From sequence record PZ452578.1: DNA of 64,000 bases. One strand, 5' to 3'. The stretch comes from a phage. Both the position numbers and the translations under genes were made by a program. The notes beneath the pieces are model-generated. The model was not told the origin of the DNA. It saw nothing but the letters and a program-made list of their open reading frames with translations, and did not search any database. Numbering within the stretch: the first letter of the stretch is position 1; each line of letters opens with the position of its first letter. Of the stretch, positions 1 through 64,000 are shown one piece after another.

Positions 1-269
1 ATATCTTTAGAATAATGACGAGCACCTGGAATAATAAGAGTTCGTCCATCTTTTAATTTAAAACGGTTGGCTGCACAAACAATTCGTCGTTGATACTTTT
101 GGTTTTCATCCCAATACGCAGTCTGCCAACAGATTTCAGGAACTTCTTTCAGAATATCTTCTTCTGTGCATTTATAACCATGCGCTTTAAATTTTTCAAC
201 AAGACTTTCTGGAGTTTCACGAGATAAAGGAACATTCAGCATTTTTAAACGATTGATAAATGGGTTCAT
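1..269 (-). CDS. hypothetical protein, N-terminal ~89 codons (CDS runs off the window start)
   Basis: Own translation of minus strand from ATG at 269 ([22 protein letters not shown]...), no stop to position 1; ATGA overlap with stop of upstream ORF. Confidence 0.5.
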
Positions 270-595
270 TTAAACCATCCTTTAATACGCTGCCACAAAG
301 TTTTCTGCTGAGCTTTGTTAACACCAATTGAACGAATAACTGGTTGAGATTCCTGGAATTCTTTATAATCAGCAAGGTAAATTTCGTAAGCTGCATCTGT
401 AAATGAACTTATCGCTGCCATAAAATTATTGCGAATACCTACTGGAGCATCTTTACTTTCACGAATAATCATGTATTTACCAGTCTTAATCTTTACAATA
501 GTTCCAAGATAAGCTCCATGATACCAGATGTCCCAACCCTCTTGAGTAGGTTCTGCACAACGACGAAGTTCATTGATAATTTCTAACTTGTTCAT
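266..595 (-). CDS. hypothetical protein (109 aa)
   Basis: ORF track; minus-strand operon context downstream of motA. Confidence 0.6.
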
Positions 596-605
596 TATTT
601 ATTCC

Positions 606-1241
606 TCACAGTTCAGATGCTACAGTGATTACTGCTTCAATGTTTTCTGCCGAGCGTTTAATGTCAAGATACACATTACCGTTTTTAGCGATTTTACATG
701 ACATTCCGATGTCAGTAAATTTCTGAATATGATGTTCCATCATTTTGTATCCAAAAATTCGCATATTTCCATTGTTGTTAATTTCAAAATTACGAATTCC
801 GTGAGTACGTTTTTCTAAAATAGCGAGATAGTTACTACGATAAGTTTCAACCTTTTTAAGAACAAATCCATTTTCATCTAAAAGTTTTAACATGAAGTCT
901 TTATCTTCTTCCATATCAGAAGTAATCTCACGAGCTTTACGAGTTGCTCGTTTTTTCAGTAGTTCCGGAGCATTTTCCTGTGCGTATAAAGTTGCTGCGT
1001 TTGAAATAATATCCTGAGCTTCACCAGTAATGATTAATCCATCACCAGATTTCTCCACCAGGCCTTTTTTAATCAATACCCCAATATTACTATTAACTAC
1101 TGCGTTACCTAAATCTGGATGCACCTCACGAACTTCTGCAGCTGTAATGAAATCTTTCTTAGCAATGGTAATTAAAATCGCAGCAGTTTTTTCATTCAGA
1201 ACATCGTTAGAAGCTTTGATGATGTAAGTTACTTTAGACAT
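606..1241 (-). CDS. motA: MotA, activator of middle transcription
   Basis: ORF track 211 aa; N-terminus MSKVTYIIKASNDVLNEK and length match T4 MotA as recalled. Confidence 0.9.
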   Translation of the reverse strand: MSKVTYIIKASNDVLNEKTAAILITIAKKDFITAAEVREVHPDLGNAVVNSNIGVLIKKGLVEKSGDGLIITGEAQDIISNAATLYAQENAPELLKKRATRKAREITSDMEEDKDFMLKLLDENGFVLKKVETYRSNYLAILEKRTHGIRNFEINNNGNMRIFGYKMMEHHIQKFTDIGMSCKIAKNGNVYLDIKRSAENIEAVITVASEL

Positions 1242-1282
1242 TTTCTAATCTCCGTAATTCTGTATCAGCAGTTGATAGTTGT

Positions 1283-1325
1283 ATAGTACCACAGTATGCT
1301 TTGGTTGTAAACCGTTTTGTGAAAA
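1283..1325 (-). promoter_or_regulatory. T4-type early promoter (GTTTAC -35, 17-bp spacer, TGgTACTAT -10, A/T-rich UP region) with conserved leader, upstream of motA
   Basis: Plus strand shows atagta at 1283-1288 and gtaaac at 1307-1312 (reverse complement of -10/-35); member of repeated promoter-leader family. Confidence 0.7.
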
Positions 1326-1335
1326 AAAATTTTTG

Positions 1336-1366
1336 AAATAAAAAAGGGAGAGCCTCGGCTCTCCCT
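1336..1366 (-). terminator. Intrinsic terminator (GC-rich hairpin GGGAGAGC-loop-GCTCTCCC followed by U-run on minus-strand RNA)
   Basis: Inverted repeat 1346-1365 with A-run 1336-1345 on plus strand. Confidence 0.7.
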
Positions 1367-1370
1367 AAAA

Positions 1371-1520
1371 TTACTGCATGACTGTGATAACTGTCATGAT
1401 AACACGTTGAATTCCGAACGCAAGAAGACCTCCTGCTACGGCTGGAACAACGCCTAAACCCGCTAGTAAAATGCTACCAGATACTAATGCAGCGCTTGTA
1501 ATACCTATGAATGGACTCAT
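1371..1520 (-). CDS. small hydrophobic protein (49 aa)
   Basis: Own translation MSPFIGITSAALVSGSILLAGLGVVPAVAGG...; start overlaps gp52 stop (ATGA); below ORF-track size cutoff. Confidence 0.45.
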   Translation of the reverse strand: MSPFIGITSAALVSGSILLAGLGVVPAVAGGLLAFGIQRVIMTVITVMQ

Positions 1521-2845
1521 TTGATTTCCTCTAAATCTTTGGTGTATTCTGTAACTACATCAGTAGTTTTCCAATATTCGTTTTCTTCTTTTTTGGCTTT
1601 AGCTTCTTCAGCAAGTTTCTTCGCTTCATCGGAAGTCATATGAAAAATATTCATTCCAACTAGTTTATCAACATAAGAAGAATACATATCGATTTTCGAA
1701 AGTTCTTCGGTCAGTTCTTTACGAGTTTTACCCTGTACAACGATTTCACCTGAAATTACTTTCTTAATGAAATGTGCCTTGGCAAAGGCTAAACGAAAAG
1801 CTGATTCAGTTTCTTTAATTTTGTTATCAATTCGTTTTTGGACATAAGTTTTACGAACTTCAACAAAGTCTTTAATTAAATCAACTACGTTATCGTAAAC
1901 TTGTAGTTTTCCTTTCTCATTAATAACCGTAATATTCTGAGAACGACGTTCAATCAATCCGAAGTCTTTCATAATTTTTGCATGGCGTTCTTCTTCGTTA
2001 TCGCTCAAAGAGTATTCTTTGCGGAATTTAACTTTGAAGCCAAAACCATGCTCACCACAAGCATCATCCCATGTAATGAAGCCTTTATCTTCAAGCGGGT
2101 CTAAGATTTTACTCACATAAGTTTCACGATCATACTTATACGGAATCTCAGTGATATGCATTTGAGTTCGTGAAGTAAACTTATATGTTCCACGAATTTC
2201 ATATTGACCGTCAATCTCAACGACTTCACCACGAAATTCTGGGAATTCTACCTTTGGTTTAGTTACTTTCTTTCCTTGAAGAGCTTGTAATACAGCTTTC
2301 TTGACAGAAGAAACACTATGAGGAAGAATGTAAGTTGCATAACCAGTTGCAATACCGGAAACGCCATTAAGAAGAACAGTAGGAATAATAGGCAAATAGA
2401 AAGCAGGCGGAATATGTTCTTTATCTTGATGTACCGGAGCATATTCAGTATCTTTATATACGTTATAGAAATTTTTACTTACACGAGCAAAAATATAACG
2501 ACTTGCCGCTGCCTTTTGGACAGTACGAGAACCAAAGTTTCCTTGACCGTCTAACAAAGGAAAGTTATTATTCCAAGTATTAGCCATCAAAGCCCCCGCA
2601 TCTTGTGCAGAGTTTTCACCATGATGATATCCAAGGTCCGCTACACCGCCTGCGATAGAAGCGAGTTTGTGAAACTTATCTTTATTTCCTCGTGCCAAAT
2701 CAAGAGCTCGAGCAATAACAAATCGTTGAACTGGCTTAAATCCGTCAATCATATTTGGGATAGCACGATTTTCAACCGTGTACATAGCATAAGCCAGTGC
2801 TTCATTATCAATGATACTTTTTAAATCGCGATTATTCAGTTGCAT
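1517..2845 (-). CDS. 52: DNA topoisomerase II medium subunit gp52 (GyrA-like)
   Basis: ORF track 442 aa; matches T4 gp52 length and N-terminus as recalled. Confidence 0.9.
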   Translation of the reverse strand: MQLNNRDLKSIIDNEALAYAMYTVENRAIPNMIDGFKPVQRFVIARALDLARGNKDKFHKLASIAGGVADLGYHHGENSAQDAGALMANTWNNNFPLLDGQGNFGSRTVQKAAASRYIFARVSKNFYNVYKDTEYAPVHQDKEHIPPAFYLPIIPTVLLNGVSGIATGYATYILPHSVSSVKKAVLQALQGKKVTKPKVEFPEFRGEVVEIDGQYEIRGTYKFTSRTQMHITEIPYKYDRETYVSKILDPLEDKGFITWDDACGEHGFGFKVKFRKEYSLSDNEEERHAKIMKDFGLIERRSQNITVINEKGKLQVYDNVVDLIKDFVEVRKTYVQKRIDNKIKETESAFRLAFAKAHFIKKVISGEIVVQGKTRKELTEELSKIDMYSSYVDKLVGMNIFHMTSDEAKKLAEEAKAKKEENEYWKTTDVVTEYTKDLEEIK

Positions 2846-2982
2846 AAATTTACCATACTAGTGAATGTAGTGCCATAATAACATCAGAAATGAAAAGCAC
2901 GACTTGAATTAATCCGAACATTACTCCATAATATAGTGCTACCAATAAAGTAGCAAGGGCTAATGAATAGCCCAAGATTTTC

Positions 2983-3141
2983 TTAATCATTAGTAGATAA
3001 CAACACAAATGTTAAATATGCACACATACCCTGGGCTAAAGCTTGTGAAAACACACTGCTAGCATCGATACAGATAGTTAAAACACATGCTACTATCCAA
3101 CAAATAAATGAAATAACTCCTAATAATTTTGCGATATTCAT
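2983..3141 (-). CDS. small membrane protein (52 aa; internal ATG with GGAG RBS)
   Basis: ORF track 62 aa ORF; GGAG 8 nt upstream of internal ATG at 3141; hydrophobic. Confidence 0.5.
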   Translation of the reverse strand: MNIAKLLGVISFICWIVACVLTICIDASSVFSQALAQGMCAYLTFVLLSTND

Positions 3142-3151
3142 AATATTCTCC

Positions 3152-3307
3152 TCAACTATTTTTAGAACCAATGTACGCGAATAATGATAAAATCGCTAAT
3201 ACGCCCTGAGCTGATGCTTGCAAAAATACTGAAGTTTCTCCAGTTATTACTGTTCCGATGCATAAAAAGAACCAACAGAAAAAGGCTATACCGTGAACAA
3301 ATTTCAT
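3152..3307 (-). CDS. small membrane protein (51 aa), paralog of the 2983..3141 product
   Basis: Own translation MKFVHGIAFFCWFFLCIGTVITGETSVFLQASAQG...; AGGA RBS; similar to neighbour. Confidence 0.45.
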   Translation of the reverse strand: MKFVHGIAFFCWFFLCIGTVITGETSVFLQASAQGVLAILSLFAYIGSKNS

Positions 3308-3319
3308 ATTTTCCTCACT

Positions 3320-3335
3320 GGCGTCCGAAGACGCC
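3320..3335 (-). other. Stable RNA hairpin with UUCG tetraloop directly upstream of an RBS (no U-tract)
   Basis: Inverted repeat ggcgtc-cgaa-gacgcc on plus strand. Confidence 0.5.
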
Positions 3336-3394
3336 TTTGGTTTTAAGATTGTTACGATAGAACTGCATCACATGTTCGTTATGGAAATTACTCA

Positions 3395-3853
3395 TTAATA
3401 TGCCTGCAAAACAAATTTAAAGTTATCAGCCAACATACGGTTCATTTCTTCAAGTGTTTGATACTCAGAATGATGATTACGAGTAAACGCCAAAGCTAAC
3501 TGACCTTTTCCAAATCCCGTCGTCAGAGGTTTCATCTTAGAAGCAGGCAGATAAAATACTGTGTATGGAACATTGTTATTTGCAATAGTACGTGCAAGCT
3601 GAGACCGACGTTGACGAATATGACTTAGAACTGCACTGAATCCTTGCTTAGAACGCTGATTACCTACATAAAATCGTGCTGACACACATGGATTACTAAA
3701 TGGACGACCATCTAATTTACTTACTAAAAAGTAAAATCCAGGTTTAGATAAAATATCTTTATGCGGAGTTCCCAAAAACCACTCACCACCCTTGATTGTA
3801 CCAATAACAGTAGCGCCTGCGTTGTTCAGATCAGTAACAGTCATGTATTTCAT
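3395..3853 (-). CDS. ndd: Ndd nucleoid disruption protein
   Basis: ORF track ORF; internal start [18 protein letters not shown] gives ~152 aa matching T4 Ndd as recalled. Confidence 0.8.
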
Positions 3854-3911
3854 ATTAATTTCCTCTAAATTATTTTCTACTCCATGGCCGCATGAATACG
3901 CGGCCATTAAA

Positions 3912-4127
3912 TTAATCGTCGCAGTCGACGCTCAATTCCCAAAACTCTTCTACAGTATAAGTTTCAGTATCATTTTCAATACAGAAACGTTCATTACTGT
4001 TATTTGCTAAAGTAGCATTAACTGTCGGTTTCTCGCTAGTGCTCTTAAGAGGTGAAATACGAATTAACTGATCACCGTTATCTAAACAGAAAATTTCACC
4101 AACTTTTACATCTTTAAAACTTTTCAT
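3912..4127 (-). CDS. hypothetical protein (71 aa)
   Basis: ORF track. Confidence 0.55.
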
Positions 4128-4242
4128 AATTCACCTCAAGGAGTATAAAATCCGAATGCAGTTGTTGACCATCCCATCCAATATGGAAAATTTGCACCAA
4201 TGTAAAACATAAGAATATAAAACCAACCGCTCAGCAAATTCA

Positions 4243-4461
4243 TCATTTTACACCGTTCCAAATTGTTTCAACCACAGATTTTAAACCATTTTGATGAATA
4301 TCCATTCCGACTACCGCCATCAAATAAATTCCAACTACAACTGAACCTAAGGCAAAAATCAGCATGAAAATGAATAAAGCCGGAAAAATATTATCGAAAA
4401 ACCATTCAATAAATGTAAAAGCACTGCGTTTACGCTTCATATTTTCCTCACATAAATCCAA
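4243..4461 (-). CDS. hypothetical membrane protein (72 aa)
   Basis: ORF track; hydrophobic core. Confidence 0.55.
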   Translation of the reverse strand: MDLCEENMKRKRSAFTFIEWFFDNIFPALFIFMLIFALGSVVVGIYLMAVVGMDIHQNGLKSVVETIWNGVK

Positions 4462-4561
4462 AGTAAACGTTTAATACATCAATCATTAAAACGATTGGGA
4501 ATATACTCAAAACTACTAGTATTATAACTACATTCCATATAGCTTTAACAATCTTTTTCAT
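4448..4561 (-). CDS. small membrane protein (37 aa)
   Basis: Internal ATG at 4561 preceded by GGAGG; track ORF N-terminal extension is read-through of the promoter/leader. Confidence 0.5.
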   Translation of the reverse strand: MKKIVKAIWNVVIILVVLSIFPIVLMIDVLNVYFGFM

Positions 4562-4589
4562 TTTCTGTTCCTCCGTAGTTGATAGTTGT

Positions 4590-4635
4590 ATAGTACCACA
4601 GAGGAACAGTCTTGTAAACAACTTTTTAAAAATAT
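4590..4635 (-). promoter_or_regulatory. T4-type early promoter with conserved leader (near-identical twin at 58298..58335)
   Basis: Plus atagta 4590-4595, gtaaac 4614-4619; 17-bp spacer; TGg extended -10. Confidence 0.7.
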
Positions 4636-4835
4636 TCGTAATAAATGTGAATACCAACTACTACCGCTGAAACCTGTGCAACCCACCACGCACAAGCAAT
4701 AAGTACAGAATTCAAAATTTTCATAATAACCTCATCACAAAAGTAAATGTTAAACAAATTAATGGAATACTAATTAACCAAACAAAACACCACCATAATG
4801 AACTCATAGTTCAATCTCAACGATTTTCATTTTAC

Positions 4836-5042
4836 TCAATAATCCGCTAAAAGATCGACGATTGTATCACGAAGACACTTATTCGCAATACGTTTAAGAG
4901 CAATTTCAGTTTCTGGAGCATTTTGAATAATCATTGAATTCAATTCAGCCTCAGCAAACTGAAGTTCTTTAACTAATTCAGCTTTATATTTTCCTTGCCC
5001 TTTCTTAGCTTTTGCTCGTTTTAATTCAGCTGTAGTAAACAT
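4836..5042 (-). CDS. hypothetical protein (68 aa)
   Basis: Internal ATG at 5042 with GGAG RBS; upstream part of track ORF is promoter/leader read-through. Confidence 0.6.
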   Translation of the reverse strand: MFTTAELKRAKAKKGQGKYKAELVKELQFAEAELNSMIIQNAPETEIALKRIANKCLRDTIVDLLADY

Positions 5043-5076
5043 TTTATTCTCCAAATCCGTATCAGTTGATAATTGT

Positions 5077-5125
5077 ATATTACCACAGTCCTTGTGGTAT
5101 GTAAACCGTTTTGTGAAAAAATTTT
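5077..5125 (-). promoter_or_regulatory. T4-type early promoter with conserved leader
   Basis: Plus atatta 5077-5082, gtaaac 5101-5106; dyad ccaca-N5-tgtgg in spacer. Confidence 0.7.
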
Positions 5126-5683
5126 TTAAATGGAAAGATACCATCCATTGTAGTTGCTTTTTCTTACAACCTTACGAAGGTCTTCTCTATCACCGATGAA
5201 TTTCGGAGTGTACTGGATGACACCTGGATGAATTTCTTTAGTGTTGAATATAATTATACAGTCAGCGACTTGATGATTTAGAATGGGCCCTAGATTTATT
5301 CCAGAACCATATGGATATTCTCCGCTGCATCCGGTTGTTACCGAAATCCATCGTGAGTCAGTTTGATGTGTTTTGACTTCTACACGAAGCCCACAGTATT
5401 TTGGATGCGCCAATACATCCCATGCATATGTGTACGGATCATCGACATCTTCTTGACCTTTATTAACATACCCGCTTAACCAATCTGCTACAAAAAACTC
5501 TGCGTACACAGCGATACGACATCTTTCGATAACTTCTGCCTTATCCTGGTTCGGGTTTTGTTTTAAAGAGTATCTTGCTGTATCAGCAATTTTGACTTTC
5601 ATTTCACTAGTCAAGTCACTGTTCGATAGGGTAAATGTCGGAATCTGAAATAGTCTCTGTAGCCCCGGATTCGTTTTCTGCAT
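5126..5683 (-). CDS. denB: DenB endonuclease IV
   Basis: ORF track 185 aa; position between ndd and rIIB and length match T4 denB. Confidence 0.8.
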   Translation of the reverse strand: MQKTNPGLQRLFQIPTFTLSNSDLTSEMKVKIADTARYSLKQNPNQDKAEVIERCRIAVYAEFFVADWLSGYVNKGQEDVDDPYTYAWDVLAHPKYCGLRVEVKTHQTDSRWISVTTGCSGEYPYGSGINLGPILNHQVADCIIIFNTKEIHPGVIQYTPKFIGDREDLRKVVRKSNYNGWYLSI

Positions 5684-5739
5684 TTAAACTTTCCTTTATG
5701 TCGGAATCACTGATATTCATATAAATCATAATTTCTCTT

Positions 5740-5765
5740 AAAACAAAAGGGCCGAAGCCCTTATT
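5740..5765 (-). terminator. Intrinsic terminator, CUUCGG hairpin followed by U-rich tract
   Basis: aagggc-cgaa-gccctt inverted repeat 5747-5762. Confidence 0.6.
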
Positions 5766-5960
5766 TTATTTGAATTGCGCAATTCTTTTCTCTAGACATT
5801 CAGCATAAGATTTCATTGAGATGAACTGTGAAAGCAGCAGTTCTTGCTCAACTGCACTAACTGTTAGAAACTTTGCGCTTTCTAAAAATTTACTCAGTGC
5901 ATTAATTTTGAGCATTAATTGATCGTATTCTTCTTTTACTCGTGCTTGATAACCTAACAT
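5766..5960 (-). CDS. hypothetical protein (64 aa)
   Basis: ORF track; RBS AAGGAAA. Confidence 0.6.
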   Translation of the reverse strand: MLGYQARVKEEYDQLMLKINALSKFLESAKFLTVSAVEQELLLSQFISMKSYAECLEKRIAQFK

Positions 5961-5974
5961 AATTTTCCTTAGTT

Positions 5975-5990
5975 AAGGGCCGAAGCCCTT
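5975..5990 (-). other. CUUCGG RNA hairpin at rIIB 3' end
   Basis: aagggccgaagccctt inverted repeat. Confidence 0.5.
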
Positions 5991-6927
5991 ATTTAAATTG
6001 TTCAGTAACGTCTTCAACTACTTCGTATTGGCAGGTACGCATTTTAGCATCGTTGTAATCAATCGGAATTGATACTACATCACGCGGATGTACTTTAACT
6101 TTTACAACTCGGCTAGTTGAACTGCCAAAGTGACGAATATAAGATTTAGAACACACGTGCAGACCACGAGAACAAGTTTGTGTATCATCGTCATTCACAC
6201 GAGTACGTGGCATTTTAACTACTTTACCAGGACTGTTATCAAAGGTATTTGAGTGGCAGTCAAAGTAATTGCTGCGAACTACTTTCCAAGCATAGAAGTA
6301 ACCATCTTCTGTAATTTCAATATCATTTGCTACCAAGAAATCAAAGAGTCGAGATACCGCTTTTTGGCTTGGGTTTTCCAACAGATTTTCCAAGAACGGA
6401 AAATAAAATTCAAAGTTTTCACCTTTTTCCATCGAGTCAAGAATACGATCAACCAAACCAGACCGCAATTCAATATTTTGATAGAACAAGCTTCCACCTT
6501 CAATTCGAACATCGCCGGAAATATATTTTTCAACAGCGCGACGAACATTAATTTTTTGTGCCGCTTCTTCCAACTTATCTGCTACGAGCAGATTAAGAAT
6601 TTCCTGGAAGTTTGAATGAGTATTAGGAGTTGCGTTATAAGTTACGCCATCAACAGTAATTGAAATGAATTTTTTAGATGCATTCCAAATAATGTCAGAT
6701 TTAGCAACTGGAGCAATAACTGCATCGCTATTAACTTTAACTGTAATATCACCGCTAATAGTAACTTTAGGGTGTTTAGCTTCTTCAGCATTTTTCAAAA
6801 CACGACGGATTGTGTCAACCGATACACCTTGCCAATCAGCCAATTCCTGTTGGGTGTAATTACCACTTGAATACAGTTTAACAATTTCAGCTTGTTCGTT
6901 TTTGGTCAGGCATTTAATATTGTACAT
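5989..6927 (-). CDS. rIIB: rIIB protein
   Basis: ORF track 312 aa; matches T4 rIIB length and N-terminus MYNIKCLTKNEQAEIVK. Confidence 0.9.
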   Translation of the reverse strand: MYNIKCLTKNEQAEIVKLYSSGNYTQQELADWQGVSVDTIRRVLKNAEEAKHPKVTISGDITVKVNSDAVIAPVAKSDIIWNASKKFISITVDGVTYNATPNTHSNFQEILNLLVADKLEEAAQKINVRRAVEKYISGDVRIEGGSLFYQNIELRSGLVDRILDSMEKGENFEFYFPFLENLLENPSQKAVSRLFDFLVANDIEITEDGYFYAWKVVRSNYFDCHSNTFDNSPGKVVKMPRTRVNDDDTQTCSRGLHVCSKSYIRHFGSSTSRVVKVKVHPRDVVSIPIDYNDAKMRTCQYEVVEDVTEQFK

Positions 6928-6938
6928 AATTTTCCTTA

Positions 6939-9116
6939 TTAGGCCGCAAGGGCCTTCATAGTTTTAGCGATTTGGGAAACTTCATCATCACTTAAAGAGT
7001 TGCGATAACTGATGAAGTCGGAAACAATACGGAATTTCTTGGTAAACTCAGCAACCATTTTATCACTGTTTTTTGAAGCATTATTTGATAATACATCAAA
7101 AAGATTAGTTACTGTCCAGATGTCATGACCGATGGTATCTTTTCCACCATTAAAATATACACCCTGTAATGAACTAACCATATTAGCGAGTCGTGTATAT
7201 TCTTCAGAAACTTCATCTACACTGAAGTACTTCATCATAAAATCTAACTCAGGATACTTGATAATTTTATCAATATATCGTTTAGCTGAACTTGAATAAC
7301 CTACATACTTATCATAATCTACATCATCAAAAGCATCTACATATAAATCACGCAGAGTTTCAAAAATACATTGGCACTGACCAAGTTCTTTTACCTTTTT
7401 CTGTAAAAGCGGACGAATAACATAAAATTCATTAATGCCAATAAGATTAGCCATACGAATCAAAATATTCATAGATGGATGACAAAGAGATGTAGTACCA
7501 TCCATAGAGAAAATATCAGAACGATGCATATACGCTACATAACCAGTAATTTCATCTGCTTCTGATGTGAGCGTAAATAATTCCTCTTTTTCCCAGCGCC
7601 CGTCTTTAATTTCAAACTTAAATGCTGTAGCAGCTTTAGGACGAGGAGCTTTACTTTTAACTACCTTTGGAATATAGCTTTTAACTAAAGCTTCGATTTC
7701 TGACAAATAATGAATGTTAACTTCATCACTTTCAAACATTGCCATAATATCAGGAAGCAAATCAATCTGCGATTCTACTTCCGGATTAATAAACAGAAGA
7801 CGCTCATTGTGATGAATATTCAAAGTGTTATTAAATTCACTATCATCTAACGCGTGTGCTAATCCACGGACAATATTAACACGATTTTTAATATTATCAA
7901 TAACGATATTAATTTTTGTTGTATTAATACCAAACAGACGATAACTTGATGCAACGGCTGAAGTTTCATGACTTTGCTTAATGCGTTTCAGTCGAGGGTC
8001 AAGATTTACTTCATACACCACGCCTGCATTACATAACTTACTGTCAGGTTCAAACATGCTCTGCATCTTTTTATATGACAGATTTTTAGTCGTGAATTTG
8101 ACTGAATTACTAATCATATAATCTCGAGCAGAATACCCCATCTTCATCAATTCACGATATGTGTGACGGGGAGATGTAGATTCTTTAAATCGTTTTACAT
8201 CTTCATTAAATGCTTTCTCACTAAGCTCTTTAACTCGTTCAATAATATTTTTACGAGTACGATCATCCAATGAAAGAGCTTCACGTGATGGAGCAATATC
8301 AAGTGAACCCATTGGAAACTTAATGTAATTCACTTCATTGCGAATGCTTAGCCAGTTACGGTCTCTAATAACACCATCGATAGGATAAACAATACCGCCA
8401 TAGATAGCATATAATCCACCACGATCAGGCCAGTATCTTTCTGGATTTACACCATAATAATCATCAAAATCAGGAAAATAATCAATTTCGCGGTCAAGAC
8501 CATTAATGATAGCCAAATCTTTGAACGGTCGCATGATATAAGAAACTTCATAAGCAAAGTTTCTAAAGTCTTTTTCTTCAACTGGAACTACGATTTCAAT
8601 ACCAGTTTTATCATCTGGACCCATTTCTTTTACGAATGTAGGTTTAATCTGTGGACCATCACCATCCATATAAGCTACATAACCACGAATTTCACCTTTA
8701 TGATACGAAGTAATACTAAACGTATCAGTATAACTAAACGGAGATTTAGAACCTAAACCAAATCCGCCAATGAAATCGTTAGATTCAGCCTTAGATGAAC
8801 TGAAGTATGAATTATACAAACCAGGAGAATTATCATCACCCTGAATATCAAAATCACTCATACCCGGACCAAAATCTCGGCAAACAAATCGTGGATCTAA
8901 ACGTCCAGGAACTTGAATGATAAATTTTTCAGGATTTCCATTGAGAGCATGGGCATCAATCATGTTGGTAATCAATTCACGGACTACTGCGCGAATTTTG
9001 TTTGTATACAAATCAGATGACAGAATTTTAAATACTTTAGGAGATGCTGTGATGCTAAATGCTTTTGATTTAGAACCATTACCAAGAATTGTTTCTTTTT
9101 CAGTGGTGATAATCAT
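6939..9116 (-). CDS. rIIA: rIIA protein
   Basis: ORF track 725 aa; N-terminus [20 protein letters not shown] and length match T4 rIIA. Confidence 0.95.
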
Positions 9117-9126
9117 AATTTCCTCA

Positions 9127-9330
9127 TTAATTCATATTACGCTTAATAACTTCAGCAACTTCTAGTAGTTCATCTTTAGTTGCGGTGTCGGATTGAATTT
9201 TATCTCTAATATCTTTAAAGCGGTTTTTAAATTCTTCGGCTTCTCCCATATCGAAAAAGCGTTGAATGATTCTATATTCTCGATAAACTGCTTTATCAAA
9301 AAGTTCTAAATTTACTCTATATGATTTCAT
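9127..9330 (-). CDS. rIIA.1-position hypothetical protein (67 aa)
   Basis: ORF track; downstream of early promoter. Confidence 0.7.
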
Positions 9331-9355
9331 TTCAATATCCTCATTTGCCCAATTA

Positions 9356-9390
9356 ATTATACCACATCCTTGTGGTAAAGTAAACTACTG
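9356..9390 (-). promoter_or_regulatory. T4-type early promoter (GTTTAC / TGgTATAAT) upstream of rIIA.1-rIIA
   Basis: Plus attata 9356-9361, gtaaac 9380-9385; dyad ccaca-tcct-tgtgg in spacer. Confidence 0.7.
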
Positions 9391-11202
9391 GCTCATCCAT
9401 TCTTTACGAAGGTCAGCATTATCTCCCATGAGCATTTCAAAAAGCTCTTTCCAGTTCTCAGGAAGTTTAACAACATCATATACTGGATTTTGAATCATCT
9501 CACGATATTCAGATTTTTCCAAAGAGCCAAGTCCCTTAATATAACGGATACTATGTTTAGGTAGAGCATCTTTAGCACTCTCATATTCAGCGACTGTATA
9601 AAACCATTCTTGTTTTTTACCGACCTGAGCGATGATTACAGGAGTTTTGACAAAGCGAATTCGTCCTTGCTCAAACAATTCTGGCCAATTACTAAAAAAT
9701 CCGAGCAGAGAAGGATAAATGCTTCCTAAACCATCATGGTCAGCATCAGTCATAATAGCAATATTATGATAATTCAAGTTTTCAGCTTTTTCACCTAGAA
9801 CTAAACCCGTGATTGCGCAAATATCAAACAGTTCTTTGTTTTTAAGCATATCAGCATATGACATACCCCAACTGTTGAGAACTTTACCACGCAATGGATA
9901 ACCACCATGAAGTTCTTTATCACGAACATCAATAAGATATCCGATAGCAGAATCACCCTCAGTCAAGAAAAGAGTAGTGTCAGCATCTTTACCACAAAGA
10001 TTCGCTTTAATATGTTTATGAACCTTAGCTTTAGAAGCCTTTTTAGCTGCTTTAGTTTCTGCTGCTTTTTCTGCTGCCAATTTACGAGCTAATGCTGCTT
10101 CAATAATTGGCATCAAAATTGCTTCATTATTTAGAATAGCGCGTGAAATCTTTTTAGCATCAAGTTGAATATGACTACGGATTTCACCAAATGGAGAAGT
10201 CAAACGCTCTTTAGTTTGAGAATCAAATCGCATGTTTTTCATATCACGAACAAACATAACGATAGTCAAACATTCTTTGACACGTGCTTTAGTTACATCA
10301 ATTTTGAACTTACGTTTGATTTGTGGAATAAGGTCTTCACAAATATCATCCATAACACAGTCAATGTGATGGCCACCATTCTTAGTGTGAATGTTATTCA
10401 CATAAGTTAATTGACGAAATCCATCCGGTGAACGACCAACCGCAATAGAACAATTTTCTTGTTCTTGAACAATAGCATGTTCATCATACTGTCGTGCATA
10501 TTTCTTAAAATTGCCCTGAACCTTTTTACCATTAAAGGTAAATTGAATATCAGGATAAACAACAGCAAGTGTCTGGAGACGATCCAGTGTAATGTCAAGA
10601 TAAACTTGGGACAGCTCATTAGTTTCAAATGACATAAAATCAGGAATGAAAGTAACACGAGTTCCTTTCCATTTTCCAGGAATATCTTCCCATGATTTAT
10701 TTTCCATGCCATTTGAACAACGAACTACAATATTATTTTGACCATCACCAGTTTCACCGACAAACATCACAGAAAAAATGTTTGTCAAACTAGAACCAAC
10801 ACCATTCATACCACCGGTGACGCGTTCTTTATCATCACCGAAGTTACCACCTGCTTTTGGAATAGTCCACGCAGCAACAGGACCAGGAATTTCTTCACCT
10901 GTAGGTGTTTTAACCATCGCCTGTGGAATACCGCGACCGTTATCTTCAACTGTTACCTGATTATTTTTAATAGTAACATTAATTTTATTTGCGAATTTAA
11001 ACTTAGTACGAATACCTTCATCTACTGAGTTATCAATAATTTCATCAATAAGCTTAACAAGACCAGGTACATACTGAACACTTTCCCATTTACCAAACAG
11101 AAAGCGCTCATGCATTTCATTAGCAGAAGAGCCAATATACATGCCGCTACGCTTTTTGATATGTTCAATATCGCTCAGAATTTTAATTTCATTCTTAATC
11201 AT
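9385..11202 (-). CDS. 39: DNA topoisomerase II large subunit gp39 (GyrB-like), uninterrupted 39/60 fusion form
   Basis: ORF track; ATG at 11202 gives 605 aa; GHKL ATPase N-terminus MIKNEIKILSDIEHIKKRSGMYIGSS. Confidence 0.95.
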   Translation of the reverse strand: MIKNEIKILSDIEHIKKRSGMYIGSSANEMHERFLFGKWESVQYVPGLVKLIDEIIDNSVDEGIRTKFKFANKINVTIKNNQVTVEDNGRGIPQAMVKTPTGEEIPGPVAAWTIPKAGGNFGDDKERVTGGMNGVGSSLTNIFSVMFVGETGDGQNNIVVRCSNGMENKSWEDIPGKWKGTRVTFIPDFMSFETNELSQVYLDITLDRLQTLAVVYPDIQFTFNGKKVQGNFKKYARQYDEHAIVQEQENCSIAVGRSPDGFRQLTYVNNIHTKNGGHHIDCVMDDICEDLIPQIKRKFKIDVTKARVKECLTIVMFVRDMKNMRFDSQTKERLTSPFGEIRSHIQLDAKKISRAILNNEAILMPIIEAALARKLAAEKAAETKAAKKASKAKVHKHIKANLCGKDADTTLFLTEGDSAIGYLIDVRDKELHGGYPLRGKVLNSWGMSYADMLKNKELFDICAITGLVLGEKAENLNYHNIAIMTDADHDGLGSIYPSLLGFFSNWPELFEQGRIRFVKTPVIIAQVGKKQEWFYTVAEYESAKDALPKHSIRYIKGLGSLEKSEYREMIQNPVYDVVKLPENWKELFEMLMGDNADLRKEWMSQ

Positions 11203-11229
11203 CACTTATCCTCGTTTGGTTTCGGGAAT

Positions 11230-11255
11230 ATTATACTCCGGTAATCATAAAGCTA
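11230..11255 (-). promoter_or_regulatory. Candidate MotA-dependent middle promoter (aGCTTTA box, 12-bp gap, TATAAT) upstream of gene 39
   Basis: Reverse complement reads TAGCTTTATgattaccggagTATAAT. Confidence 0.45.
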
Positions 11256-11273
11256 AAGGCCCGAAGGCCTTTT
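11256..11273 (-). other. CUUCGG RNA hairpin (possible terminator/processing site)
   Basis: aaaggcc-cgaa-ggccttt inverted repeat. Confidence 0.5.
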
Positions 11274-11541
11274 ATTTAAAACGAATAGTTGAATCCTTAA
11301 AGAACAGCCCAGAACATACTGTTCCTTCTACTTTCTGCCCGGTAGGTCCAATAGCACGAAATCCAGTATGCTGGAAATCATTTTCAGAGCAACCGAACCA
11401 ATTATATCCAGTGATTTCAATATTAGTAAAACCACTTGAAGACAAAACTTTAGTTGCATTATCAGCATCAGTACATCCTACTAAAGACACTGCTAATACT
11501 AATGCTGCGATAGAACGATTAATATATTTCATAATTTTCAC
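11272..11541 (-). CDS. putative lipoprotein (89 aa; signal peptide with LVGC lipobox)
   Basis: ORF track; N-terminal hydrophobic segment then Cys. Confidence 0.65.
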   Translation of the reverse strand: MKIMKYINRSIAALVLAVSLVGCTDADNATKVLSSSGFTNIEITGYNWFGCSENDFQHTGFRAIGPTGQKVEGTVCSGLFFKDSTIRFK

Positions 11542-11909
11542 TTAAATTTAATGGCTTGAAGAAGACTAATAACTCTCAAGCGACTTCTTTCATCTTTAAC
11601 TGTAAAGGAAAGAGGGTCACCAGATTTCATAGTGATAGTACATGCAAAATCAAAATCTTCTGTGACTTCTTCGAAGAAGTCAAATTCTTCATCATAAATT
11701 AGAACACTACTTTGCAGACTGTGAAGAGTTTTTCCAGCATTTCCAGATGCTGTACCAATCATTGTAACATTATGACCTTTCATATCTTCAACGATAAATT
11801 CACTAGTCAATATTACAGCATTAATAGAACTATTCCTATTACTAGCAGAAAGTAGAAATTTCTGTTCTTCACCTTCGCGAATACGATATTTCTTACCCAT
11901 TTTAAACAT
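11538..11909 (-). CDS. hypothetical protein (123 aa)
   Basis: ORF track; start overlaps upstream stop. Confidence 0.6.
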   Translation of the reverse strand: MFKMGKKYRIREGEEQKFLLSASNRNSSINAVILTSEFIVEDMKGHNVTMIGTASGNAGKTLHSLQSSVLIYDEEFDFFEEVTEDFDFACTITMKSGDPLSFTVKDERSRLRVISLLQAIKFK

Positions 11910-11911
11910 AA

Positions 11912-12088
11912 TTATCCCTTAAGTAAGTCGTAAAATCCGCCATTCACATGCTTAGGAGCAGAAGCCCGACGAGTAGACAAACGATGACATTTAGGGCAAA
12001 CATCATTTTCTCGTTCAGAAATCTTTTTAATTTTTTCATATTCATGCCCGCAATCTTCAGATTGGCATTTATAATCATACATTGGCAT
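11912..12088 (-). CDS. FmdB-like zinc-ribbon protein (58 aa, two CxxC pairs)
   Basis: Own translation MPMYDYKCQSEDCGHEYEKIKKISERENDVCPKCHRL...; below ORF-track cutoff. Confidence 0.5.
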   Translation of the reverse strand: MPMYDYKCQSEDCGHEYEKIKKISERENDVCPKCHRLSTRRASAPKHVNGGFYDLLKG

Positions 12089-12090
12089 AA

Positions 12091-12510
12091 TTATTCCTTA
12101 AAATGTGCTTTCAACATCTGATACAAGGACCATGCCTGTTCATTATTTTCAATAGTAACTTTCATTACCGGGAATTCTGTGAAATCTTCTATTTGTTCTT
12201 GCTCTTCCTGCTCTTGTTCTTTAGCATCCTGATATGGATTTTCAACTTCATCAAAGAACCCAGCTTCGTTAGTAGAAAGCCAGATAAAGTTTTCGTCAAG
12301 GATATCACCATGTGTTGCATATCCAACTGTGCCAGTAGATGTCACAATTTTAGTAGGACGACCAAGATAGTCAACATCTAAAATTTTAAAAGGATGCATA
12401 CCTAAACGGCGTGCATAGATTCCGTTATCAGTATGGTCTTTAATAAAATTTTCTTGAGCCTGTTTATTTTTAAATTGATACCATTTATTAACTTCAAATT
12501 TAATAGCCAT
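12091..12510 (-). CDS. hypothetical protein (139 aa)
   Basis: ORF track. Confidence 0.65.
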
Positions 12511-12725
12511 TAATAAATTTCCTTCCAGTAAGTTGTGCCATCTTCAGTAATTTCACGAAATACACCGTAAATTGGTTGTTTATCACCAACCTTTTCATAC
12601 ACATAAACCGAAGTCAAGTGAGTAAACTTGATGGTGTGTTCCTTTTGAACTACTACCAAATCTGGATCGAATAATACATCTTCAAATTCGTCATTAGTGC
12701 AGTTCTGAACAATTTTACGTTTCAT
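12510..12725 (-). CDS. hypothetical protein (71 aa)
   Basis: ORF track. Confidence 0.6.
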
Positions 12726-12738
12726 TACAATTTCCTCA

Positions 12739-13008
12739 TTAATTGAACAGTGGAGCGATACGTTTCAGAAGAGTAGCAGCACCTTTAGCGAATTTTACAT
12801 CATGAAAAACAGTTTCTTCTTCTGTAACAACTCGAACTTTAATATTTTCGCAATCCCAATTTTTGCGAACAATCTTCAAAAGCTGCAGTAAATCTTTACA
12901 TTCAGCAATATCGATAACACATCCACGAGAATCTTCCATTATCGCACGATAACCGTAAGCTATACCATAATCGTTGAAAGATTGCTCGATGATGATTAAG
13001 TTTTCCAT
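12739..13008 (-). CDS. hypothetical protein (89 aa)
   Basis: ATG at 13008 preceded by GGAG; track start is a TTG inside the leader. Confidence 0.6.
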   Translation of the reverse strand: MENLIIIEQSFNDYGIAYGYRAIMEDSRGCVIDIAECKDLLQLLKIVRKNWDCENIKVRVVTEEETVFHDVKFAKGAATLLKRIAPLFN

Positions 13009-13051
13009 TTTATTCTCCAAGTTGTTTTCTATATCAGTAGTTGATATTGAT

Positions 13052-13100
13052 ATAGTACCATAATCAACTACTGATGTATATAGTTTTATGAAAAAATTTT
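13052..13100 (-). promoter_or_regulatory. Degenerate copy of the early promoter-leader cassette (good -10 TGgTACTAT, poor -35)
   Basis: Leader caatatcaactactgata and -10 conserved; -35 region diverged. Confidence 0.4.
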
Positions 13101-13105
13101 AAACT

Positions 13106-13594
13106 TTATGCATAGAGAGCATTGCTATAGTGTTTAATCCAACTTTCAGGAATGACTTTGTATGTTCCTAAAAATACCACGTTGTACAACTTAACGCCAT
13201 CTTCTACCCATTGATCGGTAATGTATCCACACATAGCGCGAGTATAAACAGCCTTTCCATCATCTTTGATAAATTTAAATTCACAAGGAGCAATGAACTT
13301 AATAGCTTGACCGAGTTTCCACTTAAAGTCTACACCTACATGCGAAGTATCAATCGTTTCAATTCCTTTAGCGGGAACAGCTTTCAAAAACGCAGATTCA
13401 AGAAATTTCGCACGAACATAGCCAAACTGAGGTTTAGACTTTCCATCTTTAGGAATGATACGCACTTTTACTTCAGAATCTTCATCTTTAACACCATGTT
13501 TAAGCTGAATGCTTACAATTTCGACCAATTTTCCTGCTGCTTTAGAACGGGATTTATCAGATACACGAGCAATTTCACCAATATTAATAATCAT
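13106..13594 (-). CDS. MotB-position protein (162 aa)
   Basis: ORF track; length matches T4 MotB; C-terminus similar to next gene. Confidence 0.55.
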   Translation of the reverse strand: MIINIGEIARVSDKSRSKAAGKLVEIVSIQLKHGVKDEDSEVKVRIIPKDGKSKPQFGYVRAKFLESAFLKAVPAKGIETIDTSHVGVDFKWKLGQAIKFIAPCEFKFIKDDGKAVYTRAMCGYITDQWVEDGVKLYNVVFLGTYKVIPESWIKHYSNALYA

Positions 13595-13638
13595 AGTTAT
13601 CTCTCACTTGTTAAAAAGATTTTATACTCCACAGGACC

Positions 13639-13675
13639 ATTATACTCTGGCCCCAAGAGTTTGTAAACTATTAAT
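13639..13675 (-). promoter_or_regulatory. T4-type early promoter (GTTTAC / TATAAT)
   Basis: Plus attata 13639-13644, gtaaac 13663-13668. Confidence 0.6.
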
Positions 13676-14210
13676 TCAAAATAGCTACCACTGCACTACG
13701 AGGTACTACACTAAAATCGCCTGCATGAACAACATTCAGAAGTTCAACGCCATCTTCAATCCATTGGTCTGTTACCCAACCACAGACCGAAATAAATGGA
13801 GTCTTGATAGCTACCGCATGAGTTAGAAGGTCAGTAGGATCAACTTCTTTGAAGAGGATAAGCTCTGCTTCAAAAACTATAGTTTTAATTACTTCATCAT
13901 TATCTAAACGTTGTACTCGAATCACGTAAGCTTTATTCTTATCATACCAGTTACTTTTTGAAAAGCTTTTAACCACAAACTCGCCTTCACCAAAAGCATT
14001 AGTCAATGCTTTATAACCCAAATTTAGTTCAGTAGTTTTAATTTCAGTTTCAACCAGTTTGTAGGTTTTGCCGATTTCAATAGCGGTAGTCATAGTAGGT
14101 TCCTTAATTTCCAGTGGTTTAACAGGGCATACATAAGTGCTTACAACATCAAAATCAATCAGTTTAGCTACCGGATTTGGTATGTATTCAGGATTATAAT
14201 TAAATTTCAT
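13671..14210 (-). CDS. hypothetical protein (179 aa), paralog of the 13106..13594 product
   Basis: ORF track; shared C-terminal motif TDQW[IV]EDGV.L.NVV. Confidence 0.6.
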   Translation of the reverse strand: MKFNYNPEYIPNPVAKLIDFDVVSTYVCPVKPLEIKEPTMTTAIEIGKTYKLVETEIKTTELNLGYKALTNAFGEGEFVVKSFSKSNWYDKNKAYVIRVQRLDNDEVIKTIVFEAELILFKEVDPTDLLTHAVAIKTPFISVCGWVTDQWIEDGVELLNVVHAGDFSVVPRSAVVAILN

Positions 14211-14212
14211 AA

Positions 14213-14713
14213 TTATCTCATTTCAATAAAATCTACGAGTTCAGCATGCGATTTGCGGAACATTACTTGATGCCCACCAATGATAACTTCATCTTCAGGA
14301 ACTTCGTATACAGCGAGATAAAATCCTTTAGAAGATAATTCTTCCCGCTCTTCTCGTGTGAACCATCTCATCATATCATATTCGCTAGCGAAACCAAAAT
14401 GATAAAGAGCTATAAACCATCCTGGAATATGATATTCTACTCCAACATAATCTTTCTTGAACTTAGTATTAATTACTATATTAGCGTTTTTAACTAATAG
14501 TTTATCTTCGTGTGGTAAAGGAATTCTTTTATTATTATCGCTATGATGCATAAAATTAGGTCTGTCATAACCTACGTGTAATAGCCACTCTTCGCTCCAT
14601 GAATCTATTATACTTCTATACGGCGTTATTTGAACACAAAGATTTCGACGTATTGTTATAGCATCTTCATAATTAAGAATACTAAACGATGATTCAACAC
14701 GATAAATTTTCAT
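14213..14713 (-). CDS. hypothetical protein (166 aa)
   Basis: ORF track. Confidence 0.6.
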   Translation of the reverse strand: MKIYRVESSFSILNYEDAITIRRNLCVQITPYRSIIDSWSEEWLLHVGYDRPNFMHHSDNNKRIPLPHEDKLLVKNANIVINTKFKKDYVGVEYHIPGWFIALYHFGFASEYDMMRWFTREEREELSSKGFYLAVYEVPEDEVIIGGHQVMFRKSHAELVDFIEMR

Positions 14714-14742
14714 TTTTATTATCCTCAGTAGCTATGGTGTTA

Positions 14743-14780
14743 TAATACCATAACTAACCGAGGAAGTAAACAACTTTTTA
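14743..14780 (-). promoter_or_regulatory. T4-type early promoter (GTTTAC / TGgTATTAT)
   Basis: Plus ataata 14743-14748, gtaaac 14767-14772. Confidence 0.65.
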
Positions 14781-15461
14781 TCGTTTTGTTGGAAGAGATA
14801 GAGGATCGCATTCTTCCTCTGATGGAGCGTCTTCTAGACCCATAGCATAGCGCAAAGCATACTTCATCATCAGGATGTCTTTTGCACAGTCATGAATGGA
14901 ATCATGCGCAACAAATCCATCTAAAGTTCCCTTTGGAAGTGGGCAAGTGGTCATATCACGAACAAGGAGAAGTGCTTCAATTCTAGTACGAATATCACGC
15001 TGATTCCAGAATTTACATGGTTCTAACTTAAACGTATCAAGCTCATTCTCAGAAACACCATTAAGGCGTTGAATATCACGAATGAGATCGACTAAAATTG
15101 GAAAATCAAACGACATTCCACGGCACCAGCCTTGAGATTTCCAAGGATCGATATTATGTGCATTGATGTAATCATTAAATTTTGCAATACCGTCAATAGT
15201 GCTTACATCTTCATCTGATGGTGCAATATTTTTTCTAGCTTCAGGTGATTGATTTTTCCACCATTCAATAGTGCTTTTAGTAAAAAGACGATGTCCTTTT
15301 TGGCTTTTTAAATCAAATTTGATTTTAATGCCACGTGAAACTAATTCATCAAATGTTTCAACAACTTCTGGGTTAGGGTCAAAGGCAATAACAGCCAAAT
15401 CAATAACCGCTGCTTTTTCACCGCTTCCCATTGTTTCAAAATCTATAATAAAATCAAACAT
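14778..15461 (-). CDS. dexA: DexA exonuclease A
   Basis: ORF track 227 aa matches T4 DexA length; position upstream of dda. Confidence 0.85.
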   Translation of the reverse strand: MFDFIIDFETMGSGEKAAVIDLAVIAFDPNPEVVETFDELVSRGIKIKFDLKSQKGHRLFTKSTIEWWKNQSPEARKNIAPSDEDVSTIDGIAKFNDYINAHNIDPWKSQGWCRGMSFDFPILVDLIRDIQRLNGVSENELDTFKLEPCKFWNQRDIRTRIEALLLVRDMTTCPLPKGTLDGFVAHDSIHDCAKDILMMKYALRYAMGLEDAPSEEECDPLSLPTKR

Positions 15462-15718
15462 TAAATTTTCCTTGCTAAATCGCGAATTTGACCTACAGTA
15501 TAGTCTTGAATATAAACTTTATTAATAGGTTCATCAATAAATTTTGCCATAGATTCAATATCTTTTTGCATCTCTTCAAGACTGTATACTATCTTTAAAG
15601 CTTTTTCGCGAATAGTAATATTTTCAGGACCCTGATTTTCTTCAATGACAGCTTTAACATTTGTCATAAGAGATTTAAATTGGTACCAACTTAATTCAAT
15701 CATTAATAATCGCCTCAT
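15461..15718 (-). CDS. hypothetical protein (85 aa)
   Basis: ORF track; paralog of next ORF. Confidence 0.6.
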   Translation of the reverse strand: MRRLLMIELSWYQFKSLMTNVKAVIEENQGPENITIREKALKIVYSLEEMQKDIESMAKFIDEPINKVYIQDYTVGQIRDLARKI

Positions 15719-15956
15719 AAAGATAGCTAATTTCGCCTAAAACATAATCATTAATTGTAACAGTTTTCACTTCACCGCAAAAGAATTCTAACGCAATTAA
15801 ATCTCGTTCAATTTCTTCTAATTGAAGCATCAACTTACTAGATTCAATTTTTACAGTTTCACGATTTTTACCATGAGCAATTTCATAAATTTCGCTAACT
15901 TTATCCTGAAGAAGATAAAACTGATCTTTAGTTATTTCCACGAATAGCTTCCTCAA
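15696..15956 (-). CDS. hypothetical protein (86 aa)
   Basis: ORF track; shares N-terminal MR[RK]L and DY[TV][VL]G motifs with the 15461 ORF. Confidence 0.6.
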   Translation of the reverse strand: MRKLFVEITKDQFYLLQDKVSEIYEIAHGKNRETVKIESSKLMLQLEEIERDLIALEFFCGEVKTVTINDYVLGEISYLYEAIIND

Positions 15957-16188
15957 ATTTAATTAGTAATTTACAGACACTTTCATCTAGTGTAATTACC
16001 GTATCTGTATTACTGTGATATGATTGTTTTTCAATTCGTTTAATTGCTAATATAGTATCACTTATAAGATAAAGCTTATGAAGGAGCTCAGCTCCTGTTA
16101 CCATAACATTAAGATTATCTTGCTTATTAGTATGCTTCCTTATACCATCTATTAGACGATTTAAATATTTTGAATTGATGTTAATCAT
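15928..16188 (-). CDS. hypothetical protein (86 aa)
   Basis: ORF track. Confidence 0.6.
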   Translation of the reverse strand: MININSKYLNRLIDGIRKHTNKQDNLNVMVTGAELLHKLYLISDTILAIKRIEKQSYHSNTDTVITLDESVCKLLIKFEEAIRGNN

Positions 16189-16194
16189 ATAGCC

Positions 16195-17514
16195 TCACAC
16201 ATAAAACACATCATAACGACCACGGGTAACACCAACATAAAGAAGTTGTTGGGCCAATTCAGCATCTGCATAATGAATACAAGGCGTATAAATGAAAGCA
16301 CGGTCTACAGACATACCCTGAGCTTTATGGAATGTTGATGCAGGAAGTGCTTTCACTTTACTAAACTGTGATTTAGCATCCCAAAAATCACTCCATGGAG
16401 CTTTTCCGCCTTTGTTCCAATTTTTATAAGTTTCTGCCGTTTTACCTAAAAATAGGTTAAACTTATATAGCTCTTCATCAGATGAAATTATTTTAATCTT
16501 TTCACGATAATATTCATCATCGCCATAAGTTTCTACTGTTAAATCCCAATGACGAATTAGATATTCTCCAGGAACACCACGAGCTTTAACAAACGTTGAT
16601 GTATACTCTGCTTCTATAATACGAACTAATTGTCCGTTATTAAAAATAATTTCTGACACAGGCTTTCCATCAATTTTATATGTTTTAATTAATGGTTCCT
16701 GCATTACAATAATTTCACCGACAATAAAATCTTTATCAGTTTCAAAAATCTTTTTACGAATAATGCTATTTAACTTGTCAACAGATTTATTCGTAAATGC
16801 CATTACGCGATTTTCAAACAAATCATCTAGAGATTTGACGATTGAAAAATAATTTACCATAAAATCGCGTAAAGCGGTATCACCAGTAAATCCACGTACT
16901 CCATGCCCGTCAACAACTTTATCATAAATCCACTTACCGTTACGAACGTCAGTAGCTACATCAATAATAGGAGCATTACTACGTTTAACTTCAGTGAGTT
17001 CACACTGATAAAAATCTTTATGTGTAAAGAATGGACTGATATAAGCAGTGTTTTCTCCTGGGTCAACAGGTCTAATTTGCTTATTATCACCTATTCCAAT
17101 TATAGTACACCACGGCGGGATAGTTGAAAGCAGAATTTTAAATAGCTTTCTATCATACATTGACACTTCGTCGCAGATTAATACCCTACATTTAGCTAAA
17201 TCTGGTACTTCCTTCTGCTCAAAGAGGACATTTTCTTCATATGTTACTGGGTTAATTTTAAGAATACTATGAATAGTACTCGCTTCTTTCCCCGACAGTT
17301 TTGAAAGAATCTTTTTAGCTGCATGTGTAGGAGCTGCTAAAATAATACCAGTTTCACCCGTAGATATTAAAGCTTCAATGATGAATTTAGTAAGAGTAGT
17401 CTTACCGGTACCAGCAGGTCCATTAATAGTTACATGATGTTTCTTTTCTTTAATAGCCTTCATAACAATGTTAAAGGCATTTTTCTGGCCTTCGGTCAAA
17501 TCATCAAATGTCAT
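16195..17514 (-). CDS. dda: Dda DNA helicase (SF1)
   Basis: ORF track 439 aa; Walker A GPAGTGKT; matches T4 Dda length. Confidence 0.9.
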   Translation of the reverse strand: MTFDDLTEGQKNAFNIVMKAIKEKKHHVTINGPAGTGKTTLTKFIIEALISTGETGIILAAPTHAAKKILSKLSGKEASTIHSILKINPVTYEENVLFEQKEVPDLAKCRVLICDEVSMYDRKLFKILLSTIPPWCTIIGIGDNKQIRPVDPGENTAYISPFFTHKDFYQCELTEVKRSNAPIIDVATDVRNGKWIYDKVVDGHGVRGFTGDTALRDFMVNYFSIVKSLDDLFENRVMAFTNKSVDKLNSIIRKKIFETDKDFIVGEIIVMQEPLIKTYKIDGKPVSEIIFNNGQLVRIIEAEYTSTFVKARGVPGEYLIRHWDLTVETYGDDEYYREKIKIISSDEELYKFNLFLGKTAETYKNWNKGGKAPWSDFWDAKSQFSKVKALPASTFHKAQGMSVDRAFIYTPCIHYADAELAQQLLYVGVTRGRYDVFYV

Positions 17515-17822
17515 CGTAAATTCCCTGCAATTGGTATACTAACAATACGCCCAGTATCTAAAATTCGCTGATATAATCTTTGTGTGTCTACGTCAGGCTT
17601 AACATGTTTAACTTCTATTTTATTAAACCAAAATTTACGTGGAGTCTCAACTAATCTTGGAATTCCCTTACCTAAAGCTAGTCGATACTGCTCTTTAAGA
17701 GTAGTAAATACTTTATCAGCAATATTCCATTCAAAAAATACAGCAGGACGATGTTCATCAAGTGGAACTGGCGCTGTAAATCCGTCTTTGTCTCGGTAAA
17801 CTATCGCATATACATAAACCAT
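17511..17822 (-). CDS. hypothetical protein (103 aa), dda.1 position
   Basis: ORF track. Confidence 0.65.
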   Translation of the reverse strand: MVYVYAIVYRDKDGFTAPVPLDEHRPAVFFEWNIADKVFTTLKEQYRLALGKGIPRLVETPRKFWFNKIEVKHVKPDVDTQRLYQRILDTGRIVSIPIAGNLR

Positions 17823-17823
17823 A

Positions 17824-18570
17824 TTATCCTCGGATAAGTTTAAAAATTGAACAATTCAGCGGATATCCTCTTTTCAGTTTAAGTTTATCAATAAAAGACA
17901 AGTTTTGATACCGCTCTACACCTTGAATAATTTTATCACACATATCATATTGCATTTCTGCTTCTGACAACTTTTTCACAGTTTTCCAATCCGAGCCTTT
18001 AAGAAGAACGTTCAATTTAACAACTTCAGCGCCTTCTGCTATACGAGAACCATCAATACGAGCTTTAAGTGCTATAATTCTTAGCTTAATGTCAGAGGTC
18101 TGTTTTGATTTAGAAAGCTGAGAAATGTGTTCAATTCGGTTTTCACGTTTTTTCTGTATAGCTTTAATTTGATTATAAGTCTTTTTGATTTTAGCCCATT
18201 TCTTTTCATCTAAATTTAGTTTATGAACTTTTTTCGCAGATGAACGACCAATTCGCAAAGCAAACAAATCACGTTTTTCAATTAACTCCTCTAAAGTATA
18301 ATCAGAACGAAATGTATTATACTTTTTCTTTACTGCAATAACATTCCCTTTAATGTATCCAACGTTATTATCAAAACGTTCTAATGATAATTTCTCTCCT
18401 TCAATACGATTATCAAAAGGTTCTCCCGAGTAAGCACAAACTTTCTGATCTAAAATGTTCTTAATGTAATTGAAGTCTAAGTTAAAATCTTTAGAACGTC
18501 TTTTTGCAGATGCCTGAGTATGCTCTAAACGACGTTTAATTTTACGAATTTGGTTATTAGACAGCTTCAT
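17824..18570 (-). CDS. srd: Srd-position protein (248 aa), putative sigma-70-related decoy
   Basis: ORF track; assignment by position between dda and modA and size only. Confidence 0.55.
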   Translation of the reverse strand: MKLSNNQIRKIKRRLEHTQASAKRRSKDFNLDFNYIKNILDQKVCAYSGEPFDNRIEGEKLSLERFDNNVGYIKGNVIAVKKKYNTFRSDYTLEELIEKRDLFALRIGRSSAKKVHKLNLDEKKWAKIKKTYNQIKAIQKKRENRIEHISQLSKSKQTSDIKLRIIALKARIDGSRIAEGAEVVKLNVLLKGSDWKTVKKLSEAEMQYDMCDKIIQGVERYQNLSFIDKLKLKRGYPLNCSIFKLIRG

Positions 18571-18606
18571 ATTTTTCTCACATCTTACGGACGGTTAACT
18601 ACTTAT

Positions 18607-18645
18607 ACTATAACATTTTTACTTTAACTTGTAAACAACTTTATG
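18607..18645 (-). promoter_or_regulatory. T4-type early promoter (GTTTAC / TGtTATAGT)
   Basis: Plus actata 18607-18612, gtaaac 18631-18636. Confidence 0.6.
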
Positions 18646-18651
18646 TAAAAA

Positions 18652-18676
18652 TGCTTTAAAAATTTCATGGTATAAT
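18652..18676 (+). promoter_or_regulatory. Plus-strand MotA-box (TGCTTTA) + 12 bp + extended -10 (TGgTATAAT), antisense to modA
   Basis: Plus strand aaTGCTTTAaaaatttcaTGgTATAATg; no plus-strand ORF downstream. Confidence 0.3.
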
Positions 18677-18693
18677 GAATCTAAGTCCTTCCA

Positions 18694-19296
18694 TTATAGA
18701 TTAAATCCTTCAAAATCAAGAGTATAGATAGTGTATGTTGAATACTTTTTGTACTCATATCTATCTGCAATTCTAAATACACTTCCAGCTGGTATCATTA
18801 CTTCTTGTTCATCTGAAACTAATTCCATATTACGATAACGATGGCTATCCGGAAACTTAAAGTTTGGATTGTATTCTTTACAGCGTAGAGCTTTTATAGC
18901 ATACTCCTGGAAATTGAATACCATAGGAGCTTTGAATTCAAAAATAACTTGTGTGTTATACTCTAAACCGGAAGCAAAATGTAGAGCTATATTTTTATCA
19001 TATGAAGCTGATACTACTTTATCAAATGTAATAATATCAATTCCTTGATTTAATATTTGTTTAGTCTCAACTGGAACACCTCTCCAAAGAGGTTTATCGT
19101 TTGGAACCAAACGAGATTTGATTATTTCATTTAACCAAGTATGGTCATCTGGTTTGTTGGTAATACAATGAATTAAAAGTTCAATTTCAGATAAATTAAA
19201 CCCTTCAGAAAGTAATTCTTCACGAATAGAAGCACGCACCGATGCATCCATTGATTTTATTTTAAAATCTTTTAGTTGCATTACTGAGTATTTCAT
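18694..19296 (-). CDS. modA: ModA ADP-ribosyltransferase
   Basis: ORF track 200 aa; matches T4 ModA length and position. Confidence 0.8.
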   Translation of the reverse strand: MKYSVMQLKDFKIKSMDASVRASIREELLSEGFNLSEIELLIHCITNKPDDHTWLNEIIKSRLVPNDKPLWRGVPVETKQILNQGIDIITFDKVVSASYDKNIALHFASGLEYNTQVIFEFKAPMVFNFQEYAIKALRCKEYNPNFKFPDSHRYRNMELVSDEQEVMIPAGSVFRIADRYEYKKYSTYTIYTLDFEGFNL

Positions 19297-19916
19297 TCAA
19301 CTACCTCAATATCATAAACTTTAAATGTTCCAAATGAATCGTGTAATTTTTCTTTTGAAATAGAAGTTATTTTATACTTTCCAATTGGAATCATCCATTC
19401 TTGTTCATGCACAATCATCATTAAGTTATCAGTACGCTCTGAATCTAATCCATCAGTATCTTCATACGTGTACTTAAACTCAGTATTAGGAGAAGAAAGT
19501 ATAATATCGCTGATATGGTCAGAGTAATTAAAAGCTTTATCAGTTTTTAAACGAAATATTGTTTCAGTGAAATATTCAGCATAAGAAAAAGAACACGCTG
19601 TATGCAAACTAGTAGTAAATGAATCTACCCTGTTCGTTGAAAACACTTCTCCAACCTGTAAATCTTTAATAAGTTCTTTTGTCGATTTTGATATACCACG
19701 ATATAACTGATATGGCGATTTAGTTAAATGCTTTTTAATGATTTCATTTAAATGCTTATGAAGAGCTTCATTCTTTTTAGCTTCCATACATTGCCAAAGA
19801 ACAGACTGTTCAAAGTCAGTAAATTTTTCACAGACCTTTTTATACATATCATATTGAAAATCAACGCTTTCAGCTTTTATAGATAACTGTTCAACATCTG
19901 CAGGATTAATAATCAT
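19293..19916 (-). CDS. modB: ModB ADP-ribosyltransferase
   Basis: ORF track 207 aa; matches T4 ModB length; overlaps modA start. Confidence 0.8.
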   Translation of the reverse strand: MIINPADVEQLSIKAESVDFQYDMYKKVCEKFTDFEQSVLWQCMEAKKNEALHKHLNEIIKKHLTKSPYQLYRGISKSTKELIKDLQVGEVFSTNRVDSFTTSLHTACSFSYAEYFTETIFRLKTDKAFNYSDHISDIILSSPNTEFKYTYEDTDGLDSERTDNLMMIVHEQEWMIPIGKYKITSISKEKLHDSFGTFKVYDIEVVE

Positions 19917-19942
19917 GATAGCCTCCGTATACTTCAGAAGCT

Positions 19943-19980
19943 ATCATATCATCGTTAGAAAGGAAAGTAAACAACTTTTT
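19943..19980 (-). promoter_or_regulatory. T4-type early promoter (GTTTAC / TGaTATGAT) for modB-modA
   Basis: Plus atcata 19943-19948, gtaaac 19967-19972. Confidence 0.65.
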
Positions 19981-19983
19981 GAA

Positions 19984-20166
19984 TTATTTTGCCCAGGGAG
20001 CCCAAGGCGGAGGGTCAAGATGGTATGAAGCTAGTTCTTCTAGAAGAGCATCTGGGGCTTCAATTCCATAATTCTGTAATACTATACGGTACTCTTTCTT
20101 ATAATCACTAGAATCATTCTGGATATTCGTAGAATGATTATCTTCTAACATCTCAAATAAATCCAT
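19984..20166 (-). CDS. hypothetical protein (60 aa)
   Basis: ORF track. Confidence 0.5.
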   Translation of the reverse strand: MDLFEMLEDNHSTNIQNDSSDYKKEYRIVLQNYGIEAPDALLEELASYHLDPPPWAPWAK

Positions 20167-20174
20167 ATTAATTC

Positions 20175-20645
20175 CTAGCGATAAAAACCAAAGTGACGAT
20201 TAGCTTCAACAATCTTTCTTTCTTCTTCAGACATTCTCCAGCGTAGTCCAACATCAAAATGAGCCCAGACCATCCTAACAAATGCATTTATATCTTTAAT
20301 ATCTTCAATAATGAATGTTTTACTTTTAGAAGGTTGACTCGCTAATTTAACTTTATCGTCTTCAAATAGGTCAAAAAGACCATATTCATGAGCTCTTTTA
20401 TAGCCTTTAATAGTTAAAGCTTCAGAAGAAGAAAATGGTGAATCTGTATTCTGCAAAATATCTTCAGTATGCTTTATAATTAGAATAATATTTTCTGGAT
20501 ATTTTCTTTCTTTTATATCTTTAATTAAAATATCAGGATTTTCTGCTAAAGGAATAATTAACGAGCAATTTTTATCAAGTGTATTTACTGATTTACCTTC
20601 TTTAGACATAAATCCTATTGAATACAGTTTTGCTACTTCAATCAT
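20175..20645 (-). CDS. hypothetical protein (156 aa)
   Basis: ORF track. Confidence 0.6.
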
Positions 20646-20802
20646 GTGATTTCCTCTTGCCTACTAATGGACCATCAGGAATTTTGTTTTCCTGAATGTA
20701 TTTCTCATTTTCTTCCATCATTTTACTACCGATTTTAAGAAGCAAATCTAAGGCTTCATTTGCTTTAGCTTTAGCCTCTTCTAACGTCATGTTCTTGTTC
20801 AT
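20638..20802 (-). CDS. hypothetical protein (54 aa)
   Basis: Own translation [32 protein letters not shown]...; ATGA coupling at both ends. Confidence 0.4.
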
Positions 20803-21002
20803 GATTTATCCCCATAGATGTCTCTCATCAATTTGAGCGCTGAGCGTTCTAATTTCTTTTCTTTCTCAGCACTAATCATTGATTTCATCCATTCTTCCGA
20901 TTCGTTCTGCATTTCTTTATTTGCTTGTTCAACCCAACCATCATCAATGTACATTGAGTTTGGTCTATTGAACCATTCAAGAATCTTCTTGAGAGCTTTC
21001 AT
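20799..21002 (-). CDS. hypothetical protein (67 aa)
   Basis: ORF track. Confidence 0.5.
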
Positions 21003-21474
21003 TTATTTTACCTAAAACAATAGTAGGAGCATCGTCAAATTCATGAATTTTTAGCAATTTTGGATTTAAATTATTCCATACATAATAAATAAAGTATGAT
21101 AAAGCATCTTCACTCGCAATTATAAATTTATTTCCTTCATTTATTTTCCAATCATATACTGAATCATACGAATAAAAAGATAAAGGATTACCATTATATT
21201 GTTCTGCGCTAACATTAATGTATTCGGATTTAGTAAATGCTTCAATTGCTCTAAACGGACTATTTGGCACAGTTTCAATAATTCCGATCTTTTTAAGTTT
21301 TATTTTAACATCTTCTGGAACTGGCATTGAAACGAAATTTTCTACGAGATACATAGGGTTACAATAACCCTTATCAATCACTACGGCTACAGTAATTGGA
21401 ACATCTTTAGCAAACGACATGCTATTACTGCTAATATACATTTCAAACAAAATTGCTTCCATAATTTTCCTCAA
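20977..21474 (-). CDS. hypothetical protein (165 aa)
   Basis: ORF track. Confidence 0.55.
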
Positions 21475-21803
21475 TCACAAGATGTAGATGAACAGCTAGA
21501 ATCACAAGAACTTCCGCATGAATCACCTGCCCATACATGAACAGGGACATTTGTATCATATGAAGAATTAGAACTTTTAACTTCGTTAGAAGATGTAGGT
21601 GTTGACCAGCGCCAGGGATTTTTATAATATTCCTGGGCTTCTTCATAAGTCATAGTAACTGCTTCTACTGTTCCATCTCCCATATAAACATACTCAACTA
21701 CAGTTAAAGGAAGGTAGTCATTTGAAATAGGAACTACACCTTCTCCAGGAGTCGTAGAGAAAAAATCTGTAAAGAAACTTTTAAACCAATTAAAGATAAA
21801 CAT
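21471..21803 (-). CDS. hypothetical protein (110 aa) with Cys/Ser-rich C-terminal tail
   Basis: ORF track; C-terminus [18 protein letters not shown]. Confidence 0.55.
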
Positions 21804-22009
21804 TACAAAAAGCCTCTCTTAAATTCGACTTGCTTCTCGCCATAATCATATCGAATCTCTGCATTAAATTCGACAGAACCATCTGCGTACATCATAAATG
21901 AATGCACAACAACTTCTGTAGACCATGGCTGTAGTTCATATTTCTTCATTACATGTCGTGAAATGATAATATCTAAATCTTCATTTGGTTTAATCCAGCG
22001 ATTTAACAT
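21803..22009 (-). CDS. hypothetical protein (68 aa)
   Basis: ORF track. Confidence 0.55.
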   Translation of the reverse strand: MLNRWIKPNEDLDIIISRHVMKKYELQPWSTEVVVHSFMMYADGSVEFNAEIRYDYGEKQVEFKRGFL

Positions 22010-22035
22010 AGTGCTCTCCTCTATAAGATAATTCT

Positions 22036-22070
22036 ATTATACCATACTCATTTTGGAAAGTAAACCATTT
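22036..22070 (-). promoter_or_regulatory. T4-type early promoter (GTTTAC / TGgTATAAT) immediately after the soc terminator
   Basis: Plus attata 22036-22041, gtaaac 22060-22065. Confidence 0.65.
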
Positions 22071-22071
22071 A

Positions 22072-22102
22072 AATGAAAAAAGGACTCCCGAAGGAGTCCT
22101 TG
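22072..22102 (-). terminator. Intrinsic terminator after soc (CUUCGG hairpin + U-run)
   Basis: aaggactcc-cgaa-ggagtcctt 22080-22101 with A-run 22075-22080 on plus. Confidence 0.7.
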
Positions 22103-22105
22103 AAT

Positions 22106-22351
22106 TTATTCACCAGTTACTTTCCACAAATCTTCATTTGCAGCAATCCATTCAGTACGTTGATTTTCTTCATATACTGTAGAATATGCTGCTTTTTCTG
22201 AAGGGAATGTCTGATAATGAGCACCAGAAATTTTGTGAACGTCAGAATAAAGAGGGAAAGCTACAGAAATTTCCTTTCCTTCAATTTTCTTATTTCCATC
22301 TAATTTCTGCTCAAATGTTTTGATATTAACATAACCGCGAGTACTAGCCAT
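22106..22351 (-). CDS. soc: Soc small outer capsid protein
   Basis: ORF track 81 aa; MASTRGYVNIKTFEQKLDGNKKIEGKEISVAFP matches T4 Soc. Confidence 0.9.
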   Translation of the reverse strand: MASTRGYVNIKTFEQKLDGNKKIEGKEISVAFPLYSDVHKISGAHYQTFPSEKAAYSTVYEENQRTEWIAANEDLWKVTGE

Positions 22352-22367
22352 GTAATTCTCCTTTTAT

Positions 22368-22577
22368 TTAAATTACATGATTATTTATAATAAATTCTCG
22401 CGGAACGTTAAAATACCCAATTTTAGTTAATATAACAATATCGCCGTTAATAATTACCGGAGAATAATCGGCTGGAGCATTAAATTTCCAATGGGCTCTA
22501 ATATTATATCCATCAGAACCAAATGCTCGACTAGCCGGTCTCCCGGCTTTTTGCCATGCATAAAAATCAAATTTCAT
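22368..22577 (-). CDS. hypothetical protein (69 aa)
   Basis: ORF track. Confidence 0.5.
   Translation of the reverse strand: MKFDFYAWQKAGRPASRAFGSDGYNIRAHWKFNAPADYSPVIINGDIVILTKIGYFNVPREFIINNHVI
22382..22389 (-). promoter_or_regulatory. T4 late promoter TATAAATA about 30 nt upstream of soc
   Basis: Reverse complement of 22382-22389 is TATAAATA; soc is a late gene. Confidence 0.55.
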
Positions 22578-22777
22578 TTTGAATGCTCTATAATTAATTT
22601 TAAGGCTTCTTCACGCACCAACTTGTCTAATGGTATATGCCCAGTTTTAATTGTGTAAGCTTTGTGGAGCTGATTAGATAAGAGCTCGTATGTGAGCTCT
22701 TTGTCATAATCTTTAAATAGCTGGTCAATACGTTTCTTGCGGGCTTTCTTAAGCTGGCGTTTATTTAAACGAGCCAT
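22574..22777 (-). CDS. hypothetical protein (67 aa)
   Basis: ORF track. Confidence 0.55.
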   Translation of the reverse strand: MARLNKRQLKKARKKRIDQLFKDYDKELTYELLSNQLHKAYTIKTGHIPLDKLVREEALKLIIEHSK

Positions 22778-23295
22778 TAATATCCTCTGTCTTGACGAGC
22801 GAAGTTTTCAGCATTTTTCAGATAATAAAGTTTAAATATTTCTTCAGCTGACATTCCAAGAGCAATGAATTTATTCATGAAAAAGTGAAATTGATCAATC
22901 AGTTCAAATTTAATTTCAAGTTGATCTTCAGGAGATAAATCTTGAATTTTCTTGGATTGCATTTCAGAATAACGTTTCTTCCAAGGTTTCCATACAGCAG
23001 AAGCTTCTTTTTCACCATTACTCATACCACCAAGAGAAGTATATAGCTCGCGAGTTTCGTCTGCGATATAATCGTCTTGGTTTCGCAACCAAGCAAGAAC
23101 TTCTCCTGCAGTTTCAAGTGAATCGGGATGACGATTTGTTTCTGGTTTATCATTAGCCAAACGAATCTGTAAATGCCGCTGCATGTCAAGCATAACCTGC
23201 AGTGGGTCAATATTGTGCATAATATTCTCAGCATATGCACGATTTGCTTTATCAACACCTTCGATCAAATGAGCGCATTCATTAAAGTAAGCCAT
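22777..23295 (-). CDS. 56: gp56 dCTPase/dUTPase
   Basis: ORF track ORF; internal start MAYFNECAHLIEGVD gives ~172 aa; C-terminus KLYYLKNAENFARQDRGY recalled from T4 gp56. Confidence 0.8.
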   Translation of the reverse strand: MAYFNECAHLIEGVDKANRAYAENIMHNIDPLQVMLDMQRHLQIRLANDKPETNRHPDSLETAGEVLAWLRNQDDYIADETRELYTSLGGMSNGEKEASAVWKPWKKRYSEMQSKKIQDLSPEDQLEIKFELIDQFHFFMNKFIALGMSAEEIFKLYYLKNAENFARQDRGY

Positions 23296-23366
23296 TATTT
23301 TTCCTTTCAATTCGTGGGTTAGTAGATTAATTATACAATAAATATATAAAGCAATAAGGAGGACAT

Positions 23367-23567
23367 ATGGTACAAAAATTAATGGCACTTGTTAATGCCA
23401 TCAAAGGTAATAAAAAACGTATAGCTTTTACTATTTCTGCTATGGTAGGAATTTTACTCTGGAACTTTATTTTATCACCTGTTGCAATTGCACATGGTAT
23501 TAATATTCCAGTAGTTACTCTTGATACATTTGTAGATTTAGCATTTGCTTTAGTTGGGTTAATTTAA
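23367..23567 (+). CDS. small membrane protein (66 aa), plus strand
   Basis: ORF track; AAGGAGG 4 nt upstream of ATG; two hydrophobic segments. Confidence 0.5.
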   Translation: MVQKLMALVNAIKGNKKRIAFTISAMVGILLWNFILSPVAIAHGINIPVVTLDTFVDLAFALVGLI

Positions 23568-24592
23568 ATCTTAGCATATTTAGATAGCCGCATTTTAGCC
23601 ATCAACCCCTGTGCAATATTATTTTTCATATATTCCATAATTTGTTCAGGGGTTGCACCTTCCTTTCTAATCATATCATTAACATCTTTTGATTTCCAGG
23701 GAGATTTATCCCAAAACATAACCCTTTCTCCTGCATCAACTAATTTAGTCATTCGTTTGATAGTGTCAGGGTGACGAGGTTCATTATCTAAAACCCACAC
23801 TCGTCTATCTTTAAATGGAACAACTTCTAAGTCTAATTGACCACCCGTAATAGCTATACCATTTTCAATAAAAAGTGAATCTATAGGTCCTTCTAGAACA
23901 TATACATCACCATCTTTAACCCGTTCGACACCATAGATTTTTGTTGCTTCAGGATAAGCTTTGATAGTGATATATTTTTGGGGAGCATCTTTCTTTAATG
24001 CACGTCCTTGAAAAGACTCGGCTTTTCCATTAGCATTATAAATTGGAATAACAAGACGAGGCTCAGGTATTTCCTTTTTATATGTTCCCGGTGCTATGCT
24101 ATTAACCAATTTAGGCCATTCGGTTGTAAACCAAAGATATTTCCATTTATCCTTTGGAATACAACGAGCTTTTACATATTTTATAATTGGATGGTCTTCC
24201 GCCAGTTTATCTAATCGAACACATGACGGAAGAGATTTAATTATTTTCTTCTCAGGTTGTTTAGGAAGTTCTTTAGGTTTTTCTACTGGACGACTTTTAC
24301 CTTTTTCTTTTCTTATTTCAAAGATATACTCACGATATAAATCAGGTTCAAACTCCTTTAAATATATTCCGATTGGTGCATGATAGTTACAGTTATAACA
24401 ATGAATATTTCCTTCATTATTATCACCATAATACCATCCACGAGCTTTATTCTGGTCGGTTTTTGAATCTCCACAAACAGGGCATCTAAACCGCAATTTA
24501 AAAGTTGAACTATTATTTACTTGTGTGAATTTAGGTAAATGAGCTAATGCACGATACGCAAACTCATTATCAATCCAAGGTATTGATGACAT
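23564..24592 (-). CDS. 61: gp61 DNA primase
   Basis: ORF track 342 aa; zinc-ribbon CPVCGDSKTD...CYNC; matches T4 gp61 length. Confidence 0.9.
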   Translation of the reverse strand: MSSIPWIDNEFAYRALAHLPKFTQVNNSSTFKLRFRCPVCGDSKTDQNKARGWYYGDNNEGNIHCYNCNYHAPIGIYLKEFEPDLYREYIFEIRKEKGKSRPVEKPKELPKQPEKKIIKSLPSCVRLDKLAEDHPIIKYVKARCIPKDKWKYLWFTTEWPKLVNSIAPGTYKKEIPEPRLVIPIYNANGKAESFQGRALKKDAPQKYITIKAYPEATKIYGVERVKDGDVYVLEGPIDSLFIENGIAITGGQLDLEVVPFKDRRVWVLDNEPRHPDTIKRMTKLVDAGERVMFWDKSPWKSKDVNDMIRKEGATPEQIMEYMKNNIAQGLMAKMRLSKYAKI

Positions 24593-24594
24593 TT

Positions 24595-24759
24595 TTAATC
24601 TTCTTTTTCTTTAGATTCCTCTTTTTTCTTTTTAGGAATCTGTTCAGGACCTTTATTTACTACAGCGCCTGACGTTGTTCCAGTAGAGATATTTTCAGGA
24701 TTACCACCTGAATCTCCAGCGACCATATCTTCTTTAATAAATTCTTTATATGTTTTCAT
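24595..24759 (-). CDS. hypothetical protein (54 aa, Lys/Glu-rich)
   Basis: Own translation MKTYKEFIKEDMVAGDSGGNPENISTGTTSG...; start lies at end of repeat copy A. Confidence 0.4.
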   Translation of the reverse strand: MKTYKEFIKEDMVAGDSGGNPENISTGTTSGAVVNKGPEQIPKKKKEESKEKED

Positions 24760-24805
24760 ATTAACCTCTATTCATAAAAGCATTAAAAATTTGGTCATCA
24801 ATAGA
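24757..24805. repeat. Direct repeat copy A (~49 bp) spanning a gene 3' end, RBS and next start codon
   Basis: catattaacctctattcataaaagcattaaaaatttggtcatcaataga; 2 differences from copy B. Confidence 0.8.
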
Positions 24806-25117
24806 TGGAATAGCAACCTTTTCGGCATCATTTAGCAAATCATTAATTTCATCGGATAGCATAACACATGTACCTTTATTTCCTGTAATTGTTACTGCGC
24901 AATTACGAACGTTTTCTTTATTAAATTTTAGGTTAATATTTTCGTAATGAAAATCCTTTAATGCTGAATATATTTTTAAAATAAAATTGTCTTTTACTAC
25001 AATAAACCCAACCTCACTATTAAAACGCGGTTCATGGAAACTGTAATAAACCTTTTCATCTATAAAATCGTATGAAATTTTTTCCATTTTTAAATATGAA
25101 AATTCAGAACTATACAT
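24761..25117 (-). CDS. hypothetical protein (118 aa)
   Basis: ORF track; similar to C-terminal half of next ORF. Confidence 0.6.
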   Translation of the reverse strand: MYSSEFSYLKMEKISYDFIDEKVYYSFHEPRFNSEVGFIVVKDNFILKIYSALKDFHYENINLKFNKENVRNCAVTITGNKGTCVMLSDEINDLLNDAEKVAIPSIDDQIFNAFMNRG

Positions 25118-25162
25118 ATTAACCTTTATTCATAAAAGCATTAAAATTTGGTCATCAATAGA
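25115..25162. repeat. Direct repeat copy B (~48 bp)
   Basis: catattaacctttattcataaaagcattaaaatttggtcatcaataga. Confidence 0.8.
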
Positions 25163-25744
25163 AACATTTACTTTAGACTGTTTTTCTGATGGTAATTCAT
25201 ATCCACATATTACAATTTTGTGATCAATATCAAAATACACAGAAGCAATATGATTAATGATATTTTCAGTGAAGTCTAAATCAACATCAATATCTTTTTG
25301 ACCAAAGCCCAAAGGATAAATAATGCGAGTAATTCGATTATCTTTAACAAAGATTCCACCGACATACTCTGTACTGCGTTTAAAGTCTACACGCCGACGA
25401 AATGAAAAATATTCAGGCTCTTTATGAGCTCGGCTCATAGGACACAACGAGTAACTAGAATAAGAGATGTCAAATCCTACGCCTTCGATATGAGCCAAAG
25501 TGTCATGATTAAACCAATTATAATCGTACGCCAAATCCATTAGATTATAATATGTAAAAGGCACCGGATTAACATCATTAGTCACAAGCATGTAATTAGC
25601 AACTGCTATAATTTCATTGTTTTTAACGAATACAAACCGTGATTGATGCGAATGACCTGGACCCGCGTTTTCACGATTAATGATATAACACTGGGCACCT
25701 TTATATTTGTATGTATCTTTGCACTTGTGCATTTGATAGAGCAT
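25130..25744 (-). CDS. hypothetical protein (204 aa)
   Basis: ORF track. Confidence 0.6.
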   Translation of the reverse strand: MLYQMHKCKDTYKYKGAQCYIINRENAGPGHSHQSRFVFVKNNEIIAVANYMLVTNDVNPVPFTYYNLMDLAYDYNWFNHDTLAHIEGVGFDISYSSYSLCPMSRAHKEPEYFSFRRRVDFKRSTEYVGGIFVKDNRITRIIYPLGFGQKDIDVDLDFTENIINHIASVYFDIDHKIVICGYELPSEKQSKVNVSIDDQILMLL

Positions 25745-26037
25745 TATTCACCTACCACTTCAGCGATGATATTTTTGTTATTAAAGTTTTTATCGCAATA
25801 CAGAACATAATTATACTGCATTACACCACCAGACTTAAGCTGTTTTTGCACTTCAGCTTTCATTTCAGGACGATCGCGCTCAACGATATTCATAATATCT
25901 GCTTCAATTTGAGTTTCAACCTCAGTCTGATCCGCAGTCATAGACCATTCGCACAAATCTTTATCATAACCTGCCACAGCAGGCTGAGCAGCACAAGAAG
26001 CTAAAGCAAAAATTGTGGCAAAGATAAATTTTTTCAT
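25744..26037 (-). CDS. sp: Spackle periplasmic protein
   Basis: ORF track 97 aa with signal peptide; matches T4 Sp size and position. Confidence 0.8.
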   Translation of the reverse strand: MKKFIFATIFALASCAAQPAVAGYDKDLCEWSMTADQTEVETQIEADIMNIVERDRPEMKAEVQKQLKSGGVMQYNYVLYCDKNFNNKNIIAEVVGE

Positions 26038-26097
26038 GATAATCTCCTCAGTAGTTTATGTTTATATAGTATCTCAATTTCCAACAAAAGTAAACAG

Positions 26098-26397
26098 TTA
26101 TTTTAAAACTTCTGCGTAATCACATGTTACAAACTGTTTCTCTAGCTTGACGATTTTACGAAAGTATCTTTTGCATTGGCGAATCTGCCGCTTCGTAGGG
26201 CGAACAGCAAACTTAATAAATTCCACTCGACCAAATGGAGGGCTTTCTTCTGCTGGAATATCTAACACCAATTCCCACGTATCTGCAATAAGTGCTTTGA
26301 ATTGCGTATTTTTCCTGACGTTATACGGAGTAGGTTTAAATAAAACAATATGCATATTATCCTCGGCAATCCACTTCACATACTTTCTTGTCATCAA
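26098..26397 (-). CDS. hypothetical protein (99 aa) at the 61.4 position
   Basis: ORF track; basic protein between sp and dmd. Confidence 0.6.
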   Translation of the reverse strand: MMTRKYVKWIAEDNMHIVLFKPTPYNVRKNTQFKALIADTWELVLDIPAEESPPFGRVEFIKFAVRPTKRQIRQCKRYFRKIVKLEKQFVTCDYAEVLK

Positions 26398-26539
26398 TGA
26401 AAGCTTTAACTAATGCTTTATTAACTTCAGCATACTGAGTAGTAGCCCATTGAACGTCATCTTTCATCATTGTGGTTTCTTTAGTAAACATGCTTTCATT
26501 CTTAAACCACCCCATAAAAACTACCTTTACCAATTCCAT
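26357..26539 (-). CDS. dmd: Dmd antitoxin (discriminator of mRNA degradation)
   Basis: ORF track 60 aa; position directly upstream of gene 41; sequence MELVKVVFMGWFK as recalled. Confidence 0.75.
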   Translation of the reverse strand: MELVKVVFMGWFKNESMFTKETTMMKDDVQWATTQYAEVNKALVKAFIDDKKVCEVDCRG

Positions 26540-26568
26540 AACAATCTCCTCATTTAACCAACAAGACT

Positions 26569-26605
26569 ACTATACCATAGTCTCGTCAGCTTGTAAACTA
26601 AAATT
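26569..26605 (-). promoter_or_regulatory. T4-type early promoter (GTTTAC / TGgTATAGT) overlapping gene 41 3' end
   Basis: Plus actata 26569-26574, gtaaac 26593-26598. Confidence 0.6.
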
Positions 26606-28025
26606 TTAATTCATTCGCCAAAGCATCTAACTGAGCTCGAGTGGATTCATTTCTTTGATAGCGATTCTGTTCAGCCTGAATCTGCTGTGAACCTGCTACT
26701 TCACTCACTTCAGTTGGAGTAGAATCTTGTTCAATTTCTACCCATTTCTGATTTCCCTTTTGAACACCCATCAAAAACTTATTCCATTTGTTCTTATCGC
26801 CATATCGTGATTTGATTTGCTTAATGAGTTGTTGTTCAGCAGCTGCTAGCTCCTCGGTTTCAATGACCGCAAGCATAAAATCAGCTGTTGCTGGAAGACC
26901 GGCAGATTCTGCGATATCACTCATGTTAACATCAGAAGAATCCCAAGCTTGTTTACCAACCTGTGCTGCAGTCCAAAGAACAGTTTCGGTTTCAACAGCC
27001 AGAGCACGCAATTCCTCTGCAATAGCTTTAACAGTTGTGTAACTATTTTCTGAATAAACTCTAATGCGGCAAGATTTACAAATACCTAGATAATCGACAA
27101 TAATGATTGTTGGAACAAAATTCTTCTTGAGCTTCAATTCGTTTAAAAGTGATCGAAATGTATTAGCATCTGCTCCACCAGTAGGATACTGTTTAACGAT
27201 TAAACGACCAAGAGTAGATTTCTCACGCCATTTTTCCATTTTTCCTTTATACTCAGCGTAAGAAATATGCCCATCATCAATGTCATCAAGAGAAACATCG
27301 AGCATATTAGCGTCAATACGTTTAGCACAGACTTCTTCTGCCATTTCCATGGAGATATAAAGAACGTTATGTCCGAGCTGTAAATAATCTGCTGCTAATG
27401 AACAAAGTCCTAATGATTTACCAACGTTAACGCCAGCCATTAAAACGTTCAGTGTTCCAGTCTCAGCTCCGCCTTTAGTAATTTTGTTTAGAATTCTGAG
27501 TTTAAATGGAACCTTACGAGCTTTATTCATATAAGATAGCCAACGTGCTTCATAGTCATCCATCCAATCATGGCCAACGTAGCTATCAAATGAAATTGAT
27601 AATGCTTGGCGCATGATGTCAGGAATAGCACCTACATCTGGCATTTTCTTATTTCGTTTTTCTGGAGGAAGCTCAGCATTAGTTTGAATTTCGATTATTT
27701 TAGACGTAGCATTAAACATCGCCCTTTGCTGAACATATTTTTCTGTTTCTTTTACTAACCAGCTGTGGTCTTCTGGAGAATCAGCCAGTTTTGAAATAAG
27801 TGTTTTTACACCAGAATATTCTGTTTCAGTAAATGAACTATTTTCTAATGCAACATTTAACGCATTAATAGATGGAACGCTATGATACTCATTGACATGA
27901 GATTTAATTAATTTGAATGTATTTTTAGCTGGACCACTTTCAAAATATTCTGAATCCATATATGGCCAAACTTTTGAAAAATAAGCTTGATCAAATATGA
28001 GATGAGAAAGAATAATTTCTACCAC
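26598..28025 (-). CDS. 41: gp41 replicative DNA helicase (DnaB-like)
   Basis: ORF track 475 aa; Walker A GVNVGKS; matches T4 gp41 length. Confidence 0.95.
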   Translation of the reverse strand: MVEIILSHLIFDQAYFSKVWPYMDSEYFESGPAKNTFKLIKSHVNEYHSVPSINALNVALENSSFTETEYSGVKTLISKLADSPEDHSWLVKETEKYVQQRAMFNATSKIIEIQTNAELPPEKRNKKMPDVGAIPDIMRQALSISFDSYVGHDWMDDYEARWLSYMNKARKVPFKLRILNKITKGGAETGTLNVLMAGVNVGKSLGLCSLAADYLQLGHNVLYISMEMAEEVCAKRIDANMLDVSLDDIDDGHISYAEYKGKMEKWREKSTLGRLIVKQYPTGGADANTFRSLLNELKLKKNFVPTIIIVDYLGICKSCRIRVYSENSYTTVKAIAEELRALAVETETVLWTAAQVGKQAWDSSDVNMSDIAESAGLPATADFMLAVIETEELAAAEQQLIKQIKSRYGDKNKWNKFLMGVQKGNQKWVEIEQDSTPTEVSEVAGSQQIQAEQNRYQRNESTRAQLDALANELKF

Positions 28026-28034
28026 ACTTACTCC

Positions 28035-28379
28035 TTAAAAGAATTTAAATTTTTTCTTTGACCTTTTATTAAATGCATCTTGTAGTTGCATTGTAATACA
28101 TTTTTCTACATGAGGAGCTAACTCAGCTTTTCTTTCTTGGTCAAGAACAGCAAAGTCCATTACAACCTTTCCATCAACCCAATCTAATTTTGTCACATAC
28201 ACTATATGTGTAGAACCATCTTCTAGTTTAATGATAATCTCCTGGATAACATTTTCCATAGCGGATTTAATTATCTTAAGAGATTCATTAAAAAGACGTT
28301 CTTTTCTTTCTTCTTCCCCCTCCGAAGAGGGGGATTCATCGATAATTTCTAGGTCTAAATCTAAATCATCTTTATTCAT
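28035..28379 (-). CDS. 40: gp40-position protein (~114 aa from internal ATG)
   Basis: ORF track; position between 41 and uvsX. Confidence 0.6.
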   Translation of the reverse strand: MNKDDLDLDLEIIDESPSSEGEEERKERLFNESLKIIKSAMENVIQEIIIKLEDGSTHIVYVTKLDWVDGKVVMDFAVLDQERKAELAPHVEKCITMQLQDAFNKRSKKKFKFF

Positions 28380-29553
28380 TAAATTCTTCCATATCACTTA
28401 ACTGTTCTAGGTCAGTTTCTAAATCAGCAGCTGATTTACTTTTACTTTCTGGAGATTTAAATTTTTCAACCTTTGAGTTAATTAATTCATCGACTTCAGC
28501 TTCAACAATTTCATTACTATCAATAGCACCTAACTGATAAGCACGTTTAATAGCATCTCGGAATGGTTGATGCTTAAATAAAGGACCCCAGAATGTAGTG
28601 CAGTTGGTATCTTTTGCACGCCAAGATTTTTCTTCGCGAATCATCTCGCCGGTTTCTTCATCAAGAAATTCACGAGCATACCAGCCATTTTTAGGTTTTA
28701 CAACAAATCCTAATTCTAGAGCCATATCTAACAATCCAGAATAAGGATCGATACCACCGTCAAATTTAACATCAATAAAGAATTTACTTTTTTCTTTAAC
28801 GGTACGAGATTTTTCTACATTTAGAACAAATTGATACCCCTGAAGATCAGAACCATCTTTAATCTGGCGTTTACCGATAATGAATACAGTATCAGCCGAA
28901 TACATTACGCCTGTACCACCTGTCATCACGGTTTTACTAAACATTTCAATTGTTTCAATTGTATGGTTAACCGCAACACATGGAATATTTTTAATGCTAA
29001 AATAAGGAGTAACAATACGGAATAATGACTTCAGTGATTTAGCACGAGTCATATCTGCCACAGATTTTTCATTCAAGGCATCTTCCGTTTCTTTCTTAGA
29101 AGCCATATTACCGATTGAGTCGATGAATACAATAACCTTTTCACCACGCTCAATAGCTTCAAGCTGGTTCACCATATCAATTTTCAGCTGTTCAACTGAC
29201 TGGATTGGCGTATGAATTACACGTTCCGGGTCAACTCCCATGGATCGCAAATAAGCTGGAGTAATACCAAATTCGCTATCATAGAATAGACAAACCGCGT
29301 CAGGATATTTGTTTAAATATGCCGCAACCATAGTCAAAGACATATTTGATTTAAAGTGTTTAGAAGGCCCTGCGAAAATAGTTAAACCAGACTGCATGCC
29401 GCCATCAATCGCACCAGAAATAGCAATATTAAGCATTGGGATTTTTGTACGGATTACATCCTTTTCATTAAAGAATTTAGATGTAGTCAGTTCAGCAGTC
29501 ATTTTAGAAGTGGAAGCTTTAATCAAACGGGATTTTAAATCTGCAATAGACAT
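28372..29553 (-). CDS. uvsX: UvsX recombinase (RecA-like)
   Basis: ORF track 393 aa; matches T4 UvsX sequence as recalled. Confidence 0.95.
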   Translation of the reverse strand: MSIADLKSRLIKASTSKMTAELTTSKFFNEKDVIRTKIPMLNIAISGAIDGGMQSGLTIFAGPSKHFKSNMSLTMVAAYLNKYPDAVCLFYDSEFGITPAYLRSMGVDPERVIHTPIQSVEQLKIDMVNQLEAIERGEKVIVFIDSIGNMASKKETEDALNEKSVADMTRAKSLKSLFRIVTPYFSIKNIPCVAVNHTIETIEMFSKTVMTGGTGVMYSADTVFIIGKRQIKDGSDLQGYQFVLNVEKSRTVKEKSKFFIDVKFDGGIDPYSGLLDMALELGFVVKPKNGWYAREFLDEETGEMIREEKSWRAKDTNCTTFWGPLFKHQPFRDAIKRAYQLGAIDSNEIVEAEVDELINSKVEKFKSPESKSKSAADLETDLEQLSDMEEFNE

Positions 29554-29630
29554 TCATTTTTTCCATAGGCATCATTATATTTTCCTCACTGGTTAAAGAT
29601 AGAGTAATTATAACACAATAAATTTAGGCA

Positions 29631-30472
29631 TTAATCAACTGCTATCGGATGAATAGCATTAAACTTATGAAATGCTTCTGATTTTTCTTTGCGCGAAACA
29701 CACATGCGAAGAACCTTTAATGGCTCGTCTTCTTCACCCAACGATTTTCGTTTTTCAATATTAGAAGTTTTCCAACGAGCTTGCTCTGGAAACTCTCTAT
29801 TGATTTGCTCAAGCGCTCTATTATGTTTAGAATTACTACGAATTGAACTGCACCCGCCAGGAGCTTGTGCTTTTCCAGATACAACCAGATATTTGAACAA
29901 GGCCAAATGCGGATAACCTTGATTAATTAAATTGAGAAATGCATACATATCTTCGCACAAATCAATTTTTCCATACCCAATTTGTTCTGTCGTAAGTTTT
30001 CCAAGGTCATACCATGTATTCGTGAATCCATATGAATTTTCACGATAATTACCCCAAGATGAAGTAATTTTAAAAATTGGTAGACGAGCATGACCGTGAT
30101 AATACCCACAATCCATGGCATCCTCAACATATTGAATCAATTCATAGAACTGTTCACGAGTCAATTGATTGACTTTATCTACGCAACGACGATCATCTCT
30201 TTTTCGCATTGAACTCATACGAATAGTAGTATCATCGTCAATCATCCAGATTCGTTGACCTGCATACATATCAGTAATTGCTTTACGAGTACCGGCAATT
30301 CCGTTTACATCATCAGGAATAGTTACAATTTTAGCTCTAGACCCATAGGCATCATAATAAGCTTTTTCTTCGTGTTCACGCACTACAATATGGGTTCATA
30401 ATCAGTCGGAAACATATCAAGGGCAGAAACTGCCCCAACACGCTGATAACTTGGAATTACGAATTGAATCAT
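29631..30472 (-). CDS. GT-A-type glycosyltransferase at the beta-gt locus (not T4 beta-gt); split by an apparent 1-nt frameshift near 30383-30395
   Basis: 29-codon ORF 30383..30472 (MIQFVIPSYQRVGAV..., ATGA-coupled to gene 42 stop) continues in another frame as the 250-aa track ORF; DXD motif WMIDDDT. Confidence 0.6.
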
Positions 30473-31209
30473 TTCCACTCACCTTTATAGTCTTTTTTCA
30501 CAATATGAGTTTCGCCCGTATTCCACCAATGATCAACCAAGTAAAAATGACGAGAATATACATGAAGACTTCCAACATTCCATATAATAGAACCTGCTTT
30601 ATACTGACGAGTTGAATCGCCTGCATTCAAATCAGATACTAATTTATCTAATACGTATTTTTGCCATGCATAATCATTACGGAATCCGAAGACCACGTCA
30701 TTTGAGCGCATGCTTACTACTGCATTGACTTTCTTGTCACGAATCAGATACTGTACGGTATTCGTACACATGAAATCTGACATACCGTCTTTATTATAGT
30801 CAAACTGCATAGATGGACGAGTATAAATCATGATACCACGTCGAGAATCAGGATTTTGACCAAGTTCAGCTAAACACATATCATACTGGGCATAGTTATC
30901 TTCTGACCAGATAGCCCAACCATAATTCGAGTTAATTTCACCTTTAGAAGATGCTACTTGTTGCCAAATCTTCGGTGTTTCACCCGGAATATCTTTAACG
31001 AACAAGCTCTTAGATTTATACCATTCAAGTTCACGCTGAATGTATTCATCATTAAGAGCGCCAAAAATAAACGGTTCATCTGCTACAAATGATGCGCCAA
31101 TAATTTCAATAGTTTTAACACCAGTTTTATCAACTACGAAATCTTTTTCCTTTAATGCAGTTCCCAAATAAAAACGGATTTCTTCAACTGTCATAGAGTC
31201 ATTAATCAT
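30469..31209 (-). CDS. 42: gp42 dCMP hydroxymethylase
   Basis: ORF track 246 aa; near-identical to recalled T4 gp42. Confidence 0.95.
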   Translation of the reverse strand: MINDSMTVEEIRFYLGTALKEKDFVVDKTGVKTIEIIGASFVADEPFIFGALNDEYIQRELEWYKSKSLFVKDIPGETPKIWQQVASSKGEINSNYGWAIWSEDNYAQYDMCLAELGQNPDSRRGIMIYTRPSMQFDYNKDGMSDFMCTNTVQYLIRDKKVNAVVSMRSNDVVFGFRNDYAWQKYVLDKLVSDLNAGDSTRQYKAGSIIWNVGSLHVYSRHFYLVDHWWNTGETHIVKKDYKGEWK

Positions 31210-31362
31210 TTAAACCTCAATTGATGCATTCATATTTAAATTGTAACAGTAATAAACCCCACCCTATGATAAGAGTTGGAATCATAGCAGGAACTGTTAC
31301 GCTATAGTATATACTTATTATAACCATCAAGATTAAAAGCAACACTGCTATAATTTTGCTTT

Positions 31363-31614
31363 TCATTCTTTCTCTCTGATGATAATTACCTGATTTGGCT
31401 GTACAGACTTTTTAGTTTCACCTGCAATTGACCAAATAAATGTAATAAACCAACCAATAATTGACCAGTTAAACAGTAAAGACGTGAAAAAGATTCCTAC
31501 TGTCGATTTTGACCCACGCATCAAGGCGATAAACCATGGAAGCATGTATATAATAATAGCCAACACGCCTGAAACTAAAACCATAAAAATTGAACCTGCT
31601 ACTAAAGTTTCCAT
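31363..31614 (-). CDS. imm: Imm superinfection immunity membrane protein
   Basis: ORF track 83 aa; hydrophobic; matches T4 Imm size and position. Confidence 0.8.
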   Translation of the reverse strand: METLVAGSIFMVLVSGVLAIIIYMLPWFIALMRGSKSTVGIFFTSLLFNWSIIGWFITFIWSIAGETKKSVQPNQVIIIREKE

Positions 31615-31621
31615 GTTTTCC

Positions 31622-32002
31622 TCACTTAGTCAAATTTTTTACACATGAATTATAAGAATTCACTACATACTCCATCGGAGCATTTTTACCAGTACGCCAT
31701 TGGTAATTATTAGCCCAATTAGCCCAAATTTCGGCGCAGTAGTTTTCAATTTTTTCTTCGCGTGTAATTACATCAGAATTACGATATGCTTGAGCAGATT
31801 CATCTGGACGAATAGCCTCGTCAAAATTCGCCTGCATTTGTTCTACTGTCTGTTTTGGAGCTTCTTTATAACACTTGACATTAGGATTATAAAACTTGCT
31901 TGAACAGTTTACAATTTTTCCTACATCAGACTGATTTACTACCGGTCCTTGAGCTACACAACCAGTAAGACCTAATGCAATAACTAAAATAGCGATTTTC
32001 AT
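31622..32002 (-). CDS. putative lipoprotein (126 aa; LTGC lipobox)
   Basis: ATG at 32002 with GGAG RBS; track start is a TTG in the leader. Confidence 0.65.
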   Translation of the reverse strand: MKIAILVIALGLTGCVAQGPVVNQSDVGKIVNCSSKFYNPNVKCYKEAPKQTVEQMQANFDEAIRPDESAQAYRNSDVITREEKIENYCAEIWANWANNYQWRTGKNAPMEYVVNSYNSCVKNLTK

Positions 32003-32036
32003 TTCATTCTCCAAATCCGTATTAGTTGATAGTTGT

Positions 32037-32085
32037 ATAGTACCATGGAAGAACAGTCTTGTAAACAGTTTTGTGAAAAATTTTT
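32037..32085 (-). promoter_or_regulatory. T4-type early promoter with conserved leader
   Basis: Plus atagta 32037-32042, gtaaac 32061-32066. Confidence 0.7.
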
Positions 32086-32144
32086 AGGGAATCCAAAGGG
32101 TCCAGAATCATCTGTTTTTCATAAGTATAGATTTATATTACTTG

Positions 32145-32171
32145 TATGAAAAAGGGACCCGGAGGTCCCTA
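32145..32171 (-). terminator. Intrinsic terminator after gene 43
   Basis: agggacc-cgga-ggtccct hairpin with U-run on minus-strand RNA. Confidence 0.7.
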
Positions 32172-32182
32172 GATTTATTCTA

Positions 32183-34879
32183 TCAGCCAAACAGGAAGTC
32201 TAACGAAGCTTTTTCTTCATAGTCCATACCAGCCGATTCACACATGCCTGCAAGCGGTTTAACAAACGATTTTTGGAACAAAGTTGAGTAGTCAATCCAA
32301 GACAGTACGTCAGAACGAATTTCTTTTGGAAGTTCTGTGCCCGACGGCCAAGCAATGCACTTGTCACCAAATGGATTTCCTTCACGCAATGGAAGAACCA
32401 TTACTTTATTTCCATCCAAAATTGGAGCTACACCCAGACCACTAACAGCTCGACGATAAGTTAGCACACCGCGAATATGGAACGGACATTTAAATCCTGG
32501 CCAACCTTTATCATCATATTTCGCTATATCGTTCGCAGTTTTTACTTCAGCAATAACTTTATAGTCAAGTTGACGATATTCTTTCTCAAAGTTCTTATAA
32601 TATTCTTGAACAGACTCTTCGCCTTCTTGAAGAATACGACGGATACTTTCTTCAAGAGCTTCTTGGACCGCTTTAGGCGTTGAACTCTGCTGAGTTTCCA
32701 TACCCATGATTTTTAGATGCGGTTCAGCAAATCGCTTATCTTCCATATCATAAACGTTCAGAGCATAACGTTTTTTCGCTTTCCAAAATCCACCAACACC
32801 CTTTGAACCAAGCGGAGGGCAAGAAATAGCTTCACGGTCCATATGCATCAGATGCTCGCGGTTATTCATATAATCACATAACTCACGATATGCAACATCA
32901 ATCATAGGTTCCATCTTTTTCTTACCGAACTGATTCATGAATTCAACTAAATCGTTCTGCTCTTTGAATCGGTCAAGACCAACTTTTTCAATAACTTTAT
33001 CTACACAAACATATACCGAATCAGTATCACCTGCTGCGATGAAATCTTCGCCATTAGTTCCGCATACTTTATTCAGATATTCATTAATTTTACGAGCAAT
33101 CCACTGAATACCAACTTGGCCGAAAATTGTGATAGCAGTAGCATTTCGCAAATCATAGTAACGAAAATGAATATTACCAAGAGCACCGTAAAGACTGTTA
33201 ATAAGAATTTTACGGTTCAGCTGATTTGTGTTAGCAAGTGTAGCTGCTTTTTCACATTCTTCAATCAAACTATTGAGAACAGATTCGGTGTAATTCGATA
33301 GTTCATTTAAGAAATCATCACTGAACTTAACATATCGTTCAACTTCAGGTTTAGTTGAACAAGACCCTGCGCCTTTCATAATAATCTTTTTAATAGCTTC
33401 GGCATTCATTTCTTCAGCGAACATTTTCTTTTTCCAATCTTTACGCTGGAAAAATACTTTAGCGATTTCCTTTGGAATGATACCTTCTTGATGCTTATCA
33501 TACATCCATCCATTCGGAGAACAAGAATATTCATCACTCGGTTTAGGAGCTGTTCCTGCGATATATTCATGAATTGGATGAACTTTAAATTGTCCACGAA
33601 TAGTCTCAGGACTAATGTTAACCTGGCGAATAATACTCGGATACAGAGACGTCAAGTCAAAACTCATAATGTATCGACGAGCAATTGGCTTAGGTTCAAA
33701 TACAAATGCACCCGGAAAACTCTGTTTAACATGCGAACCTTGTTGAGGAATAACCTTATGTTCACCTTTCAATGAGTTAAAAATAATAGCATCCCAAGTT
33801 TTAATAGGACTCATTACACCAGAAAAAGGCATTTTAGCGTAATAAGACATACTTAAAACTAGATCGATAAACCCGCGAATTTTATCAATTGCTTGAACTG
33901 ATTCTACGTCAATGATGTTATAACTAATGTATCGTTGATGATTAGTCTCACGAAGTTTATTAATAGGACCATCATACGGTAATTTACCTTTTTTGGTTTC
34001 ATGCTGAGCAACTGATTCCAAAGAGAATGACGGCAAATTAGTAAATGCGAATTTCTTATACAAATCTAAATAATCAAGAATAGATACGCCATCAATAGAA
34101 TAAATTTCTTTGCTACCGTACATATTTTGAATTAGTTTAGATTTTACTCGACCAATTGGAGAGAAGCGTTTCATACTACGTTCACCGAGAACCATTTTAA
34201 CGCGATTCATGATATACGGAACGTCAAATCCCTCAATATTCCAACCAGTAAAAATAGCAGGTCGTTTCTGTTCCCAAAGATTGATATATTCCATGAGCAT
34301 ATCACGCTCATTATCGAATGGCATATAAATTACTCGGTCAAGAATTTCTTGAGGAACTTCATCACCACCTTCACAGTCAAGCTTAGCAGCTAACTTTGCA
34401 TCCCATTTTGATACTGAACCGTACATTGAATTCAAAAGGTCGAAAACATAAAAACGATCATCAATTGAATCGTAATGAGTGATAGCATCAATTTCATATT
34501 CAGCTTTCATTGGGTCAGGAAATTTATCACCAGTAACCTCAATGTCACAGTTAGCTACACGAACAAATTTTCGGTCATAAACAATTTCTGAACCGTATGT
34601 ATCACTGATATAAGCGAGTTTAAAATCGTTCATACCGAGAGCTTCGAGACCGATGTCTTCCATTCGTTTCATCCAATCTCGAGCATCTTTCATTGATGGA
34701 AATTTTTGAGGAGCGCAGTTTTTACCATAAATGTCTTTGTACTTTGACTCTTCCTTACAATGCCTAAACATAGTTGGAAGATATTCTACTTCACGAGTAC
34801 GTTCCTTTCCGTTTTCATCAATATAACGTTCAACAATGTTATTTCCGACTGTTTCAATAGAGATATAAAATTCTTTCAT
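32183..34879 (-). CDS. 43: gp43 DNA polymerase (family B)
   Basis: ORF track 898 aa; matches T4 gp43 length and N-terminus MKEFYISIETVGNNI. Confidence 0.95.
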   Translation of the reverse strand: MKEFYISIETVGNNIVERYIDENGKERTREVEYLPTMFRHCKEESKYKDIYGKNCAPQKFPSMKDARDWMKRMEDIGLEALGMNDFKLAYISDTYGSEIVYDRKFVRVANCDIEVTGDKFPDPMKAEYEIDAITHYDSIDDRFYVFDLLNSMYGSVSKWDAKLAAKLDCEGGDEVPQEILDRVIYMPFDNERDMLMEYINLWEQKRPAIFTGWNIEGFDVPYIMNRVKMVLGERSMKRFSPIGRVKSKLIQNMYGSKEIYSIDGVSILDYLDLYKKFAFTNLPSFSLESVAQHETKKGKLPYDGPINKLRETNHQRYISYNIIDVESVQAIDKIRGFIDLVLSMSYYAKMPFSGVMSPIKTWDAIIFNSLKGEHKVIPQQGSHVKQSFPGAFVFEPKPIARRYIMSFDLTSLYPSIIRQVNISPETIRGQFKVHPIHEYIAGTAPKPSDEYSCSPNGWMYDKHQEGIIPKEIAKVFFQRKDWKKKMFAEEMNAEAIKKIIMKGAGSCSTKPEVERYVKFSDDFLNELSNYTESVLNSLIEECEKAATLANTNQLNRKILINSLYGALGNIHFRYYDLRNATAITIFGQVGIQWIARKINEYLNKVCGTNGEDFIAAGDTDSVYVCVDKVIEKVGLDRFKEQNDLVEFMNQFGKKKMEPMIDVAYRELCDYMNNREHLMHMDREAISCPPLGSKGVGGFWKAKKRYALNVYDMEDKRFAEPHLKIMGMETQQSSTPKAVQEALEESIRRILQEGEESVQEYYKNFEKEYRQLDYKVIAEVKTANDIAKYDDKGWPGFKCPFHIRGVLTYRRAVSGLGVAPILDGNKVMVLPLREGNPFGDKCIAWPSGTELPKEIRSDVLSWIDYSTLFQKSFVKPLAGMCESAGMDYEEKASLDFLFG

Positions 34880-34892
34880 AGATATTCCTTAG

Positions 34893-34914
34893 TTTATAGC
34901 CCGAGTTATTAGGC
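34893..34914 (-). promoter_or_regulatory. gp43 translational operator hairpin (5-bp stem, loop AAUAACUC) upstream of the gene 43 RBS
   Basis: Minus-strand RNA reads GAGCCUAAUAACUCGGGCUAUAAACUAAGGAAUAUCUAUG. Confidence 0.7.
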
Positions 34915-34938
34915 TCTTGATATATTATACTCCAAATA

Positions 34939-34955
34939 AGGGGCCGAAGCCCCTT
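34939..34955 (-). other. CUUCGG RNA hairpin
   Basis: aaggggc-cgaa-gcccctt inverted repeat. Confidence 0.5.
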
Positions 34956-34957
34956 GC

Positions 34958-35179
34958 TTAAATTAGTACTATTTGCCGGGTGAAAATTGTCAATCCATCT
35001 GCATTAATTGACTTAACGACTGCAGTAAAATGTTTTTGTTCTGGGTGAACTAATTTTTGAAATTCTACCTGAAATTTTAATTGGAGGTTTTCTGGTAAAT
35101 CAAAAAGTGTTTCTGTTGCAGAAAGATTATATTTTTCTTTAAGAGACGCCATGTATTCTTGCGGAGTTATAGCAGTCAT
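34958..35179 (-). CDS. hypothetical protein (73 aa)
   Basis: ATG directly after regA stop; track ORF extends into regA. Confidence 0.5.
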   Translation of the reverse strand: MTAITPQEYMASLKEKYNLSATETLFDLPENLQLKFQVEFQKLVHPEQKHFTAVVKSINADGLTIFTRQIVLI

Positions 35180-35180
35180 A

Positions 35181-35549
35181 TTAATTACCAATCGTATATT
35201 TAGGAACGAGTTTCCATTCATGTTTTTGTTTAAAAGAAATAACTCGGAAGTTATTAGTTAAATCTTTCATAAAAGTTCTTTGACCAGGAACGATTTCAAT
35301 CAGTCCCCAATCTTCTAACAGCCATGCAATCGAATCACGACGAACTTCATCTTCTTCTGTCATTTCAACTTGACGGCCATCCATACGAAGCATTTCTTTA
35401 AAATGAACGATATAGTATAGTCCTTTTTTCTGAAGAATATGACAGGACTGATACAGAACTTTATCTTTATTATTAGCAATTCCCATACGAGTCAAAGTTT
35501 CTTTTACTTTCAGAAAATCTTCAGGTTTTTTAAGAGTAATTTCAATCAT
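35181..35549 (-). CDS. regA: RegA translational repressor
   Basis: ORF track 122 aa; matches T4 RegA. Confidence 0.9.
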   Translation of the reverse strand: MIEITLKKPEDFLKVKETLTRMGIANNKDKVLYQSCHILQKKGLYYIVHFKEMLRMDGRQVEMTEEDEVRRDSIAWLLEDWGLIEIVPGQRTFMKDLTNNFRVISFKQKHEWKLVPKYTIGN

Positions 35550-35550
35550 T

Positions 35551-36114
35551 TTACCATTCCAATGCTAGTTTTTTGAGTTGTTTCTGTTCTTTTACGTTCT
35601 TAGTCACTTCTTTCAAAAAATCATCCGTGACTAAACCTTTTAGTTCTTTTAATACTAAAGGAAGTTTTCCATTTTTAGTAAGAATTGATTTATAGTTAAT
35701 TGCATCATTTGTGTTAACTTGATACCGCTTAGCAAGTAACTTAATAATCAATACTTCGGTGGAATCTTCAACCAGTTTTGCCCATTTACCATATCTTTTA
35801 CCACGAGGAACTGCAGCCATTAGATAATTAAAATGAGCTTCATCACTTAAACCTGATCCAATTAAATTCATAGCATATACAGCTGGCATGCACTCTGGAA
35901 ATTGTGATAATGCATTTTCAACCATGAATTTTGAATAATCTTTTTGAGCAATAGAGCATTTAGTTTTATTATTAATAGCTCCAATTATTTCAAAAAACTC
36001 ATTTTCAGCTTTTTCTTTAAAAGAATCAGCAGCGGATTGGACAGCTGTCCAATCTTTTGAATACCAAGCAACTTGATGCTCGTTTAATTGAATATCATCT
36101 TCAAATAAGCTCAT
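35551..36114 (-). CDS. 62: gp62 clamp-loader subunit
   Basis: Internal [17 protein letters not shown] gives 187 aa as in T4. Confidence 0.9.
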
Positions 36115-36115
36115 A

Positions 36116-37075
36116 TCACTTCCACTGCATTTCACATGCTAACTGAATGAAAAGATAAGCTAGATGCAATTCAGTATTAGCTGCAATACCATGATACTGA
36201 TTATTTTCGCCGACAATTTCGTACATACGAATAATACTCTGTGGAGTTACACGTGAATAAATTTCTTCGGCAAGTTTACCCACGAACCACGAATAATCGG
36301 CTGCATATTTTGGTGCTAAAGCTCTGAGTTGTTTAACATCTTTATTTTTGAGAGACTCAAGAACATCATCAATAGCACCACGATCGTTAGTAACCAGTGA
36401 TAAAATACCAGCATCCAAAACACCTTTAGATGAATAACTATCGAGCTCGCCAATAGTTTTACGAAAATCAGGAAAATTCTTTTTAACCAAAGCTGCTACA
36501 ACTTTCATATCAGCTATAGCAATTCCTTCATGCTTACAGATTTCAGTCAACCGACGAATCATCTGCTTCATCATTTCAATTTTATCTTCATCGGTCGGTT
36601 GACCGAATGTAATAACTCGGCAGCGTGACTGAAGCGGTTTAATAATACCATCAATATTGTTAGCAGTAATAATAATACTACAGTTTGAACTATAAGCTTC
36701 CATAAAGGAACGAAGATGTCGCTGAGACTCTGCTAGCCCTGAACGGTCAAATTCATCAATAACGATTACTTTTTGACGACCATCAAATGAAGCTGCACTG
36801 GCAAAATTAGTCAAAGGACCACGAACGAAATCAATTTTACAATCTGATCCATTCACAAACATCATATCAGCATTTACATCATGACACAATGCTTTTGCTA
36901 CAGTTGTTTTACCTGTTCCTGGAGAAGGAGAATGAAGAATAATATGTGGAATCTTACCTTTACTTGTAATAGATTTAAAGGTTTCTTTATCAAAGGCGGG
37001 AAGAATACATTCATCGATAGTAGATGGACGATATTTCTGTTCAAGAATGTGTTCTTTTTCATTTACGGTAATCAT
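36116..37075 (-). CDS. 44: gp44 clamp-loader ATPase (AAA+)
   Basis: Internal [20 protein letters not shown] gives 319 aa as in T4; Walker A GTGKTT. Confidence 0.9.
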
Positions 37076-37107
37076 AATTTCCTCATTCAAGTTTTAGTGT
37101 AAATTAT

Positions 37108-37126
37108 AAAGGGCCGAAGCCCTTTA
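37108..37126 (-). other. CUUCGG RNA hairpin between genes 45 and 44
   Basis: aaagggc-cgaa-gcccttt inverted repeat. Confidence 0.5.
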
Positions 37127-37813
37127 TTAAAAATCGTGGGTAGAATCAGCTTCAAGAGCTACTACATAATTCGCATGTTCACCTTCAAATTTAGCAGCGC
37201 CTTGTTTACCTTTTGCCCAGAGCAGAAGTTTATAATTTCCTGGTTGCATTTTCATATTTGCCATATTGATAATGAAATTAAATGTATTTTCACCATCATA
37301 ATCACCAAGAGTCAAAGAATATTTAACACGGGTCAGAGCAGAATCTTCTACTTTATTAAAACCGTTAATTACGATTTTACCTTCTTTTACCGTGATAGCA
37401 ATTGTATCAATTTGCAGACCACGAGATACACGCAACAGTTGTTGAAGGTCTTCAGCTTTAATTTCAGTAACAACAGATGCTACCGGGAATGGAATTGGTT
37501 TATTAGGAGCAACTACTGTACTCGGATCGGCTGCTGGCCAAAAAATTGTTGAGCGGGCATCAGCAATTTTAATATTTCCATCTTCTGACTGGGAAATTTC
37601 TGCATCATCATTAACTAGAGACAGAATACCGAGAAAACCGTTCAAATCGTAAATTGCTACATCAAAATCAATAACGTCAGAAATATTTGCTTCCGCATAA
37701 GTTGTACCATTAACTGCGCGAGTCATAATAAATTGACCGGATTTAAGCATAATACCAGAGTTAATAGTAGCGAAATTTTTAAGCAGAGCAGTAGTATCTT
37801 TAGACAGTTTCAT
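37127..37813 (-). CDS. 45: gp45 sliding clamp
   Basis: ORF track 228 aa; matches T4 gp45. Confidence 0.95.
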   Translation of the reverse strand: MKLSKDTTALLKNFATINSGIMLKSGQFIMTRAVNGTTYAEANISDVIDFDVAIYDLNGFLGILSLVNDDAEISQSEDGNIKIADARSTIFWPAADPSTVVAPNKPIPFPVASVVTEIKAEDLQQLLRVSRGLQIDTIAITVKEGKIVINGFNKVEDSALTRVKYSLTLGDYDGENTFNFIINMANMKMQPGNYKLLLWAKGKQGAAKFEGEHANYVVALEADSTHDF

Positions 37814-37868
37814 GTAATTTCCTTCAATTCAAATGAGATTTAATTTTATAACTAATTTAATAAAGCAA

Positions 37869-38258
37869 TTAACGATTAAAATCAGCCGCAATTGTTTCGG
37901 CAACAATTTGAGCAGCAACAATCAGACGTTCATCTGCATTGCCGCAATATTCATCTTCAAGGCGTTCACCACATGAAGTCATAATAAATTTAGCACCAGC
38001 GTTTAGGGATTCTGTAGTATGTTTGCGCATTAGTTCAATCCATTTATTACTTACTTCACGATCGATAGCTTCATAATACGCATGACGAGCAGGTGCAGAT
38101 TTAATTTTGTTCTGAATAACTTCCATTGCGTTATCAGAAAGAGACAAAACCCATGCTCGACGAATTTTATTTTGGTTTTGTGGATTTGATTCAGAACGCA
38201 CGTGTTTTGGCTGAATATCTTTTACGTCAACAGTATAATTCACAGTAATTTTAGTCAT
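37869..38258 (-). CDS. rpbA: RpbA RNA polymerase-binding protein
   Basis: ORF track 129 aa; size and position as in T4. Confidence 0.75.
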
Positions 38259-38267
38259 AATACACCT

Positions 38268-38459
38268 TTAGTCATAATAATCAGTAACAGTCCAAGCTTC
38301 ATTTCTATTGGACATTATTTTTGTATATTCTGCTTTAAATGCATTCCTAAGCATAGATTCAGTAACTATATGCTCTTCATTAGAAAAATTATTTCTCAGA
38401 ATATATCGTTTTATTTCAGGAATAGTTAATAGATGCTGTCCAGTTGAATATTCTGCCAC
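38268..38459 (-). CDS. hypothetical protein (63 aa), 45.2 position
   Basis: ORF track. Confidence 0.55.
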   Translation of the reverse strand: MAEYSTGQHLLTIPEIKRYILRNNFSNEEHIVTESMLRNAFKAEYTKIMSNRNEAWTVTDYYD

Positions 38460-38510
38460 AGTTCCTCCGTATAAATATGTTTATCACTCGCTGTATCAAA
38501 AGGATATGTT

Positions 38511-39227
38511 ATGAATTATAAACTAATTTATGAAAAGTTAATCTCTAATGCTAAATCTCGAAAACTTGATTGCTATACTGAATCTCATCACATTATACCG
38601 CGCTGTTTAAATGGAAGTGATGATGCTTCAAACTTAGTAGATTTAACACCAGAAGAGCACTATGTAGCTCATCAACTTTTAGTAAAAATTTATCCTTCTG
38701 AACCAAAATTAGTCTATGCTGCTAACATGATGACAGTTTCTACGAAATACGCTAAACGCAACAATAAAACTTTCGGTTGGATTCGTCGTAAACTCTGGGA
38801 AATAGAAAAGAACAAAGAATTCTCCCAGGAGACACGAAAGAAAATGTCTGATGCAGTAGCTAATAAAGCAAGACTAACTTGTCCTCATTGCGGTAAGTCT
38901 GGATTAAGCGGGAATATGAATCGTTGGCATTTTGATAACTGCCCAAATCACCCTAATCCTAAAGTTAGACCACCAATGTCTAAAGAACACAGAAATAATA
39001 TCTCAAACGGGCTTAAAGCAATCGTTCTTGAAGAAACATCCTGCGAATTCTGCGGAATGATAGGCAAGAAATGCGTTATCGCAGCGCATAGAAATTTCTG
39101 CAAGAAAAATCCAAATGGACGCAAGAAAACTGAAAAGACTGGTACTTGCGTCCATTGCGGTAAAGTTACCACTTTCGGAAATTTATCAAGGTGGCATAAT
39201 GATAACTGTAAATATAAACCTAGCTAA
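38511..39227 (+). CDS. HNH homing endonuclease (mob-like) with Cys-rich C-terminal DNA-binding repeats
   Basis: ORF track 238 aa on plus strand; HNH motif ESHHIIPRCLNGSDDASNLVDLTPEEHYVAH; absent from this position in T4. Confidence 0.8.
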   Translation: MNYKLIYEKLISNAKSRKLDCYTESHHIIPRCLNGSDDASNLVDLTPEEHYVAHQLLVKIYPSEPKLVYAANMMTVSTKYAKRNNKTFGWIRRKLWEIEKNKEFSQETRKKMSDAVANKARLTCPHCGKSGLSGNMNRWHFDNCPNHPNPKVRPPMSKEHRNNISNGLKAIVLEETSCEFCGMIGKKCVIAAHRNFCKKNPNGRKKTEKTGTCVHCGKVTTFGNLSRWHNDNCKYKPS

Positions 39228-40908
39228 TCTTAGCTAAACTAAATCTACCAACTTTTTCCATCTGAATATGCTGACCATATTCTTGTGGGTCATGGTCTTT
39301 ATGCGAAATTATGAAGAAGTTGGTATCCTTCAAACCATCTAAAATTTTAGCTACATTTTTAATGCCTTCAGCATCAAATGCACCATCATACACTTCATCA
39401 AGAAATAAACAACTTATTTTAACACCTGAAACTTTTTCAGCAATATCACGCCAAGTAAATAAAAGAGCAATATCAATTCGTGCTTTTTCACCTTGACTGA
39501 ATGAAGCATAACTAAAATCTTCACGACCACGGGATTTAATTGTCTCATTAAATTCTTCATCTAATGTAAACACATAATCCGCTTCCATTATTTTAAGATA
39601 ATGGTTAATCTGCTTATTAAATAATGGAATGTACTTTTTAATAATAGCACCTTTAATACCAGAATCTTTGAGCATATCAGTCAAAATTCCTCGGTGGTAT
39701 TTTTCCATTACTAAATTAGTTTTTGTCTTAACAATTTTATCAAGTTCTTCTTGAAGCAGTGCTATTTCATCAGCATGGTCAATAAACTCAGAAGATGCTT
39801 TTTCTATAGCCGCTTTAACTTTTTTAGCTTTATCTACCGTCGTGATTAGAGATTGCTTTTTATTGCGAATATCATTTGCCAACGACTGTTGGGTTTTAAT
39901 ATTATCTCGGTATTCATCAACAAGAACTTTTAAATTATCACGGTGTGTTGAAAGCTGTTCAAATGAATGCGTACATTCAGAAACTTTATCTTTAATTTTA
40001 GAAACAACTTTATCACCGGAACTTAATTGTGACAAACAGGTTGGACATAATCCACCTTCGTGATACATATTAATGACTTTATTATACGAGTCAATTTTTG
40101 ATTTAATTAAAAATGCTTCTTGACCGATTTTATTAAATGCATCAGTCGGGTCTTCATCTAAAACAATATTAACTAATCTTTCATTAGCTTCTTCTATTTC
40201 TGATTTTAGCGTTCTAGCTTCTTTTGCCAAATCATCATACATATTTTGTAGACGAGTAAGGTTGTCACCCGTTAATTTTTTCTGGCGTTCAACGTTATCA
40301 TTATATATTTTAATTTGTTGGATAATACTATCTTTTTTAACATCAAGCACTTGGTTTTGTGAATTTAATTCACGTATTAGTGCTTTATTAAGCTTATCCA
40401 TTTCAGCTAATGTTCCTACCTCAAGCAGGTCTTCCACAAGCTTTCTTCGTGCAGGGGTCGACAAACCCATGAAAGGGATATACCCTGCTGTACCAAGGAC
40501 AACAATCTGCTTGAAACTGGCATATGACATTCCGATAAGCTGTTCAAATTCTGCTTGGAAATCTTTACTGCTGGCAGATTCATTAAGACGTGTACCGTTA
40601 ACGGTGATTTCGAAAACGTTTGGTTTTTGTCCTCTTTTGATATAGTACTTTTTCTCATCATATTCCATCCACAGTTCAACTAAAAGTTCTTTCTTATTTG
40701 TGCTGTTTATTAATTGACCTTTCTTTACATCACGAAATGGCTTGCCAAAAAGCCCAAATGTGATGGCTTCTAGCATAGTAGACTTACCACCGCCATTTCG
40801 TCCAGTAATAAGAGTTTTTTGAACCTTATCTAATTGAATGTCAATAGGATTTCCACCTACTGACATTATATTTTGATACCTAACTCGGTTTAGTTTAAAA
40901 TTCTTCAC
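39220..40908 (-). CDS. 46: gp46 recombination nuclease subunit (Rad50/SbcC-like)
   Basis: ORF track 562 aa; Walker A GRNGGGKST. Confidence 0.9.
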   Translation of the reverse strand: MKNFKLNRVRYQNIMSVGGNPIDIQLDKVQKTLITGRNGGGKSTMLEAITFGLFGKPFRDVKKGQLINSTNKKELLVELWMEYDEKKYYIKRGQKPNVFEITVNGTRLNESASSKDFQAEFEQLIGMSYASFKQIVVLGTAGYIPFMGLSTPARRKLVEDLLEVGTLAEMDKLNKALIRELNSQNQVLDVKKDSIIQQIKIYNDNVERQKKLTGDNLTRLQNMYDDLAKEARTLKSEIEEANERLVNIVLDEDPTDAFNKIGQEAFLIKSKIDSYNKVINMYHEGGLCPTCLSQLSSGDKVVSKIKDKVSECTHSFEQLSTHRDNLKVLVDEYRDNIKTQQSLANDIRNKKQSLITTVDKAKKVKAAIEKASSEFIDHADEIALLQEELDKIVKTKTNLVMEKYHRGILTDMLKDSGIKGAIIKKYIPLFNKQINHYLKIMEADYVFTLDEEFNETIKSRGREDFSYASFSQGEKARIDIALLFTWRDIAEKVSGVKISCLFLDEVYDGAFDAEGIKNVAKILDGLKDTNFFIISHKDHDPQEYGQHIQMEKVGRFSLAKIS

Positions 40909-41168
40909 AAAAGATTCCTTTTAATGTATCTTTTAGACCATTCTATCATATCATCATAATCTAAAAAGTATTCATCAAATTCAGCCATGCAAACAACACC
41001 TTGTGCTGTTTTTGATGTGATATAAATTATTCCAACATATCTAGAATCTTCTTCGGTGTAATCAATATTTGCTATGAATTCATCGTTAATGTCAAATGTC
41101 GAAAACTTCACAGTATGCATCCTTAATACAAGATACAGCCATATCTTGTAATGATTTAGGTGTGTCAT
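40905..41168 (-). CDS. hypothetical protein (87 aa or shorter from internal ATG)
   Basis: ORF track. Confidence 0.5.
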   Translation of the reverse strand: MTHLNHYKIWLYLVLRMHTVKFSTFDINDEFIANIDYTEEDSRYVGIIYITSKTAQGVVCMAEFDEYFLDYDDMIEWSKRYIKRNLL

Positions 41169-41355
41169 TATCTAAAATGTTGAAGTTAAAAGATACGGCC
41201 CAATCAGTGCAGACCGTAACCTTTTTAATACAATTATCTTCAACCTCTAGTGGTTCAAACCAATATTCAATAATTTCTTTATGCCCAATATCATCTTTTA
41301 CTTCACATTCAAAATGCTGACTCATCATAACATTTTTAAATTCATCAAAAGTCAT
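41092..41355 (-). CDS. hypothetical protein (87 aa)
   Basis: ORF track. Confidence 0.55.
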   Translation of the reverse strand: MTFDEFKNVMMSQHFECEVKDDIGHKEIIEYWFEPLEVEDNCIKKVTVCTDWAVSFNFNILDNDTPKSLQDMAVSCIKDAYCEVFDI

Positions 41356-42371
41356 TGTGTTGCCTCTACATATAACTGATTTGCATATTGAATAAGTGCT
41401 TCGCGATCAGAATCAGTGATGTCTGGAATTGCATTAATGTATTCTTCCATCAATGTCTGAAGAGATTGAACTTCAACTTCTTCACTGTCATCTGACTCGA
41501 CAGAGTTATCAATCTTTGACACAACTCGTAATGAATGCACAACTTTTTCTAGTTCAGATTCGAACTTCGTTAGATTTTTGTCTACTTCAGTTACTATAAC
41601 ACGTACTGATAGATTTGTAAAATCTTTATAGTCAATTTTTCCTTTAAATGGATAATGAATTCTACGATGCCAGGTAGTATTGTTTGGAATAAATTCCATT
41701 CGTTCTGTTTCTGTATCAAACATCCAGAACCCGCGAGGGTCATTCTCGTCACCTGCTGTTAGTGTCCATGGTGTCCCAATATATCTGACGTTTGCAGCCT
41801 CAGAAATAGTATGGAAGTGACCAGACCACACTTCTTTATAAGTCTTAAGGAAATCAGGTTCAAGACCGTGAGATTTCATTCCTTTATAAAAATAAAATCC
41901 ATTCAGTTCCCAGTGACCAACACAAAAAGAAGCAGATGAAGTTTTGATGTGTTCAAGAATTTCACCAGTATTTTCTTCACACATCCAAGGAATTAAATCA
42001 ATCAAACATCCGTCAAAATCTACTGTAGTAGGCTTATCATATACTTTAACATTAGGATATTTAGCCAAAAGCTCAGTAGAAGCATTTGGATGCATTACAT
42101 TTTTATAGTGGAGATCGTGATTTCCTACAATAGTATGTAATGTGATTCCAGCGTCGTCAAGCATTTGAACTATTTCACGGGCAAACTCCATAGTTTTATG
42201 CGTGATCGCTTTTCGTACATCAAAAATATCACCATATTGAATCCATACAGTAATTCCATTTTTCTTAGAATATTCTATCGCTTGCTTAATTCCATCAATT
42301 TGAATACCGCGAATCCACTCATCATCGGCTTTAACGCCTAAATGCCAATCACCCAAGTTTAGTATTTTCAT
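41352..42371 (-). CDS. 47: gp47 recombination nuclease subunit (Mre11/SbcD-like)
   Basis: ORF track 339 aa; phosphoesterase motifs GDWHLG, GNHD. Confidence 0.9.
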   Translation of the reverse strand: MKILNLGDWHLGVKADDEWIRGIQIDGIKQAIEYSKKNGITVWIQYGDIFDVRKAITHKTMEFAREIVQMLDDAGITLHTIVGNHDLHYKNVMHPNASTELLAKYPNVKVYDKPTTVDFDGCLIDLIPWMCEENTGEILEHIKTSSASFCVGHWELNGFYFYKGMKSHGLEPDFLKTYKEVWSGHFHTISEAANVRYIGTPWTLTAGDENDPRGFWMFDTETERMEFIPNNTTWHRRIHYPFKGKIDYKDFTNLSVRVIVTEVDKNLTKFESELEKVVHSLRVVSKIDNSVESDDSEEVEVQSLQTLMEEYINAIPDITDSDREALIQYANQLYVEATQ

Positions 42372-42972
42372 GGTGTCTTTTCCATCCTAATTTAGCTGCT
42401 TTTGAAACTAGTTCTTTAATTTTTCCTTTTGTCCATTCAGGACCAGGAGGTTCATGACATAACATTTGCTTAACTCCGTTATTATACCATTTTTTACCTT
42501 TATTATGTGATGAAGCTTTAAATTTATTTGACCTTCCTTTTACATAACCTTCTGGAATATACGGTAAAAAGGCAGATTTTCCTGTTAATGGGTCATGTGA
42601 ATGTATGTTTCCTTTACAATTATGAGAACCATATAATGGATGATTTTGTCCTTTAATATCTCTTCCAAATGAACCTTTTGGAGCAGCATATGACATATTA
42701 AAGAATAATGGATTTTTAACCGCATCATGCAAACGTTGATAATATAGCTCGCATTTAATAGCTTCTTCGCGCGTATCAAATTCATCTAAAATGCATGAAT
42801 CAAATAAATGTGGGTTATCTGAAAGTTCTTCATTATAAATTTTCTTATACTTTTTAGATAAAACTGATCCATGATATCCGGCTAAATGCCTATCTAAAGA
42901 TGTAGATCCAATATAAAAAGGAGGAAGTTTATCTCCACTATATATTGTTAAATAAGTTATATATTTTTTCAT
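42349..42972 (-). CDS. GIY-YIG homing endonuclease (seg-like)
   Basis: ORF track 207 aa; N-terminal YITYLTIYSGD...FYIGSTS motif; 3' end overlaps gene 47 start. Confidence 0.7.
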   Translation of the reverse strand: MKKYITYLTIYSGDKLPPFYIGSTSLDRHLAGYHGSVLSKKYKKIYNEELSDNPHLFDSCILDEFDTREEAIKCELYYQRLHDAVKNPLFFNMSYAAPKGSFGRDIKGQNHPLYGSHNCKGNIHSHDPLTGKSAFLPYIPEGYVKGRSNKFKASSHNKGKKWYNNGVKQMLCHEPPGPEWTKGKIKELVSKAAKLGWKRHHENTKLG

Positions 42973-43109
42973 ATATCAAGAACCGTCATTGAAATGCAAA
43001 ATAAAATTATTGAAATAAATCCATCTGGAGTGCTAAAGAACCCAATCCAACATGCTCTAGTGAATAGATAAAATGCAAGAAAAAGTATCACATATCCAAG
43101 AAATATCAT
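42969..43109 (-). CDS. possible small hydrophobic peptide (46 aa)
   Basis: Own translation MIFLGYVILFLAFYLFTRACWIGFF...; GGAG RBS; stop overlaps endonuclease start. Confidence 0.3.
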   Translation of the reverse strand: MIFLGYVILFLAFYLFTRACWIGFFSTPDGFISIILFCISMTVLDI

Positions 43110-43133
43110 TATATCAAACTCCGTATAAAGCTA
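43108..43133 (-). promoter_or_regulatory. Candidate MotA-dependent middle promoter (aGCTTTA, 12 bp, TATAAT) directly after a CUUCGG hairpin
   Basis: Reverse complement reads AGCTTTATacggagtttgaTATAAT. Confidence 0.45.
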
Positions 43134-43150
43134 AAGGGCCGAAGCCCTTT
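43133..43150 (-). other. CUUCGG RNA hairpin at alpha-gt 3' end
   Basis: aaagggc-cgaa-gcccttt inverted repeat. Confidence 0.5.
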
Positions 43151-44351
43151 ATTTTGTAATAATGTCAAACTGTTCTTTAAAGCAGAAGCTTGAATCTTGA
43201 TGCTGATACAAAAATTCATAAGCTTTTTCGCGTTCACGGTCATAAAGAGTTCGGTTAGATGACAGTTCTTTAATACGTTCAAATGTTGATTCCATGTCAT
43301 TTTCATCAAACCAAATGATACCGCTATCATGCGAAGTCAAAGGAGTATTATCAACACGGAATTTTAAATTTTCGCCCGTAGATTTCCAAAATACCGGAAT
43401 TGTTCCACATGCACCAAGCTCGAGATGAGTATATTCTAAAGAACGTTGTAGATATTTTTTGTCCAACTTACTCAGCTGATAACCAAAACCGGATTTACTC
43501 ATACGTTCAAGCATTTCGCTATTTACATAACGGTCAAGAATTTGCGTTGGCAAATTAGGAGCAATTTTAATTTGGTCTACTTGATGAAGACGATAATACT
43601 CGTATGGAATTCCTTTTTCTTTAATAGGAATGAACGCTGGAGAACGTTCCAGACCTTCCATAATAGTACTTAGTCCTGCAGGTTTAAGATATTTTTCATG
43701 AAAATCAAACATCTGATAAAAACCTTTCCATGTAGTCGTACGACCAATCCAACGGTTGATATTCATGTTAATTTCAGAAACATCTTTCCAGTAGGTTGAC
43801 CGAACCTTCGCAATATCCATAGGAGGCTGAAAGTTATATACGGTCGGTGCTTCTTCAATATCATCAAACAGAGAAACTGTTTCAGGATACCATTCTTTCA
43901 TCAGAACTTTATTAAAATCGCCATTATCAGAATGACTAAAAATAACATCAGCTCGACGAACAGTTTCTTCTAATCCCAAATTTCGACGCAAAGAAAGAGA
44001 AGAATGGTCATGTTGATAAACTACAACACGAACAGAAGGTTTAATATTATCAATAATTTTTTTATAGTTATTAATGGTGTCTTCTTCTACTGAAGTAGCA
44101 GGAACTGAATTGATAATTAGAATATCACAATCATTTACCAGCTTAAGTGTTTTATCGTATTCTTTTGCCAATAAAACTGGAATTGAAAATGACTTATAAT
44201 CATGCGCGCAATTACGAGTAAATGATTTATCTTTAGCATAAACCAAAATTACTTCATGACCATTTTTAATAAACCAATCACGTTGCTCGAGTGAGAATTT
44301 TGTTACACCACAACCTTCAAGACCTCGAGCCATAAAAATACATACTTTCAT
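43149..44351 (-). CDS. a-gt: alpha-glucosyltransferase (HMC-DNA)
   Basis: ORF track 400 aa; N-terminus MKVCIFMARGLEGCGVTKFSLEQ matches T4 a-gt. Confidence 0.9.
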   Translation of the reverse strand: MKVCIFMARGLEGCGVTKFSLEQRDWFIKNGHEVILVYAKDKSFTRNCAHDYKSFSIPVLLAKEYDKTLKLVNDCDILIINSVPATSVEEDTINNYKKIIDNIKPSVRVVVYQHDHSSLSLRRNLGLEETVRRADVIFSHSDNGDFNKVLMKEWYPETVSLFDDIEEAPTVYNFQPPMDIAKVRSTYWKDVSEINMNINRWIGRTTTWKGFYQMFDFHEKYLKPAGLSTIMEGLERSPAFIPIKEKGIPYEYYRLHQVDQIKIAPNLPTQILDRYVNSEMLERMSKSGFGYQLSKLDKKYLQRSLEYTHLELGACGTIPVFWKSTGENLKFRVDNTPLTSHDSGIIWFDENDMESTFERIKELSSNRTLYDREREKAYEFLYQHQDSSFCFKEQFDIITK

Positions 44352-44401
44352 TTAATATCCTCATTGTTTTGGTTTATTTTACCAAAAATTTATAAAGCAA
44401 T

Positions 44402-44419
44402 ATAGGAGCCGAAGCTCCT
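44402..44419 (-). other. CUUCGG RNA hairpin
   Basis: taggagc-cgaa-gctccta inverted repeat. Confidence 0.45.
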
Positions 44420-44591
44420 ATCCGCATAATACACCGTATAGAGGCTCATTAGAGCTTCTAAATTTTATACGCTTATATGTTATAGTTCCTTCTGCTTTAG
44501 CTTTATCATGAGACTCTTTAAAGCGTCTCATCATTTCTACTTTAGAGGAACGAATTTTATTATCTACTTCAAAAGTCTGGATGTTCATCTT

Positions 44592-44798
44592 TCATAGTTG
44601 CCACCATTTTTTGACTTGATAAGAATCAACCCACACTTTCATATTAGGGTCTGCTCTTACAATAGGAGGATTAACTTCTTTAATTGAACTATCATGGTAT
44701 TCTTTTTCAGAAATTTTCACACAAAGATGACCATTCAAAGATTCAGTAAATCCTGCATTAATTTTAAGACGCTTGAATTTTACGTGTGTAAGCATCAA
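44592..44798 (-). CDS. hypothetical protein (68 aa)
   Basis: ORF track. Confidence 0.5.
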   Translation of the reverse strand: MMLTHVKFKRLKINAGFTESLNGHLCVKISEKEYHDSSIKEVNPPIVRADPNMKVWVDSYQVKKWWQL

Positions 44799-45081
44799 TC
44801 ATATCCTCAATCTGCGATCTAGTAGTCTTCCAAAGAATACTGATGAGTTCATCGTTATATGGCTGTTTTAGAATATCCCGACTTTTCTTGATAGCATATT
44901 CGTATTGAGCAAAATTATTATTTTCAGCTGCGATCTGAGCGTGCTTATAAAGACGATTCAGTTCGCGTTTGTTTTTAGACAATAACTTATTTGCTTTTCT
45001 TTCTGCTTCAAGACGGTTCTTTTCTTCAATAGAAGAAATAAGCTTTTCCACTTCATCATTAATTTCGGGTTTATCAGTCAT
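44764..45081 (-). CDS. hypothetical protein (105 aa)
   Basis: ORF track. Confidence 0.6.
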   Translation of the reverse strand: MTDKPEINDEVEKLISSIEEKNRLEAERKANKLLSKNKRELNRLYKHAQIAAENNNFAQYEYAIKKSRDILKQPYNDELISILWKTTRSQIEDMIDAYTRKIQAS

Positions 45082-45082
45082 A

Positions 45083-45301
45083 TTATTTCTCTAATATAAA
45101 ATAAAAATCATCATCTGTTAAATGATACCGATAGTTTAATTCTACACCATTAGATTTAAAAGCGGTATCATACGGATTTTCTGGATCAATATCAATGTCA
45201 AGAGCTAAAACTTCCCTGAGATACATTTTAAGTAAATAGGGAATAGCTTCAACTTCAGGTATTTCTTCCAAGAATCCGGAGAGGTTAATCGTTAGCCTCA
45301 T
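45083..45301 (-). CDS. hypothetical protein (72 aa)
   Basis: ORF track. Confidence 0.55.
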
Positions 45302-45842
45302 ATAAAAAATCCAAACTAGGAGAATCGTCTACAACACTTTTCTTTTCAGCCCCCGGTGTTCTATAGGTTGATTCTTCGTAATGCGTCATTTTATCGTAGA
45401 TGTCTTGAATAAAAGTTTCATCTACTAACGCAACCATATCGTCGTCACGACTGTCATAGACATTGTGAACGAAGTAACTATATTTCTTTGCAACTTCCTT
45501 ACGTTCTTTTTTAATACGTTGGACGAATGCATTAAAACAAGCTTGAGTTATATATGCATGTGGGTTTTTATATTTCGTTTCATCAAAATTGTGAAGTCCC
45601 TTAATAGAAGCTTCTATACCATCTGCAATCATTTCTTGTTTCCAGGACTGGGTGTATCCTGAAAAGTTGAAACGTTTAGATAAGCCTTCTGCAATAAGCA
45701 TAATGGCTAATCCGATAGTATCATTCTGACGAACTACTTTATTTGGGTCTTTATTATTTGCTAATTCTGTTTTCCAATCAATAATAGCTTGTAAAAGCTC
45801 TTTATTGTTTACGTAATTATATTTAGGCTTAGTTTCTGACAT
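45285..45842 (-). CDS. 55: gp55 late-transcription sigma factor
   Basis: ATG at 45842 gives 185 aa starting [18 protein letters not shown] as in T4. Confidence 0.9.
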
Positions 45843-45920
45843 TTTCACCTCTTAGCTCAATTCATAGATCTATTATATCATAATATTTGAAGATCTATCT
45901 TAAAGCATAGAGGATATCAG

Positions 45921-46190
45921 TTATCTAAGTAAGCAGTATGCTTGGAACACTTTCTCCATCATCTTTTTAAATTCATGAATATCTATGTAATGATCATTAA
46001 TATCAGCGCGATATAAAAAGTCTAAAAACTTTTTATGGGTATTAGAATATTTACTTCCAGTTAATTCAGAAACATGGCTTTCCCAATATCCAACACCAGT
46101 TTTATTTGGGAAAAATGAAATTTTCATGTATTGGTCAACATAGAAAATACCAAAATTTTCAATAGCAATAGAAATATTAATTAATTTCAT
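45921..46190 (-). CDS. hypothetical protein (89 aa)
   Basis: ORF track. Confidence 0.55.
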   Translation of the reverse strand: MKLINISIAIENFGIFYVDQYMKISFFPNKTGVGYWESHVSELTGSKYSNTHKKFLDFLYRADINDHYIDIHEFKKMMEKVFQAYCLLR

Positions 46191-46402
46191 ACATTCATCA
46201 ACTTAGCCGCTTCAAGAGCTGCATCTAGTGAATCAAATTGGTCAACATATTCAATCAATTCGCCATAATTGGCATATAACCACCATTGGCTAAATTCATA
46301 CTCAAGGATGAATCCATTTCCTTCAATTTGAGTTAAACCATTGCCGTTTGTATTTACTTCATATCCGGCAAGACGCAAATCGTTAATAAGAGCTTCGTTC
46401 AT
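46187..46402 (-). CDS. hypothetical protein (71 aa)
   Basis: ORF track. Confidence 0.55.
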   Translation of the reverse strand: MNEALINDLRLAGYEVNTNGNGLTQIEGNGFILEYEFSQWWLYANYGELIEYVDQFDSLDAALEAAKLMNV

Positions 46403-46404
46403 AA

Positions 46405-46731
46405 TTATACCTTAGTAATTTTCAGGTCTGCAAATTTTTTCTTGCGTTGATTTTTCATGCGACGAATAGTTTTATCGGAAATTTCATGCTTTTGATAAGC
46501 TTTAGATTCTACACCAAAAGCTTTAACATCAAATTCTGACAAGATATATTGAACCAACAATTCACGGACAGTATTGCGTCCAATTTTCTGATCATTCTGT
46601 TTCATCGTCTGATGAAGCTCTTTTTCCCATTTATCCAAAATTTGAGGAGTTACAATATCGCCTTTTTCTAGCAAAGAAACTACTTTATCATATGCGTAAG
46701 AATTGATGGCGTTTTTAATTTGAATAGTCAT
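46405..46731 (-). CDS. hypothetical protein (108 aa)
   Basis: ORF track. Confidence 0.6.
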   Translation of the reverse strand: MTIQIKNAINSYAYDKVVSLLEKGDIVTPQILDKWEKELHQTMKQNDQKIGRNTVRELLVQYILSEFDVKAFGVESKAYQKHEISDKTIRRMKNQRKKKFADLKITKV

Positions 46732-46761
46732 ACATTATCCTCAATTGCGTTAAAATTTTAT

Positions 46762-46786
46762 TATCCAAAAAGGGCCGAAGCCCTTA
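46762..46786 (-). terminator. Intrinsic terminator (CUUCGG hairpin + UUUUU)
   Basis: aaagggc-cgaa-gccctt with A-run 46767-46771 on plus. Confidence 0.65.
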
Positions 46787-46984
46787 GCTAAACTTTTTGG
46801 CACCCTTCCAGCCTTCGTACATCATTGCGGCTGATATTAATATTGCTCCTGAGCAACTTGAATATTTGTGATTCCAAAACCAGTTTAGAAAAACTTCGTC
46901 ATCAATACCTTGGGCTATCATATTTTCAAAGAACTGACGACGAGCTTCGGCAATTCGCTGCGATAATTTAGATTCAGGATTCAT
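46784..46984 (-). CDS. hypothetical protein (66 aa)
   Basis: ORF track. Confidence 0.55.
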   Translation of the reverse strand: MNPESKLSQRIAEARRQFFENMIAQGIDDEVFLNWFWNHKYSSCSGAILISAAMMYEGWKGAKKFS

Positions 46985-47123
46985 TTAAATTTTCCAGTTA
47001 CCGTTTTCATCAATAAATTTAATCCAGTCATTTACTGACCACTTAGTTGTATCGCCTTTTGGAGTAACATTTAAAGTATATAGCCCTTGCTTAAAAAGCA
47101 TTCGTTTGATATTCATATTTTCC

Positions 47124-47417
47124 TCAGCTGTAACGATAGCACTCGTTTGATTTACGCTTAGCAACTAGTTGAGAAGTATTATAATCAAAATCATCGTCAA
47201 TGTAAACAGATTTTTTCAACTTTCTTACTTCACCACGCAGTTGACGATTCAATTCATTCTTAACCTCTGAATCAACACCTCGCATACGTCGCCATTTATC
47301 TGAACGAAAAATGTTTTCAACCATATCTTTATGACTTACACCATCAGGAGCTTTACGCTTTCCGAAATAGTCATAATCACACACTTTTAAGTCTTTACGA
47401 CGATACGTTTTACCCAT
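47124..47417 (-). CDS. basic (Arg/Lys-rich) hypothetical protein (~97 aa)
   Basis: Internal ATG MGKTYRRKDLK overlapping upstream stop; track ORF longer. Confidence 0.55.
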   Translation of the reverse strand: MGKTYRRKDLKVCDYDYFGKRKAPDGVSHKDMVENIFRSDKWRRMRGVDSEVKNELNRQLRGEVRKLKKSVYIDDDFDYNTSQLVAKRKSNECYRYS

Positions 47418-47592
47418 GGAGTTTAATTTCCTTAGCAACTGAACTAAATACAGCACGGTCACAAATCATGTGTTTATGTAACTTAAGTATAAGATAATAA
47501 ACATCATAACCATTTACGTAAGTAACGCGAACAGCATTACCATTAATAAAATAATACTGTCCCTTTTTAATTTCTTTATCAATCATAACCAT
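47410..47592 (-). CDS. hypothetical protein (60 aa)
   Basis: ORF track; downstream of early promoter. Confidence 0.5.
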   Translation of the reverse strand: MVMIDKEIKKGQYYFINGNAVRVTYVNGYDVYYLILKLHKHMICDRAVFSSVAKEIKLHG

Positions 47593-47622
47593 ATCAATTC
47601 CTCAAAGGCAATTCATGTGTTA

Positions 47623-47665
47623 ATAATACCACAGTTTGAGCTCGTTGTAAACAACTTTGTGAAAA
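47623..47665 (-). promoter_or_regulatory. T4-type early promoter (GTTTAC / TGgTATTAT)
   Basis: Plus ataata 47623-47628, gtaaac 47647-47652. Confidence 0.6.
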
Positions 47666-47721
47666 TTATTTTAAGGAATGATAAGAAGTGAACGATAGCT
47701 TAGAATGGTAATATACAGAAT

Positions 47722-47748
47722 GTGAGAAAGAAAGGCCCAGAGGGCCCG
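47722..47748 (-). terminator. Intrinsic terminator after nrdH
   Basis: ggccc-aga-gggcc hairpin followed by U-rich tract on minus-strand RNA. Confidence 0.6.
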
Positions 47749-47750
47749 TC

Positions 47751-48059
47751 TTAGTCTTCTATGATATCTCTATCATATCCAAGTGAAATGAGAGTTTCTT
47801 TGAAGTGTTTAATGTTCTTTTGTCTAGAATCATTAATGAAAATGACTGGATAACGAATGTTAAGAGATGTGAATCCAGCGCGTTTAGCAAGAGATACAAT
47901 CAGCGGACGATCATACTCAATCTTACCGTTATTTGTAAGAACTTTATAGAAAGTAAAAGGAGCATTGAGCTCCTTTAGAAGTTTTGTAACTGATTGACAT
48001 CCAGGACAACGACCAACTTCATCTGGAATTCCATAGACTTCAATCTTATTTTGTTTCAC
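47751..48059 (-). CDS. nrdH: NrdH glutaredoxin-like protein
   Basis: ORF track 102 aa; CPGC redox motif. Confidence 0.8.
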   Translation of the reverse strand: MKQNKIEVYGIPDEVGRCPGCQSVTKLLKELNAPFTFYKVLTNNGKIEYDRPLIVSLAKRAGFTSLNIRYPVIFINDSRQKNIKHFKETLISLGYDRDIIED

Positions 48060-48061
48060 AA

Positions 48062-48274
48062 CTATTCCTTACTGAGAGCAGCATTCAGCTTGTTAGTAAT
48101 TTTATCCAGACGCTCATTGAACTCGCTAGAAGATAGTCCTTTTTCTGGAGAAATCAAACTAATCACGAAAAATATAGCAATAAAAGGAATAAGGAAAATA
48201 GCTCCAACTGCCATAAACAGAAAGAATGTTACAGTTGTAAGAAAATCAGCCAAACCTTTACGAAATTTATACAT
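48062..48274 (-). CDS. hypothetical membrane protein (70 aa)
   Basis: ORF track; hydrophobic. Confidence 0.55.
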   Translation of the reverse strand: MYKFRKGLADFLTTVTFFLFMAVGAIFLIPFIAIFFVISLISPEKGLSSSEFNERLDKITNKLNAALSKE

Positions 48275-48389
48275 ATTTTACCCTTAATTGATTAACCAAG
48301 CATTGATAAGCACTAAACTATACTGTGAATAAAATTCTGGACCAAAATGAAAAATCATATCATTTATAGTATCCATAATGTAATTCAAT

Positions 48390-48860
48390 TTAATCATGTT
48401 TCCACACCCCATCGGTATTTGACCAAAGTCGCTGATTATCTGATCCTCGCCACAGCTTTTTGGTCGGAAGATTTTTCTCATACTTCCCATCAATAATAAC
48501 ATCAACATATTTAAGCATTTCTAGTTGTTTAATATCTTCAAACTTGTACCCTGTCCACAACCAAATGCTTTTATTTGGATAAAGATTTTTTACTGTTTGA
48601 ACAATGCAATGAACAACATCTCGGTTATCAGGATAAAGAGGGTCACCTCCGGTTATAGTTAATCCTTCTATATAATCATTATTCAAACATTCAATTAATT
48701 GTTCTAGTGTTTCACCGGTGAATGGAATACCATTTCTAGCATTCCATGTTGATTTATTATAACACCCTTCGCATTTATGCAAACAACCTGTAACGAAAAG
48801 AACGACCCTGCAACCAGGGCCATTCACAAAATCGCAAGGATAAAATCTATCATAATTCAT
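48390..48860 (-). CDS. nrdG: NrdG anaerobic ribonucleotide reductase activase (radical SAM)
   Basis: ORF track 156 aa; Cys cluster CDFVNGPGCR...CEGC. Confidence 0.9.
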   Translation of the reverse strand: MNYDRFYPCDFVNGPGCRVVLFVTGCLHKCEGCYNKSTWNARNGIPFTGETLEQLIECLNNDYIEGLTITGGDPLYPDNRDVVHCIVQTVKNLYPNKSIWLWTGYKFEDIKQLEMLKYVDVIIDGKYEKNLPTKKLWRGSDNQRLWSNTDGVWKHD

Positions 48861-50674
48861 TGGTGTTTAACCCTATGCATGATTTCTTTATTTTTGCCAA
48901 GATTAAATCCGCGCTCGTTCGGATTTCCCAAATAGCCGCATGTTCTTCTTATGGTGTTCATCTTTTTAGGATCAGTTTCTCCACAAATAGAACAAACAAA
49001 TCCGTTTTCAGTAGGAGTCATTTCATGGGTACTTCCGCATGTAAAACATTTATCTACTGGCATATTAACACCAAAATAATCTAAATGTTGTGCAGCATAA
49101 TCCCATACGGCCTCAAGGCCTTTTAAGTTATTTTTCATATCAGGAAGTTCAACATAAGAAATGTGACCACCTGTCGCAATGAAATGATATGGCGCTTCAC
49201 GAGAAATCTTTTCAAACGGAGTAATATTTTCTTCTACTGAAACATGGAAACTGTTAGTGTACCAACCTTTATCGGTAACATCTTTTACGCTTCCATATTT
49301 TTCTGTATCGAGTTTACAGAAGCGATAACAAAGGTTTTCAGCAGGAGTCGAATATAAACTAAAAGCAAATCCAGTTCTTTCAGTCCACTGTTTAAGATGA
49401 GCATTCATTTTAGTTAAAATTTCCTGTCCAATATCACGACCGACAAGAATATTCAATTCATGAATACCAATGTATCCTAGGGACACTGAACTTCTACCGT
49501 TTTTAAATAACTCAATTATGTCGTCATCAGGTTTAAGACGAACCCCGAATGCACCTTCTTGGTAAAGAATAGGAGCAACAGTAGCTTTAACTCCTTTTAA
49601 GGAACTAATTCTACACATCAAAGCTTCAAAACACAAATCCATACGTTCATTGAATAATTCAACAAATTTCTGTTCGTTAAATTGTGTTCCAATATAAGAA
49701 TCTAATGCAATGCGAGGAAGATTCAGTGTTACAACACCAAGATTATTACGTCCATCAAGAATTTCATTACCAGTCGAATCTTTCCATACGCTCAAGAAAC
49801 TACGGCATCCCATCGGAGAAACAGGAATAGATGAACCAGTGATAGCTTTATTGTTCTTAGCTGAAATAATATCAGGATACATCCTTTTGCTTGCACACTC
49901 TAAAGCAAGCTGCTTAATATCATAGTTCGGATCGTCTTTATAAAGATTAACACCTTCTTCAACAAACATAACAAGCTTAGGGAAAATAGGAGTTATCCCA
50001 TCACGACCAAGACCTTTAATACGATTTTTCAGAATTGCTTTCTGAATCATTCGTTCAGTCCAGTCAGTTCCCGTACCAAATGTAATTGTTACAAAAGGCG
50101 TTTGTCCGTTTGAACTAAAGAGAGTATTTACTTCATATTCATAAGCTTGAAATGCATCGTATACGTCTTTTTCTGTTTTAGATTGAGCATAATTCAACGC
50201 ATCGGCGATTTGCCATTTTTCTGCATCCTCAATATGTTTTGCATAGGTGCGTTTAACATAAGGAGAAAGTACTTTATCTACATTCGCAAAAGTCGTTCCG
50301 CCGTATTGGTGAGAAGCAACTTGCGCAGTAATTTGTGCCATAATTGCAGTAGCAACTCCAATTGATTTAGGAGTTTCAATCTGTGCATTACCTAGCTTAA
50401 ATCCGTTTTCAAGCATTCCTTTTAAATCTACTAAACAACAATTAGTAAATGGAAGAGCAGGGGAATAATCAATATCATGGAAATGAATAATTCCGCTTTC
50501 ATGCGCTTTCATAATAAAAGACGGGACCATATTTTTGGCAATGTGTTTAGACACAATACCAGCCATAAGGTCCCGTTGAGTTGGAAAAACACGAGAATCT
50601 TTATTAGCATTCTCGTTTAAAAGGTCTTTATTAGTTTTATGAATCAATCCTTCAATTTCTTTTTCAATTGTCAT
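48857..50674 (-). CDS. nrdD: NrdD anaerobic ribonucleoside-triphosphate reductase, intronless
   Basis: ORF track 605 aa continuous; C-terminal glycyl-radical region and CxxC zinc site. Confidence 0.95.
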   Translation of the reverse strand: MTIEKEIEGLIHKTNKDLLNENANKDSRVFPTQRDLMAGIVSKHIAKNMVPSFIMKAHESGIIHFHDIDYSPALPFTNCCLVDLKGMLENGFKLGNAQIETPKSIGVATAIMAQITAQVASHQYGGTTFANVDKVLSPYVKRTYAKHIEDAEKWQIADALNYAQSKTEKDVYDAFQAYEYEVNTLFSSNGQTPFVTITFGTGTDWTERMIQKAILKNRIKGLGRDGITPIFPKLVMFVEEGVNLYKDDPNYDIKQLALECASKRMYPDIISAKNNKAITGSSIPVSPMGCRSFLSVWKDSTGNEILDGRNNLGVVTLNLPRIALDSYIGTQFNEQKFVELFNERMDLCFEALMCRISSLKGVKATVAPILYQEGAFGVRLKPDDDIIELFKNGRSSVSLGYIGIHELNILVGRDIGQEILTKMNAHLKQWTERTGFAFSLYSTPAENLCYRFCKLDTEKYGSVKDVTDKGWYTNSFHVSVEENITPFEKISREAPYHFIATGGHISYVELPDMKNNLKGLEAVWDYAAQHLDYFGVNMPVDKCFTCGSTHEMTPTENGFVCSICGETDPKKMNTIRRTCGYLGNPNERGFNLGKNKEIMHRVKHQ

Positions 50675-51144
50675 TTTAAACTCTTTCTAAGCTGCTTCTT
50701 AAATGAAGCTATTAACTGTGTTTTGGTGTCAGATTCATTATATTCAAATCCTCTTTGAAGCATCTCGGCCATCATTTCCTCTTTTCCTAAACGAGAAAAT
50801 TCCTTTGATTTATCTCCAACAAAGTTAGGGTGAATATTATTTTGGGTGTAATCGGATTTTAAATAAGTAAGTAAATTTTCTAACCATTCAAGATAATCAA
50901 CCCCTTGTCCCTTTAAGCCAGAACGATTAAATTTGTGCTTCATTTGACCTTCTGCGGCATTGCAGAGATTACAAAGCAATCCACGCACCTTTCCTGCTTT
51001 TGGTCCATTTAATTCATGGTCATGGTCGAGGTGATTAGCTTGAACATCAGGATTTAGTTCTCGTTGGCAAATTAAGCATTTACCGTTTTGTGCATTATAA
51101 AATTTCTGTTTTTCTTCTTTGTATAATTTGCCAGTCAATAACAT
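50671..51144 (-). CDS. 49: gp49 endonuclease VII (Holliday junction resolvase)
   Basis: ORF track 157 aa; HLDHDHELNGPKAGKVRGLLC motif as in T4 endo VII. Confidence 0.85.
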   Translation of the reverse strand: MLLTGKLYKEEKQKFYNAQNGKCLICQRELNPDVQANHLDHDHELNGPKAGKVRGLLCNLCNAAEGQMKHKFNRSGLKGQGVDYLEWLENLLTYLKSDYTQNNIHPNFVGDKSKEFSRLGKEEMMAEMLQRGFEYNESDTKTQLIASFKKQLRKSLK

Positions 51145-51185
51145 AATAAACCCTTACCTTAAATAGATAAGGGTATTTATTATTT

Positions 51186-51671
51186 TCAAGTATTATAAAA
51201 CATTTGATGCAATCGCTTATATTGCTGAATCATTCGATCAGAAAAAGAAATTTGAGTTTCAAGCCATTCAATGTACTCTGCGGCAGCTTGCATCAGGTTA
51301 CCTTCATAGCCATCGTTATTTTCTTGTGCAGCTAATTTAGCTAATGCGTATGAAATACGTTCACCTTGAAAATCGGCTTTAGGCTTCTGAACAACTTGAT
51401 TAGTTCGCTCTACAACTTCTTCAATTTCGCCATTTTCTACTGATTCAGTATTCCACAAGCACCAATACGTAATTGGCTTATCGTAGATGTTAATAATCTT
51501 TCCATCAGAAAGTTCAATTTCAATAATTCCAGTATCAGGTTCTATATCATCTTCACATTCTTTTGCAAGTTCACGAACTTTAAAGACAGTACCTGCACTA
51601 AGTTCCGGCCAGTAATTACACAACCCTGTATCAGCACGATTAATTCTAAACCACTTATCTACTGTAATCAT
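51186..51671 (-). CDS. Pin-position protein (~161 aa from internal ATG)
   Basis: ORF track; assignment by position and size only. Confidence 0.45.
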   Translation of the reverse strand: MITVDKWFRINRADTGLCNYWPELSAGTVFKVRELAKECEDDIEPDTGIIEIELSDGKIINIYDKPITYWCLWNTESVENGEIEEVVERTNQVVQKPKADFQGERISYALAKLAAQENNDGYEGNLMQAAAEYIEWLETQISFSDRMIQQYKRLHQMFYNT

Positions 51672-51794
51672 GTCCCATCTCCATATCAATTAAGTCATTT
51701 ATCGTTGGTTCATTATATACTGTTTCTTCATCAGTATAAACCGGTTCTTCCGGCTCTGGCTCTACAGTTTCCCATCTAGCCGCCCACCAGGGTT

Positions 51795-52115
51795 TTATAG
51801 CGTAATCCATTCTCGTACTGTCTGAGTTACTACACGTTCTCGAGGTTCGACTAGTTCAACAGTCGGAACTGCATAATACCAGTCAGAATGATAAGAACCT
51901 GAACGGCATTCATTTACGGAAACATGTACATTATGTTTTGGACTAAAATAAACACACTGACGATATTGGCATTTACCATCTTGCACCCAGTCTTCTATTT
52001 CGATAGGTTTAAGATAGTCAGAAAAATCGAAATCATAGTTTTCCGAAAATGCATCATGGTCTTCGATGATTTCACTCAGAACTGCATCAACATCTAATTT
52101 ATTTTCAGTATTCAT
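51795..52115 (-). CDS. hypothetical protein (106 aa)
   Basis: ORF track. Confidence 0.55.
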   Translation of the reverse strand: MNTENKLDVDAVLSEIIEDHDAFSENYDFDFSDYLKPIEIEDWVQDGKCQYRQCVYFSPKHNVHVSVNECRSGSYHSDWYYAVPTVELVEPRERVVTQTVREWITL

Positions 52116-52125
52116 TTTTCACCAA

Positions 52126-52335
52126 TTAATTTCGCAATTTATCAAGTTCTTCATAATCAATCCAGGATTCTAATCCTGATGGCAAATCAGATTCAATTTC
52201 CCAAAGAAGTTCTTCAATTTTATGAAGACGATCTAATTCTTCAGCTGGAATAGTAACCATTGATGGAGTTCTTGATACACTAATATCGTAAATCATATTT
52301 ACCCCAGTTTGACCATACAATCGCCGTATTTCCAC
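52126..52335 (-). CDS. hypothetical protein (69 aa)
   Basis: ORF track. Confidence 0.5.
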   Translation of the reverse strand: MEIRRLYGQTGVNMIYDISVSRTPSMVTIPAEELDRLHKIEELLWEIESDLPSGLESWIDYEELDKLRN

Positions 52336-52514
52336 TTAGAAATAGACTTTTCGCCATTAGAATAATAAACTTCAAGTTTAGCACGGTTATTTTTAATTTG
52401 AATAACCTTTGCTGTCATCAAAGTTCCATACCCATAATAAACTGCAACTTCATCACCTACATATACCGCGCTTCCGCGGTAGTCATGGATATAATCAGTT
52501 CCTTCAAGCATCAT
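52299..52514 (-). CDS. hypothetical protein (71 aa)
   Basis: ORF track. Confidence 0.5.
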   Translation of the reverse strand: MMLEGTDYIHDYRGSAVYVGDEVAVYYGYGTLMTAKVIQIKNNRAKLEVYYSNGEKSISKWKYGDCMVKLG

Positions 52515-52774
52515 TTAAAGTATTCCCGCAATTGGTCAAATCCACCAATATGACTTCCATCAGGAGCAAATACCTGAGGCATTGTCAAGCCGATTTGAGT
52601 ATCACGACCTAGTTTAGTCAGAAGCTCAGCGATTTTCTCATCATCAAAAACACCTTTTTCCGGCATAATGTTGATAAATTCAAACGGCTGTTTCTTCACG
52701 GTCAAAAGACGTTTTGCATTATCACAATACACGCATTTATGAATGTTGCTATCATAACCATATACTTTAAACAT
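52511..52774 (-). CDS. nrdC: NrdC thioredoxin/glutaredoxin
   Basis: ORF track 87 aa; CVYC active site; matches T4 NrdC. Confidence 0.85.
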   Translation of the reverse strand: MFKVYGYDSNIHKCVYCDNAKRLLTVKKQPFEFINIMPEKGVFDDEKIAELLTKLGRDTQIGLTMPQVFAPDGSHIGGFDQLREYFK

Positions 52775-52775
52775 A

Positions 52776-53033
52776 TTATTCCTTAATTCCTAGTACTTGT
52801 TTAAAAGTCTCGTCGTAATCAAGACTTTGGCCCGTTTGTTCTTTATATTTGTATATAATATCACTTACTTCTGATAGCATATTTTTATATGAACGAGTTA
52901 AAGCTGATTTAAGCACGCTGTATCTATCAGGAAATTTACCATGTTCATTATAATACGCTATTGCTAATTCACGGACTGCCTTTTCAGCAGTCTCCATATA
53001 TTCTTTACGCTTGGTCATTTTCTTCTCGGTCAA
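52776..53033 (-). CDS. hypothetical protein (85 aa)
   Basis: ORF track. Confidence 0.55.
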
Positions 53034-53319
53034 ATCGGTGTTTACAATGGCGACATTTATAACGAAGATTATTAGTCTGCCAATGGACTAATTGCACCTG
53101 TTCAGTTCCACACTCAGGGCAATTAGGAACGTTTTTAGAAGCCCTTTCGCGACGTTCAACCATGACCATTACAGAATCCCAATTAATAGGGCTGCTATAA
53201 TCATCACAACCATAAATCTTTCCACGCATTTCCAGATCGTCTTCTTCACCAGCCATAATAATTTTAATTAGACTAGAATTACTTGAAGCTGCAATATCTT
53301 CTAATAAACGCTTTTTCAT
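53005..53319 (-). CDS. zinc-ribbon protein (104 aa; CPECG...CRHC)
   Basis: ORF track; C4 motif. Confidence 0.55.
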
Positions 53320-54245
53320 TTCAGTACCTCAATAGCATTACGTAAACCATTTGCTTTTGCATTAAGAGCTTTTAACAATTTGGTGTGTTCTGCAATTTGG
53401 GCTTCAACTTCAATCAAACGAGCATTGAGATATTCGCGTTCTTCGCTCAAGTTATCAACCTTTTCTACTTTAGGCTCTTTTACAACTGTCTTATATGTAT
53501 TAGGGTTCTTCAGTTTAATTAGAATGCGTGAACTGTATAACATTGAACCATTATCTTCGGTTTCGTCATACATTTCTACTACGTCCATAATTTCTAACAT
53601 CACGCGAAGTTTATAAGACAACGAACGAATAGTTTTGTTGTGCTTATTAATTTCTTTAGCTGTCATGGTGCCGAGATTACGTGAGTAATAATAAGGAACC
53701 TGGATATTAATTAATACTGATGAACCACCTGGCTTGTGTGTTACTTCATCAGCAATAACCCAGTCCTTAACGTGAACTGTATTTGTACGGTCATCGCCCG
53801 CGGTAAATAGTTTGCGAGCATGCTTAAAAAGCATATTCACTTGGTCATTGAATTGACAAGCAAATTTATCAGCAAATTTGGTTTCAGGAATGGTAGAAAA
53901 CCAATTAGCCAAATGAGTCTTTTTAACATCATTAACAATAGTAAATTCAACCAAATCGGTTATAGATGTCTCAGATTTAATGAAGCTCGGCTTCATAAAG
54001 TTTTTAATGTTCTCATGAGCTACAGTAGAAGATAACATACGAGAACGTTTAAACCATTCAAGCAAATTGCCTAACGAATGAGAATAAGCGTTTTGAGTAT
54101 CTTTACAGATATGATTTTCCTGGCCAACATATTGAAGGAAATCACGAAGAATATTATTGATTACTGCTCTGTGTCCTATCTGATAATTACGATGTTTAGT
54201 AATAAGACTATCAAAATAATCAATATAATGTTTACGAGTTTTCAT
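53316..54245 (-). CDS. paralog family member 1 (309 aa) with C-terminal coiled coil
   Basis: ORF track; shared motifs with the next three ORFs. Confidence 0.65.
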   Translation of the reverse strand: MKTRKHYIDYFDSLITKHRNYQIGHRAVINNILRDFLQYVGQENHICKDTQNAYSHSLGNLLEWFKRSRMLSSTVAHENIKNFMKPSFIKSETSITDLVEFTIVNDVKKTHLANWFSTIPETKFADKFACQFNDQVNMLFKHARKLFTAGDDRTNTVHVKDWVIADEVTHKPGGSSVLINIQVPYYYSRNLGTMTAKEINKHNKTIRSLSYKLRVMLEIMDVVEMYDETEDNGSMLYSSRILIKLKNPNTYKTVVKEPKVEKVDNLSEEREYLNARLIEVEAQIAEHTKLLKALNAKANGLRNAIEVLK

Positions 54246-54299
54246 GTTCTTCTCACTTGGTTAATGATTTATGCTCCGAGCCATCCTTGGCTTTAAATT

Positions 54300-55301
54300 T
54301 TACTTAATTAACTGTAAAGCTTGTTCTAGACGATCAAGACGATTAACAGATTCTTCCCAAATCCTTTTAGCCTGCTCATATTCTTTGTGCGCTTTATTAG
54401 AAATTTCTAGAACTTCTTTATAAGCTTTTTCTAGTGCAATAACTTCTGGACGAATTTCTATCGGTTCAGGTGAATCGTCAAGACATTCCATTAGTTCCTC
54501 AAGGGTAGTTTCTTCTTTAGGAGTATTCACAATTTCATCACATTTTTGTTGATAAATTTCTTTATCAGTAGGTGAGTACGCGCACTTTACTTCACGAAGA
54601 CTAATTACAATTTTATATCCTTCCCAGCCGCATATATTCTTAAAAGGATATGTATGAATATTTTCTACTGTTTCCATACAAAGTAATGCGGTCTCTAATT
54701 GACGAGTTATAGTGCTAGCAATTGAGAAAAATTTATTAATATTCTTTTGGTTAGTTTCTGGTGTAAAAAATCTGTAATTAATAAAAATAGCTACTTTGTT
54801 TTTATCAAGCTCATATTCTTCTGCTATAATCATATCATCAGCTAAGGGATGAATTTGACGATAATCGCCATAACATAATTTAGAAGCTGATTTTAGAATT
54901 TGCTTCGTAAAACTCCTAAATTCACTAACCCAACGACGAGTAAAAATATTCTCAGGGTCTTCTTTAGTATTAAGATGATAAGTATTAACATCACCGAACC
55001 AATTGTATCCTACTACATCTTTGGTTCGTTTAATTTCTTTCCCAAATTTACCAAGAATATCTTGATTAACTAAATATGAAAGAAGACGAGACCCTTTAAA
55101 GGTTTCCTTAATATCATCTTTATCTGCACGACTAGAAATTTTATGAACTTCATGAATAAATTTGCTGGAAGAAACAATACTTGCATCAGTATTATTGAGC
55201 CATTGATTGATAATGGAAATAACGCTATTCTGACTAGACATAGGTTTAACTTTATCATCAATAACGCTATTGAATGATTTGATATATTCGTTACGAGTCA
55301 T
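54300..55301 (-). CDS. paralog family member 2 (333 aa)
   Basis: ATG at 55301 with GAGGAG RBS; track start lies inside the upstream promoter. Confidence 0.65.
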   Translation of the reverse strand: MTRNEYIKSFNSVIDDKVKPMSSQNSVISIINQWLNNTDASIVSSSKFIHEVHKISSRADKDDIKETFKGSRLLSYLVNQDILGKFGKEIKRTKDVVGYNWFGDVNTYHLNTKEDPENIFTRRWVSEFRSFTKQILKSASKLCYGDYRQIHPLADDMIIAEEYELDKNKVAIFINYRFFTPETNQKNINKFFSIASTITRQLETALLCMETVENIHTYPFKNICGWEGYKIVISLREVKCAYSPTDKEIYQQKCDEIVNTPKEETTLEELMECLDDSPEPIEIRPEVIALEKAYKEVLEISNKAHKEYEQAKRIWEESVNRLDRLEQALQLIK

Positions 55302-55329
55302 ATTAATCTCCTCAGTAGAAAGTAAGAAC

Positions 55330-55365
55330 ATTATACCACATCCTTGTGGCGAAGTAAACTAGTTT
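55330..55365 (-). promoter_or_regulatory. T4-type early promoter (GTTTAC / TGgTATAAT), near-identical to the one at 9356..9390
   Basis: Plus attataccacatccttgtggcgaagtaaact. Confidence 0.65.
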
Positions 55366-56378
55366 AGTGCATTTAGTGCATTGTTCAGTTTAGAACGTTG
55401 CTTCGTGAGATTTTTGACTTTTTCTTGAGCTTTTTCTAGCATCTTTTCAGCTTCTAGCACTTCATTAGTTGCTTTGACGAGTTCATCATCTACTGCCTTG
55501 ATAGACTTCTCAATCGCATCCGCGTGCCATTTTTCAACAGGTTTAAGACTCGGATTTTCAACAGGAAGAAAATTCACTTTATTGAATTTCCATGCATCTT
55601 TATTACCTGAACTATACATCCAAAATTTAGGATCGTTTGATGAGTAATTAGATAAATTTAAGTTATCTTGCACTTCTTGCTTTTTCTCTTGCGGGACTTC
55701 GTCCTTTCTCAAAAAATCGTATTTAAATGAAACGATCATATCAAGTTCATATGTTGTTGTATGTTCCCAATTTCGCTCAAAACGAGGTAAAATCTTAGAA
55801 TGAACTGCAGCAACAACATCCATATACTTAAATGCTTCTGTCAACTGCGATTTAAGGCATTCGCAAATTGAAAGAGAATTTTTTGTATTAGGTTTAAAGC
55901 TAATTCGTGCAGTTCTATTATTTTCTTTTAATGGTCTTACTTCCATCTGAAGAGTATAACCATCAAATTTCAAGTTCTTTAAGTTAATGTCAGAACCTTT
56001 TAATCGACTAGCCGTCGACAAAATTTGCTTTAATTGTTTACGGAATAGAGCAATAAATCTCCATTCAATACGATAATGATTTGGATTGAAAAATCCAGAT
56101 GATAAATCGACCTTACTCTGACCAACACCTTGAACAAATAGAGGATTTTTATAATCAATAGTTTTACAGAAATCGGTGAGCTGCTCACGAGCAGTCATTT
56201 GTGTAATATACCCCGCTTTACTAAAATGACGTAATAATTCACTGCTATTTAGATATTTAAAGTGAATAGCACGATTAACTTTATCAGGGTCTAAATTATT
56301 TTCACACAAAAATGTCATAACATTACGAGTATCGCTGCCAGTACGAACCATATCTTCAATTTGAGAACGAGTTTTCAT
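55359..56378 (-). CDS. paralog family member 3 (339 aa)
   Basis: ORF track. Confidence 0.65.
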   Translation of the reverse strand: MKTRSQIEDMVRTGSDTRNVMTFLCENNLDPDKVNRAIHFKYLNSSELLRHFSKAGYITQMTAREQLTDFCKTIDYKNPLFVQGVGQSKVDLSSGFFNPNHYRIEWRFIALFRKQLKQILSTASRLKGSDINLKNLKFDGYTLQMEVRPLKENNRTARISFKPNTKNSLSICECLKSQLTEAFKYMDVVAAVHSKILPRFERNWEHTTTYELDMIVSFKYDFLRKDEVPQEKKQEVQDNLNLSNYSSNDPKFWMYSSGNKDAWKFNKVNFLPVENPSLKPVEKWHADAIEKSIKAVDDELVKATNEVLEAEKMLEKAQEKVKNLTKQRSKLNNALNALN

Positions 56379-56386
56379 GGTGTTCC

Positions 56387-57301
56387 TTAAGATTTAAGTA
56401 AATCAACAATTTTAATTAACTTTTCACGCTCAGATTTAGCTTTACTACTCAGTCCAGATAGTCTGAAAATTTCATCATCATATTGTTGAATAGAAATATT
56501 CAGCTCTTCAATCTGTTTATTAAAATAATCAATTTGTTCAGAATGTTTTTCGTTACTACGAAATGGTACAGGTTTTGTAGGCAATTTAGTTGAATTGGAT
56601 TCATCCGGGCGATAAATTAAAATACAACTTGAACCAATCGGACATTTAGCACCAGATGAATATTCTAACGTTCCAGCTTCTTTTAAAACTTCAAAAGCTA
56701 AACAGAGATGATGCCCCATATTGACATAATCTGTAGAGTGAGCTCTGACATAATAATCATCTCCACGAGTACTAAATTTAAAGCATTTAAGGTCTTCTGT
56801 ATTATTAGTTTTAAAAATCATTTGTTTATCTAGACCTTTAGCTAATCGAGCGCCTAATGCTAATAATCGTCGTTGATTTTCCCACAAATCCGCAATCATT
56901 TGGTCAAATGATAATTTTGGCATTAGTCGACCATAAAGGTCATATCCTTTATTATAATTACGAAGGATTTCACTCGCGTTAATACGAGACAACGCTCCAA
57001 TTTTATTAAGGGCTTTCATAATACGATTAGATAAACTCATTCCAGACCCGTTTGTTCGCCGTAAATGTTTTTCTAATCCAAATCCAATATCAACTTTAAA
57101 TTTATCTAAAATTTCAGCATGAACATCTCTGTCAATAACATTCAAATCCAAAGTTGGGTTAAATCTATGAAAAAATTTATCTGGCTCTCCACGACGAAGT
57201 ACAGTCCATTCATTCATCATTTTTTTATTAACTAAAGATTTAATTACTGCATTGACATTATTAATTGCTACTGACATATTTTCCTCACTCAATTTTACCA
57301 A
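56387..57301 (-). CDS. paralog family member 4 (304 aa)
   Basis: ORF track. Confidence 0.65.
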   Translation of the reverse strand: MVKLSEENMSVAINNVNAVIKSLVNKKMMNEWTVLRRGEPDKFFHRFNPTLDLNVIDRDVHAEILDKFKVDIGFGLEKHLRRTNGSGMSLSNRIMKALNKIGALSRINASEILRNYNKGYDLYGRLMPKLSFDQMIADLWENQRRLLALGARLAKGLDKQMIFKTNNTEDLKCFKFSTRGDDYYVRAHSTDYVNMGHHLCLAFEVLKEAGTLEYSSGAKCPIGSSCILIYRPDESNSTKLPTKPVPFRSNEKHSEQIDYFNKQIEELNISIQQYDDEIFRLSGLSSKAKSEREKLIKIVDLLKS

Positions 57302-57686
57302 TTACGCGGAATAAGATTGAACAGACTATATAAGTACCACATATAGATTGAACTAATGCCATTCCAAAGAACCAAACAATATTATCAAACAGTGTCTGTT
57401 TTACGTCGAAAGGACGTAAACTTACAATAATATTATCACCTTTTTCTATTGAAGAATACATCTCTGGGGAAATATATTCACTAAATCTATAACCGTCTTT
57501 GAGTTCATATACGGCAATAAACGATAAACTAGACCCCTTTCCTTGTGTTCCTGTAATAGTATTAACTACAGTAACATCATAATCTTTATAATGCATATAA
57601 TCATTAATTGCGTAATAACCATATGCAACTACTACACATAAACAGCATATCAATAAATTCAATCTTTTAATTATCAACTGTTTCAT
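57285..57686 (-). CDS. membrane protein (133 aa)
   Basis: ORF track; N- and C-terminal hydrophobic segments. Confidence 0.6.
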   Translation of the reverse strand: MKQLIIKRLNLLICCLCVVVAYGYYAINDYMHYKDYDVTVVNTITGTQGKGSSLSFIAVYELKDGYRFSEYISPEMYSSIEKGDNIIVSLRPFDVKQTLFDNIVWFFGMALVQSICGTYIVCSILFRVIGKIE

Positions 57687-57715
57687 AATAATCTCAATTA
57701 AAAGGGCTTAGAACC

Positions 57716-57738
57716 ATTATACCATCCTTGGTATAAAG
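57716..57738 (-). promoter_or_regulatory. Candidate MotA-dependent middle promoter (cGCTTTA, 12 bp, TATAAT)
   Basis: Reverse complement reads CGCTTTAtaccaaggatggTATAAT. Confidence 0.4.
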
Positions 57739-57741
57739 CGG

Positions 57742-58269
57742 TTATGCGAGTACCGTCTTTAACCGTTCTTCAAACTTCCGAAGAGTATTCTGGCGTTCAG
57801 CTCTTTGCTTTTTGTAAGTTTCAATACGCTCTGAAATGAGAGTGTATCGTTCATTTACTGATTCTTTCATAAAATCAGGAATTTCACGAGAAGCTTTAAT
57901 CTCGTCAAATTTATCAATAACAGCTTGCTCTTCAGCAATTAAGTTATCATACATCAAAATATCTTTCTTGATGAACTCAATATCTTCTTGAGTTACACGA
58001 GATAACTTAGATGCTTTATCCTTTTTGTACTGTTCGTTAGTATCACGAGACCAGTGTAATGCACGATTTTTATTCGTATTTTTGTAAATTTCTACAATAC
58101 CAATCTCATCAATAATAACGATCCAATTCCAACGGGATTTGTAAATCTGCCCTCCATCAACCGTAATTTCACCTCCGATTGAGATGTCATTAAAGAACTT
58201 GCTTTGTGCTTCTGATTTAAATTTACCATCGTTGTAATTTACCAGGTTGAAAATATCTTTAGCGTTCAT
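57742..58269 (-). CDS. hypothetical protein (175 aa)
   Basis: ATG at 58269 with GGAGG RBS; track extension is promoter read-through. Confidence 0.65.
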   Translation of the reverse strand: MNAKDIFNLVNYNDGKFKSEAQSKFFNDISIGGEITVDGGQIYKSRWNWIVIIDEIGIVEIYKNTNKNRALHWSRDTNEQYKKDKASKLSRVTQEDIEFIKKDILMYDNLIAEEQAVIDKFDEIKASREIPDFMKESVNERYTLISERIETYKKQRAERQNTLRKFEERLKTVLA

Positions 58270-58297
58270 TTTGTGTTCCTCCGTAGTTGATAGTTGT

Positions 58298-58335
58298 ATA
58301 GTACCACAGAGGAACGGTCTTGTAAACAACTAAAA
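58298..58335 (-). promoter_or_regulatory. T4-type early promoter with conserved leader (twin of 4590..4635)
   Basis: Plus atagta 58298-58303, gtaaac 58322-58327. Confidence 0.7.
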
Positions 58336-58644
58336 GAAACTTCTTTCACAATTTTTTCCACTGAACCAAGCGCTCACTGCTTTCTTAGTCTCAGGAGCAG
58401 TGTTATCCATAAACCATTCAAAGGCAGCCTTTTTATGATTCTGGAGGGCTTCTCGGGCTTTAATCTGCTCACGGTCTATTAACACTAACATATGAGCCTT
58501 TCTTGTCACCATGGGCTTCTTATGATTTTTTGAATACTCCCAATCATTTGTCCATCGCATCGTTGTTGCGAATTGAAGTACAGCTTCTTTAATTTTAGTT
58601 TCGTAAATTTCACGAGCCTTTGAGTATAACATCATTACCTCCAT
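58330..58644 (-). CDS. hypothetical protein (104 aa)
   Basis: ORF track. Confidence 0.6.
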   Translation of the reverse strand: MEVMMLYSKAREIYETKIKEAVLQFATTMRWTNDWEYSKNHKKPMVTRKAHMLVLIDREQIKAREALQNHKKAAFEWFMDNTAPETKKAVSAWFSGKNCERSFF

Positions 58645-58714
58645 TTACCAGTTTAATTCTAGTCATCTTTTTAATGGCAGTCCATATAATCTATTTCTGA
58701 ACTGCCTTTTTGTC

Positions 58715-59434
58715 TTACGATTCTTCTAAATGTCTTTTCTGAAAAGTTGATACCATACTACGATAAGGTTCATTTGGATACCCGTGTTTTATAGCTTCCT
58801 TTGTAAATTTTCTCCATCCGTATTTAGTTTCTTTCCAAAGCTCGAATAATTCATCTTCATACTGCCATATAGTTAAATGAGAACGCTTTGCAGCTTTAAT
58901 TCCATTAATGTGCTTTTCTTTTACTGTAGGATTGCTTAGTGTCTTTTTAATAATATTACTAACTTTTCTAACAAAAGCTGGGTCCTTATATCGTTGTGAA
59001 GTTTTTATTGAAGTGTTTAATTTAGCTTCCGGCGTGGATGTGACCTCTTTCATCTTTTTCTTCATATGCTCTATATGATTAGGATTTTTCCATAAATTTA
59101 TAGAATGCTTTTTACATTTTATCCTAGTTTCATCTGCAACCTTTCCTCCTTCACCCCCATATGACAGGTTAACGCAGTTTTTTCCATATTTCAATTTACC
59201 TGCCATGATATATAATATTTCGGCTTGTACCATTTTATCATAATTATCAAAAACTTCTAAAACCGTTTTTGATAATATATGGTCATTTGACACTTTTACA
59301 CGTTCTATATAATTTCCACTACCAACATACGAATCATTGATGTTATTAGTTATATGTCGACCATAATAGTATTTCTTAATACCTGTCTTTAAATTTAATA
59401 TTTCAGTTTTATAGATAGTAAAATATTTTTTCAT
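58715..59434 (-). CDS. putative GIY-YIG-family homing endonuclease (239 aa)
   Basis: ORF track; N-terminal TIYK...KYYYG pattern and Lys-rich C-terminal repeats; weaker match than the 42349 gene. Confidence 0.5.
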   Translation of the reverse strand: MKKYFTIYKTEILNLKTGIKKYYYGRHITNNINDSYVGSGNYIERVKVSNDHILSKTVLEVFDNYDKMVQAEILYIMAGKLKYGKNCVNLSYGGEGGKVADETRIKCKKHSINLWKNPNHIEHMKKKMKEVTSTPEAKLNTSIKTSQRYKDPAFVRKVSNIIKKTLSNPTVKEKHINGIKAAKRSHLTIWQYEDELFELWKETKYGWRKFTKEAIKHGYPNEPYRSMVSTFQKRHLEES

Positions 59435-60399
59435 TTTAATAATACCGTTTCAGCGATTTCTTCCCAACCGTTTTTGTCGGTCATAATAAAGTCAGCAAGA
59501 TAAAGAGCAGTACGCAGTGAAACATTACGTAAACGATTAACATTGACTTTCATCCATGATAATGCTTTATAAGTTTCTTCATCAGAAAGACCGCGTTTTT
59601 GCATCATGTCAGTTGAAAGAATAACATCTTCAACCCTGACCATAATTTCTTCATTAGTGTGAACACCCAAATCTAAATAAACTGAGCGGGACACTAATGC
59701 TTGTAAATGTGGAGCAAGTTTAGTACCACGGTCTAATTCACGGTCAATGTCAACGTTTGTGATAAAAACAATTGTTCCTTTAAATTCAAACTCACGGTCA
59801 ATGCCTTTTTCTTCTAAGTAAGAAGATGCAGTGCTCCAGCAGACTTTACGGGTCTCTCCAGTGTCCAGAGCAGCTTTCAGAAGATTAAGAATGTCCATAT
59901 CAGAGAAAACATCCACATCATCAATCAAAAGGACAGAATTCTCTTCACGATTATTCCAAAGCTGTTCATAAAGACCGATACCAGAGATTTTACCATTAAT
60001 GCTTTTATACTCAATGTATCCAATATCATTTGCTTTATTTAAAGCTTTATCTAAAGAATACGTTTTACCAATGCCTGCCGCACCAGAGATAATTAATGAA
60101 CGAATGTTTCCGTTAATAATACCATTCGTCATCATTCCCATAACATTAAATCTTTTATTAATGCGGGTTTTCATATCTTCATATGATTCTTTAACTTCTT
60201 CAACTTTTACACCATCATATGAAATGTCTGATTTGTAAACCCAAACACCGCGACGCTTACCGTCAATTTCAACAAAAACTTTACCATCTCCTTGTGCATC
60301 TACCGGAGCATTATCAGGGAACCACTCACCTAAGAGTTCAAAAGTTCCAGAGATTTCTTTACCGAAGTAGATACCCTTATTGATAGTTACAGTTTTCAT
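59431..60399 (-). CDS. P-loop NTPase (AAA+-like), 323 aa
   Basis: ATG at 60399 with GGAG RBS; Walker A GAAGIGKT, Walker B VLLIDDVD. Confidence 0.7.
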   Translation of the reverse strand: MKTVTINKGIYFGKEISGTFELLGEWFPDNAPVDAQGDGKVFVEIDGKRRGVWVYKSDISYDGVKVEEVKESYEDMKTRINKRFNVMGMMTNGIINGNIRSLIISGAAGIGKTYSLDKALNKANDIGYIEYKSINGKISGIGLYEQLWNNREENSVLLIDDVDVFSDMDILNLLKAALDTGETRKVCWSTASSYLEEKGIDREFEFKGTIVFITNVDIDRELDRGTKLAPHLQALVSRSVYLDLGVHTNEEIMVRVEDVILSTDMMQKRGLSDEETYKALSWMKVNVNRLRNVSLRTALYLADFIMTDKNGWEEIAETVLLK

Positions 60400-60436
60400 T
60401 TTATTCTCCAAATCTGTATCAGTAGTTGATAGTTGT

Positions 60437-60480
60437 ATAGTACCATAAAGCTTTATGCTTGTAAACAGTTTTGTGAAAAA
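60437..60480 (-). promoter_or_regulatory. T4-type early promoter with conserved leader
   Basis: Plus atagta 60437-60442, gtaaac 60461-60466. Confidence 0.7.
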
Positions 60481-60484
60481 ATTT

Positions 60485-60514
60485 TGAAATAAAAAGGGAG
60501 CCCGAAGGCTCCCT
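60485..60514 (-). terminator. Intrinsic terminator (GGGAGCC-UUCG-GGCUCCC + U-run)
   Basis: Inverted repeat 60496-60513 with A-run 60491-60495 on plus. Confidence 0.7.
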
Positions 60515-60515
60515 A

Positions 60516-61529
60516 TCATTTATAATAACTTCGGTGGTTTTCAAGATAGACCTTCTCAAGGAAGTCATCCCAGAAACTCATGTCTACTTTTTGCTGCATA
60601 CCGTTCTTAGAAGCTTCAGTAGATGCTGCTTCTACTTGATCGACCACATCTTCCAAAAACTCTTGAACCGTTTTAAATGGATGTTTACCCAACTTCACGT
60701 CGAGAATAAATGGAGCATCTTGGAGTGGATAAACCAAGTCACCAGTTTTGTAAATTTCCAACAGTTGGAGTCCACCACGGCAAGCATGACTCAGAGCTTT
60801 CCAGTCAATACCTTCATTGGCTTCGGCCTTACGAGCACGTTCACCATATTCAGCATCTAATTTGTTCAGTGACTGCTTAAGCTCAATAAGAGAAAGCGTT
60901 GTCTGATATTTACGACCCAACACTGTATAAAACGTTTGTGGGCCGGTTTTCTCATGATTATGGAACACCCATTCACAGAATTCATTCTTTGGAAGACGAT
61001 GCTTAATATCTTCAACTTTAGTACGACGCTGCTTAATAGAACCATCTTCTTGGTAATCAACCCATTGCTCAGGGATTTGATTAACTACTTTCAATACATC
61101 ACGTAATGCAGCCAAACGAGAACCTTTGACACCGTATTTAGAAGCTTGCTTGCGGACATATCCTAAATATGATTTCATATTAGTCGTATAAAAACGAGAA
61201 CGGTTGTCTTGAATAAACTTCCACACATCAGGTAAATCAGATTTAACCACTAGTTCAGGTGGAGTATGAAGCATATCTAATGCTACAGTTTCACCATCTG
61301 CTGCTAATTTAAAGAAATATTTAAGACTGTATAGTTCATGGTCAATATCATCTTTAGTGTTTTTAGATGATGTGTTGTTAGTGTTTTTACTCATGTGCTC
61401 TTTAACATTTCCAATAAGAATATCACGAGCAGGAGGAACAAAGATTTCTTTAAAATCTACATCAGATTCTGGAGTAGAAGTTCCATAAAGATGACTACCA
61501 AAATAGCTTTTCATTACTGTTTTCATCAT
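60516..61529 (-). CDS. Pol-beta-superfamily nucleotidyltransferase (337 aa)
   Basis: ORF track; N-terminal motif YFGSHLYGTSTPESDVDF (GS-x9-DxD). Confidence 0.7.
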   Translation of the reverse strand: MMKTVMKSYFGSHLYGTSTPESDVDFKEIFVPPARDILIGNVKEHMSKNTNNTSSKNTKDDIDHELYSLKYFFKLAADGETVALDMLHTPPELVVKSDLPDVWKFIQDNRSRFYTTNMKSYLGYVRKQASKYGVKGSRLAALRDVLKVVNQIPEQWVDYQEDGSIKQRRTKVEDIKHRLPKNEFCEWVFHNHEKTGPQTFYTVLGRKYQTTLSLIELKQSLNKLDAEYGERARKAEANEGIDWKALSHACRGGLQLLEIYKTGDLVYPLQDAPFILDVKLGKHPFKTVQEFLEDVVDQVEAASTEASKNGMQQKVDMSFWDDFLEKVYLENHRSYYK

Positions 61530-61987
61530 TCAGCCTTATATTCAATAACAGGACATACTTTAGCTTTACGAGCTTTTAAAAATTCAACGATAACCGATTT
61601 CTTGGGTTGAATAGGAGGTAAACCTTTATACGCCCTATCAATATTTTCTACGTGTAAAGCATAATCCTTTTTCCATTTATAATCTTTATATTTTTCACGC
61701 AAATGTGCAGGAATAACAAATGAACCGATAATAAGTAAAACAACCAAAAGCGCAAGTATAAATGCTGATGGAAGCAAAGTCCATAAACTACCAAAAATAA
61801 TCCAACGCTGTAGGCTTTCTGCACAAATAATTGTTAGCCCTACGAGTATAGCACATCCAAAAATAGAAACGAAAAATGTAGGAATGGCAATAGACCAAAA
61901 ATATGCGCATAGTGTCTTAGGTCGTTGCCATTCATCGTTAAACAATTTGAATAATTTATAGTGCCAAGAGTTTTCATTAATAATCAT
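61526..61987 (-). CDS. membrane protein (153 aa)
   Basis: ORF track; two or three hydrophobic helices. Confidence 0.6.
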   Translation of the reverse strand: MIINENSWHYKLFKLFNDEWQRPKTLCAYFWSIAIPTFFVSIFGCAILVGLTIICAESLQRWIIFGSLWTLLPSAFILALLVVLLIIGSFVIPAHLREKYKDYKWKKDYALHVENIDRAYKGLPPIQPKKSVIVEFLKARKAKVCPVIEYKAE

Positions 61988-61989
61988 AA

Positions 61990-62511
61990 TTATCCTTTCA
62001 TTGAAAGCGTAACGGTTGTTAAATACTTAATCATAGCTTCAGCTTCTGATTTTGACAATGAAATTTCTCCATTGTTTTGACGAATAGAAATAAAATCCGG
62101 ATGACGGTCACCGCCAGCTTTTAAAACACACATATAAGTATCAACTTCGCCTTCAATATTTGAAATGATTGAAGCAGTTCCACATGAATGCGGTTTTTGA
62201 TAAATCAATACAGCTTTTCTTCCGCCATTTGACTGCTCATAGGCTTTTAATACATCAAACAAATCACTTCTTTTATCAATAGCTAAAATGTTATTTTCAT
62301 CTTCAATGTTAAATCCTTCGGATACTTCATAAAGTGTCACCCATAAATCGCCAATATCAATAACAGCGTTCACTTTTCCATGACTTTCAAGAGCATGACA
62401 AATTTTCTTGATTTCGTCATAACTCATTTTAATAATATCATCTCCTTGAATAAGAAAGATGTCATTTTTAAATTCAACACGAATTAAACCACTTCCACTT
62501 GAAATAAACAT
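61990..62511 (-). CDS. hypothetical protein (173 aa)
   Basis: ORF track; C-terminus similar to next ORF. Confidence 0.6.
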   Translation of the reverse strand: MFISSGSGLIRVEFKNDIFLIQGDDIIKMSYDEIKKICHALESHGKVNAVIDIGDLWVTLYEVSEGFNIEDENNILAIDKRSDLFDVLKAYEQSNGGRKAVLIYQKPHSCGTASIISNIEGEVDTYMCVLKAGGDRHPDFISIRQNNGEISLSKSEAEAMIKYLTTVTLSMKG

Positions 62512-62517
62512 ATTTCC

Positions 62518-63075
62518 TCACTTTGAAATCATAGTTGGAATGACAGAATCAAGATAAGTCTTTAGTGCAATAGCTTCGTCTTTGGTAAATGTGACAATAT
62601 GTGATCGAAAATCGTCGATTTGGCGAATAGTTAAGACATCTCCCTCTTCATAACATTTTGATACATTTAAAAGAGTTTCATCATTCTGATTGCAAGCGTT
62701 AGTAATAATAGCATTGCAATTTTTGAGCCATTTTAAACTATGTTTTCTTTCATTAGAATAATAAAAATATTTAATCTTAGCTATAAAACTATCCCAATGG
62801 ATAACTGATAAACACATTGACTCACTTTTAATATTAAATCCTGGGCATGAAGAATAAAAATGAATTTTGTGCTCATCATTGATGCTTACTATTTTATCAG
62901 TATAAGGATATTCAATTTGGGTTAAATGAATGATTTCACTAGGCGTAAAATATAGCATATCGTCTTCTTGCGTCAAACGATACATGTTATTTACTTTTTC
63001 TATAGCCAATTCACCAAAAAGCGGACTAACTTCTAATACTAATCGTTTCATATTGATTCTCTTCGACTCACTCAC
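62518..63075 (-). CDS. hypothetical protein (185 aa), paralog of the 61990 ORF
   Basis: ORF track; shared C-terminal motif [ST]K.EA.A.[IL]K.YL..V. Confidence 0.6.
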   Translation of the reverse strand: MSESKRINMKRLVLEVSPLFGELAIEKVNNMYRLTQEDDMLYFTPSEIIHLTQIEYPYTDKIVSINDEHKIHFYSSCPGFNIKSESMCLSVIHWDSFIAKIKYFYYSNERKHSLKWLKNCNAIITNACNQNDETLLNVSKCYEEGDVLTIRQIDDFRSHIVTFTKDEAIALKTYLDSVIPTMISK

Positions 63076-63210
63076 AATTACATACTCCTTTGAATAATAT
63101 CAATAATGTTGTTCACCAGATTATAAGTAAACATTGGGTAATTATATTGAATCATTACATACACAACAAACAAAACTTTCATTCTCTTCTCCTTGACAGT
63201 TGACAAGATT

Positions 63211-63245
63211 ACTATACCATAACCTTGCCAACTTGTAAACCGTTA
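63211..63245 (-). promoter_or_regulatory. T4-type early promoter (GTTTAC / TGgTATAGT)
   Basis: Plus actata 63211-63216, gtaaac 63235-63240. Confidence 0.6.
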
Positions 63246-63416
63246 AATGTTGTTTTCAATAAAATTTTGAAGCTTTGTGTGAGCATCAACCATGATTTTC
63301 ATTTCTTCTTTGGCGAAAGCTGTACCTCTTTCCCGAGCAGAATACTCATAGTCAGAAACTGCATTAGCATATTCTTCAATTAGCTTCATTAAAAACATCT
63401 GCTTTTCAGTTTTCAT
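63243..63416 (-). CDS. hypothetical protein (57 aa)
   Basis: Own translation MKTEKQMFLMKLIEEYANAVSDYEYSARERG...; AGGTGG RBS. Confidence 0.4.
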   Translation of the reverse strand: MKTEKQMFLMKLIEEYANAVSDYEYSARERGTAFAKEEMKIMVDAHTKLQNFIENNI

Positions 63417-63600
63417 TATTCCACCTAATCATTTCAAGATATTGAACTAACTTAGCTTTAGATTTATCCAAATCCCTTTTAGCTGATTCTATACCATCGT
63501 ATGAATATCCTTCACAATGCTCAACTGCTAATTGGTATGAATCTATTTCAATATCATGCGCTAATTTAATGATTTTTTCAAACTGTTCGCGTGTTAGCAT
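63406..63600 (-). CDS. hypothetical protein (64 aa)
   Basis: ORF track. Confidence 0.5.
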   Translation of the reverse strand: MLTREQFEKIIKLAHDIEIDSYQLAVEHCEGYSYDGIESAKRDLDKSKAKLVQYLEMIRWNNEN

Positions 63601-63602
63601 AA

Positions 63603-63842
63603 TTAAACTCTCGTATTATGATCGATAATTTCATCAAGAAACATATCTAACGCTTCTAAAGCATTATCAACTTTAGCTTCAAGTTCATCAATGCCTTTAT
63701 TTGCAATGCCTGACGAAAACCAAGCAAAGTCACTAAGTTCCTCGTCTGCTTTACGAATTAAAGCTACCAATTCCTTAATTTTATCCGCTTGTTCGATACT
63801 AATCATTATTCCACCACATATGAAAGAGAGAATATTGCACAC
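63603..63842 (-). CDS. hypothetical protein (79 aa)
   Basis: ORF track. Confidence 0.55.
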
Positions 63843-63994
63843 GCCATGTGAGTTGCAACTTCATCACACATATTATAACGTTTCTTAAGAAGTTCTACAA
63901 GTTCTTCACTAGTAACTTCATCCATGTTGACGAAAAAATCACCATTAATGATGACGTAGATATTTCCTTCTTGATTAAGTGCTTCAATTTTCAT
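63806..63994 (-). CDS. hypothetical protein (62 aa)
   Basis: ORF track; close to window end. Confidence 0.45.
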
Positions 63995-64000
63995 GATGTT

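What the first reader, a model, noticed from the sequence alone, without database searches (positions are those of the whole stretch)
53316..57301. Tandem array of four divergent paralogs (304-339 aa) with C-terminal coiled coils
Four consecutive genes share a central motif (consensus L..A.[RK]L..G: KQILSTASRLKG / KQILKSASKLCYG / RRLLALGARLAKG / NMLFKHARKLFTAG) and a later block (QLTEAFKYMDVVAAVH / QLETALLCMETVENIH / KLRVMLEIMDVVEMY / LCLAFEVLKEAGTLEY), then each ends in a heptad-like coiled coil. N-terminal regions are diverged. Tandem, rapidly diverging paralogs in an accessory region suggest a diversifying family interacting with variable host targets.
Basis: seen in the sequence. Interest (0 to 1): 0.6.

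Follow-up and report, generated by a model that had tools for sequence, protein, structure and literature searches.

The report
Four-paralog T4 nrdC.3–nrdC.6 anti-defence array
Four neighbouring genes of a T4-like phage (nrdC.3 to nrdC.6) are old, strongly diverged copies of one gene; one copy is already reported to switch off a bacterial antiviral system (Dsr1), which makes the other three untested candidates for the same kind of job.

Summary
The window is a Tequatrovirus, at most 96.5% identical to any record in the phage collection. The four minus-strand ORFs are the orthologues of T4 nrdC.3, nrdC.4, nrdC.5 and nrdC.6. Their true lengths are 309, 333, 339 and 296 aa.

Profile comparison shows one family. 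nrdC.3–nrdC.4 gives E=4e-13 and nrdC.4–nrdC.5 gives E=5e-6. nrdC.6 joins at E=5.6e-5, or 7e-7 once a Karamvirus bridging protein is added.

AlphaFold models of nrdC.5 and nrdC.6 have the same order of elements: N-terminal helices, a helix pair, β-β-α-β-β, a disordered linker and a C-terminal coiled coil. Their Foldseek searches hit each other's relatives.

No solved structure or functional domain family matches. The family is tiny: 16 clusters among 1.84 billion proteins.

T4 nrdC.5, 92% identical to the window protein, is published as overcoming the Dsr1 sirtuin defence. The neighbours 49.2, nrdC.1 and nrdC.8 are also published anti-defence genes.

The four genes evolve 3–20 times faster at the protein level than conserved neighbours, but ω stays below 1. 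nrdC.3 carries a swapped central cassette. Copy number ranges from 1 to 4, through whole-gene deletions at the shared ATG-AAA-ACT-CGT start.

Best reading: a family of binding-type anti-defence proteins. This is shown for one member and inferred for the other three.

The parts
53316..54245 (-). nrdC.3, 309 aa. Paralog 1; closest to nrdC.4.
   Evidence: ORF. phrog_1435, E=2e-115. HHalign to the nrdC.4 family: 97.9%, E=4e-13. 61% aa identity to T4 nrdC.3.
54300..55301 (-). nrdC.4, 333 aa from the ATG at 55301.
   Evidence: phrog_1435, E=6e-165, aligned from residue 11 of the long ORF. SD GAGGAG lies before the ATG at 55301. Homologues carry PF26897. 91% aa identity to T4.
55359..56378 (-). nrdC.5, 339 aa. 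Orthologue of the published T4 anti-Dsr1 gene.
   Evidence: Pfam DUF7235 (PF23882), E=3e-125. 91.8% aa identity to T4 nrdC.5. AF2 model pLDDT 71. Function reported in PMC9391042.
56387..57277 (-). nrdC.6, 296 aa from the ATG at 57277. The most distant paralog.
   Evidence: phrog_2257, E=2e-150, aligned from residue 9 of the TTG ORF. SD GAGGA. Homologues carry PF26899. AF2 model pLDDT 79. HHalign to the nrdC.3/4/5 profile: E=5.6e-5, z=11; E=7e-7 with the bridging protein.
55330..55358 (-). Early-type promoter-like site, TTTACT-17 nt-TG-n-TATAAT, between nrdC.5 and nrdC.4.
   Evidence: Consensus scan, 10 of 12 matches plus an extended -10. Sequence read. The same element precedes nrdC.3 in phage LYE-01 after loss of nrdC.4. 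The region-wide promoter count is not above chance, so this is a prediction.
53796..53837 (-). Motif B of nrdC.3 (NMLFKHARKLFTAG), second helix of the conserved helix pair.
   Evidence: Coordinates. In register in HHalign and MAFFT alignments.
54867..54905 (-). Motif B of nrdC.4 (KQILKSASKLCYG).
   Evidence: This region has the lowest dN/dS of any region in three of the four genes; in nrdC.4 itself it is 0.14, second to the coiled coil at 0.07.
55995..56030 (-). Motif B of nrdC.5 (KQILSTASRLKG), within AF2 helix 116-127.
56834..56872 (-). Motif B of nrdC.6 (RRLLALGARLAKG), within AF2 helix 135-145. Nearly invariant across 100 homologues.
53319..53450 (-). C-terminal coiled coil of nrdC.3 (aa 266-309).
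   Evidence: Heptad test: a/d hydrophobic fraction 0.85, p=0.009.
54303..54449 (-). C-terminal coiled coil of nrdC.4 (aa 285-333).
   Evidence: Heptad test: 0.86, p=0.001. dN/dS 0.07.
55362..55538 (-). C-terminal coiled coil of nrdC.5 (aa 281-339).
   Evidence: AF2 predicts a single helix over residues 280-338. Heptad test: 0.88, p<0.001.
56390..56554 (-). C-terminal helical hairpin or coiled coil of nrdC.6 (aa 242-296).
   Evidence: AF2 helices 243-272 and 278-295. Heptad test: 0.75, p<0.001. dN/dS 0.01.
53400..54200 (-). Variable central cassette of nrdC.3. Only 52-67% nt identity to T4, between flanks at 97-99%.
   Evidence: Sliding-window identity to T4 GT7 and a T2/T6-type locus. Three allele classes appear in 654 phage records. 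The window allele is 77% identical to the Mosigvirus-type allele and 61% to T4's.
56367..56378 (-). Start of nrdC.5, ATGAAAACTCGT (MKTR). It is identical to the start of nrdC.3 at 54234-54245 and acts as a recombination point for whole-gene deletions.
   Evidence: Direct repeat D6. The phage fPS-2 junction joins the nrdC.5 upstream context to the nrdC.3 body exactly here.
54234..54245 (-). Start of nrdC.3, ATGAAAACTCGT (MKTR). Partner of the repeat above.

Best explanation
nrdC.3, nrdC.4, nrdC.5 and nrdC.6 are four ancient tandem duplicates of one gene. The gene is specific to T4-like phages, expressed early and dispensable.

All four keep the same body plan:
- an N-terminal helical region;
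- a strongly conserved helix pair (motifs A and B);
- a disordered linker;
- a C-terminal heptad coiled coil.

I propose that they are non-enzymatic, binding-type counter-defence proteins. In this model the conserved helix pair and the coiled coil form a scaffold that oligomerises. The faster-evolving N-terminal, β-domain and linker surfaces would recognise a particular host immune protein and block either its sensing or its effector step.

nrdC.5 would do this to the SIR2-TPR defence protein Dsr1, in the way DSAD1 blocks DSR2. The other three would act on other, still unidentified, strain-specific defences.

The repertoire is reshuffled in two ways. The central cassette is exchanged, as in nrdC.3. 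Whole genes are lost or gained by recombination across the shared ATG-(AAA)-ACT-CGT start.

Shown: the paralogy, the common architecture, non-essentiality, raised rates, the cassette, the copy-number changes and the anti-Dsr1 phenotype of the T4 orthologue. Inferred: direct binding, oligomerisation through the coiled coil, and any anti-defence role for nrdC.3, nrdC.4 and nrdC.6.
For: Paralogy:
- BLASTP, HHalign and shuffle controls.
- Bridging proteins: P0237 hits the nrdC.3, nrdC.4 and nrdC.5 HMMs. A Karamvirus 332-aa protein hits the nrdC.6 HMM at 6e-6 and aligns in register to the nrdC.3/4/5 profile.

Same architecture:
- The AF2 secondary-structure order is the same in nrdC.6 (pLDDT 79) and nrdC.5 (pLDDT 71).
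- The nrdC.5 model hits the BFVD model of an NrdC.6 protein at E=3e-4, probability 1.0. It shares seven other hits with the nrdC.6 search. All are 304-346 aa proteins of T4-like phages.

Function:
- T4 nrdC.5 expressed in trans restores plating of a T4 deletion mutant on cells carrying dsr1 (PMC9391042). The window protein is 91.8% identical and syntenic.
- Published anti-defence genes in the same block: Gp49.2 against OLD (PMC13096335), nrdC.1 against Septu and Bas37_0203 against Druantia III (bioRxiv 10.1101/2025.11.20.689424). Bas37_0203 is the nrdC.8 orthologue, 98.9% identical to the window protein.
- All four genes are non-essential on K-12.

Evolution:
- dN/dS is 0.10-0.28, against 0.01-0.09 for gp49, nrdC, nrdC.1, nrdC.8 and nrdC.10.
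- Between genera, identity is 24-47% against 68-87% for these same five conserved genes.
- Motif B is the most constrained region in three of the four genes; in nrdC.4 the coiled coil is lower still. The N-terminal domain, β-domain and linker are among the least constrained regions.
- nrdC.3 has a central cassette.
- Copy number is 1 in a Karamvirus, 2 in Acj61, 3 in Mosigvirus- and Dhakavirus-type loci, and 2-4 within Tequatrovirus, with unit-precise junctions.
Against: - Only one of the four has any phenotype, and its mechanism is unknown. Binding to Dsr1 has not been shown.
- No domain reaches ω>1 in the full nine-sequence set, so an arms-race signature is not demonstrated. The nrdC.3 cassette has saturated dS, which points to an old allele rather than recent adaptive change.
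- The main text of the HIDEN-SEQ study names none of nrdC.3, nrdC.4 or nrdC.6 among its anti-defence hits. In the single comparison per phage that the search displayed, none of the four was significantly depleted; the supplement's other comparisons were not read.
- nrdC.6 is very conserved within Tequatrovirus (94-97%, ω=0.10), which is less like a fast-changing evasin.
- Three of the four proteins are basic (pI about 9.2). That would also suit nucleic-acid binding.
- The evidence that nrdC.6 belongs rests on a core of about 70 residues plus predicted, not solved, structures.
Confidence: 0.6

Rival explanations
1. The paralogy is real, but only nrdC.5 is a counter-defence factor. The other three copies have a different early-infection role, for example binding nucleic acid or host housekeeping proteins to remodel the cell, or they are functionally redundant spares.
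For: - nrdC.3, nrdC.5 and nrdC.6 are basic, with pI 9.2-9.3.
- nrdC.6 is highly conserved and under strong constraint (ω=0.10; coiled coil 0.01; motif A-B 0.03).
- No anti-defence phenotype for nrdC.3, nrdC.4 or nrdC.6 appears in the HIDEN-SEQ main text.
- nrdC.3 has a weak, sub-threshold resemblance to the N-terminal core-binding domain of XerC/D recombinases (E=0.003, far below the curated cut-off).
Against: - All four are dispensable on K-12 and are lost in nature. fPS-2 keeps only nrdC.3 and nrdC.6, and LYE-01 lacks nrdC.4.
- They sit among four other published or homologous anti-defence genes.
- No DNA-binding domain reaches significance in Pfam or NCBIfam.
Confidence: 0.22
2. The four proteins are subunits of one hetero-oligomeric assembly, held together by their C-terminal coiled coils. 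They act together on a single target, so the array is one machine rather than a repertoire.
For: - All four end in a heptad coiled coil with a similar last turn (L-x-x-A-[LI]-x-x-L-[KN]).
- They are adjacent and on the same strand with short gaps, including 8 nt between nrdC.6 and nrdC.5.
Against: - nrdC.5 alone, from a plasmid, restores infection on Dsr1 cells (PMC9391042). The extent of the deletion in that mutant is not given in the main text.
- Viable natural phages carry 1, 2 or 3 members in different combinations.
- The members evolve at very different rates.
Confidence: 0.1
3. nrdC.6 is not homologous to nrdC.3, nrdC.4 and nrdC.5. The resemblance would be convergence of helical, coiled-coil-tailed proteins, leaving a three-gene family plus an unrelated neighbour.
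For: - Pairwise BLASTP of nrdC.6 against the others is not significant.
- HHalign of nrdC.3-nrdC.6 and nrdC.4-nrdC.6 without tails gives z of about 1.
- The low-diversity profile A3 against A2 gives E=0.15.
- A whole-database HMM search with the nrdC.3/4/5 profile recovers no nrdC.6 cluster.
- Foldseek TM-scores are low, 0.3-0.5.
Against: - Merged profile against nrdC.6: E=5.6e-5, z=11, over the non-coiled-coil core. With the Karamvirus bridge it rises to 92%, E=7e-7.
- Four motifs occur in the same order, and the AF2 element order is the same.
- The nrdC.5 model hits an NrdC.6 model at E=3e-4 and shares seven family-specific hits. All unrelated hits have E>1e-3.
- The position is syntenic and tandem in several genera.
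Confidence: 0.06

Closest known systems
T4 NrdC.5, the anti-Dsr1 factor (Srikant, Guegler and Laub, eLife 2022; PMC9391042). Pfam DUF7235 (PF23882).
   Same: The window's nrdC.5 is the syntenic orthologue: 91.8% aa identity and a full-length DUF7235 match at E=3e-125. The other three genes are its paralogs.
   Different: The paper treats nrdC.5 as a lone uncharacterised gene. It reports neither mechanism nor paralogy. Anti-Dsr1 activity has not been tested for this phage's allele, which differs at 8% of residues, or for the paralogs.
DSAD1 of phage SPbeta, inhibitor of the sirtuin defence DSR2 (PMC11087589, PMC11263360, PMC10981675).
   Same: It is a functional analogue. A non-enzymatic phage protein neutralises a SIR2-domain NADase defence; according to the abstracts of those papers, DSAD1 represses DSR2, which the tail tube protein activates. 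This is the model I borrow for how nrdC.5 might act on Dsr1, whose TPR sensor is reported to recognise major capsid protein (PMC12803255).
T-even internal proteins IPI, IPII, IPIII and Bas37_0260.
   Same: This is another T-even set of dispensable anti-defence proteins. They keep one short conserved terminal module while the rest diverges, and different members counter different host systems: IPI against GmrSD, IPIII against an unknown ECOR17 system, Bas37_0260 against McrBC (PMC9391042; bioRxiv 10.1101/2025.11.20.689424).
   Different: Internal proteins are small, packaged in the capsid and injected, and share only an N-terminal capsid-targeting signal. The nrdC.3-nrdC.6 proteins are 34-40 kDa, share a full-length architecture with a C-terminal coiled coil, and have no such signal.
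PHROG and Pfam groupings: phrog_1435, phrog_2351, phrog_2257; PF26897, PF23882, PF26899.
   Same: Each window protein is a full-length member of one of these families of unknown function. phrog_1435 already merges nrdC.3 with nrdC.4.
   Different: The databases keep nrdC.5 and nrdC.6 as separate, unrelated families. The evidence here links all of them into one superfamily.

Membership tests
Pfam DUF7235 (PF23882), nrdC.5 type | Full-length match above the gathering score of 30 bits. | tested here: met
   nrdC.5 scores 418 bits, E=3e-125, over residues 1-339. The other three paralogs do not reach it.
PHROG 1435 / Pfam PF26897, nrdC.3 and nrdC.4 type | Full-length profile match. | tested here: met
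   phrog_1435: nrdC.3 E=2e-115 and nrdC.4 E=6e-165. PF26897 is precomputed on all nrdC.4 homologues and on a fusion protein containing nrdC.3 sequence. PF26897 itself is absent from the local Pfam copy, so it was not scored directly.
PHROG 2257 / Pfam PF26899, nrdC.6 type | Full-length profile match. | tested here: met
   phrog_2257, E=2e-150. All 105 homologues carry PF26899.
Proposed nrdC.3-nrdC.6 superfamily | Significant profile-profile similarity outside the coiled coil. | tested here: met
   With tails removed, z=28, 8.7 and 6.0 among nrdC.3/4/5. nrdC.6 against the merged profile: E=5.6e-5, z=11; E=7e-7 with the bridge. Direct nrdC.3-nrdC.6 and nrdC.4-nrdC.6 comparisons are not significant.
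Proposed nrdC.3-nrdC.6 superfamily | Same fold and order of elements: helices, helix pair, β-β-α-β-β, linker, terminal coiled coil. | tested here: met
   AF2 models were made for nrdC.6 and nrdC.5 only, with reciprocal Foldseek hits. nrdC.3 and nrdC.4 were not modelled. The structures are predictions with pLDDT 71-79.
Anti-Dsr1 factor (functional class of T4 NrdC.5) | Orthology to T4 nrdC.5: high identity and the same genomic position. | tested here: met
   91.8% aa identity over the full length, between nrdC.6 and nrdC.4.
Anti-Dsr1 factor (functional class of T4 NrdC.5) | Restores phage growth on Dsr1-expressing cells. | not testable with these tools
   Shown only for the T4 allele (PMC9391042). 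A plaque assay is needed for this allele and for the paralogs.
DSAD1-like sirtuin-defence inhibitors | Sequence or fold similarity to DSAD1. | tested here: not met
Coiled-coil proteins | Heptad periodicity of hydrophobic residues in a long predicted helix. | tested here: met
   a/d hydrophobic fraction 0.75-0.88, p<=0.009 in all four tails. AF2 predicts terminal helices. The oligomeric state was not tested.
Genes under diversifying (positive) selection | dN/dS above 1, gene-wide or in a domain. | tested here: not met
   Nei-Gojobori estimates on 9 Tequatrovirus sequences: 0.10-0.28 gene-wide and at most 0.43 per domain in the full set. A value of 1.04 appears only in a three-sequence subset of nrdC.3 (its coiled coil, T4-type alleles), where dN and dS are both about 0.025. 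Site models were not run.

The most novel reading that the evidence does not exclude
The family is a retargetable evasin scaffold. A constant helix-pair and coiled-coil chassis oligomerises. An exchangeable middle cassette (end of the N-domain, β-β-α-β-β domain and linker) specifies which host immune sensor is blocked. Phages would re-equip themselves in two ways: by swapping cassettes between genera, as in the nrdC.3 alleles, and by adding or dropping whole units through recombination at the conserved ATG-AAA-ACT-CGT start. On this reading nrdC.3, nrdC.4 and nrdC.6 each neutralise a different defence system still to be identified, and the family reaches Acinetobacter phages and, on Foldseek evidence alone, phages of Erwinia, Serratia and other hosts, in forms too diverged for sequence searches.
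Probability: 0.3. Interest if true: 0.7.

Novelty: new member of a known kind. Interest (0 to 1): 0.5.

Why it matters
Phage counter-defence genes are still found mostly one at a time. Here a published anti-Dsr1 gene turns out to be one of four paralogs, sitting among several other published anti-defence genes. That gives three concrete, cheap candidates (nrdC.3, nrdC.4, nrdC.6) for inhibitors of unknown E. coli, Shigella or Yersinia defences. It also gives a natural set of chimeras, the nrdC.3 cassette alleles, for mapping what determines target specificity.

The family has no solved structure or known domain, so a structure of NrdC.5 with Dsr1 would probably show a new way of inhibiting a sirtuin defence.

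The unit-precise deletions at a shared 12-nt start show how such arrays shrink. The reverse event would show how they grow. This bears on host-range differences among therapeutic T4-like phages.

The genes themselves are ordinary, already catalogued T4 ORFs, and the mechanism remains inferred.

Tried and rejected
- Domain and family searches. Pfam, NCBIfam and PADLOC scans of all four proteins found only DUFs or sub-threshold noise: DUF3905, the PHL domain, the XerC/D N-terminal domain and a PgrA coiled coil, all far below their cut-offs.
- Low-diversity profiles. The built-in profile comparison with the nrdC.5 alignment (Neff 1.5) gave no link to nrdC.6 (E=0.15) and only E=1.5e-4 to nrdC.4. 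Significance needed the more diverse homologues taken from other genera.
- Is Bas37_0203, the anti-Druantia III gene, a family member? No. It is the 175-aa nrdC.8 orthologue two genes upstream, and its profile does not match any of the four families.
- Other neighbours in other genera. KPV15 gp116, the Karamvirus 257-aa ORF and Acj61p118 showed no similarity.
- DNA-level repeats between paralogs. Only short matches were found. Two are in register: the shared start codons, and a 23-nt stretch in the coiled coils of nrdC.4 and nrdC.5.
- Promoter scan. The number of sigma-70-like sites equals the shuffle expectation (27 against 26.7), so only the intergenic site with an extended -10 is reported.
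- Positive selection. No domain has ω>1 in the full set; the single 1.04 comes from three nrdC.3 sequences with dN and dS near 0.025.
- Literature. Searches for nrdC.3, nrdC.4, nrdC.6, DUF7235 and anti-Dsr1 found no further functional data. The extent of the T4 evo 3 deletion could not be found in the main text.
- The Druantia/Zorya preprint on Bas37 held nothing on these genes.

Full report
**What the region is**

The window is a T4-like phage of genus Tequatrovirus. The 3,986-bp interval matches 655 phage records. The best match is 96.5% identical (phage ECML-123-2), and 463 records cover at least 80% of the interval.

In annotated relatives the four minus-strand ORFs are nrdC.3, nrdC.4, nrdC.5 and nrdC.6. 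They lie between nrdC/nrdC.1/nrdC.2 and nrdC.7-nrdC.11. Against T4 itself the proteins are 60.6, 90.7, 91.8 and 97.3% identical.

- nrdC.4 begins at the ATG at 55301, behind GAGGAG. The longer ORF's ATG lies inside the -10 box of an early-type promoter, TTTACT-17-TGgTATAAT.
- nrdC.6 begins at the ATG at 57277, behind GAGGA, as in all its homologues.

The proteins are therefore 309, 333, 339 and 296 aa.

**Are they paralogs?**

Pairwise BLASTP supports nrdC.3-nrdC.4 (E=1.5e-7, 26% over 226 aa) and nrdC.4-nrdC.5 (E=6e-4). It does not link nrdC.6 to anything.

I built family alignments from database homologues and from ORFs in related loci of other genera.

HHalign on these alignments gave:

| Pair | Probability | E-value |
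|---|---|---|
| nrdC.3-nrdC.4 | 97.9% | 4e-13 |
| nrdC.4-nrdC.5 | 86% | 5e-6 (236 columns) |
| nrdC.3-nrdC.5 | 72% | 3.5e-5 |
| nrdC.5-nrdC.6 | 25% | 8e-4 |

Coiled coils can inflate such scores. I therefore removed the tails and compared each score with 60 column shuffles. The z-values were 28, 8.7 and 6.0 among nrdC.3/4/5 and 4.5 for nrdC.5-nrdC.6. They were about 1 for nrdC.3-nrdC.6 and nrdC.4-nrdC.6.

A merged nrdC.3/4/5 profile was then compared with the nrdC.6 family. The profile included three bridging sequences from the whole-database search. The result was E=5.6e-5 and a score of 41.6, against 13.8±2.5 (maximum 22.6) for 100 shuffles. The match covers the non-coiled-coil core.

Adding one Karamvirus protein to the nrdC.6 side raised this to 92% probability and E=7e-7. 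That protein hits the nrdC.6 HMM at 6e-6 and aligns in register to the other profile.

They also reveal a third, upstream motif and a shared M(K)TR start in nrdC.3, nrdC.4 and nrdC.5.

**Structure**

AF2 gave usable models for nrdC.6 (pLDDT 79, pTM 0.67) and nrdC.5 (pLDDT 71, pTM 0.60).

Both show the same order of elements:
- N-terminal helices;
- a helix pair carrying motif B;
- a low-confidence linker;
- a long C-terminal helix or helical hairpin.

Against BFVD, the nrdC.6 model hits 304-335 aa uncharacterised proteins of other T4-like phages at 11-15% identity, with E from 3e-7 to 9e-4. These are phages of Enterobacter, Pectobacterium, Acinetobacter, Klebsiella, Citrobacter and Yersinia.

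The nrdC.5 model hits seven of the same proteins. It also hits an NrdC.6 model directly (E=3e-4, probability 1.0). All unrelated hits are weaker than about 1e-3.

The heptad pattern in all four tails is significant.

**Distribution**

An exhaustive HMM search with the nrdC.3/4/5 profile found only 16 clusters at E<=1e-3 among 1.84 billion representative proteins. All were nrdC-type proteins or fragments of them. At the sequence level the family is therefore confined to T-even-like phages.

Its copies always sit in tandem just upstream of nrdC. Copy number varies:
- four in most Tequatroviruses;
- three in Mosigvirus-type loci (nrdC.6', nrdC.5', nrdC.3') and in Dhakavirus/Gaprivervirus-type loci (nrdC.6, nrdC.5', nrdC.4);
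- two in Acinetobacter phage Acj61: p120 matches by HHalign at E=2.7e-5, and p121 is a Foldseek hit;
- one in a Karamvirus.

Within Tequatrovirus, fPS-2 keeps only nrdC.3 and nrdC.6, and LYE-01 lacks nrdC.4.

The junctions are informative. fPS-2 joins the upstream context of nrdC.5 to the body of nrdC.3 exactly at the 12-nt start ATGAAAACTCGT that the two genes share. LYE-01 joins the nrdC.4 promoter, SD and start to the nrdC.3 body at ACTCGTAA. The conserved 5' codons thus act as crossover points that remove whole units in frame.

**Evolutionary rate**

Among nine Tequatrovirus sequences, dN/dS is 0.28, 0.21, 0.17 and 0.10 for nrdC.3 to nrdC.6. For gp49, nrdC, nrdC.1, nrdC.8 and nrdC.10 it is 0.01-0.09.

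Between genera the family proteins are 24-47% identical, where those same five conserved genes are 68-87%; pin and nrdC.9 are as divergent as the family.

By region, motif B is the most constrained in nrdC.3 (window-type alleles), nrdC.5 and nrdC.6 (0.03-0.08); in nrdC.4 it is 0.14, behind the coiled coil at 0.07. The N-domain, β-domain and linker are among the least constrained regions (about 0.11-0.27). Nothing exceeds 1 in the full set; a single 1.04 in a three-sequence nrdC.3 subset rests on dN and dS of about 0.025.

nrdC.3 is a special case. A central block at about 53400-54200 is only 52-67% identical to T4 at the nucleotide level, between flanks at 97-99%. Three allele classes occur across 654 records. 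The window's allele is nearer to the Mosigvirus-type allele (77%) than to the T4/T2/T6 allele (61%). This indicates exchange of old cassettes rather than fast point change.

**Function**

The literature search found one functional result. T4 nrdC.5, described there as an uncharacterised early gene, restores plating of a T4 deletion mutant on cells carrying the SIR2-domain defence gene dsr1 when expressed from a plasmid (PMC9391042). Dsr1's TPR sensor is reported to recognise phage major capsid protein (PMC12803255).

Neighbouring genes are also published counter-defence factors:
- Gp49.2 against OLD (PMC13096335);
- nrdC.1 against Septu (bioRxiv 10.1101/2025.11.20.689424);
- Bas37_0203 against Druantia III (same preprint).

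I identified Bas37 as phage KarlGJung and Bas37_0203 as its nrdC.8 orthologue. It is 98.9% identical to the window's nrdC.8 and unrelated to the four-gene family.

In that preprint's supplement, T4 nrdC.3-nrdC.6 and Bas37_0198-0201 are all classed as non-essential on K-12.

**Interpretation**

The paralogy and common architecture are well supported. The anti-defence role is established for one orthologue. For the other three it is a reasonable inference from paralogy, genomic context, dispensability, rate, cassette exchange and copy-number flux.

The proposed mechanism is a non-enzymatic binder whose coiled coil gives oligomeric avidity and whose variable surfaces give specificity, analogous to DSAD1 on DSR2. 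This is inferred from the absence of any enzyme-like domain and from the pattern of constraint. It has not been tested.

Rival readings are listed with their evidence:
- only nrdC.5 is anti-defence;
- the four form one hetero-complex;
- nrdC.6 is unrelated.

**Novelty**

The genes are catalogued T4 ORFs, placed in DUF and PHROG families that databases keep apart, except that nrdC.3 and nrdC.4 share a PHROG. I found no paper describing them as one paralogous family or linking the anti-Dsr1 gene to its neighbours. The new content is modest but directly testable.

Noticed in passing
window 57742-58269 (-): This is nrdC.8 (175 aa from MNAKD...). It is 98.9% identical to Bas37_0203, reported as an inhibitor of Druantia type III. 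It has its own heptad-like C-terminal tail but no detectable homology to nrdC.3-nrdC.6.
   Followed up: yes
L028 (Yersinia phage fPS-2) 3900-3970; L029 (phage LYE-01) 3898-4010; window 56367-56378, 54234-54245, 55293-55301: Natural whole-gene deletions in the array have junctions exactly at the shared start codons: ATGAAAACTCGT for nrdC.5/nrdC.3 and ACTCGTAA for nrdC.4/nrdC.3. In LYE-01 this puts nrdC.3 under the nrdC.4 early promoter.
   Followed up: yes
window 58715-59434 (-): A 239-aa homing-endonuclease ORF (phrog_314, E=4e-30) lies between nrdC.9 and nrdC.10. The block of about 700 bp is absent from T4 GT7 and Bas37 but present in a T2/T6-type viral contig (L010).
   Followed up: partly
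window 52126-52550 (-): The stretch between 49.2 and nrdC holds two small ORFs of 69 and 71 aa, the second being DUF7205. It is only 38-56% identical to T4 at the nucleotide level, so T4's 49.3 is replaced here. Gene 49.2 itself (51795-52115; 96% identical to T4 49.2; the T6 homologue is reported as anti-OLD) is missing from several close relatives, including Bas37.
   Followed up: partly
window 53005-53319 (-) nrdC.2 and 52776-53018 (-) nrdC.1: nrdC.2 is also hypervariable within Tequatrovirus (55-97% aa identity, dN/dS 0.20) and has a weak zinc-ribbon signal. nrdC.1 (98-99% identical to T4's; reported anti-Septu) is highly conserved.
   Followed up: partly
database proteins P0161, P0001, P0233: Three odd relatives turned up. 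P0161 is an out-of-register fusion of the N-terminal part of nrdC.5 to the C-terminal part of nrdC.3, with nrdC.4 lost. P0001 (Shigella phage Sf25 NrdC.6, 378 aa) carries an internal duplication of about 80 aa. P0233 has an unrelated N-terminus joined to a tail identical to the nrdC.5 coiled coil.
   Followed up: no
L025 (Acinetobacter phage Acj61) 13745-15765; L027 (Enterobacter phage fGh-Ecl04) 14663-15661: Distant family members lie in the same position upstream of nrdC: Acj61p121 and p120 (304 and 330 aa) and a Karamvirus 332-aa protein. The last bridges the nrdC.6 and nrdC.3/4/5 profiles.
   Followed up: partly
window 59431-60399 (-) nrdC.10: This gene is widely conserved, in 1,312 phage records including Vibrio, Aeromonas and jumbo phages. 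Its matches to P-loop/AAA and nSTAND3 NTPase models are all below threshold.
   Followed up: no

Follow-up and report, generated by a model that had tools for sequence, protein, structure and literature searches.

Free-standing homing endonucleases typically adjoin and cut conserved genes (Edgell review, PMC2988022), and those known usually make their cut at a distance of hundreds of base pairs or more from the gene that encodes them (PMC2988022). Among the Seg proteins of phage T4, SegA, B, C, E and F are listed as active (PMC2988022). Some relatives of T4 have a further seg gene, SegH, whose target is the nrdD/nrdG region (Sandegren et al. 2005, cited in PMC2988022). The gene described here lies in a stretch of phage DNA of 64,000 nucleotides (PZ452578.1; hereafter the window), which comparison with annotated phage records identifies as a T6/RB32-type Tequatrovirus.

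The gene is already known: GenBank has it as 'putative site-specific intron-like DNA endonuclease, similar to seg' (RB32ORF093c; T6 AXN58132.1). RB32ORF093c is also annotated as 'seg-like site-specific endonuclease', many records use 'homing endonuclease', and some others call the gene 'hypothetical protein'. The label 'segE', given to it in the records of RB68 and AR1, is a misnomer, because T4 segE adjoins uvsW. Literature searches for nrdC.9, for RB32ORF093c and for Tequatrovirus homing endonucleases together with nrdC returned no paper naming or assaying the gene. The T4 endonuclease table of the 2010 review omits it (PMC2988022), since the site is empty in T4. Our analysis indicates that the product of the 239-aa ORF is very probably a homing endonuclease of the T4 Seg family that is free-standing (intron-less), with nuclease activity and homing attributed by analogy.

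The gene, its copies and its expression signals

An uninterrupted ORF of 239 codons, with an ATG start and a TAA stop, occupies positions 58715-59434 of the minus strand, exactly where the original prediction had put a 239-aa protein. The siting right behind an ATPase/nucleotidyltransferase pair was borne out as well: the local order on the minus strand is nrdC.11, nrdC.10, the 239-aa ORF, nrdC.9 and nrdC.8, with nrdC.11 (60516-61529) coding for an RlaP-type nucleotidyltransferase. The ATG of the ORF overlaps the stop codon of nrdC.10 (ATGA, in ...AAAATGA...). The two adjoining genes and a hairpin next to them are as follows.

58715-59434, minus strand: probable Seg-like free-standing homing endonuclease gene, 239 aa plus stop (ORF listing; copies in annotated records)
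59431-60399, minus strand: nrdC.10, gene for an AAA-type ATPase of 322 aa, counted from the start that its relatives are annotated with (matches to Pfam AAA_14 and related families; T4T, T6 and RB6 annotations)
58676-58706, minus strand: conserved RNA hairpin GGCAGUUCA...UGGACUGCC, in the interval between the stop codon of the endonuclease gene and nrdC.9 (fold -17 kcal/mol, z -3.7)

In the mechanical ORF list nrdC.10 begins at 60519 (window 59431-60519, 362 aa), inside a terminator hairpin and overlapping nrdC.11. Annotated relatives all start the gene 40 codons later (MKTVTINKG..., 60399, 322 aa), and PHROG_1250 aligns from residue 41.

By megablast the endonuclease ORF is found in 67 phage records at 96.6-99.9% nucleotide identity, as a single copy per genome and always beside nrdC.10. 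The protein of Shigella phages ESh32 and ESh34 is 100% identical to that of the window, and those of T6, RB14, RB32 and RB51 are about 98% (97.9-98.3%) identical; the window protein matches PHROG_314 'homing endonuclease' (PHROGs, E 4e-30). Seven full copies were compared; between the more diverged pairs pS rises to 0.108, with pN/pS of 0.07-0.24. The differences are mostly synonymous, and the protein is therefore under purifying selection. Some copies are nevertheless frameshifted: those of RB3 and RB10 have 727 nt instead of 720 (7 extra bases), the RB3 product being two fragments in UniProt, and those of AR1 and G157lw have 719 nt, with one base missing. As expected, such copies fit the decay cycle of homing genes. 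The RB3 and AR1 genes are annotated as truncated or split products.

A search for a T4 late promoter (TATAAATA) near the endonuclease gene and for a Shine-Dalgarno sequence before the ORF found neither. Folding of the 5' region of the ORF revealed no unusual structure. A sigma-70-like match at 59467-59439 was rejected as the promoter of the gene, because transcription would begin at or after the ATG. Farther upstream, a strong terminator-like hairpin for both strands lies between nrdC.11 and nrdC.10 (60495-60514; 8-bp stem with 6 GC pairs, then a T-run) and is followed by sigma-70-like sites. The endonuclease gene is probably co-transcribed with nrdC.10, and its expression is probably low, through read-through from nrdC.10 and translational coupling via the ATGA overlap. 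At the other end of the gene, the hairpin at 58676-58706 has a 9-bp stem with no U-run after it and is identical in 15 of 15 aligned genomes. Genomes with the gene (carriers) and those without it (empty genomes) both have this hairpin, which is therefore part of the recipient backbone, not of the mobile segment. It may serve as an element for processing or stability.

A Seg-type catalytic domain with a helical C-terminal part

The protein divides into three parts, which correspond to the following stretches of the gene.

59141-59434, minus strand: GIY-YIG catalytic domain, residues 1-98 (modelled strands and helices)
58877-59140, minus strand: Lys-rich all-helical linker, residues 99-186, five helices (modelled helices 101-185; 22 Lys+Arg in 88 residues)
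58718-58876, minus strand: C-terminal three-helix domain, residues 187-239 (model)

An exhaustive HMMER search identified 1488 relatives at E<=1e-3, whereas a word-indexed protein search gave only 2. The family alignment was built from the query and 105 relatives (106 sequences). Columns G25, Y36, G38, G40, E72 and N89 are invariant in it, and Y8, Y23, H27, T29, D34, S39, G93 and G94 are conserved in more than 90% of the sequences. Pfam models match many of these 106 family members: PF19835 (SegE_GIY-YIG) 48, PF01541 (GIY-YIG) 36 and NUMOD3 45. Neither PF01541 nor PF19835 matched the full 239-aa protein or its residues 1-99, even at E<=10; for reference, T4 SegB scores 28.3 bits against a cut-off of 22.6. 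As the Pfam models are not matched directly, membership rests on transitive, profile and structural evidence.

BLASTP of the 239-aa query against the T4 Seg proteins (Seg and Tev sequences were taken from the T4T record) aligned SegB at E 2.6e-12, SegF at 8e-9, SegE at 2e-8, SegA at 3e-7, SegC at 2e-6 and SegD at 8e-6. The family profile scores SegB at 189 bits, I-TevII at 43 and I-TevI at 31, and its best match in the PDB is the catalytic domain of I-TevI. Against full-length I-TevI, hhalign gave a probability of 93% and paired Y8, Y23-G25, E72 and N89 with I-TevI Y6, Y17-G19, E75 and N90, respectively. The structure was modelled by AlphaFold with the 106-sequence alignment (the single-sequence version reached a pLDDT of only 41.5), and Foldseek of viral models (BFVD) returned Seg-like or GIY-YIG homing endonucleases. 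The figures tabulated for comparison proteins were 7.5 for I-TevI, 6.7 for PD-T4-3 and 5.0 each for the UvrC N-domain, T4 EndoII and Eco29kI. Foldseek of the model against the PDB gave nothing significant, and NCBIfam contained no match for the protein. Pfam matches to GerD and CHDCT2 (whole protein and each half) were rejected as being at chance level, as was a PI4-kinase match at E 0.95 in a single-sequence phmmer search of the PDB, which we regard as noise.

In the model, the catalytic domain consists of strands 4-14 (with TIY), 20-29 (with YYG) and 52-62 and of helices 41-48 and 65-86, the latter carrying E72; N89 and G93-G94 come after it, and H27, T29, D34, Y36 and G38-S39-G40 are loop residues. 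The three strands form an antiparallel sheet with flanking helices, as in the GIY-YIG fold. The fold of the 239-aa protein is thus GIY-YIG. The original prediction of a GIY-YIG-like endonuclease, which was to be given up if neither profiles nor structure prediction detected the fold, is supported by the Seg BLASTP matches, the profile, the I-TevI alignment and the viral-model Foldseek matches.

The N-terminal pattern that had been proposed, TIYK-x11-YYYG, is present as T6-I7-Y8-K9 ... Y22-Y23-Y24-G25, although 12 residues and not 11 separate its halves. The GIY motif corresponds to T6-I7-Y8 on strand 4-14 (Y8 in 104 of 106 sequences; paired with I-TevI I5-Y6), and the YIG motif to Y23-Y24-G25 on strand 20-29 (Y23 in 105 and G25 in all 106; paired with I-TevI Y17-V18-G19). 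The spacing from GIY to YIG is 14 residues, 4 longer than in T4 SegA-E. YYG 23-25 and YVG 36-38, a pair with canonical-looking spacing, was considered as GIY and YIG and rejected, as the profile, hhalign and the modelled strands place the motifs at T6-Y8 and Y23-G25. The catalytic, metal-binding Glu of the superfamily corresponds to E72, and the Asn after the Glu helix to N89; both occur in 106 of 106 sequences and pair with I-TevI E75 and N90. No invariant Arg stands at the position of I-TevI Arg27 (R26 is K/R in 48 of 106 sequences, R45 in 53). H27 is near-invariant in the family, with His in 104 sequences and Arg in the remaining 2, and the same pattern is seen in T4 SegA-E. An HMM alignment gives the signature common to the T4 Segs as Y-x-Y ... 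Y-[IY]-G-x-H-x-T-x-x-[LI]-[ND]-D-x-Y-x-G-S-G ... E ... N-[LIM] ... G-G-x-G-G. On all testable features except the Pfam thresholds and the Arg position, the protein belongs to the Seg branch of GIY-YIG.

The C-terminal part is Lys-rich, as had been noticed from the sequence: Lys accounts for 37 of the 239 residues of the protein, and 18 of these lie within the 88 residues 99-186. The accompanying claim of NUMOD-like repeats stands in part. The NUMOD3 stretches of relatives (45 of 106 carry NUMOD3) align onto residues 98-147, which indirectly suggests that the linker is homologous to their NUMOD3 linkers, with a motif too degenerate for Pfam. As repeats, the three putative linker units fared less well: they have no significant mutual similarity (shuffle p 0.28-0.41), and Pfam NUMOD3 matched neither the whole protein nor its halves. 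Residues 187-239 are presumed from the model to be a helix-turn-helix-like DNA-binding module. The presumed layout is therefore a catalytic domain, a flexible linker and a DNA-binding domain, as in I-TevI.

Tblastn found no paralogue of the 239-aa protein in the window. Profile search identified one distant Seg-like ORF at 42349-42972 (minus strand; 207 aa; motifs FYIGS...GYHGS...E...FNMS), probably the 'first' GIY-YIG candidate to which the original prediction had added this one as the second. It scores 21 bits against the family profile, aligns with T4 Seg proteins, adjoins a gene 47 homologue (41352-42371) and lies downstream of a probable alpha-glucosyltransferase gene (43149-44351). It occurs in 69 phage records as 'homing endonuclease', 'HNH endonuclease' or 'hypothetical'.

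Presence, absence and the recoded end of nrdC.10

Comparison among related phages, proposed together with the original prediction as a check, revealed a presence/absence polymorphism. A query of 2.8 kb spanning nrdC.8-nrdC.10 aligned with 503 records at 95-99% identity, only 67 of which hold the ORF. About 435 close relatives, including T4, T2, wV7 and PP01, are without it and align in two pieces that skip the ORF; apart from the gene, these genomes are 97-98% identical. The gene is thus found in about 13% (one in eight) of T4-like coliphages, and in carriers it is always situated between nrdC.10 and nrdC.9. The boundaries of the segment are given by two features.

58718-59451, minus strand: segment without counterpart in T4-type genomes, 734 bp (alignment of the window, T4T and T6)
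59431-59451, minus strand: recoded last seven codons of nrdC.10 (seven carrier and eight empty genomes aligned)

The 734 bp of the window stand against 38 bp (ACGGTTACTCTTCTGAAATAAATTCATAAGAGGCCTTC) in T4T. Homology stops after ...GAAATCGCT and restarts with the stop codon of the endonuclease gene, at TAAGACAAAAAGG (TAAGAC). From anchor to anchor, the length is 784 bp with the gene and 87-89 bp without it (12 genomes). A single junction type is found in 7 of 7 carriers and another in 8 of 8 empty genomes. In carriers nrdC.10 ends with GAAACGGTATTATTAAAATGA, read as GAA ACG GTA TTA TTA AAA TGA (ETVLLK*), and in empty genomes with GAGGTTACTCTTCTGAAATAA, read as GAG GTT ACT CTT CTG AAA TAA (EVTLLK*). 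The recoded 21 bp form the 5' edge of the non-homologous segment and contain the ATGA stop/start overlap. Together with the replaced 38 bp, they differ between carrier and empty alleles in perfect linkage with the gene, a difference that would fit self-immunity.

Among the SNPs within ±2.5 kb in the 7 carriers and 8 empty genomes, full association with the gene is confined to the junction positions; the other flank SNPs have a mean association of 0.1-0.2 and a maximum of 0.71. A co-conversion tract, sought as gene-linked flank SNPs within ±2.5 kb, was not found beyond the junction. With only junction SNPs linked, no co-conversion tract survives, the haplotypes of the flanks have been reshuffled thoroughly, and recent homing has left no direct trace. 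Where recombination is as frequent as in this population, such missing linkage neither supports nor excludes ongoing homing.

Both nrdC.10 and nrdC.11 are present with or without the endonuclease gene. The neighbouring module is thus not marked as accessory by it, contrary to what the original prediction had expected. The same distribution bears on a different role for the protein, namely that of a GIY-YIG nuclease with a benefit other than homing. It might degrade or nick host or competitor DNA, like T4 EndoII, or promote recombination or amplification of nearby loci, as T6 SegB reportedly does, possibly in connection with the ATPase/nucleotidyltransferase pair. Most genomes have nrdC.10 and nrdC.11 without any endonuclease, and the nearest proteins by sequence are homing-type Segs with the same three-part layout and not EndoII (E 0.004 over 44 residues). 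Moreover, such a role would add to homing and not replace it. We therefore consider it very improbable. The selfish mobile gene that we favour lies outside the ATPase/nucleotidyltransferase module, whose function should be interpreted without the ORF.

Other insertions are found nearby. Upstream of nrdC.11, the window and T6 encode a predicted membrane protein of 153 aa (61526-61987, minus strand; RB32ORF096c type), in place of which T4 and RB6 have the HNH endonuclease gene mobD. The seg-like gene and mobD assort independently: RB6 has both, T4 mobD only, T6 and the window the seg-like gene only, and wV7 neither. The gap between nrdC.11 and nrdC.10 holds extra cargo in other Tequatroviruses: a DUF4031 ORF and a 49-aa ORF in G9062, SYGD1 and probably NIC06P2, a 66-aa ORF in BECP11, and an 'ADP-ribosylase'-like ORF in T2 and SYGD1. 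This makes the gap a second hot spot for insertions, some 1 kb away from the endonuclease gene.

Age of the association, proposed homing and known systems

Homologues at the same site were identified in more distant T4-like phages. A metagenomic T4-like contig (L018) carries a full ORF of 240 codons, 42-45% identical, whose start codon overlaps the stop of the nrdC.10 homologue in an identical ATGA and which is preceded by the recoded block with one base different. A third version exists in Klebsiella T4-like phages (e.g., Wolf_ER13) and in Serratia phage 92A1; in Wolf_ER13, the one genome of this version checked for context, the endonuclease gene directly follows the nrdC.10 homologue. Across the three lineages amino-acid identity is 45-52% for the endonuclease, 69-78% for nrdC.10 and 70-83% for nrdC.11. 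Among copies of the gene, synonymous divergence reaches about 0.1, similar to that of the flanking genes. Judging from these sequences, the endonuclease has long been linked to the 3' end of nrdC.10 and has been evolving faster than the genes around it. The recoded codons are the only linked polymorphism and orthologues exist in two distant lineages; the insertion is therefore old and not recent. The 'recent mobile insertion' proposed originally is at odds with the synonymous divergence of about 0.1, the lack of flank linkage beyond the junction and the 45-52% identical orthologues at the same site.

The 3' side of the insertion is far less conserved than the 5' side. The nrdC.9 gene (DUF7203; window 58330-58632 versus L018 5597-5926) is only 27% identical, compared with 69-83% for nrdC.8, nrdC.10 and nrdC.11, and the genes that follow the endonuclease gene in the Klebsiella phage are wholly different.

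Persistence at one site in three lineages could also be expected of a domesticated or decaying remnant, in which the Seg fold and DNA binding are kept and homing is lost, so that the protein is now a DNA-binding regulator or a hitch-hiker. The flank SNPs unlinked to gene presence, the non-conserved canonical Arg and the frameshifted copies would agree with this, and I-TevI, a nuclease and repressor of its own gene (PMC2988022), is a precedent. All family-invariant residues of the catalytic domain are intact, however, and pN/pS of around 0.1 extends over the nuclease domain. The His in place of Arg is also found in T4 SegA-E, of which SegA, B, C and E are listed as active (PMC2988022), and presence in only about 13% of close relatives is more in keeping with a selfish polymorphism than with a useful gene that has become fixed. 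On balance, a remnant seems unlikely.

We are equally hesitant about a related idea, that this Seg lineage is an ancient partner of nrdC.10, as opposed to a transient parasite, and may have gained a function useful to the phage. It is suggested by the site being kept to 45-52% identity in at least three T4-like lineages, by purifying selection and by translational coupling in two lineages. If true, the protein might exclude competitor ATPase/nucleotidyltransferase alleles or promote recombination or amplification of the hyperplastic region.

Returning to the homing endonuclease, we infer its nuclease activity, target site, homing itself and mode of expression, and the mechanism follows, as an analogy, what PMC2988022 describes for characterised Seg enzymes. 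In a co-infected cell, the Seg protein would bind within or close beside the 3' end of an empty nrdC.10/nrdC.9 locus and make a double-strand break in the empty allele. Recombination-dependent repair would then copy the 734-bp segment, including the recoded last seven codons of nrdC.10, from the carrier genome. Carrier genomes would be protected from cutting, since in them the empty-site sequence has given way to the insertion and the recoded 21 bp.

The old association with its 3' end points to nrdC.10 as the gene recognised by the enzyme, and among the genes here nrdC.10 is the most likely target. We predict that what the enzyme recognises includes empty-site sequence near the end of nrdC.10, because this is the sole sequence that always differs between carriers and empty genomes, and that the cut falls within about 50 bp of GCTGAGGTTACTCTTCTGAAATAAATTCATAAGAGGCC. 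Since known enzymes cut far off, a target at the junction is a guess, and any part of the locus might hold the cut.

The element is an ordinary one, of little importance beyond its correct annotation. The modest new points are the exact junction (734 bp for 38 bp) and a site kept in three diverged T4-like groups. The recoded 21-bp end of nrdC.10, which always travels with the gene, is a concrete candidate for the target site. If active, the enzyme would offer one more natural GIY-YIG specificity for engineering Tev-type nucleases.

Compared with known systems, the gene product resembles the T4 Segs in size (~200-240 aa), free-standing position and presence/absence polymorphism among T-even phages. 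Its alignment with SegB has 27% identity over 171 aa, and that with SegA reaches residue 232. It differs from them in that the nrdC.10/nrdC.9 site holds no endonuclease gene in T4, in an identity of at most 34% to any Seg, in four extra residues in the first beta-hairpin and in its degenerate NUMOD3 motifs. I-TevI (T4 td intron; PDB 1LN0/1MK0) is more remote, with ~16-19% identity, and is intron-encoded, unlike the 239-aa protein. The I-TevI helix with Arg27 is replaced here by the Seg-type loop H27...D34-x-Y36-x-GSG, and the linker has no cysteines of the I-TevI Zn finger. SegH belongs to a different locus from the nrdC.10/nrdC.9 gene and is a precedent for seg genes that are present in T-even relatives but not in T4 and were found by genome comparison. 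RB32ORF093c and T6 AXN58132.1 are the same gene, in the same position and of the same length, from which the window copy differs by 4-5 residues.

Follow-up and report, generated by a model that had tools for sequence, protein, structure and literature searches.

Does the recurrence of a terminator hairpin, an early promoter and a conserved leader at two places on one phage genome reflect a shared cassette, and if so, does that cassette serve gene expression, gene exchange or both? The window, meaning the whole stretch of 64,000 nucleotides that was analysed (record PZ452578.1), comes from a T2/T4-like Tequatrovirus with ~97-98% identity to RB3, T2, REP1 and similar phages, and it spans motA, across rIIA, to the nrdC/mobD region. 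A sequence-only reading had proposed that two cassettes resembling promoter-early stem-loops (PeSLs) flank motA and an ATPase gene. The two-locus claim proved to be real, with coordinates that are exact when read on the minus strand, where both cassettes lie (locus A, motA.1/motA; locus B, nrdC.11/nrdC.10; Table 1). The cassettes do not flank these genes, however: one precedes motA and the other precedes the nrdC.10 homologue. As for the "ATPase" label, a Walker A motif (GAAGIGKT) is visible, but the AAA-family Pfam matches fall below the curated cut-offs.

Anatomy of the two loci

Each part of the proposed arrangement, namely the hairpin, the early promoter and the conserved leader, was borne out, and the anatomy fits the published PeSLs of T4/PST. 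Both terminators have GC-rich stems of 8-9 bp, tetraloops (UUCG at locus B, CGAG at locus A) and 5-6 U, as expected for rho-independent terminators. The locus A hairpin lies 4 nt past the motA.1 stop codon and folds with -17.6 kcal/mol (z = -4.19), and the one at locus B, which begins one nucleotide past the TGA that ends the nrdC.11 homologue and has its U-run at 60487..60495, folds with -17.1 kcal/mol (z = -4.29); in each case 0/200 shuffles folded as well. Terminators are annotated at these sites in relatives: a rho-independent terminator in ASO78A at the site orthologous to the locus A hairpin, and a "terminator" at the T4 orthologue of the locus B hairpin (GenBank U76612).

Table 1. Positions of cassette parts, neighbouring genes and further cassette family members in the window.
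Feature	Position	Strand	Basis or remark
Locus A terminator hairpin AGGGAGAGC-CGAG-GCUCUCCCU, then U-run	1345..1366	-	sequence, folding
Locus A UP-like region and core promoter: -35 TTTACA 1311..1306, spacer accaaagcatactgtgg, -10 TACTAT 1288..1283	1283..1344	-	sequence
Locus A leader ACAACTATCAACTGCTGATACAGAATTACGGAGATTAGAAA	1242..1282	-	unstructured on folding (z about 0)
Locus A SD / RegB-type site GGAGATTAGAA	1253..1243	-	RegB consensus 10/11; motA ATG at 1241..1239
motA, 211 aa	606..1241	-	Pfam MotA_activ E = 5e-61, MotCF E = 9e-67; annotation of relatives
motA.1, gene upstream of locus A	1371..1520		
Locus B terminator hairpin AGGGAGCC-UUCG-GGCUCCCU	60495..60514	-	sequence, folding, terminator scan match
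Locus B T-run and A/T-rich UP-like region TTTTTATTTCAAAATTTTTTCACAAAACTG	60466..60494	-	sequence
Locus B core early promoter, with -35 TTTACA at 60465..60460 and -10 TACTAT at 60442..60437 separated by 17 nt ending TGg	60437..60465	-	T4 orthologue annotated "early promoter 54.4"
Locus B leader ACAACTATCAACTACTGATACAGATTTGGAGAATAAA	60400..60436	-	sequence
Locus B SD and RegB/S1 consensus match GGAGAATAAAA	60409..60399	-	ATG at 60399..60397
nrdC.10 homologue, downstream gene, 322 aa, P-loop NTPase-like	59431..60399	-	Pfam AAA-type matches below curated cut-offs
nrdC.11 homologue, upstream gene ended by the terminator, RlaP-type nucleotidyltransferase	60516..61529	-	Pfam PF10127, E = 1.9e-11, above cut-off
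Cassette C, denB/ndd.6 slot	5040..5135	-	same UP/-35 20-mer; leader ACAATTATCAACTGATACGGATTTGGAGAATAAA
Cassette D, gene 43/imm.1 slot	32005..32095	-	same UP/-35 20-mer, TACTATACAACTATCAACT core; terminator ~87 nt upstream
Cassette upstream of nrdC.9	58267..58340	-	same -10, ACAACTATCAACTAC core; no upstream hairpin; twin of 4559..4640 cassette
Cassette upstream of ndd.4-like ORF	4559..4640	-	leader 24/24 identical to nrdC.9 cassette

The distance from the hairpin end to the -35 is 29 nt at locus B and 33 nt at locus A. At both loci the U-run passes into an A/T-rich stretch ending TTTTCACAAAAC(G/T)G, with A/T at 24-25 of the 30 nt upstream of the -35; at locus B, TTTTCACAAAACTG directly precedes TTTACA. 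Both promoters read GTTTACA-N17-TGgTACTAT and contain all UP/-35/TGn/-10 elements. T4 early promoters reportedly are also treated by Liebig and Rüger in 1989, Wilkens and Rüger in 1994 and Miller and colleagues in 2003. They have been described as UP/-35/TGn/-10 promoters with additional consensus regions (Hinton 2010, PMC2988021), and at loci A and B the consensus likewise extends past the core elements. Both loci are orthologous, at ~97% identity, to T4 elements with an identical core: the T4 orthologue of the locus B promoter, upstream of nrdC.10 (55383), is annotated as "early promoter 54.4" together with a minus_35_signal and a minus_10_signal (GenBank U76612), and an identical cassette precedes T4 motA (-35 at T4 163672). 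The window nrdC.10 leader (...CAACTACTGATACAG...) differs from that of T4 (...CAACTGATACGG...) by point differences and an ACT indel only, and nothing about the difference is categorical.

The leaders at the two loci are 37-41 nt long and unstructured (-1.7 kcal/mol, z = -0.29 at locus B), with GGAG 6-8 nt before the ATG. Their first part, +1..+11 (A-C-A-A-CTATCAA), probably belongs to the functional promoter or the initial transcribed region, since it is also conserved in Mosigvirus. The middle, CTRCTGATACAGA, is specific to the leader subtype, has variable internal spacing and contains the inverted repeat TATCA-N5-TGATA, and the 3' end is the RegB/SD block. We rejected the idea that the leader is a structured RNA element on the basis of its folding energy (-1.7 kcal/mol, z about 0) and the variable spacing between the TATCA and TGATA arms. 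A scan of the whole window against Rfam at gathering thresholds returned no matches.

The RegB/S1 site of T4 is GGAGAAUAAAA (GGAGRAYARAA) (Durand et al. 2006, PMC1702504; Uzan & Miller 2010, PMC3014915), and RegB needs no specific sequence 5' of the GGAG (PMC1702504). The motA mRNA is a classical RegB substrate that is cut in its SD (Hinton 2010, PMC2988021; PMC1702504). The match to the consensus is 11/11 at nrdC.10 and 10/11 at motA; as in the T4 sites, a GGAG SD is followed by an A-rich 7-mer in a single-stranded leader, and locus B has the T4 consensus itself. We regard both as predicted RegB cleavage sites in this phage. The regB gene itself lies beyond the end of the window.

Because of the exact orthology to characterised T4 elements, it is very likely that the two loci are rightly read in regulatory terms, with a terminator followed by an immediate-early promoter and then a translation initiation region that RegB can cleave, and we infer that promoter and terminator are active in vivo in this phage.

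The loci also invite comparison with PeSLs. The T4/PST PeSL described by Comeau, Arbiol and Krisch (2014, PMC4122927) has its stem-loop immediately before the promoter, which comprises an AT-rich region and TTTACW-N17-TAYWAT, and it closes at the 3' end with the SD and ATG. Loci A and B likewise have an upstream stem-loop terminator, an AT-rich region, TTTACA-N17-TACTAT and an SD with start codon at the 3' end, and, like PeSLs, they belong to a set of multiple copies in non-essential regions; at the level of sequence they display every PeSL feature. They differ in their hairpins, which are of the GC-rich GGGAG(A)GCC type, whereas the form described as frequent in PST is "AGNA-loop-TCNT" (PMC4122927). 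A second difference is that only a minority of the window's early promoters have a nearby hairpin. The motifs of the T-even internal-protein genes (Repoila et al. 1994, as cited in PMC2839356 and PMC4122927) are similar in that repeated early-promoter motifs flank swappable small genes; according to these citations, they differ in locus (ipI/ipII/ipIII) and in having weaker, more AT-rich stems.

Likeness between the loci and the cassette family

Segments of the two loci were compared against the background of the 16 strict early promoters of the window, anchored and taken as 120 pairs. The 24 nt of leader after the -10 are identical at 23/24 positions (96%) between A and B, compared with a median of 38%, and this level was reached by only 2/120 pairs. 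The spacers, in contrast, are 47% identical (median, 41%), and the ungapped UP identity of 69% falls in the top 8% of pairs and is not unique. The match is thus mosaic: strong over the terminator tail, the UP region and the -35, it drops to background across the spacer and is near-perfect between the -10 and +24. Neither promoter consensus alone nor simple duplication explains it, and the leader identity of 96% against 38% confirms that the similarity goes beyond promoter consensus. The 30-mer TACTATACAACTATCAACTRCTGATACAGA, which joins the -10 and leader, occurs at exactly two window sites at <=3 mismatches, where shuffles expect 0.00, and the UP/-35 20-mer TTTTCACAAAACKGTTTACA occurs at four exact sites and six at <=3 mismatches (0.09 expected).

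Could the likeness nonetheless be a product of the T4 early-promoter consensus, of chance or of a simple recent duplication? Similarity in UP, -35 and -10 would be expected for any two T4 early promoters, but the leader identity and the two occurrences of the 30-mer against none expected leave such an account with hardly any credibility. A simple A-to-B duplication was rejected: spacer identity is at the background level, the two hairpins are not alike, and T4 has an orthologue of each cassette.

A search for further copies, which the sequence-only reading had suggested, turned up six in the window, while in T4 a minimum of seven match or nearly match. The core TGGTA(C/A)TATACAA(C/T)TATCAA (TGGTACTATACAACTATCAA type) precedes six window genes: motA, the ndd.4-like ORF, the denB-proximal slot, imm.1, nrdC.9 and nrdC.10. 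When the whole T4 genome was assembled and scanned for cassettes, the same leader subtype also appeared upstream of ndd.6 (167085), e.8 (70695) and imm.1 (27079), and the T4 32/frd.3 and nrdC.10 cassettes were found to have ~72 nt in common, spacer included. T4-like genomes in IMG/VR carry 4-6 cassette copies each, and across the T4-like contigs of that database about 10 different genes come first behind the 20-nt core. A compact terminator hairpin within 35 nt was present at just 3/18 early promoters of the window; the notion that every early promoter is a PeSL was rejected on this count.

Gene content at the cassette slots

Between the window and T4 there are 21 indels or replacements, with locus A falling within the colinear block 1..3154 and locus B within 59452..61530. 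In this pair, breakpoints are not enriched at cassettes: 1/21 differences has a junction in a cassette, versus ~1.3 by chance. The sole cassette difference concerns cassette C, where a 67-aa ORF has entered at the ATG with flanking TAAAATG repeats, and the other differences are mostly mob/seg homing-endonuclease genes or introns. With only one of 21 differences at a cassette, cassette-mediated events are a minority of gene-content change, and homing endonucleases account for a larger part of the window-T4 differences than cassettes do.

Wider sampling of relatives gave a different result from the comparison with T4, in which neither locus is a breakpoint: gene-content breakpoints coincide with both slots A and B, and the junctions fall within the cassette. 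We surveyed slots using 1.2-kb BLAST queries, taking rows evenly spread down each ranking and counting relatives of >=93% identity with an insertion of >=100 bp, near-duplicate records included. Insertions were present in 8/22 sampled close relatives at slot B (nrdC.11/nrdC.10), 6/28 at slot A (motA.1/motA) and 12/20 at slot D (gene 43/imm.1), compared with 1/40 and 0/38 at two cassette-free, non-essential controls (nrdC.8-nrdC.6 and modA.3-mrh, respectively). Extra ORFs at the three slots thus occur in 21-60% of sampled close relatives, as against 1/78 for the pooled controls (pooled Fisher p = 5e-9, a value that ignores kinship and duplicate records in phylogenetically non-independent samples).

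For each class of insertion, a single representative was looked at in detail. Slot B holds an extra 66-aa ORF in KAW1E185, phiD1 and SH7, ORFs of 49 and 87 aa (the latter DUF4031) in KMB26 and ESh29, a 161-aa ORF in UFV-AREG1 and GRNsp7, and the 49-aa, 87-aa and 161-aa ORFs together in G29. In KAW1E185 and KMB26 the terminator and promoter native to the slot, together with the locus-specific spacer agcataaagctttatgg, now stand in front of the inserted ORF, and nrdC.10 has acquired a second promoter in both. Homology to the window ends after TACTATACAACTATCAA (TA(C/T)TATACAACTATCAA) in both phages, and in KMB26 it restarts at TTGGAGAATAAAATG of nrdC.10. The insertion at slot A is a 75-aa ORF, present in ASO78A, ACG-C40 and KMB26; here too the terminator and promoter ahead of it are unchanged and the left junction is the same, and both leaders flanking this insertion have CTATCAAATAAATGAACTGAAAC. 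At slot D of PP01, a 78-aa ORF is inserted at the ATG. The junction after "CTATCAA" coincides with the edge of the motif conserved across genera, and it could reflect where a promoter core under selection stops and not where a crossover took place.

In UFV-AREG1 and G29, the 161-aa gene brings its own promoter and its own terminator GGGGCCCTAGAGGTCCCC, a gene-32-type hairpin; in G29 the module has direct repeats TTTTTATTTCAAAAATTTTTCACAAAGTTGTTTAC on both sides. This module is 95-98% identical among Tequatrovirus (including T2), Moonvirus (Moon, CF1) and Gelderlandvirus (STML-198, KM16), compared with 76% for nrdC.10 and 67% for nrdC.11, the genes beside it, across genera. Both ends of the inter-genus high-identity block lie in UP regions, one edge being the UP-like region of locus B, and STML-198 keeps a T4-type leader, TACTATACAACTATCAACTGATACGGATTCGGAGAATAAAAT. 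Pfam assigned DUF4031 to the 87-aa ORF among the inserted ORFs and gave no match for the 161-aa and 239-aa ORFs. The label "ADP-ribosylase" on the 161-aa ORF is the depositors' annotation, with no Pfam match behind it.

A homologue of the slot-A 75-aa ORF, 63% identical, is gp55.1 of S16, where it is located in slot B, between ~55-nt direct repeats spanning the -10 to the SD. Published PeSL crossovers were mapped to the AT-rich region and between the -10 and SD/ATG (Arbiol et al. 2010, PMC2839356). The indels and ORF swaps seen here likewise break either in the AT-rich region or in the stretch from the -10 to the SD/ATG.

Expression, recombination or both

The explanation that we consider probable is a composite T-even early transcription punctuation cassette with an additional recombination (PeSL) role. 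A strong rho-independent terminator would end the upstream unit (gene 52-motA.1, or nrdC.11), and within ~30 nt an "uber" sigma-70 early promoter (A/T-rich UP, -35 GTTTACA, 17-nt spacer, extended -10 TGg, TACTAT) would be active immediately after infection. The short unstructured leader would offer a GGAG SD inside the 11-nt RegB/S1 recognition sequence, permitting a burst of translation before the SD is cut by the phage RegB endoribonuclease. Loci A and B are paralogues in a mosaic family whose similarity is probably kept partly by selection, given that Mosigvirus, too, conserves UP/-35/-10, the "CTATCAA" core at +1..+11 and the RegB site, and also by recombination between copies. ORFs, with or without their own promoter or terminator, would be inserted, deleted and exchanged at the cassettes, in line with the published PeSL model; the 40-75-nt patches could act as portable homology because their conservation far exceeds that of the non-essential genes around them.

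The PeSL-type interpretation of both loci is supported, its recombination component by the slot polymorphism, the repeat-flanked modules and the inter-genus block boundaries. On this reading, ORFs would come to lie at cassettes through recombination and not through selection for expression. Comparative data cannot fully separate a "recombination hot spot" from "insertions survive where expressed", and we considered an explanation by selection only, in which these are ordinary early promoters and terminators, ORFs are kept where they are expressed or arrive as "moron"-like genes with their own promoter, and the leader is conserved by constraints on initiation, promoter escape and translation, so that cassettes are no special recombination substrate. 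Conservation of the CTATCAA core, CACAAAAC-GTTTACA and GGAGAAUAAAAUG in Mosigvirus, where flanking genes are only ~73% identical, argues for function and agrees with such an explanation, as do the promoters carried by several inserted modules and the lack of breakpoint enrichment between the window and T4. Selection does not readily account, however, for a 95-98% identical inter-genus block bounded by UP regions on both sides, for inserted ORFs between 23-55-nt direct repeats of cassette sequence, or for consensus-free, locus-specific spacers common to distant loci such as the ~72 nt of T4 32/frd.3 and nrdC.10, and mini-circle crossovers between the -10 and SD have been shown experimentally in RB49/phi1 (PMC2839356). 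We judge selection acting on its own to be an unlikely explanation.

The leader middle CTRCTGATACAGA raises another possibility, that it is a distinct cis-regulatory element (a DNA operator or 5'-terminal RNA signal) for motA, nrdC.10, imm.1, ndd.6 and e.8, acting for example in early-promoter shut-off or Alt responsiveness. The segment occurs at five T4 loci and is conserved among T4, the window and IMG/VR relatives; RegB, needing nothing 5' of the GGAG, does not explain it; and reviews describe as unexplained both how early promoters are shut off and which promoter features determine stimulation by Alt (PMC2988021; PMC3014915). Yet the arm spacing is variable, with ACT slippage giving N5 or N2 at orthologous or paralogous sites, the motif is lost in window cassette D, an RNA hairpin folds no better than shuffles, the whole-window Rfam scan gave no match, and the segment is replaced wholesale in those relatives that have another ORF behind the same promoter. 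Such an element is accordingly improbable, and we think it very improbable that AUCAACU(AC)UGAUAC(A/G)GA at these five genes is a functional co-regulating cis-element beyond a recombination relic. If it were, the segment might be an early-promoter shut-off target, a determinant of Alt responsiveness or a determinant of mRNA stability at the 5' end.

The composite cassette is already known in both of its aspects: the early promoters and terminators of T4 have been described, and so have the PeSLs of T4/PST. Conceptually, then, nothing here is new; the value lies in confirmation and in concrete examples at two slots, a modest illustrative addition that includes a gene family found in slot A of one genus and slot B of another. 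Such cassettes are relevant to phage genome annotation and to predicting where accessory genes appear, and they bear on the engineering of T4-like therapeutic phages because the motA.1/motA and nrdC.11/nrdC.10 slots are natural, expression-ready insertion sites. For T-even phages, such cassettes would explain how early genes are turned hard on and quickly off, by a strong promoter followed by a RegB-cleavable ribosome site, and how small accessory genes, often candidates for host takeover or anti-defence, are exchanged among phages, even across genera.

Insertions and absences relative to T4

Many of the 21 indels or replacements that distinguish the window from T4 involve homing-endonuclease or intron elements. 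Those absent or replaced are mobA together with the gene 60 split, segF, segA with beta-gt, mobB, mobC, the nrdD intron with I-TevII, and mobD. Additional sequence is found beside nrdC.10, where a 734-bp insertion corresponding to a 239-aa ORF has no counterpart in T4. Pfam searches with this ORF gave no match at E ≤ 0.01. Because it is sited beside other T4 mob/seg sites, we suggest that it is a candidate free-standing homing-endonuclease-like gene. Compared with T4, cassette C carries a 67-aa ORF inserted precisely at its ATG and bounded on either side by TAAAATG repeats. The ORF falls within the denB-ndd region, in the neighbourhood where an ndd.4/.5 exchange has been reported for PST.

The window also lacks a counterpart of T4 dam (T4 16825-17725) at 22777..23356, where the flanking homologies are just 20 nt apart. 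In the adjoining gene 56 region, identity between the window and T4 is only 73%.

Locations of the features discussed (L numbers, comparison sequences; L014, STML-198)
Feature	Location	Strand	Remark
161-aa gene	L006:1445-1930; L013:1501-1986; L014:1501-1986
T4 gene 32/frd.3 cassette	T4 146795..146960		in L004
T4 nrdC.10 cassette	T4 55315..55445		in L003
Absent or replaced T4 homing-endonuclease/intron elements (sites)	window 9733..9785; 22389..22777; 29541..30487; 44342..44367; 48840..48860; 50136..50139; 61530..62493
67-aa ORF (MFTTAELKRAK...)	window 4838..5042	(-)	insertion relative to T4
239-aa ORF	window 58715..59434	(-)	between nrdC.10 and nrdC.9 promoter
nrdC.9 cassette	window 58267..58340	(-)	second twin pair
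ndd.4-like cassette	window 4559..4640	(-)	second twin pair

Paired and shortened cassettes

The nrdC.9 and ndd.4-like cassettes have identical leaders (24/24) and nearly identical spacers (16/17), and both are without an upstream hairpin. In T4, the gene 32/frd.3 and nrdC.10 cassettes, which are 91 kb apart, have ~72 nt in common, including the non-consensus spacer.

The cassettes of slots A and B are both shortened in a T4-like IMG/VR contig, UViG_2974787500_000001 (L025, L037). The missing segment comprises the terminator 3' arm, the UP region and the -35 element and, in slot B, reaches just short of the extended -10 TGG. STML-198 is similar, with a truncated terminator fused to the -10 element (L014 1425..1510). 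These losses may reflect a recurrent deletion from hairpin to -10, or they may represent 'half-PeSLs'.

Genes shared across slots and genera

The small ORFs S16 gp55.1 (L041:1377-1625) and ASO78A_256 (L010:848-1075) are homologous, with 63% amino-acid identity. ASO78A_256 occupies the motA.1/motA slot in Tequatrovirus, and S16 gp55.1 the nrdC.11/nrdC.10 slot in the Gelderlandvirus S16.

A 161-aa gene, labelled by its depositors as a ModA/ModB-like ADP-ribosylase, had no Pfam match in our analysis; the terminator of its module matches the gene 32 terminator hairpin. Among Tequatrovirus, Moonvirus, and Gelderlandvirus, the DNA of this gene is 95-98% identical, whereas its flanks are only 67-76% identical. 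Judged from this difference in sequence identity, the gene appears to have been transferred recently between genera.

Follow-up and report, generated by a model that had tools for sequence, protein, structure and literature searches.

Genes A and B, two adjacent genes on the minus strand of the phage DNA analyzed here (a stretch of 64,000 nucleotides, referred to as the window), encode proteins that sequence and profile comparisons identify as true, full-length paralogs of the MobD.1 family. Structure prediction gives each protein three repeats built of four or five strands and a closing helix, and in the models the third repeat likely adopts a PUR/PC4-like repeat fold. We favor the reading that these MobD.1 paralogs, with a PUR-like repeat 3, would act as dimeric accessory scaffolds with a protein ligand, and we give this reading as a whole roughly even odds (a probability of about 0.5).

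The window comes from the early-gene region, between tk and nrdC, of a Tequatrovirus genome. In T4-type genomes the tk to nrdC region holds many conserved early genes without a known role, MobD.1 included. A 2-kb stretch around A and B matches 509 T4-like phage records, with 98.5% identity to Shigella phage SHFML-26 and 98.2% to Escherichia phage AR1. The minus strand carries every gene of the locus, in the order promoter-like site, mobD.2, B, A, a gene for a 153-aa membrane protein, nrdC.11 (an RlaP-type nucleotidyltransferase), nrdC.10 (an AAA-type ATPase), and a GIY-YIG homing-endonuclease-like gene. The features are as follows, with the basis for each in parentheses.

63211..63239, minus strand: site resembling a T4 early promoter (GTTTACA, 17 nt, extended TG-TATAGT), ahead of the gene string (consensus match)
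63078..63182, minus strand: mobD.2 mini-ORF, 34 aa (translation)
62518..63075, minus strand: gene B, T4 mobD.1 ortholog, 185 aa from GTG (ORF, Pfam, start comparison)
62752..63075, minus strand: N-terminal domain of B, predicted repeats 1-2 (Pfam N-domain = residues 12-108)
62521..62751, minus strand: C-terminal domain of B, predicted repeat 3, PUR-repeat-like, five strands and one helix (AlphaFold2, Foldseek)
62536..62589, minus strand: B motif FTKDEAIALKTYLDSVIP, predicted end of the last strand and C-terminal amphipathic helix of repeat 3 (translation, model)
62512..62517, minus strand: 6-bp spacer GGAAAT between B and A (sequence)
61990..62511, minus strand: gene A, diverged paralog, 173 aa, ATG start (ORF, Pfam, PHROG, AlphaFold2)
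62224..62511, minus strand: N-terminal domain of A, two predicted repeats of four strands and one helix each (AlphaFold2)
61993..62223, minus strand: C-terminal domain of A, predicted repeat 3, carries LSKSEAEAMIKYLTTVTL (Pfam T4_y05I_C, AlphaFold2)
61526..61987, minus strand: 153-aa membrane protein (ORF; PHROG 944 "membrane protein", 1.2e-49)

The gene string is tightly packed and probably translationally coupled: 6 bp separate B from A, the membrane gene starts 2 nt past the A stop, and the membrane gene and nrdC.11 share a 4-bp ATGA overlap. The sequence-only reading had placed the pair next to an ATPase/NTase module. A and B do lie upstream of nrdC.11 and nrdC.10, but the membrane gene sits between the pair and the nucleotidyltransferase, and the comparative data presented below link the pair to the membrane gene rather than to the NTase/ATPase genes. 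The promoter-like site is the top-scoring consensus match on the coding strand (10/12, with TG), in a region where the total of such sites does not exceed the shuffled expectation; judged from its sequence and position, it may act as an early promoter. The mini-ORF mobD.2 is the 105-bp gene annotated in T4 and is ~97% identical at the nucleotide level to T4, AR1, and EC121; it contains the ribosome-binding site of B (AAGGAG), and its stop lies 2 nt ahead of B's GTG. PADLOC and NCBIfam returned no match for A, B, the membrane protein, nrdC.11, or nrdC.10, where the PADLOC library covers defense systems and not counter-defense proteins.

The two tandem ORFs of 173 and 185 aa, 6 bp apart, had been described from the letters alone, and both the coordinates and the spacer are exact. 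A and B share a reading frame, and the Shine-Dalgarno sequence of A (GAGG) overlaps the TGA stop of B, such that this TGA together with the 6-bp spacer makes up the ribosome-binding site of A, TGAGGAAATATG. Gene A is the ar1_101-type gene of AR1; it is also found in RB32 and is missing from T4. Some genomes annotate B as a 177-aa protein that begins at an internal ATG at 63051. Comparison with T4 favors the 185-aa reading: the GTG of B aligns with the T4 ATG, the internal Met is absent from T4, and the 15-nt insertion by which the window departs from T4 at this place stays in frame. Translation also recovers the related C-terminal segments reported for the pair, LSKSEAEAMIKYLTTVTL in A (62005-62058) and its counterpart in B.

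The proposal that A and B are paralogs holds over their full length. BLASTP aligns residues 3-171 of A with residues 16-182 of B at 26% identity (E=8e-7), a similarity that spans ~170 residues and not the C terminus alone. Profile alignment gives the same answer, as both proteins match the same pair of Pfam domains and the same PHROG. T4_y05I_N (PF24449) matches A at 1.3e-34 (119.2 bits) and B at 6.1e-39 (133.1 bits), and T4_y05I_C (PF24448) matches A at 2.8e-21 (76.1 bits) and B at 6.7e-21 (74.9 bits), all above the Pfam gathering scores of 24.9 bits for PF24449 and 27 bits for PF24448. PHROG 1502 matches both end to end (A, 3e-65 over residues 1-173; B, 3.3e-80 over residues 12-184). B and T4 MobD.1 (NP_049711) are orthologs with 86% amino-acid identity. 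PF24449/PF24448 and PHROG 1502 are existing curated entries for the MobD.1 family, and more than 430 deposited genomes carry the pair; published literature on mobD.1, y05I, and the Pfam accessions yielded no functional or structural study of the family. A profile search of 1.84 billion representative proteins returned only 27 clusters, with no evidence of cellular homologs, and all clusters with genomic context examined are from T4-like phage.

To describe the fold of the two proteins, we used AlphaFold2 models. The model of A, computed as a monomer from a shallow alignment, has a mean pLDDT of 77, with values of ~81-93 per ten-residue block in the N-domain and lower values of 57-79 in the C-domain. 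Repeat 1 comprises strands at residues 2-5, 8-14, 18-22, and 25-29 and a helix at 31-43; repeat 2 comprises strands at 49-53, 56-60, 67-70, and 75-78 and a helix at 81-94; and repeat 3 has five strands and a helix. The C-domain of B, modeled alone from a deeper alignment that included free-standing homologs, reached a pLDDT of 86.8, with its helix at domain residues 57-75. In these models the shared C-terminal motif falls on the end of the last strand and the amphipathic helix of repeat 3, and no segment of the family is better conserved.

Foldseek comparison of the B C-domain with the PDB points to one class of folds. The domain superimposes on repeat III of Drosophila Pur-alpha (5fgo_E) with TM scores of 0.64/0.75 and an rmsd of 1.8 Å over 62 columns, and on repeat III of human PURA (8chw_B) with TM scores of 0.63/0.70. 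Borrelia Pur-alpha (3n8b, 3nm7) and Pur-alpha repeats I-II (3k44) are also among the top matches, so that entries of these three kinds account for 13 of the top 20, and most of the other high-ranking matches are coat proteins of MS2-type ssRNA phages. The PUR entries have Foldseek probabilities of 0.97-1.00 and rmsd values of 1.8-2.1 Å, with E-values of only 0.05-0.5. By DSSP the topology fits the PC4-like class, and the top matches (PUR, MS2-type coat, MRP1) are members of that class with weak statistics. The simplicity of the topology, a strand meander and then a helix, weighs against the PUR assignment. The full-length A model gave nothing at E<=0.001 against the PDB: its top hits are scattered (lipocalin-like proteins, LolA, a sliding clamp) with TM scores of at most 0.3, its weak matches include 2it9 (E=0.043) and, in the N-domain, the PC4-like protein MRP1 (2gje, E=0.46), and neither 3k44 nor 5fgp appears among its top 50. 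The PC4-like protein of phage T5 (4bg7) is absent from the Foldseek matches of both the A model and the B C-domain. Repeats 1-2 of A, modeled with a pLDDT of ~90, follow the strand and helix order of an intramolecular PUR domain, and their Foldseek matches are weak.

At the level of sequence profiles, hhalign relates repeat 1 to repeat 3 (probability 88%, P=3.3e-6, with a shared Q-[ED]-D ... T-x-x-E pattern) and gives no signal between repeat 2 and either of the others (probability <1%), indicating that repeats 1 and 3 are homologous as judged by their profiles. The Pfam profile DUF7189 represents phage proteins of 60-70 aa whose genes, in some genera, lie just upstream; it gives a weak match to repeat 1 of A (3.3e-4) and a match to nearly all of a free-standing C-domain protein from Klebsiella phage Roth19 (5.7e-4). 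Together, the homology of repeats 1 and 3 and the DUF7189 matches suggest that the three-repeat proteins were assembled from single-repeat genes. A, B, and three relatives were all without a PurA, Whirly, PC4, or DUF3276 profile hit at a threshold as loose as E<=10. A sequence-profile search of the PDB with the family alignment returned only CsoS1D (E=0.36), a likeness that we treat as chance.

PUR proteins, MS2-type coat proteins, and MRP1 have been placed together in the PC4-like fold class, which is divided into type I, an intramolecular arrangement of two repeats, and type II, a dimer of single repeats; Pur-alpha is the only protein reported to combine the two, and the element equivalent to the C-terminal motif forms the dimer in PUR repeat III and in Borrelia Pur-alpha (PMC7549692). 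By analogy with those two dimers, repeat 3 of the phage proteins would pair with a second copy (A-A, B-B, and possibly A-B) to complete a two-repeat domain. Repeats 1-2 would form an intramolecular domain that confers a variable binding specificity.

From its distribution among sequences, the C-terminal repeat is the mobile, conserved core of the MobD.1 family. Among the 27 clusters are full-length proteins 180-196 aa long as well as numerous free-standing C-domain proteins (67-87 aa) that share the motif [FL]TKxEAxALVxYLNxVIPTM; the genes for the latter (~75 aa) occur in other T4-like genera, for example in Serratia, Klebsiella, and Yersinia phages. Hydropathy and charge describe a small two-pass membrane protein with two hydrophobic segments and, at its C terminus, a basic tail of 59 aa (residues 95-153, pI 9.6); its family is broader, with 921 records. 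In all six other arrangements that carry the membrane gene, a y05I_C-domain gene lies directly upstream of the membrane-gene homolog, and the C-domain gene is at most 9 nt upstream in every arrangement examined that has the membrane gene. Within Tequatrovirus, A lies directly ahead of the membrane gene in the window, AR1, and EC121. In the hybrid loci L008-L010, a hybrid gene takes this place. In Gaprivervirus VR26 a single 184-aa family member is followed in order by the membrane gene, mobD, and nrdC.11. In Winklervirus X20 and Klebsiella phage Roth19, 74-aa C-domain genes that match T4_y05I_C at 7e-23 and 2e-24, respectively, lie directly ahead of the membrane gene, as does the C-domain gene in the metagenomic T4-like contigs L003-L005. 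The adjacency might have no functional basis and instead be gene order inherited within a conserved region. T4 itself has B without the membrane protein, and hence B, at least, must be able to act without it.

The composition of the family bears directly on the nature of the ligand. A carries a net charge of -8 (pI 5.0) and B of -4 (pI 5.9), the distant full-length members range from -19 to -22, and most free-standing C-domains have a pI of 4.3-5.3. Family-wide conserved residues are mostly hydrophobic or fall in the acidic QEDD and GFNIExE motifs; Q, E, D, and T make up most of the conserved polar residues, and composition and conservation gave no conserved basic or aromatic patch among the family-wide conserved positions. 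Taken with the lack of a PUR sequence match, these features make classical DNA or RNA binding by the MobD.1 family doubtful. Pfam labels the family "putative transcription factor", which probably reflects the nucleic-acid binding of the fold class.

The same data argue against A and B being classical Pur-alpha/Whirly-type regulators that bind ssDNA or RNA, with dimers that unwind or sequester phage or host nucleic acid early. Such a role would accord with a fold class that is overwhelmingly nucleic-acid-binding (PMC7549692), with a three-repeat architecture whose third repeat resembles the dimerization repeat of Pur-alpha, with the early-type promoter-like site upstream, and with the RNA-repair-type nucleotidyltransferase nearby. 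It is at odds with the acidity of the family, with conserved positions that lack a basic or aromatic patch, and with the failure of any PurA, Whirly, or PC4 profile to match, and we regard it as possible but rather unlikely. Under the scaffold reading that we prefer, the ligand of A and B would more likely be a protein, either the tail of the membrane protein or a host factor, than ssDNA or RNA, given the acidic family, the missing PUR binding features, and the coupling to a membrane protein with a basic tail. The basic cytoplasmic tail of the co-encoded membrane protein would be the obvious candidate partner, and its charge (pI 9.6) complements that of A (pI 5.0). Deletion of nrdC.11-mobD.3 is viable (PMC9825161), and T4 naturally lacks A; from these two observations we infer that the A and B proteins are dispensable accessory factors in the laboratory. 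Their biological role would probably lie in host takeover or host adaptation.

A more far-reaching version of this reading is that the MobD.1 family represents a second, independently assembled Pur-alpha layout that has been repurposed and works with a small membrane protein, an idea that we offer only tentatively. It would entail the fusion, in T-even phages, of free-standing DUF7189-like and y05I_C-like genes that would still be separate in T4-like phages of Klebsiella, Serratia, and Yersinia. It would also entail a change from nucleic-acid binding to an acidic module that binds proteins or mimics nucleic acid, and possibly the formation of A/B heterodimers.

The N-terminal region of B varies sharply among close relatives. 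The first four-fifths of the protein exists as two alleles that are ~48% identical, in genomes that are otherwise ~97% identical. Compared with EC121, nucleotide identity in B falls to 30-60% over ~63080-62640 and is 97-100% on either side; the divergent block has sharp edges, with its 3' boundary inside the B C-terminal domain. Most of the N-terminal domain of B is thus a swapped, highly divergent cassette in some Tequatroviruses. We rejected strong selection as the cause of the invariant C terminus of B, where nucleotide identity is 98-100%, in favor of a recombination boundary inside the gene.

Divergent alleles in near-identical genomes are a pattern often seen in host-interaction genes. 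The B alleles would therefore suit the alternative that the PUR likeness is convergence or a modeling artefact and that A and B are small, strand-rich accessory proteins that act as monomers, for example inhibitors or decoys of a host defense or enzyme. The Foldseek E-values, which are not significant, and the missing sequence link to PUR point the same way. Against this stand the consistency with which the top PDB matches fall in one fold class (PUR probability 0.97-1.00, rmsd 1.8-2.1 Å), the secondary-structure order common to all three repeats, the homology of repeats 1 and 3, and the lack of any match in PADLOC, a library of defense and not of counter-defense. On balance, we consider this alternative rather improbable.

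Both members of the pair are maintained, and A is retained by most Tequatroviruses. It is found in 461 phage records, and 460 of these have an intact copy; identity is at least 90% in 433, 80-90% in one, and 56% in a T2-type variant. B-type proteins occur in 729 records, including a group at ~42-49% identity in other Tequatroviruses and further Escherichia and Shigella phages and a group at ~30-34% in Gaprivervirus and related phages. Pairwise dN/dS values are 0.13-0.16 for A, 0.09-0.22 for close alleles of B, and 0.09-0.13 for the membrane gene, indicating purifying selection on both A and B. The idea that one copy is redundant and drifting towards loss, to which the full viability of T4 without A and the natural hybrids that merge the pair into one gene could be taken to point, is highly improbable given dN/dS values of 0.1-0.2 in both copies, an almost invariably intact A, and an identity of only 26%, which implies coexistence or divergence over a very long time.

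The pair had been called a duplicated family, a description that stands insofar as A and B are full-length paralogs but not in the sense of a recent event. Identity between A and B is 21.5% in the N-domain and 28.6% in the C-domain, compared with 25-39% to homologs of other genera, and the two are not sisters in a neighbor-joining tree of the C-domain, a weak tree from a short domain. Recent tandem duplication in situ was ruled out on the ground that A and B have diverged as far from each other as from homologs in other genera. These sequence distances indicate that the pair is ancient or was put together by acquisition.

The history of A can be read from T4, in which mobD, an HNH homing-endonuclease gene, occupies the place of 61531-62492 (A and the membrane gene). 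Immediately past the mobD.1 stop, T4 keeps TGAGGAAAT and then ATGTTTATTTCAAGTGGAA, that is, the ribosome-binding site of A and its first six codons. This remnant indicates that the two-gene state came first and that, as reconstructed from the sequence, insertion of mobD cost T4 both A and the membrane gene. T4 is therefore a natural knockout of A and the membrane gene. In a natural hybrid, the B N-domain and the A C-domain form one gene, which is followed by the membrane gene.

Taken alone, the tandem pair is widespread and already sequenced in Tequatrovirus, and it would not surprise a T4 specialist. What our analysis adds is a fold assignment, a mobile core repeat, the pairing with the membrane gene, and the loss from T4 via mobD; a search of the literature found no publication on the fold, the core repeat, the membrane pairing, or the T4 loss of A. 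For MobD.1, new leads are the hypothesis of a PUR/PC4-like fold, the C-terminal-repeat core, and a small membrane protein as conserved genetic partner. The significance is modest, and would be greater only if both the Pur-alpha-like layout and the partnership with the membrane protein are true. In the case of a true Pur-alpha-like layout, the family would exemplify the origin of multi-repeat nucleic-acid-binding folds by gene fusion, together with a change in function.

Among known systems, T4 MobD.1 is the closest: it is the ortholog of B, both lie downstream of mobD.2, and it shares its two-domain architecture and profiles with A. T4 differs in having a single copy and no downstream membrane gene, with mobD in that place. 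The PC4-like protein of phage T5 (4bg7) is likewise a phage-encoded member of the PC4-like class; its sequence is 25% identical to that of PC4, and it acts in recombination-dependent replication (PMC7549692). In T4-like phages of Serratia, Klebsiella, and Yersinia, the free-standing y05I_C proteins have their best analogue in Pur-alpha of Borrelia burgdorferi, BpuR (3n8b, 3nm7), a free-standing single repeat of ~75-85 aa that forms a homodimer and is among the top Foldseek matches. BpuR is reported to bind both DNA and RNA and to act as a regulator of transcription and translation (PMC3764826, PMC6736767), whereas the phage proteins are acidic and encoded beside a membrane protein gene. Metazoan Pur-alpha (3k44, 5fgo, 8chw) differs from the phage family in several respects: the two share no sequence-profile similarity, the phage proteins are acidic, the third phage repeat is five-stranded, and the PC4-like fold of the phage N-domain rests on secondary-structure order and weak hits only. 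Nevertheless, both consist of three strands-then-helix repeats, and the last phage repeat is closest to repeat III, the dimerization repeat of Pur-alpha. In the models, the phage MobD.1 family thus appears to share the combined type I and type II layout of Pur-alpha.

Nucleotide comparison of two Tequatroviruses, our window and phage EC121, reveals that gene B, the ortholog of T4 mobD.1, has a composite structure. The first four-fifths of the gene is a mosaic cassette with sharp bounds, in which nucleotide identity falls to 30–60% between flanks that are 97–100% identical. The 3′ crossover of the cassette lies within the sequence coding for the C-terminal domain (T4_y05I_C).

Window, about 62640–63080, minus strand: divergent cassette of mobD.1, relative to EC121.
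Window, 62005–62022, minus strand: last residues of gene A, the diverged MobD.1 paralog (...TTVTLSMKG).
T4, about 15259–15283 (window counterpart 62493–62517): remnant of gene A between mobD.1 and mobD.

The Leu of this gene A terminus aligns to the near-universal Pro of the VIPTM tail in the MobD.1 family. AR1, a close relative, and the other A-type sequences examined carry Pro at this site (TTVTPSMKG), the sole exception besides the window being a T2-type variant with Asp. The Leu is a rare substitution within the most conserved motif. In T4, where the homing-endonuclease gene mobD replaces gene A, a fossil of A persists, made up of its ribosome-binding site and its first six codons. This remnant now opens an unannotated reading frame of ∼22 codons, which overlaps the annotated mobD start.

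Further features lie elsewhere in the window.

63243–63842, minus strand: three consecutive small ORFs of 57, 64, and 79 aa (Pfam DUF7438).
54300–57301, minus strand: three ORFs in a row, 343, 339, and 304 aa long, at the positions of AR1 nrdC.4, nrdC.5, and nrdC.6.
58715–59434, minus strand: homing-endonuclease-like gene of 239 aa (PHROG 314, 4.4e-30).
59431–60519, minus strand: nrdC.10 mechanical ORF of 362 aa, overlapping nrdC.11.

Just upstream of the pair, the DUF7438 ORFs (5.8e-16, 5e-18, and 4.4e-15, respectively) form, by their profile matches, a further tandem paralog array; their annotated AR1 counterparts are ar1_103, mobD.3, and mobD.4, and related phages carry four copies. The ORFs at the nrdC.4–nrdC.6 positions have similar central segments and helix-rich C-termini as judged by eye, and because of these similarities they may represent another tandem paralog set, with C-termini that are possibly coiled-coil.

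The homing-endonuclease-like gene sits between nrdC.9 and nrdC.10, and the N-terminus of its product looks like GIY-YIG. Comparison of the window with T4 found no counterpart of 58718–59451 at the equivalent site, where AR1 has a shorter gene annotated “segE.” Within the nrdC.10 ORF, the PHROG 1250 match starts at residue 41, and the protein is annotated as ∼322–325 aa in AR1 and T4; translation probably begins at an internal Met, that of MKTVTINKG.

In other T4-like genera, the C-terminal domain occurs as a free-standing gene preceded by small genes with Pfam matches to DUF7189 and/or Phage_tudor.

L005 (metagenomic T4-like locus), 3053–3532: site of this arrangement.
L011 (another T4-like genus), 1991–2218: site of this arrangement.
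L012 (another T4-like genus), 2093–2284: site of this arrangement.

Farther upstream in these genera lies a DksA/TraR-type zinc-finger gene, and the zinc finger, the DUF7189/Phage_tudor genes, and the free-standing C-domain gene constitute a recurring mini-cluster.
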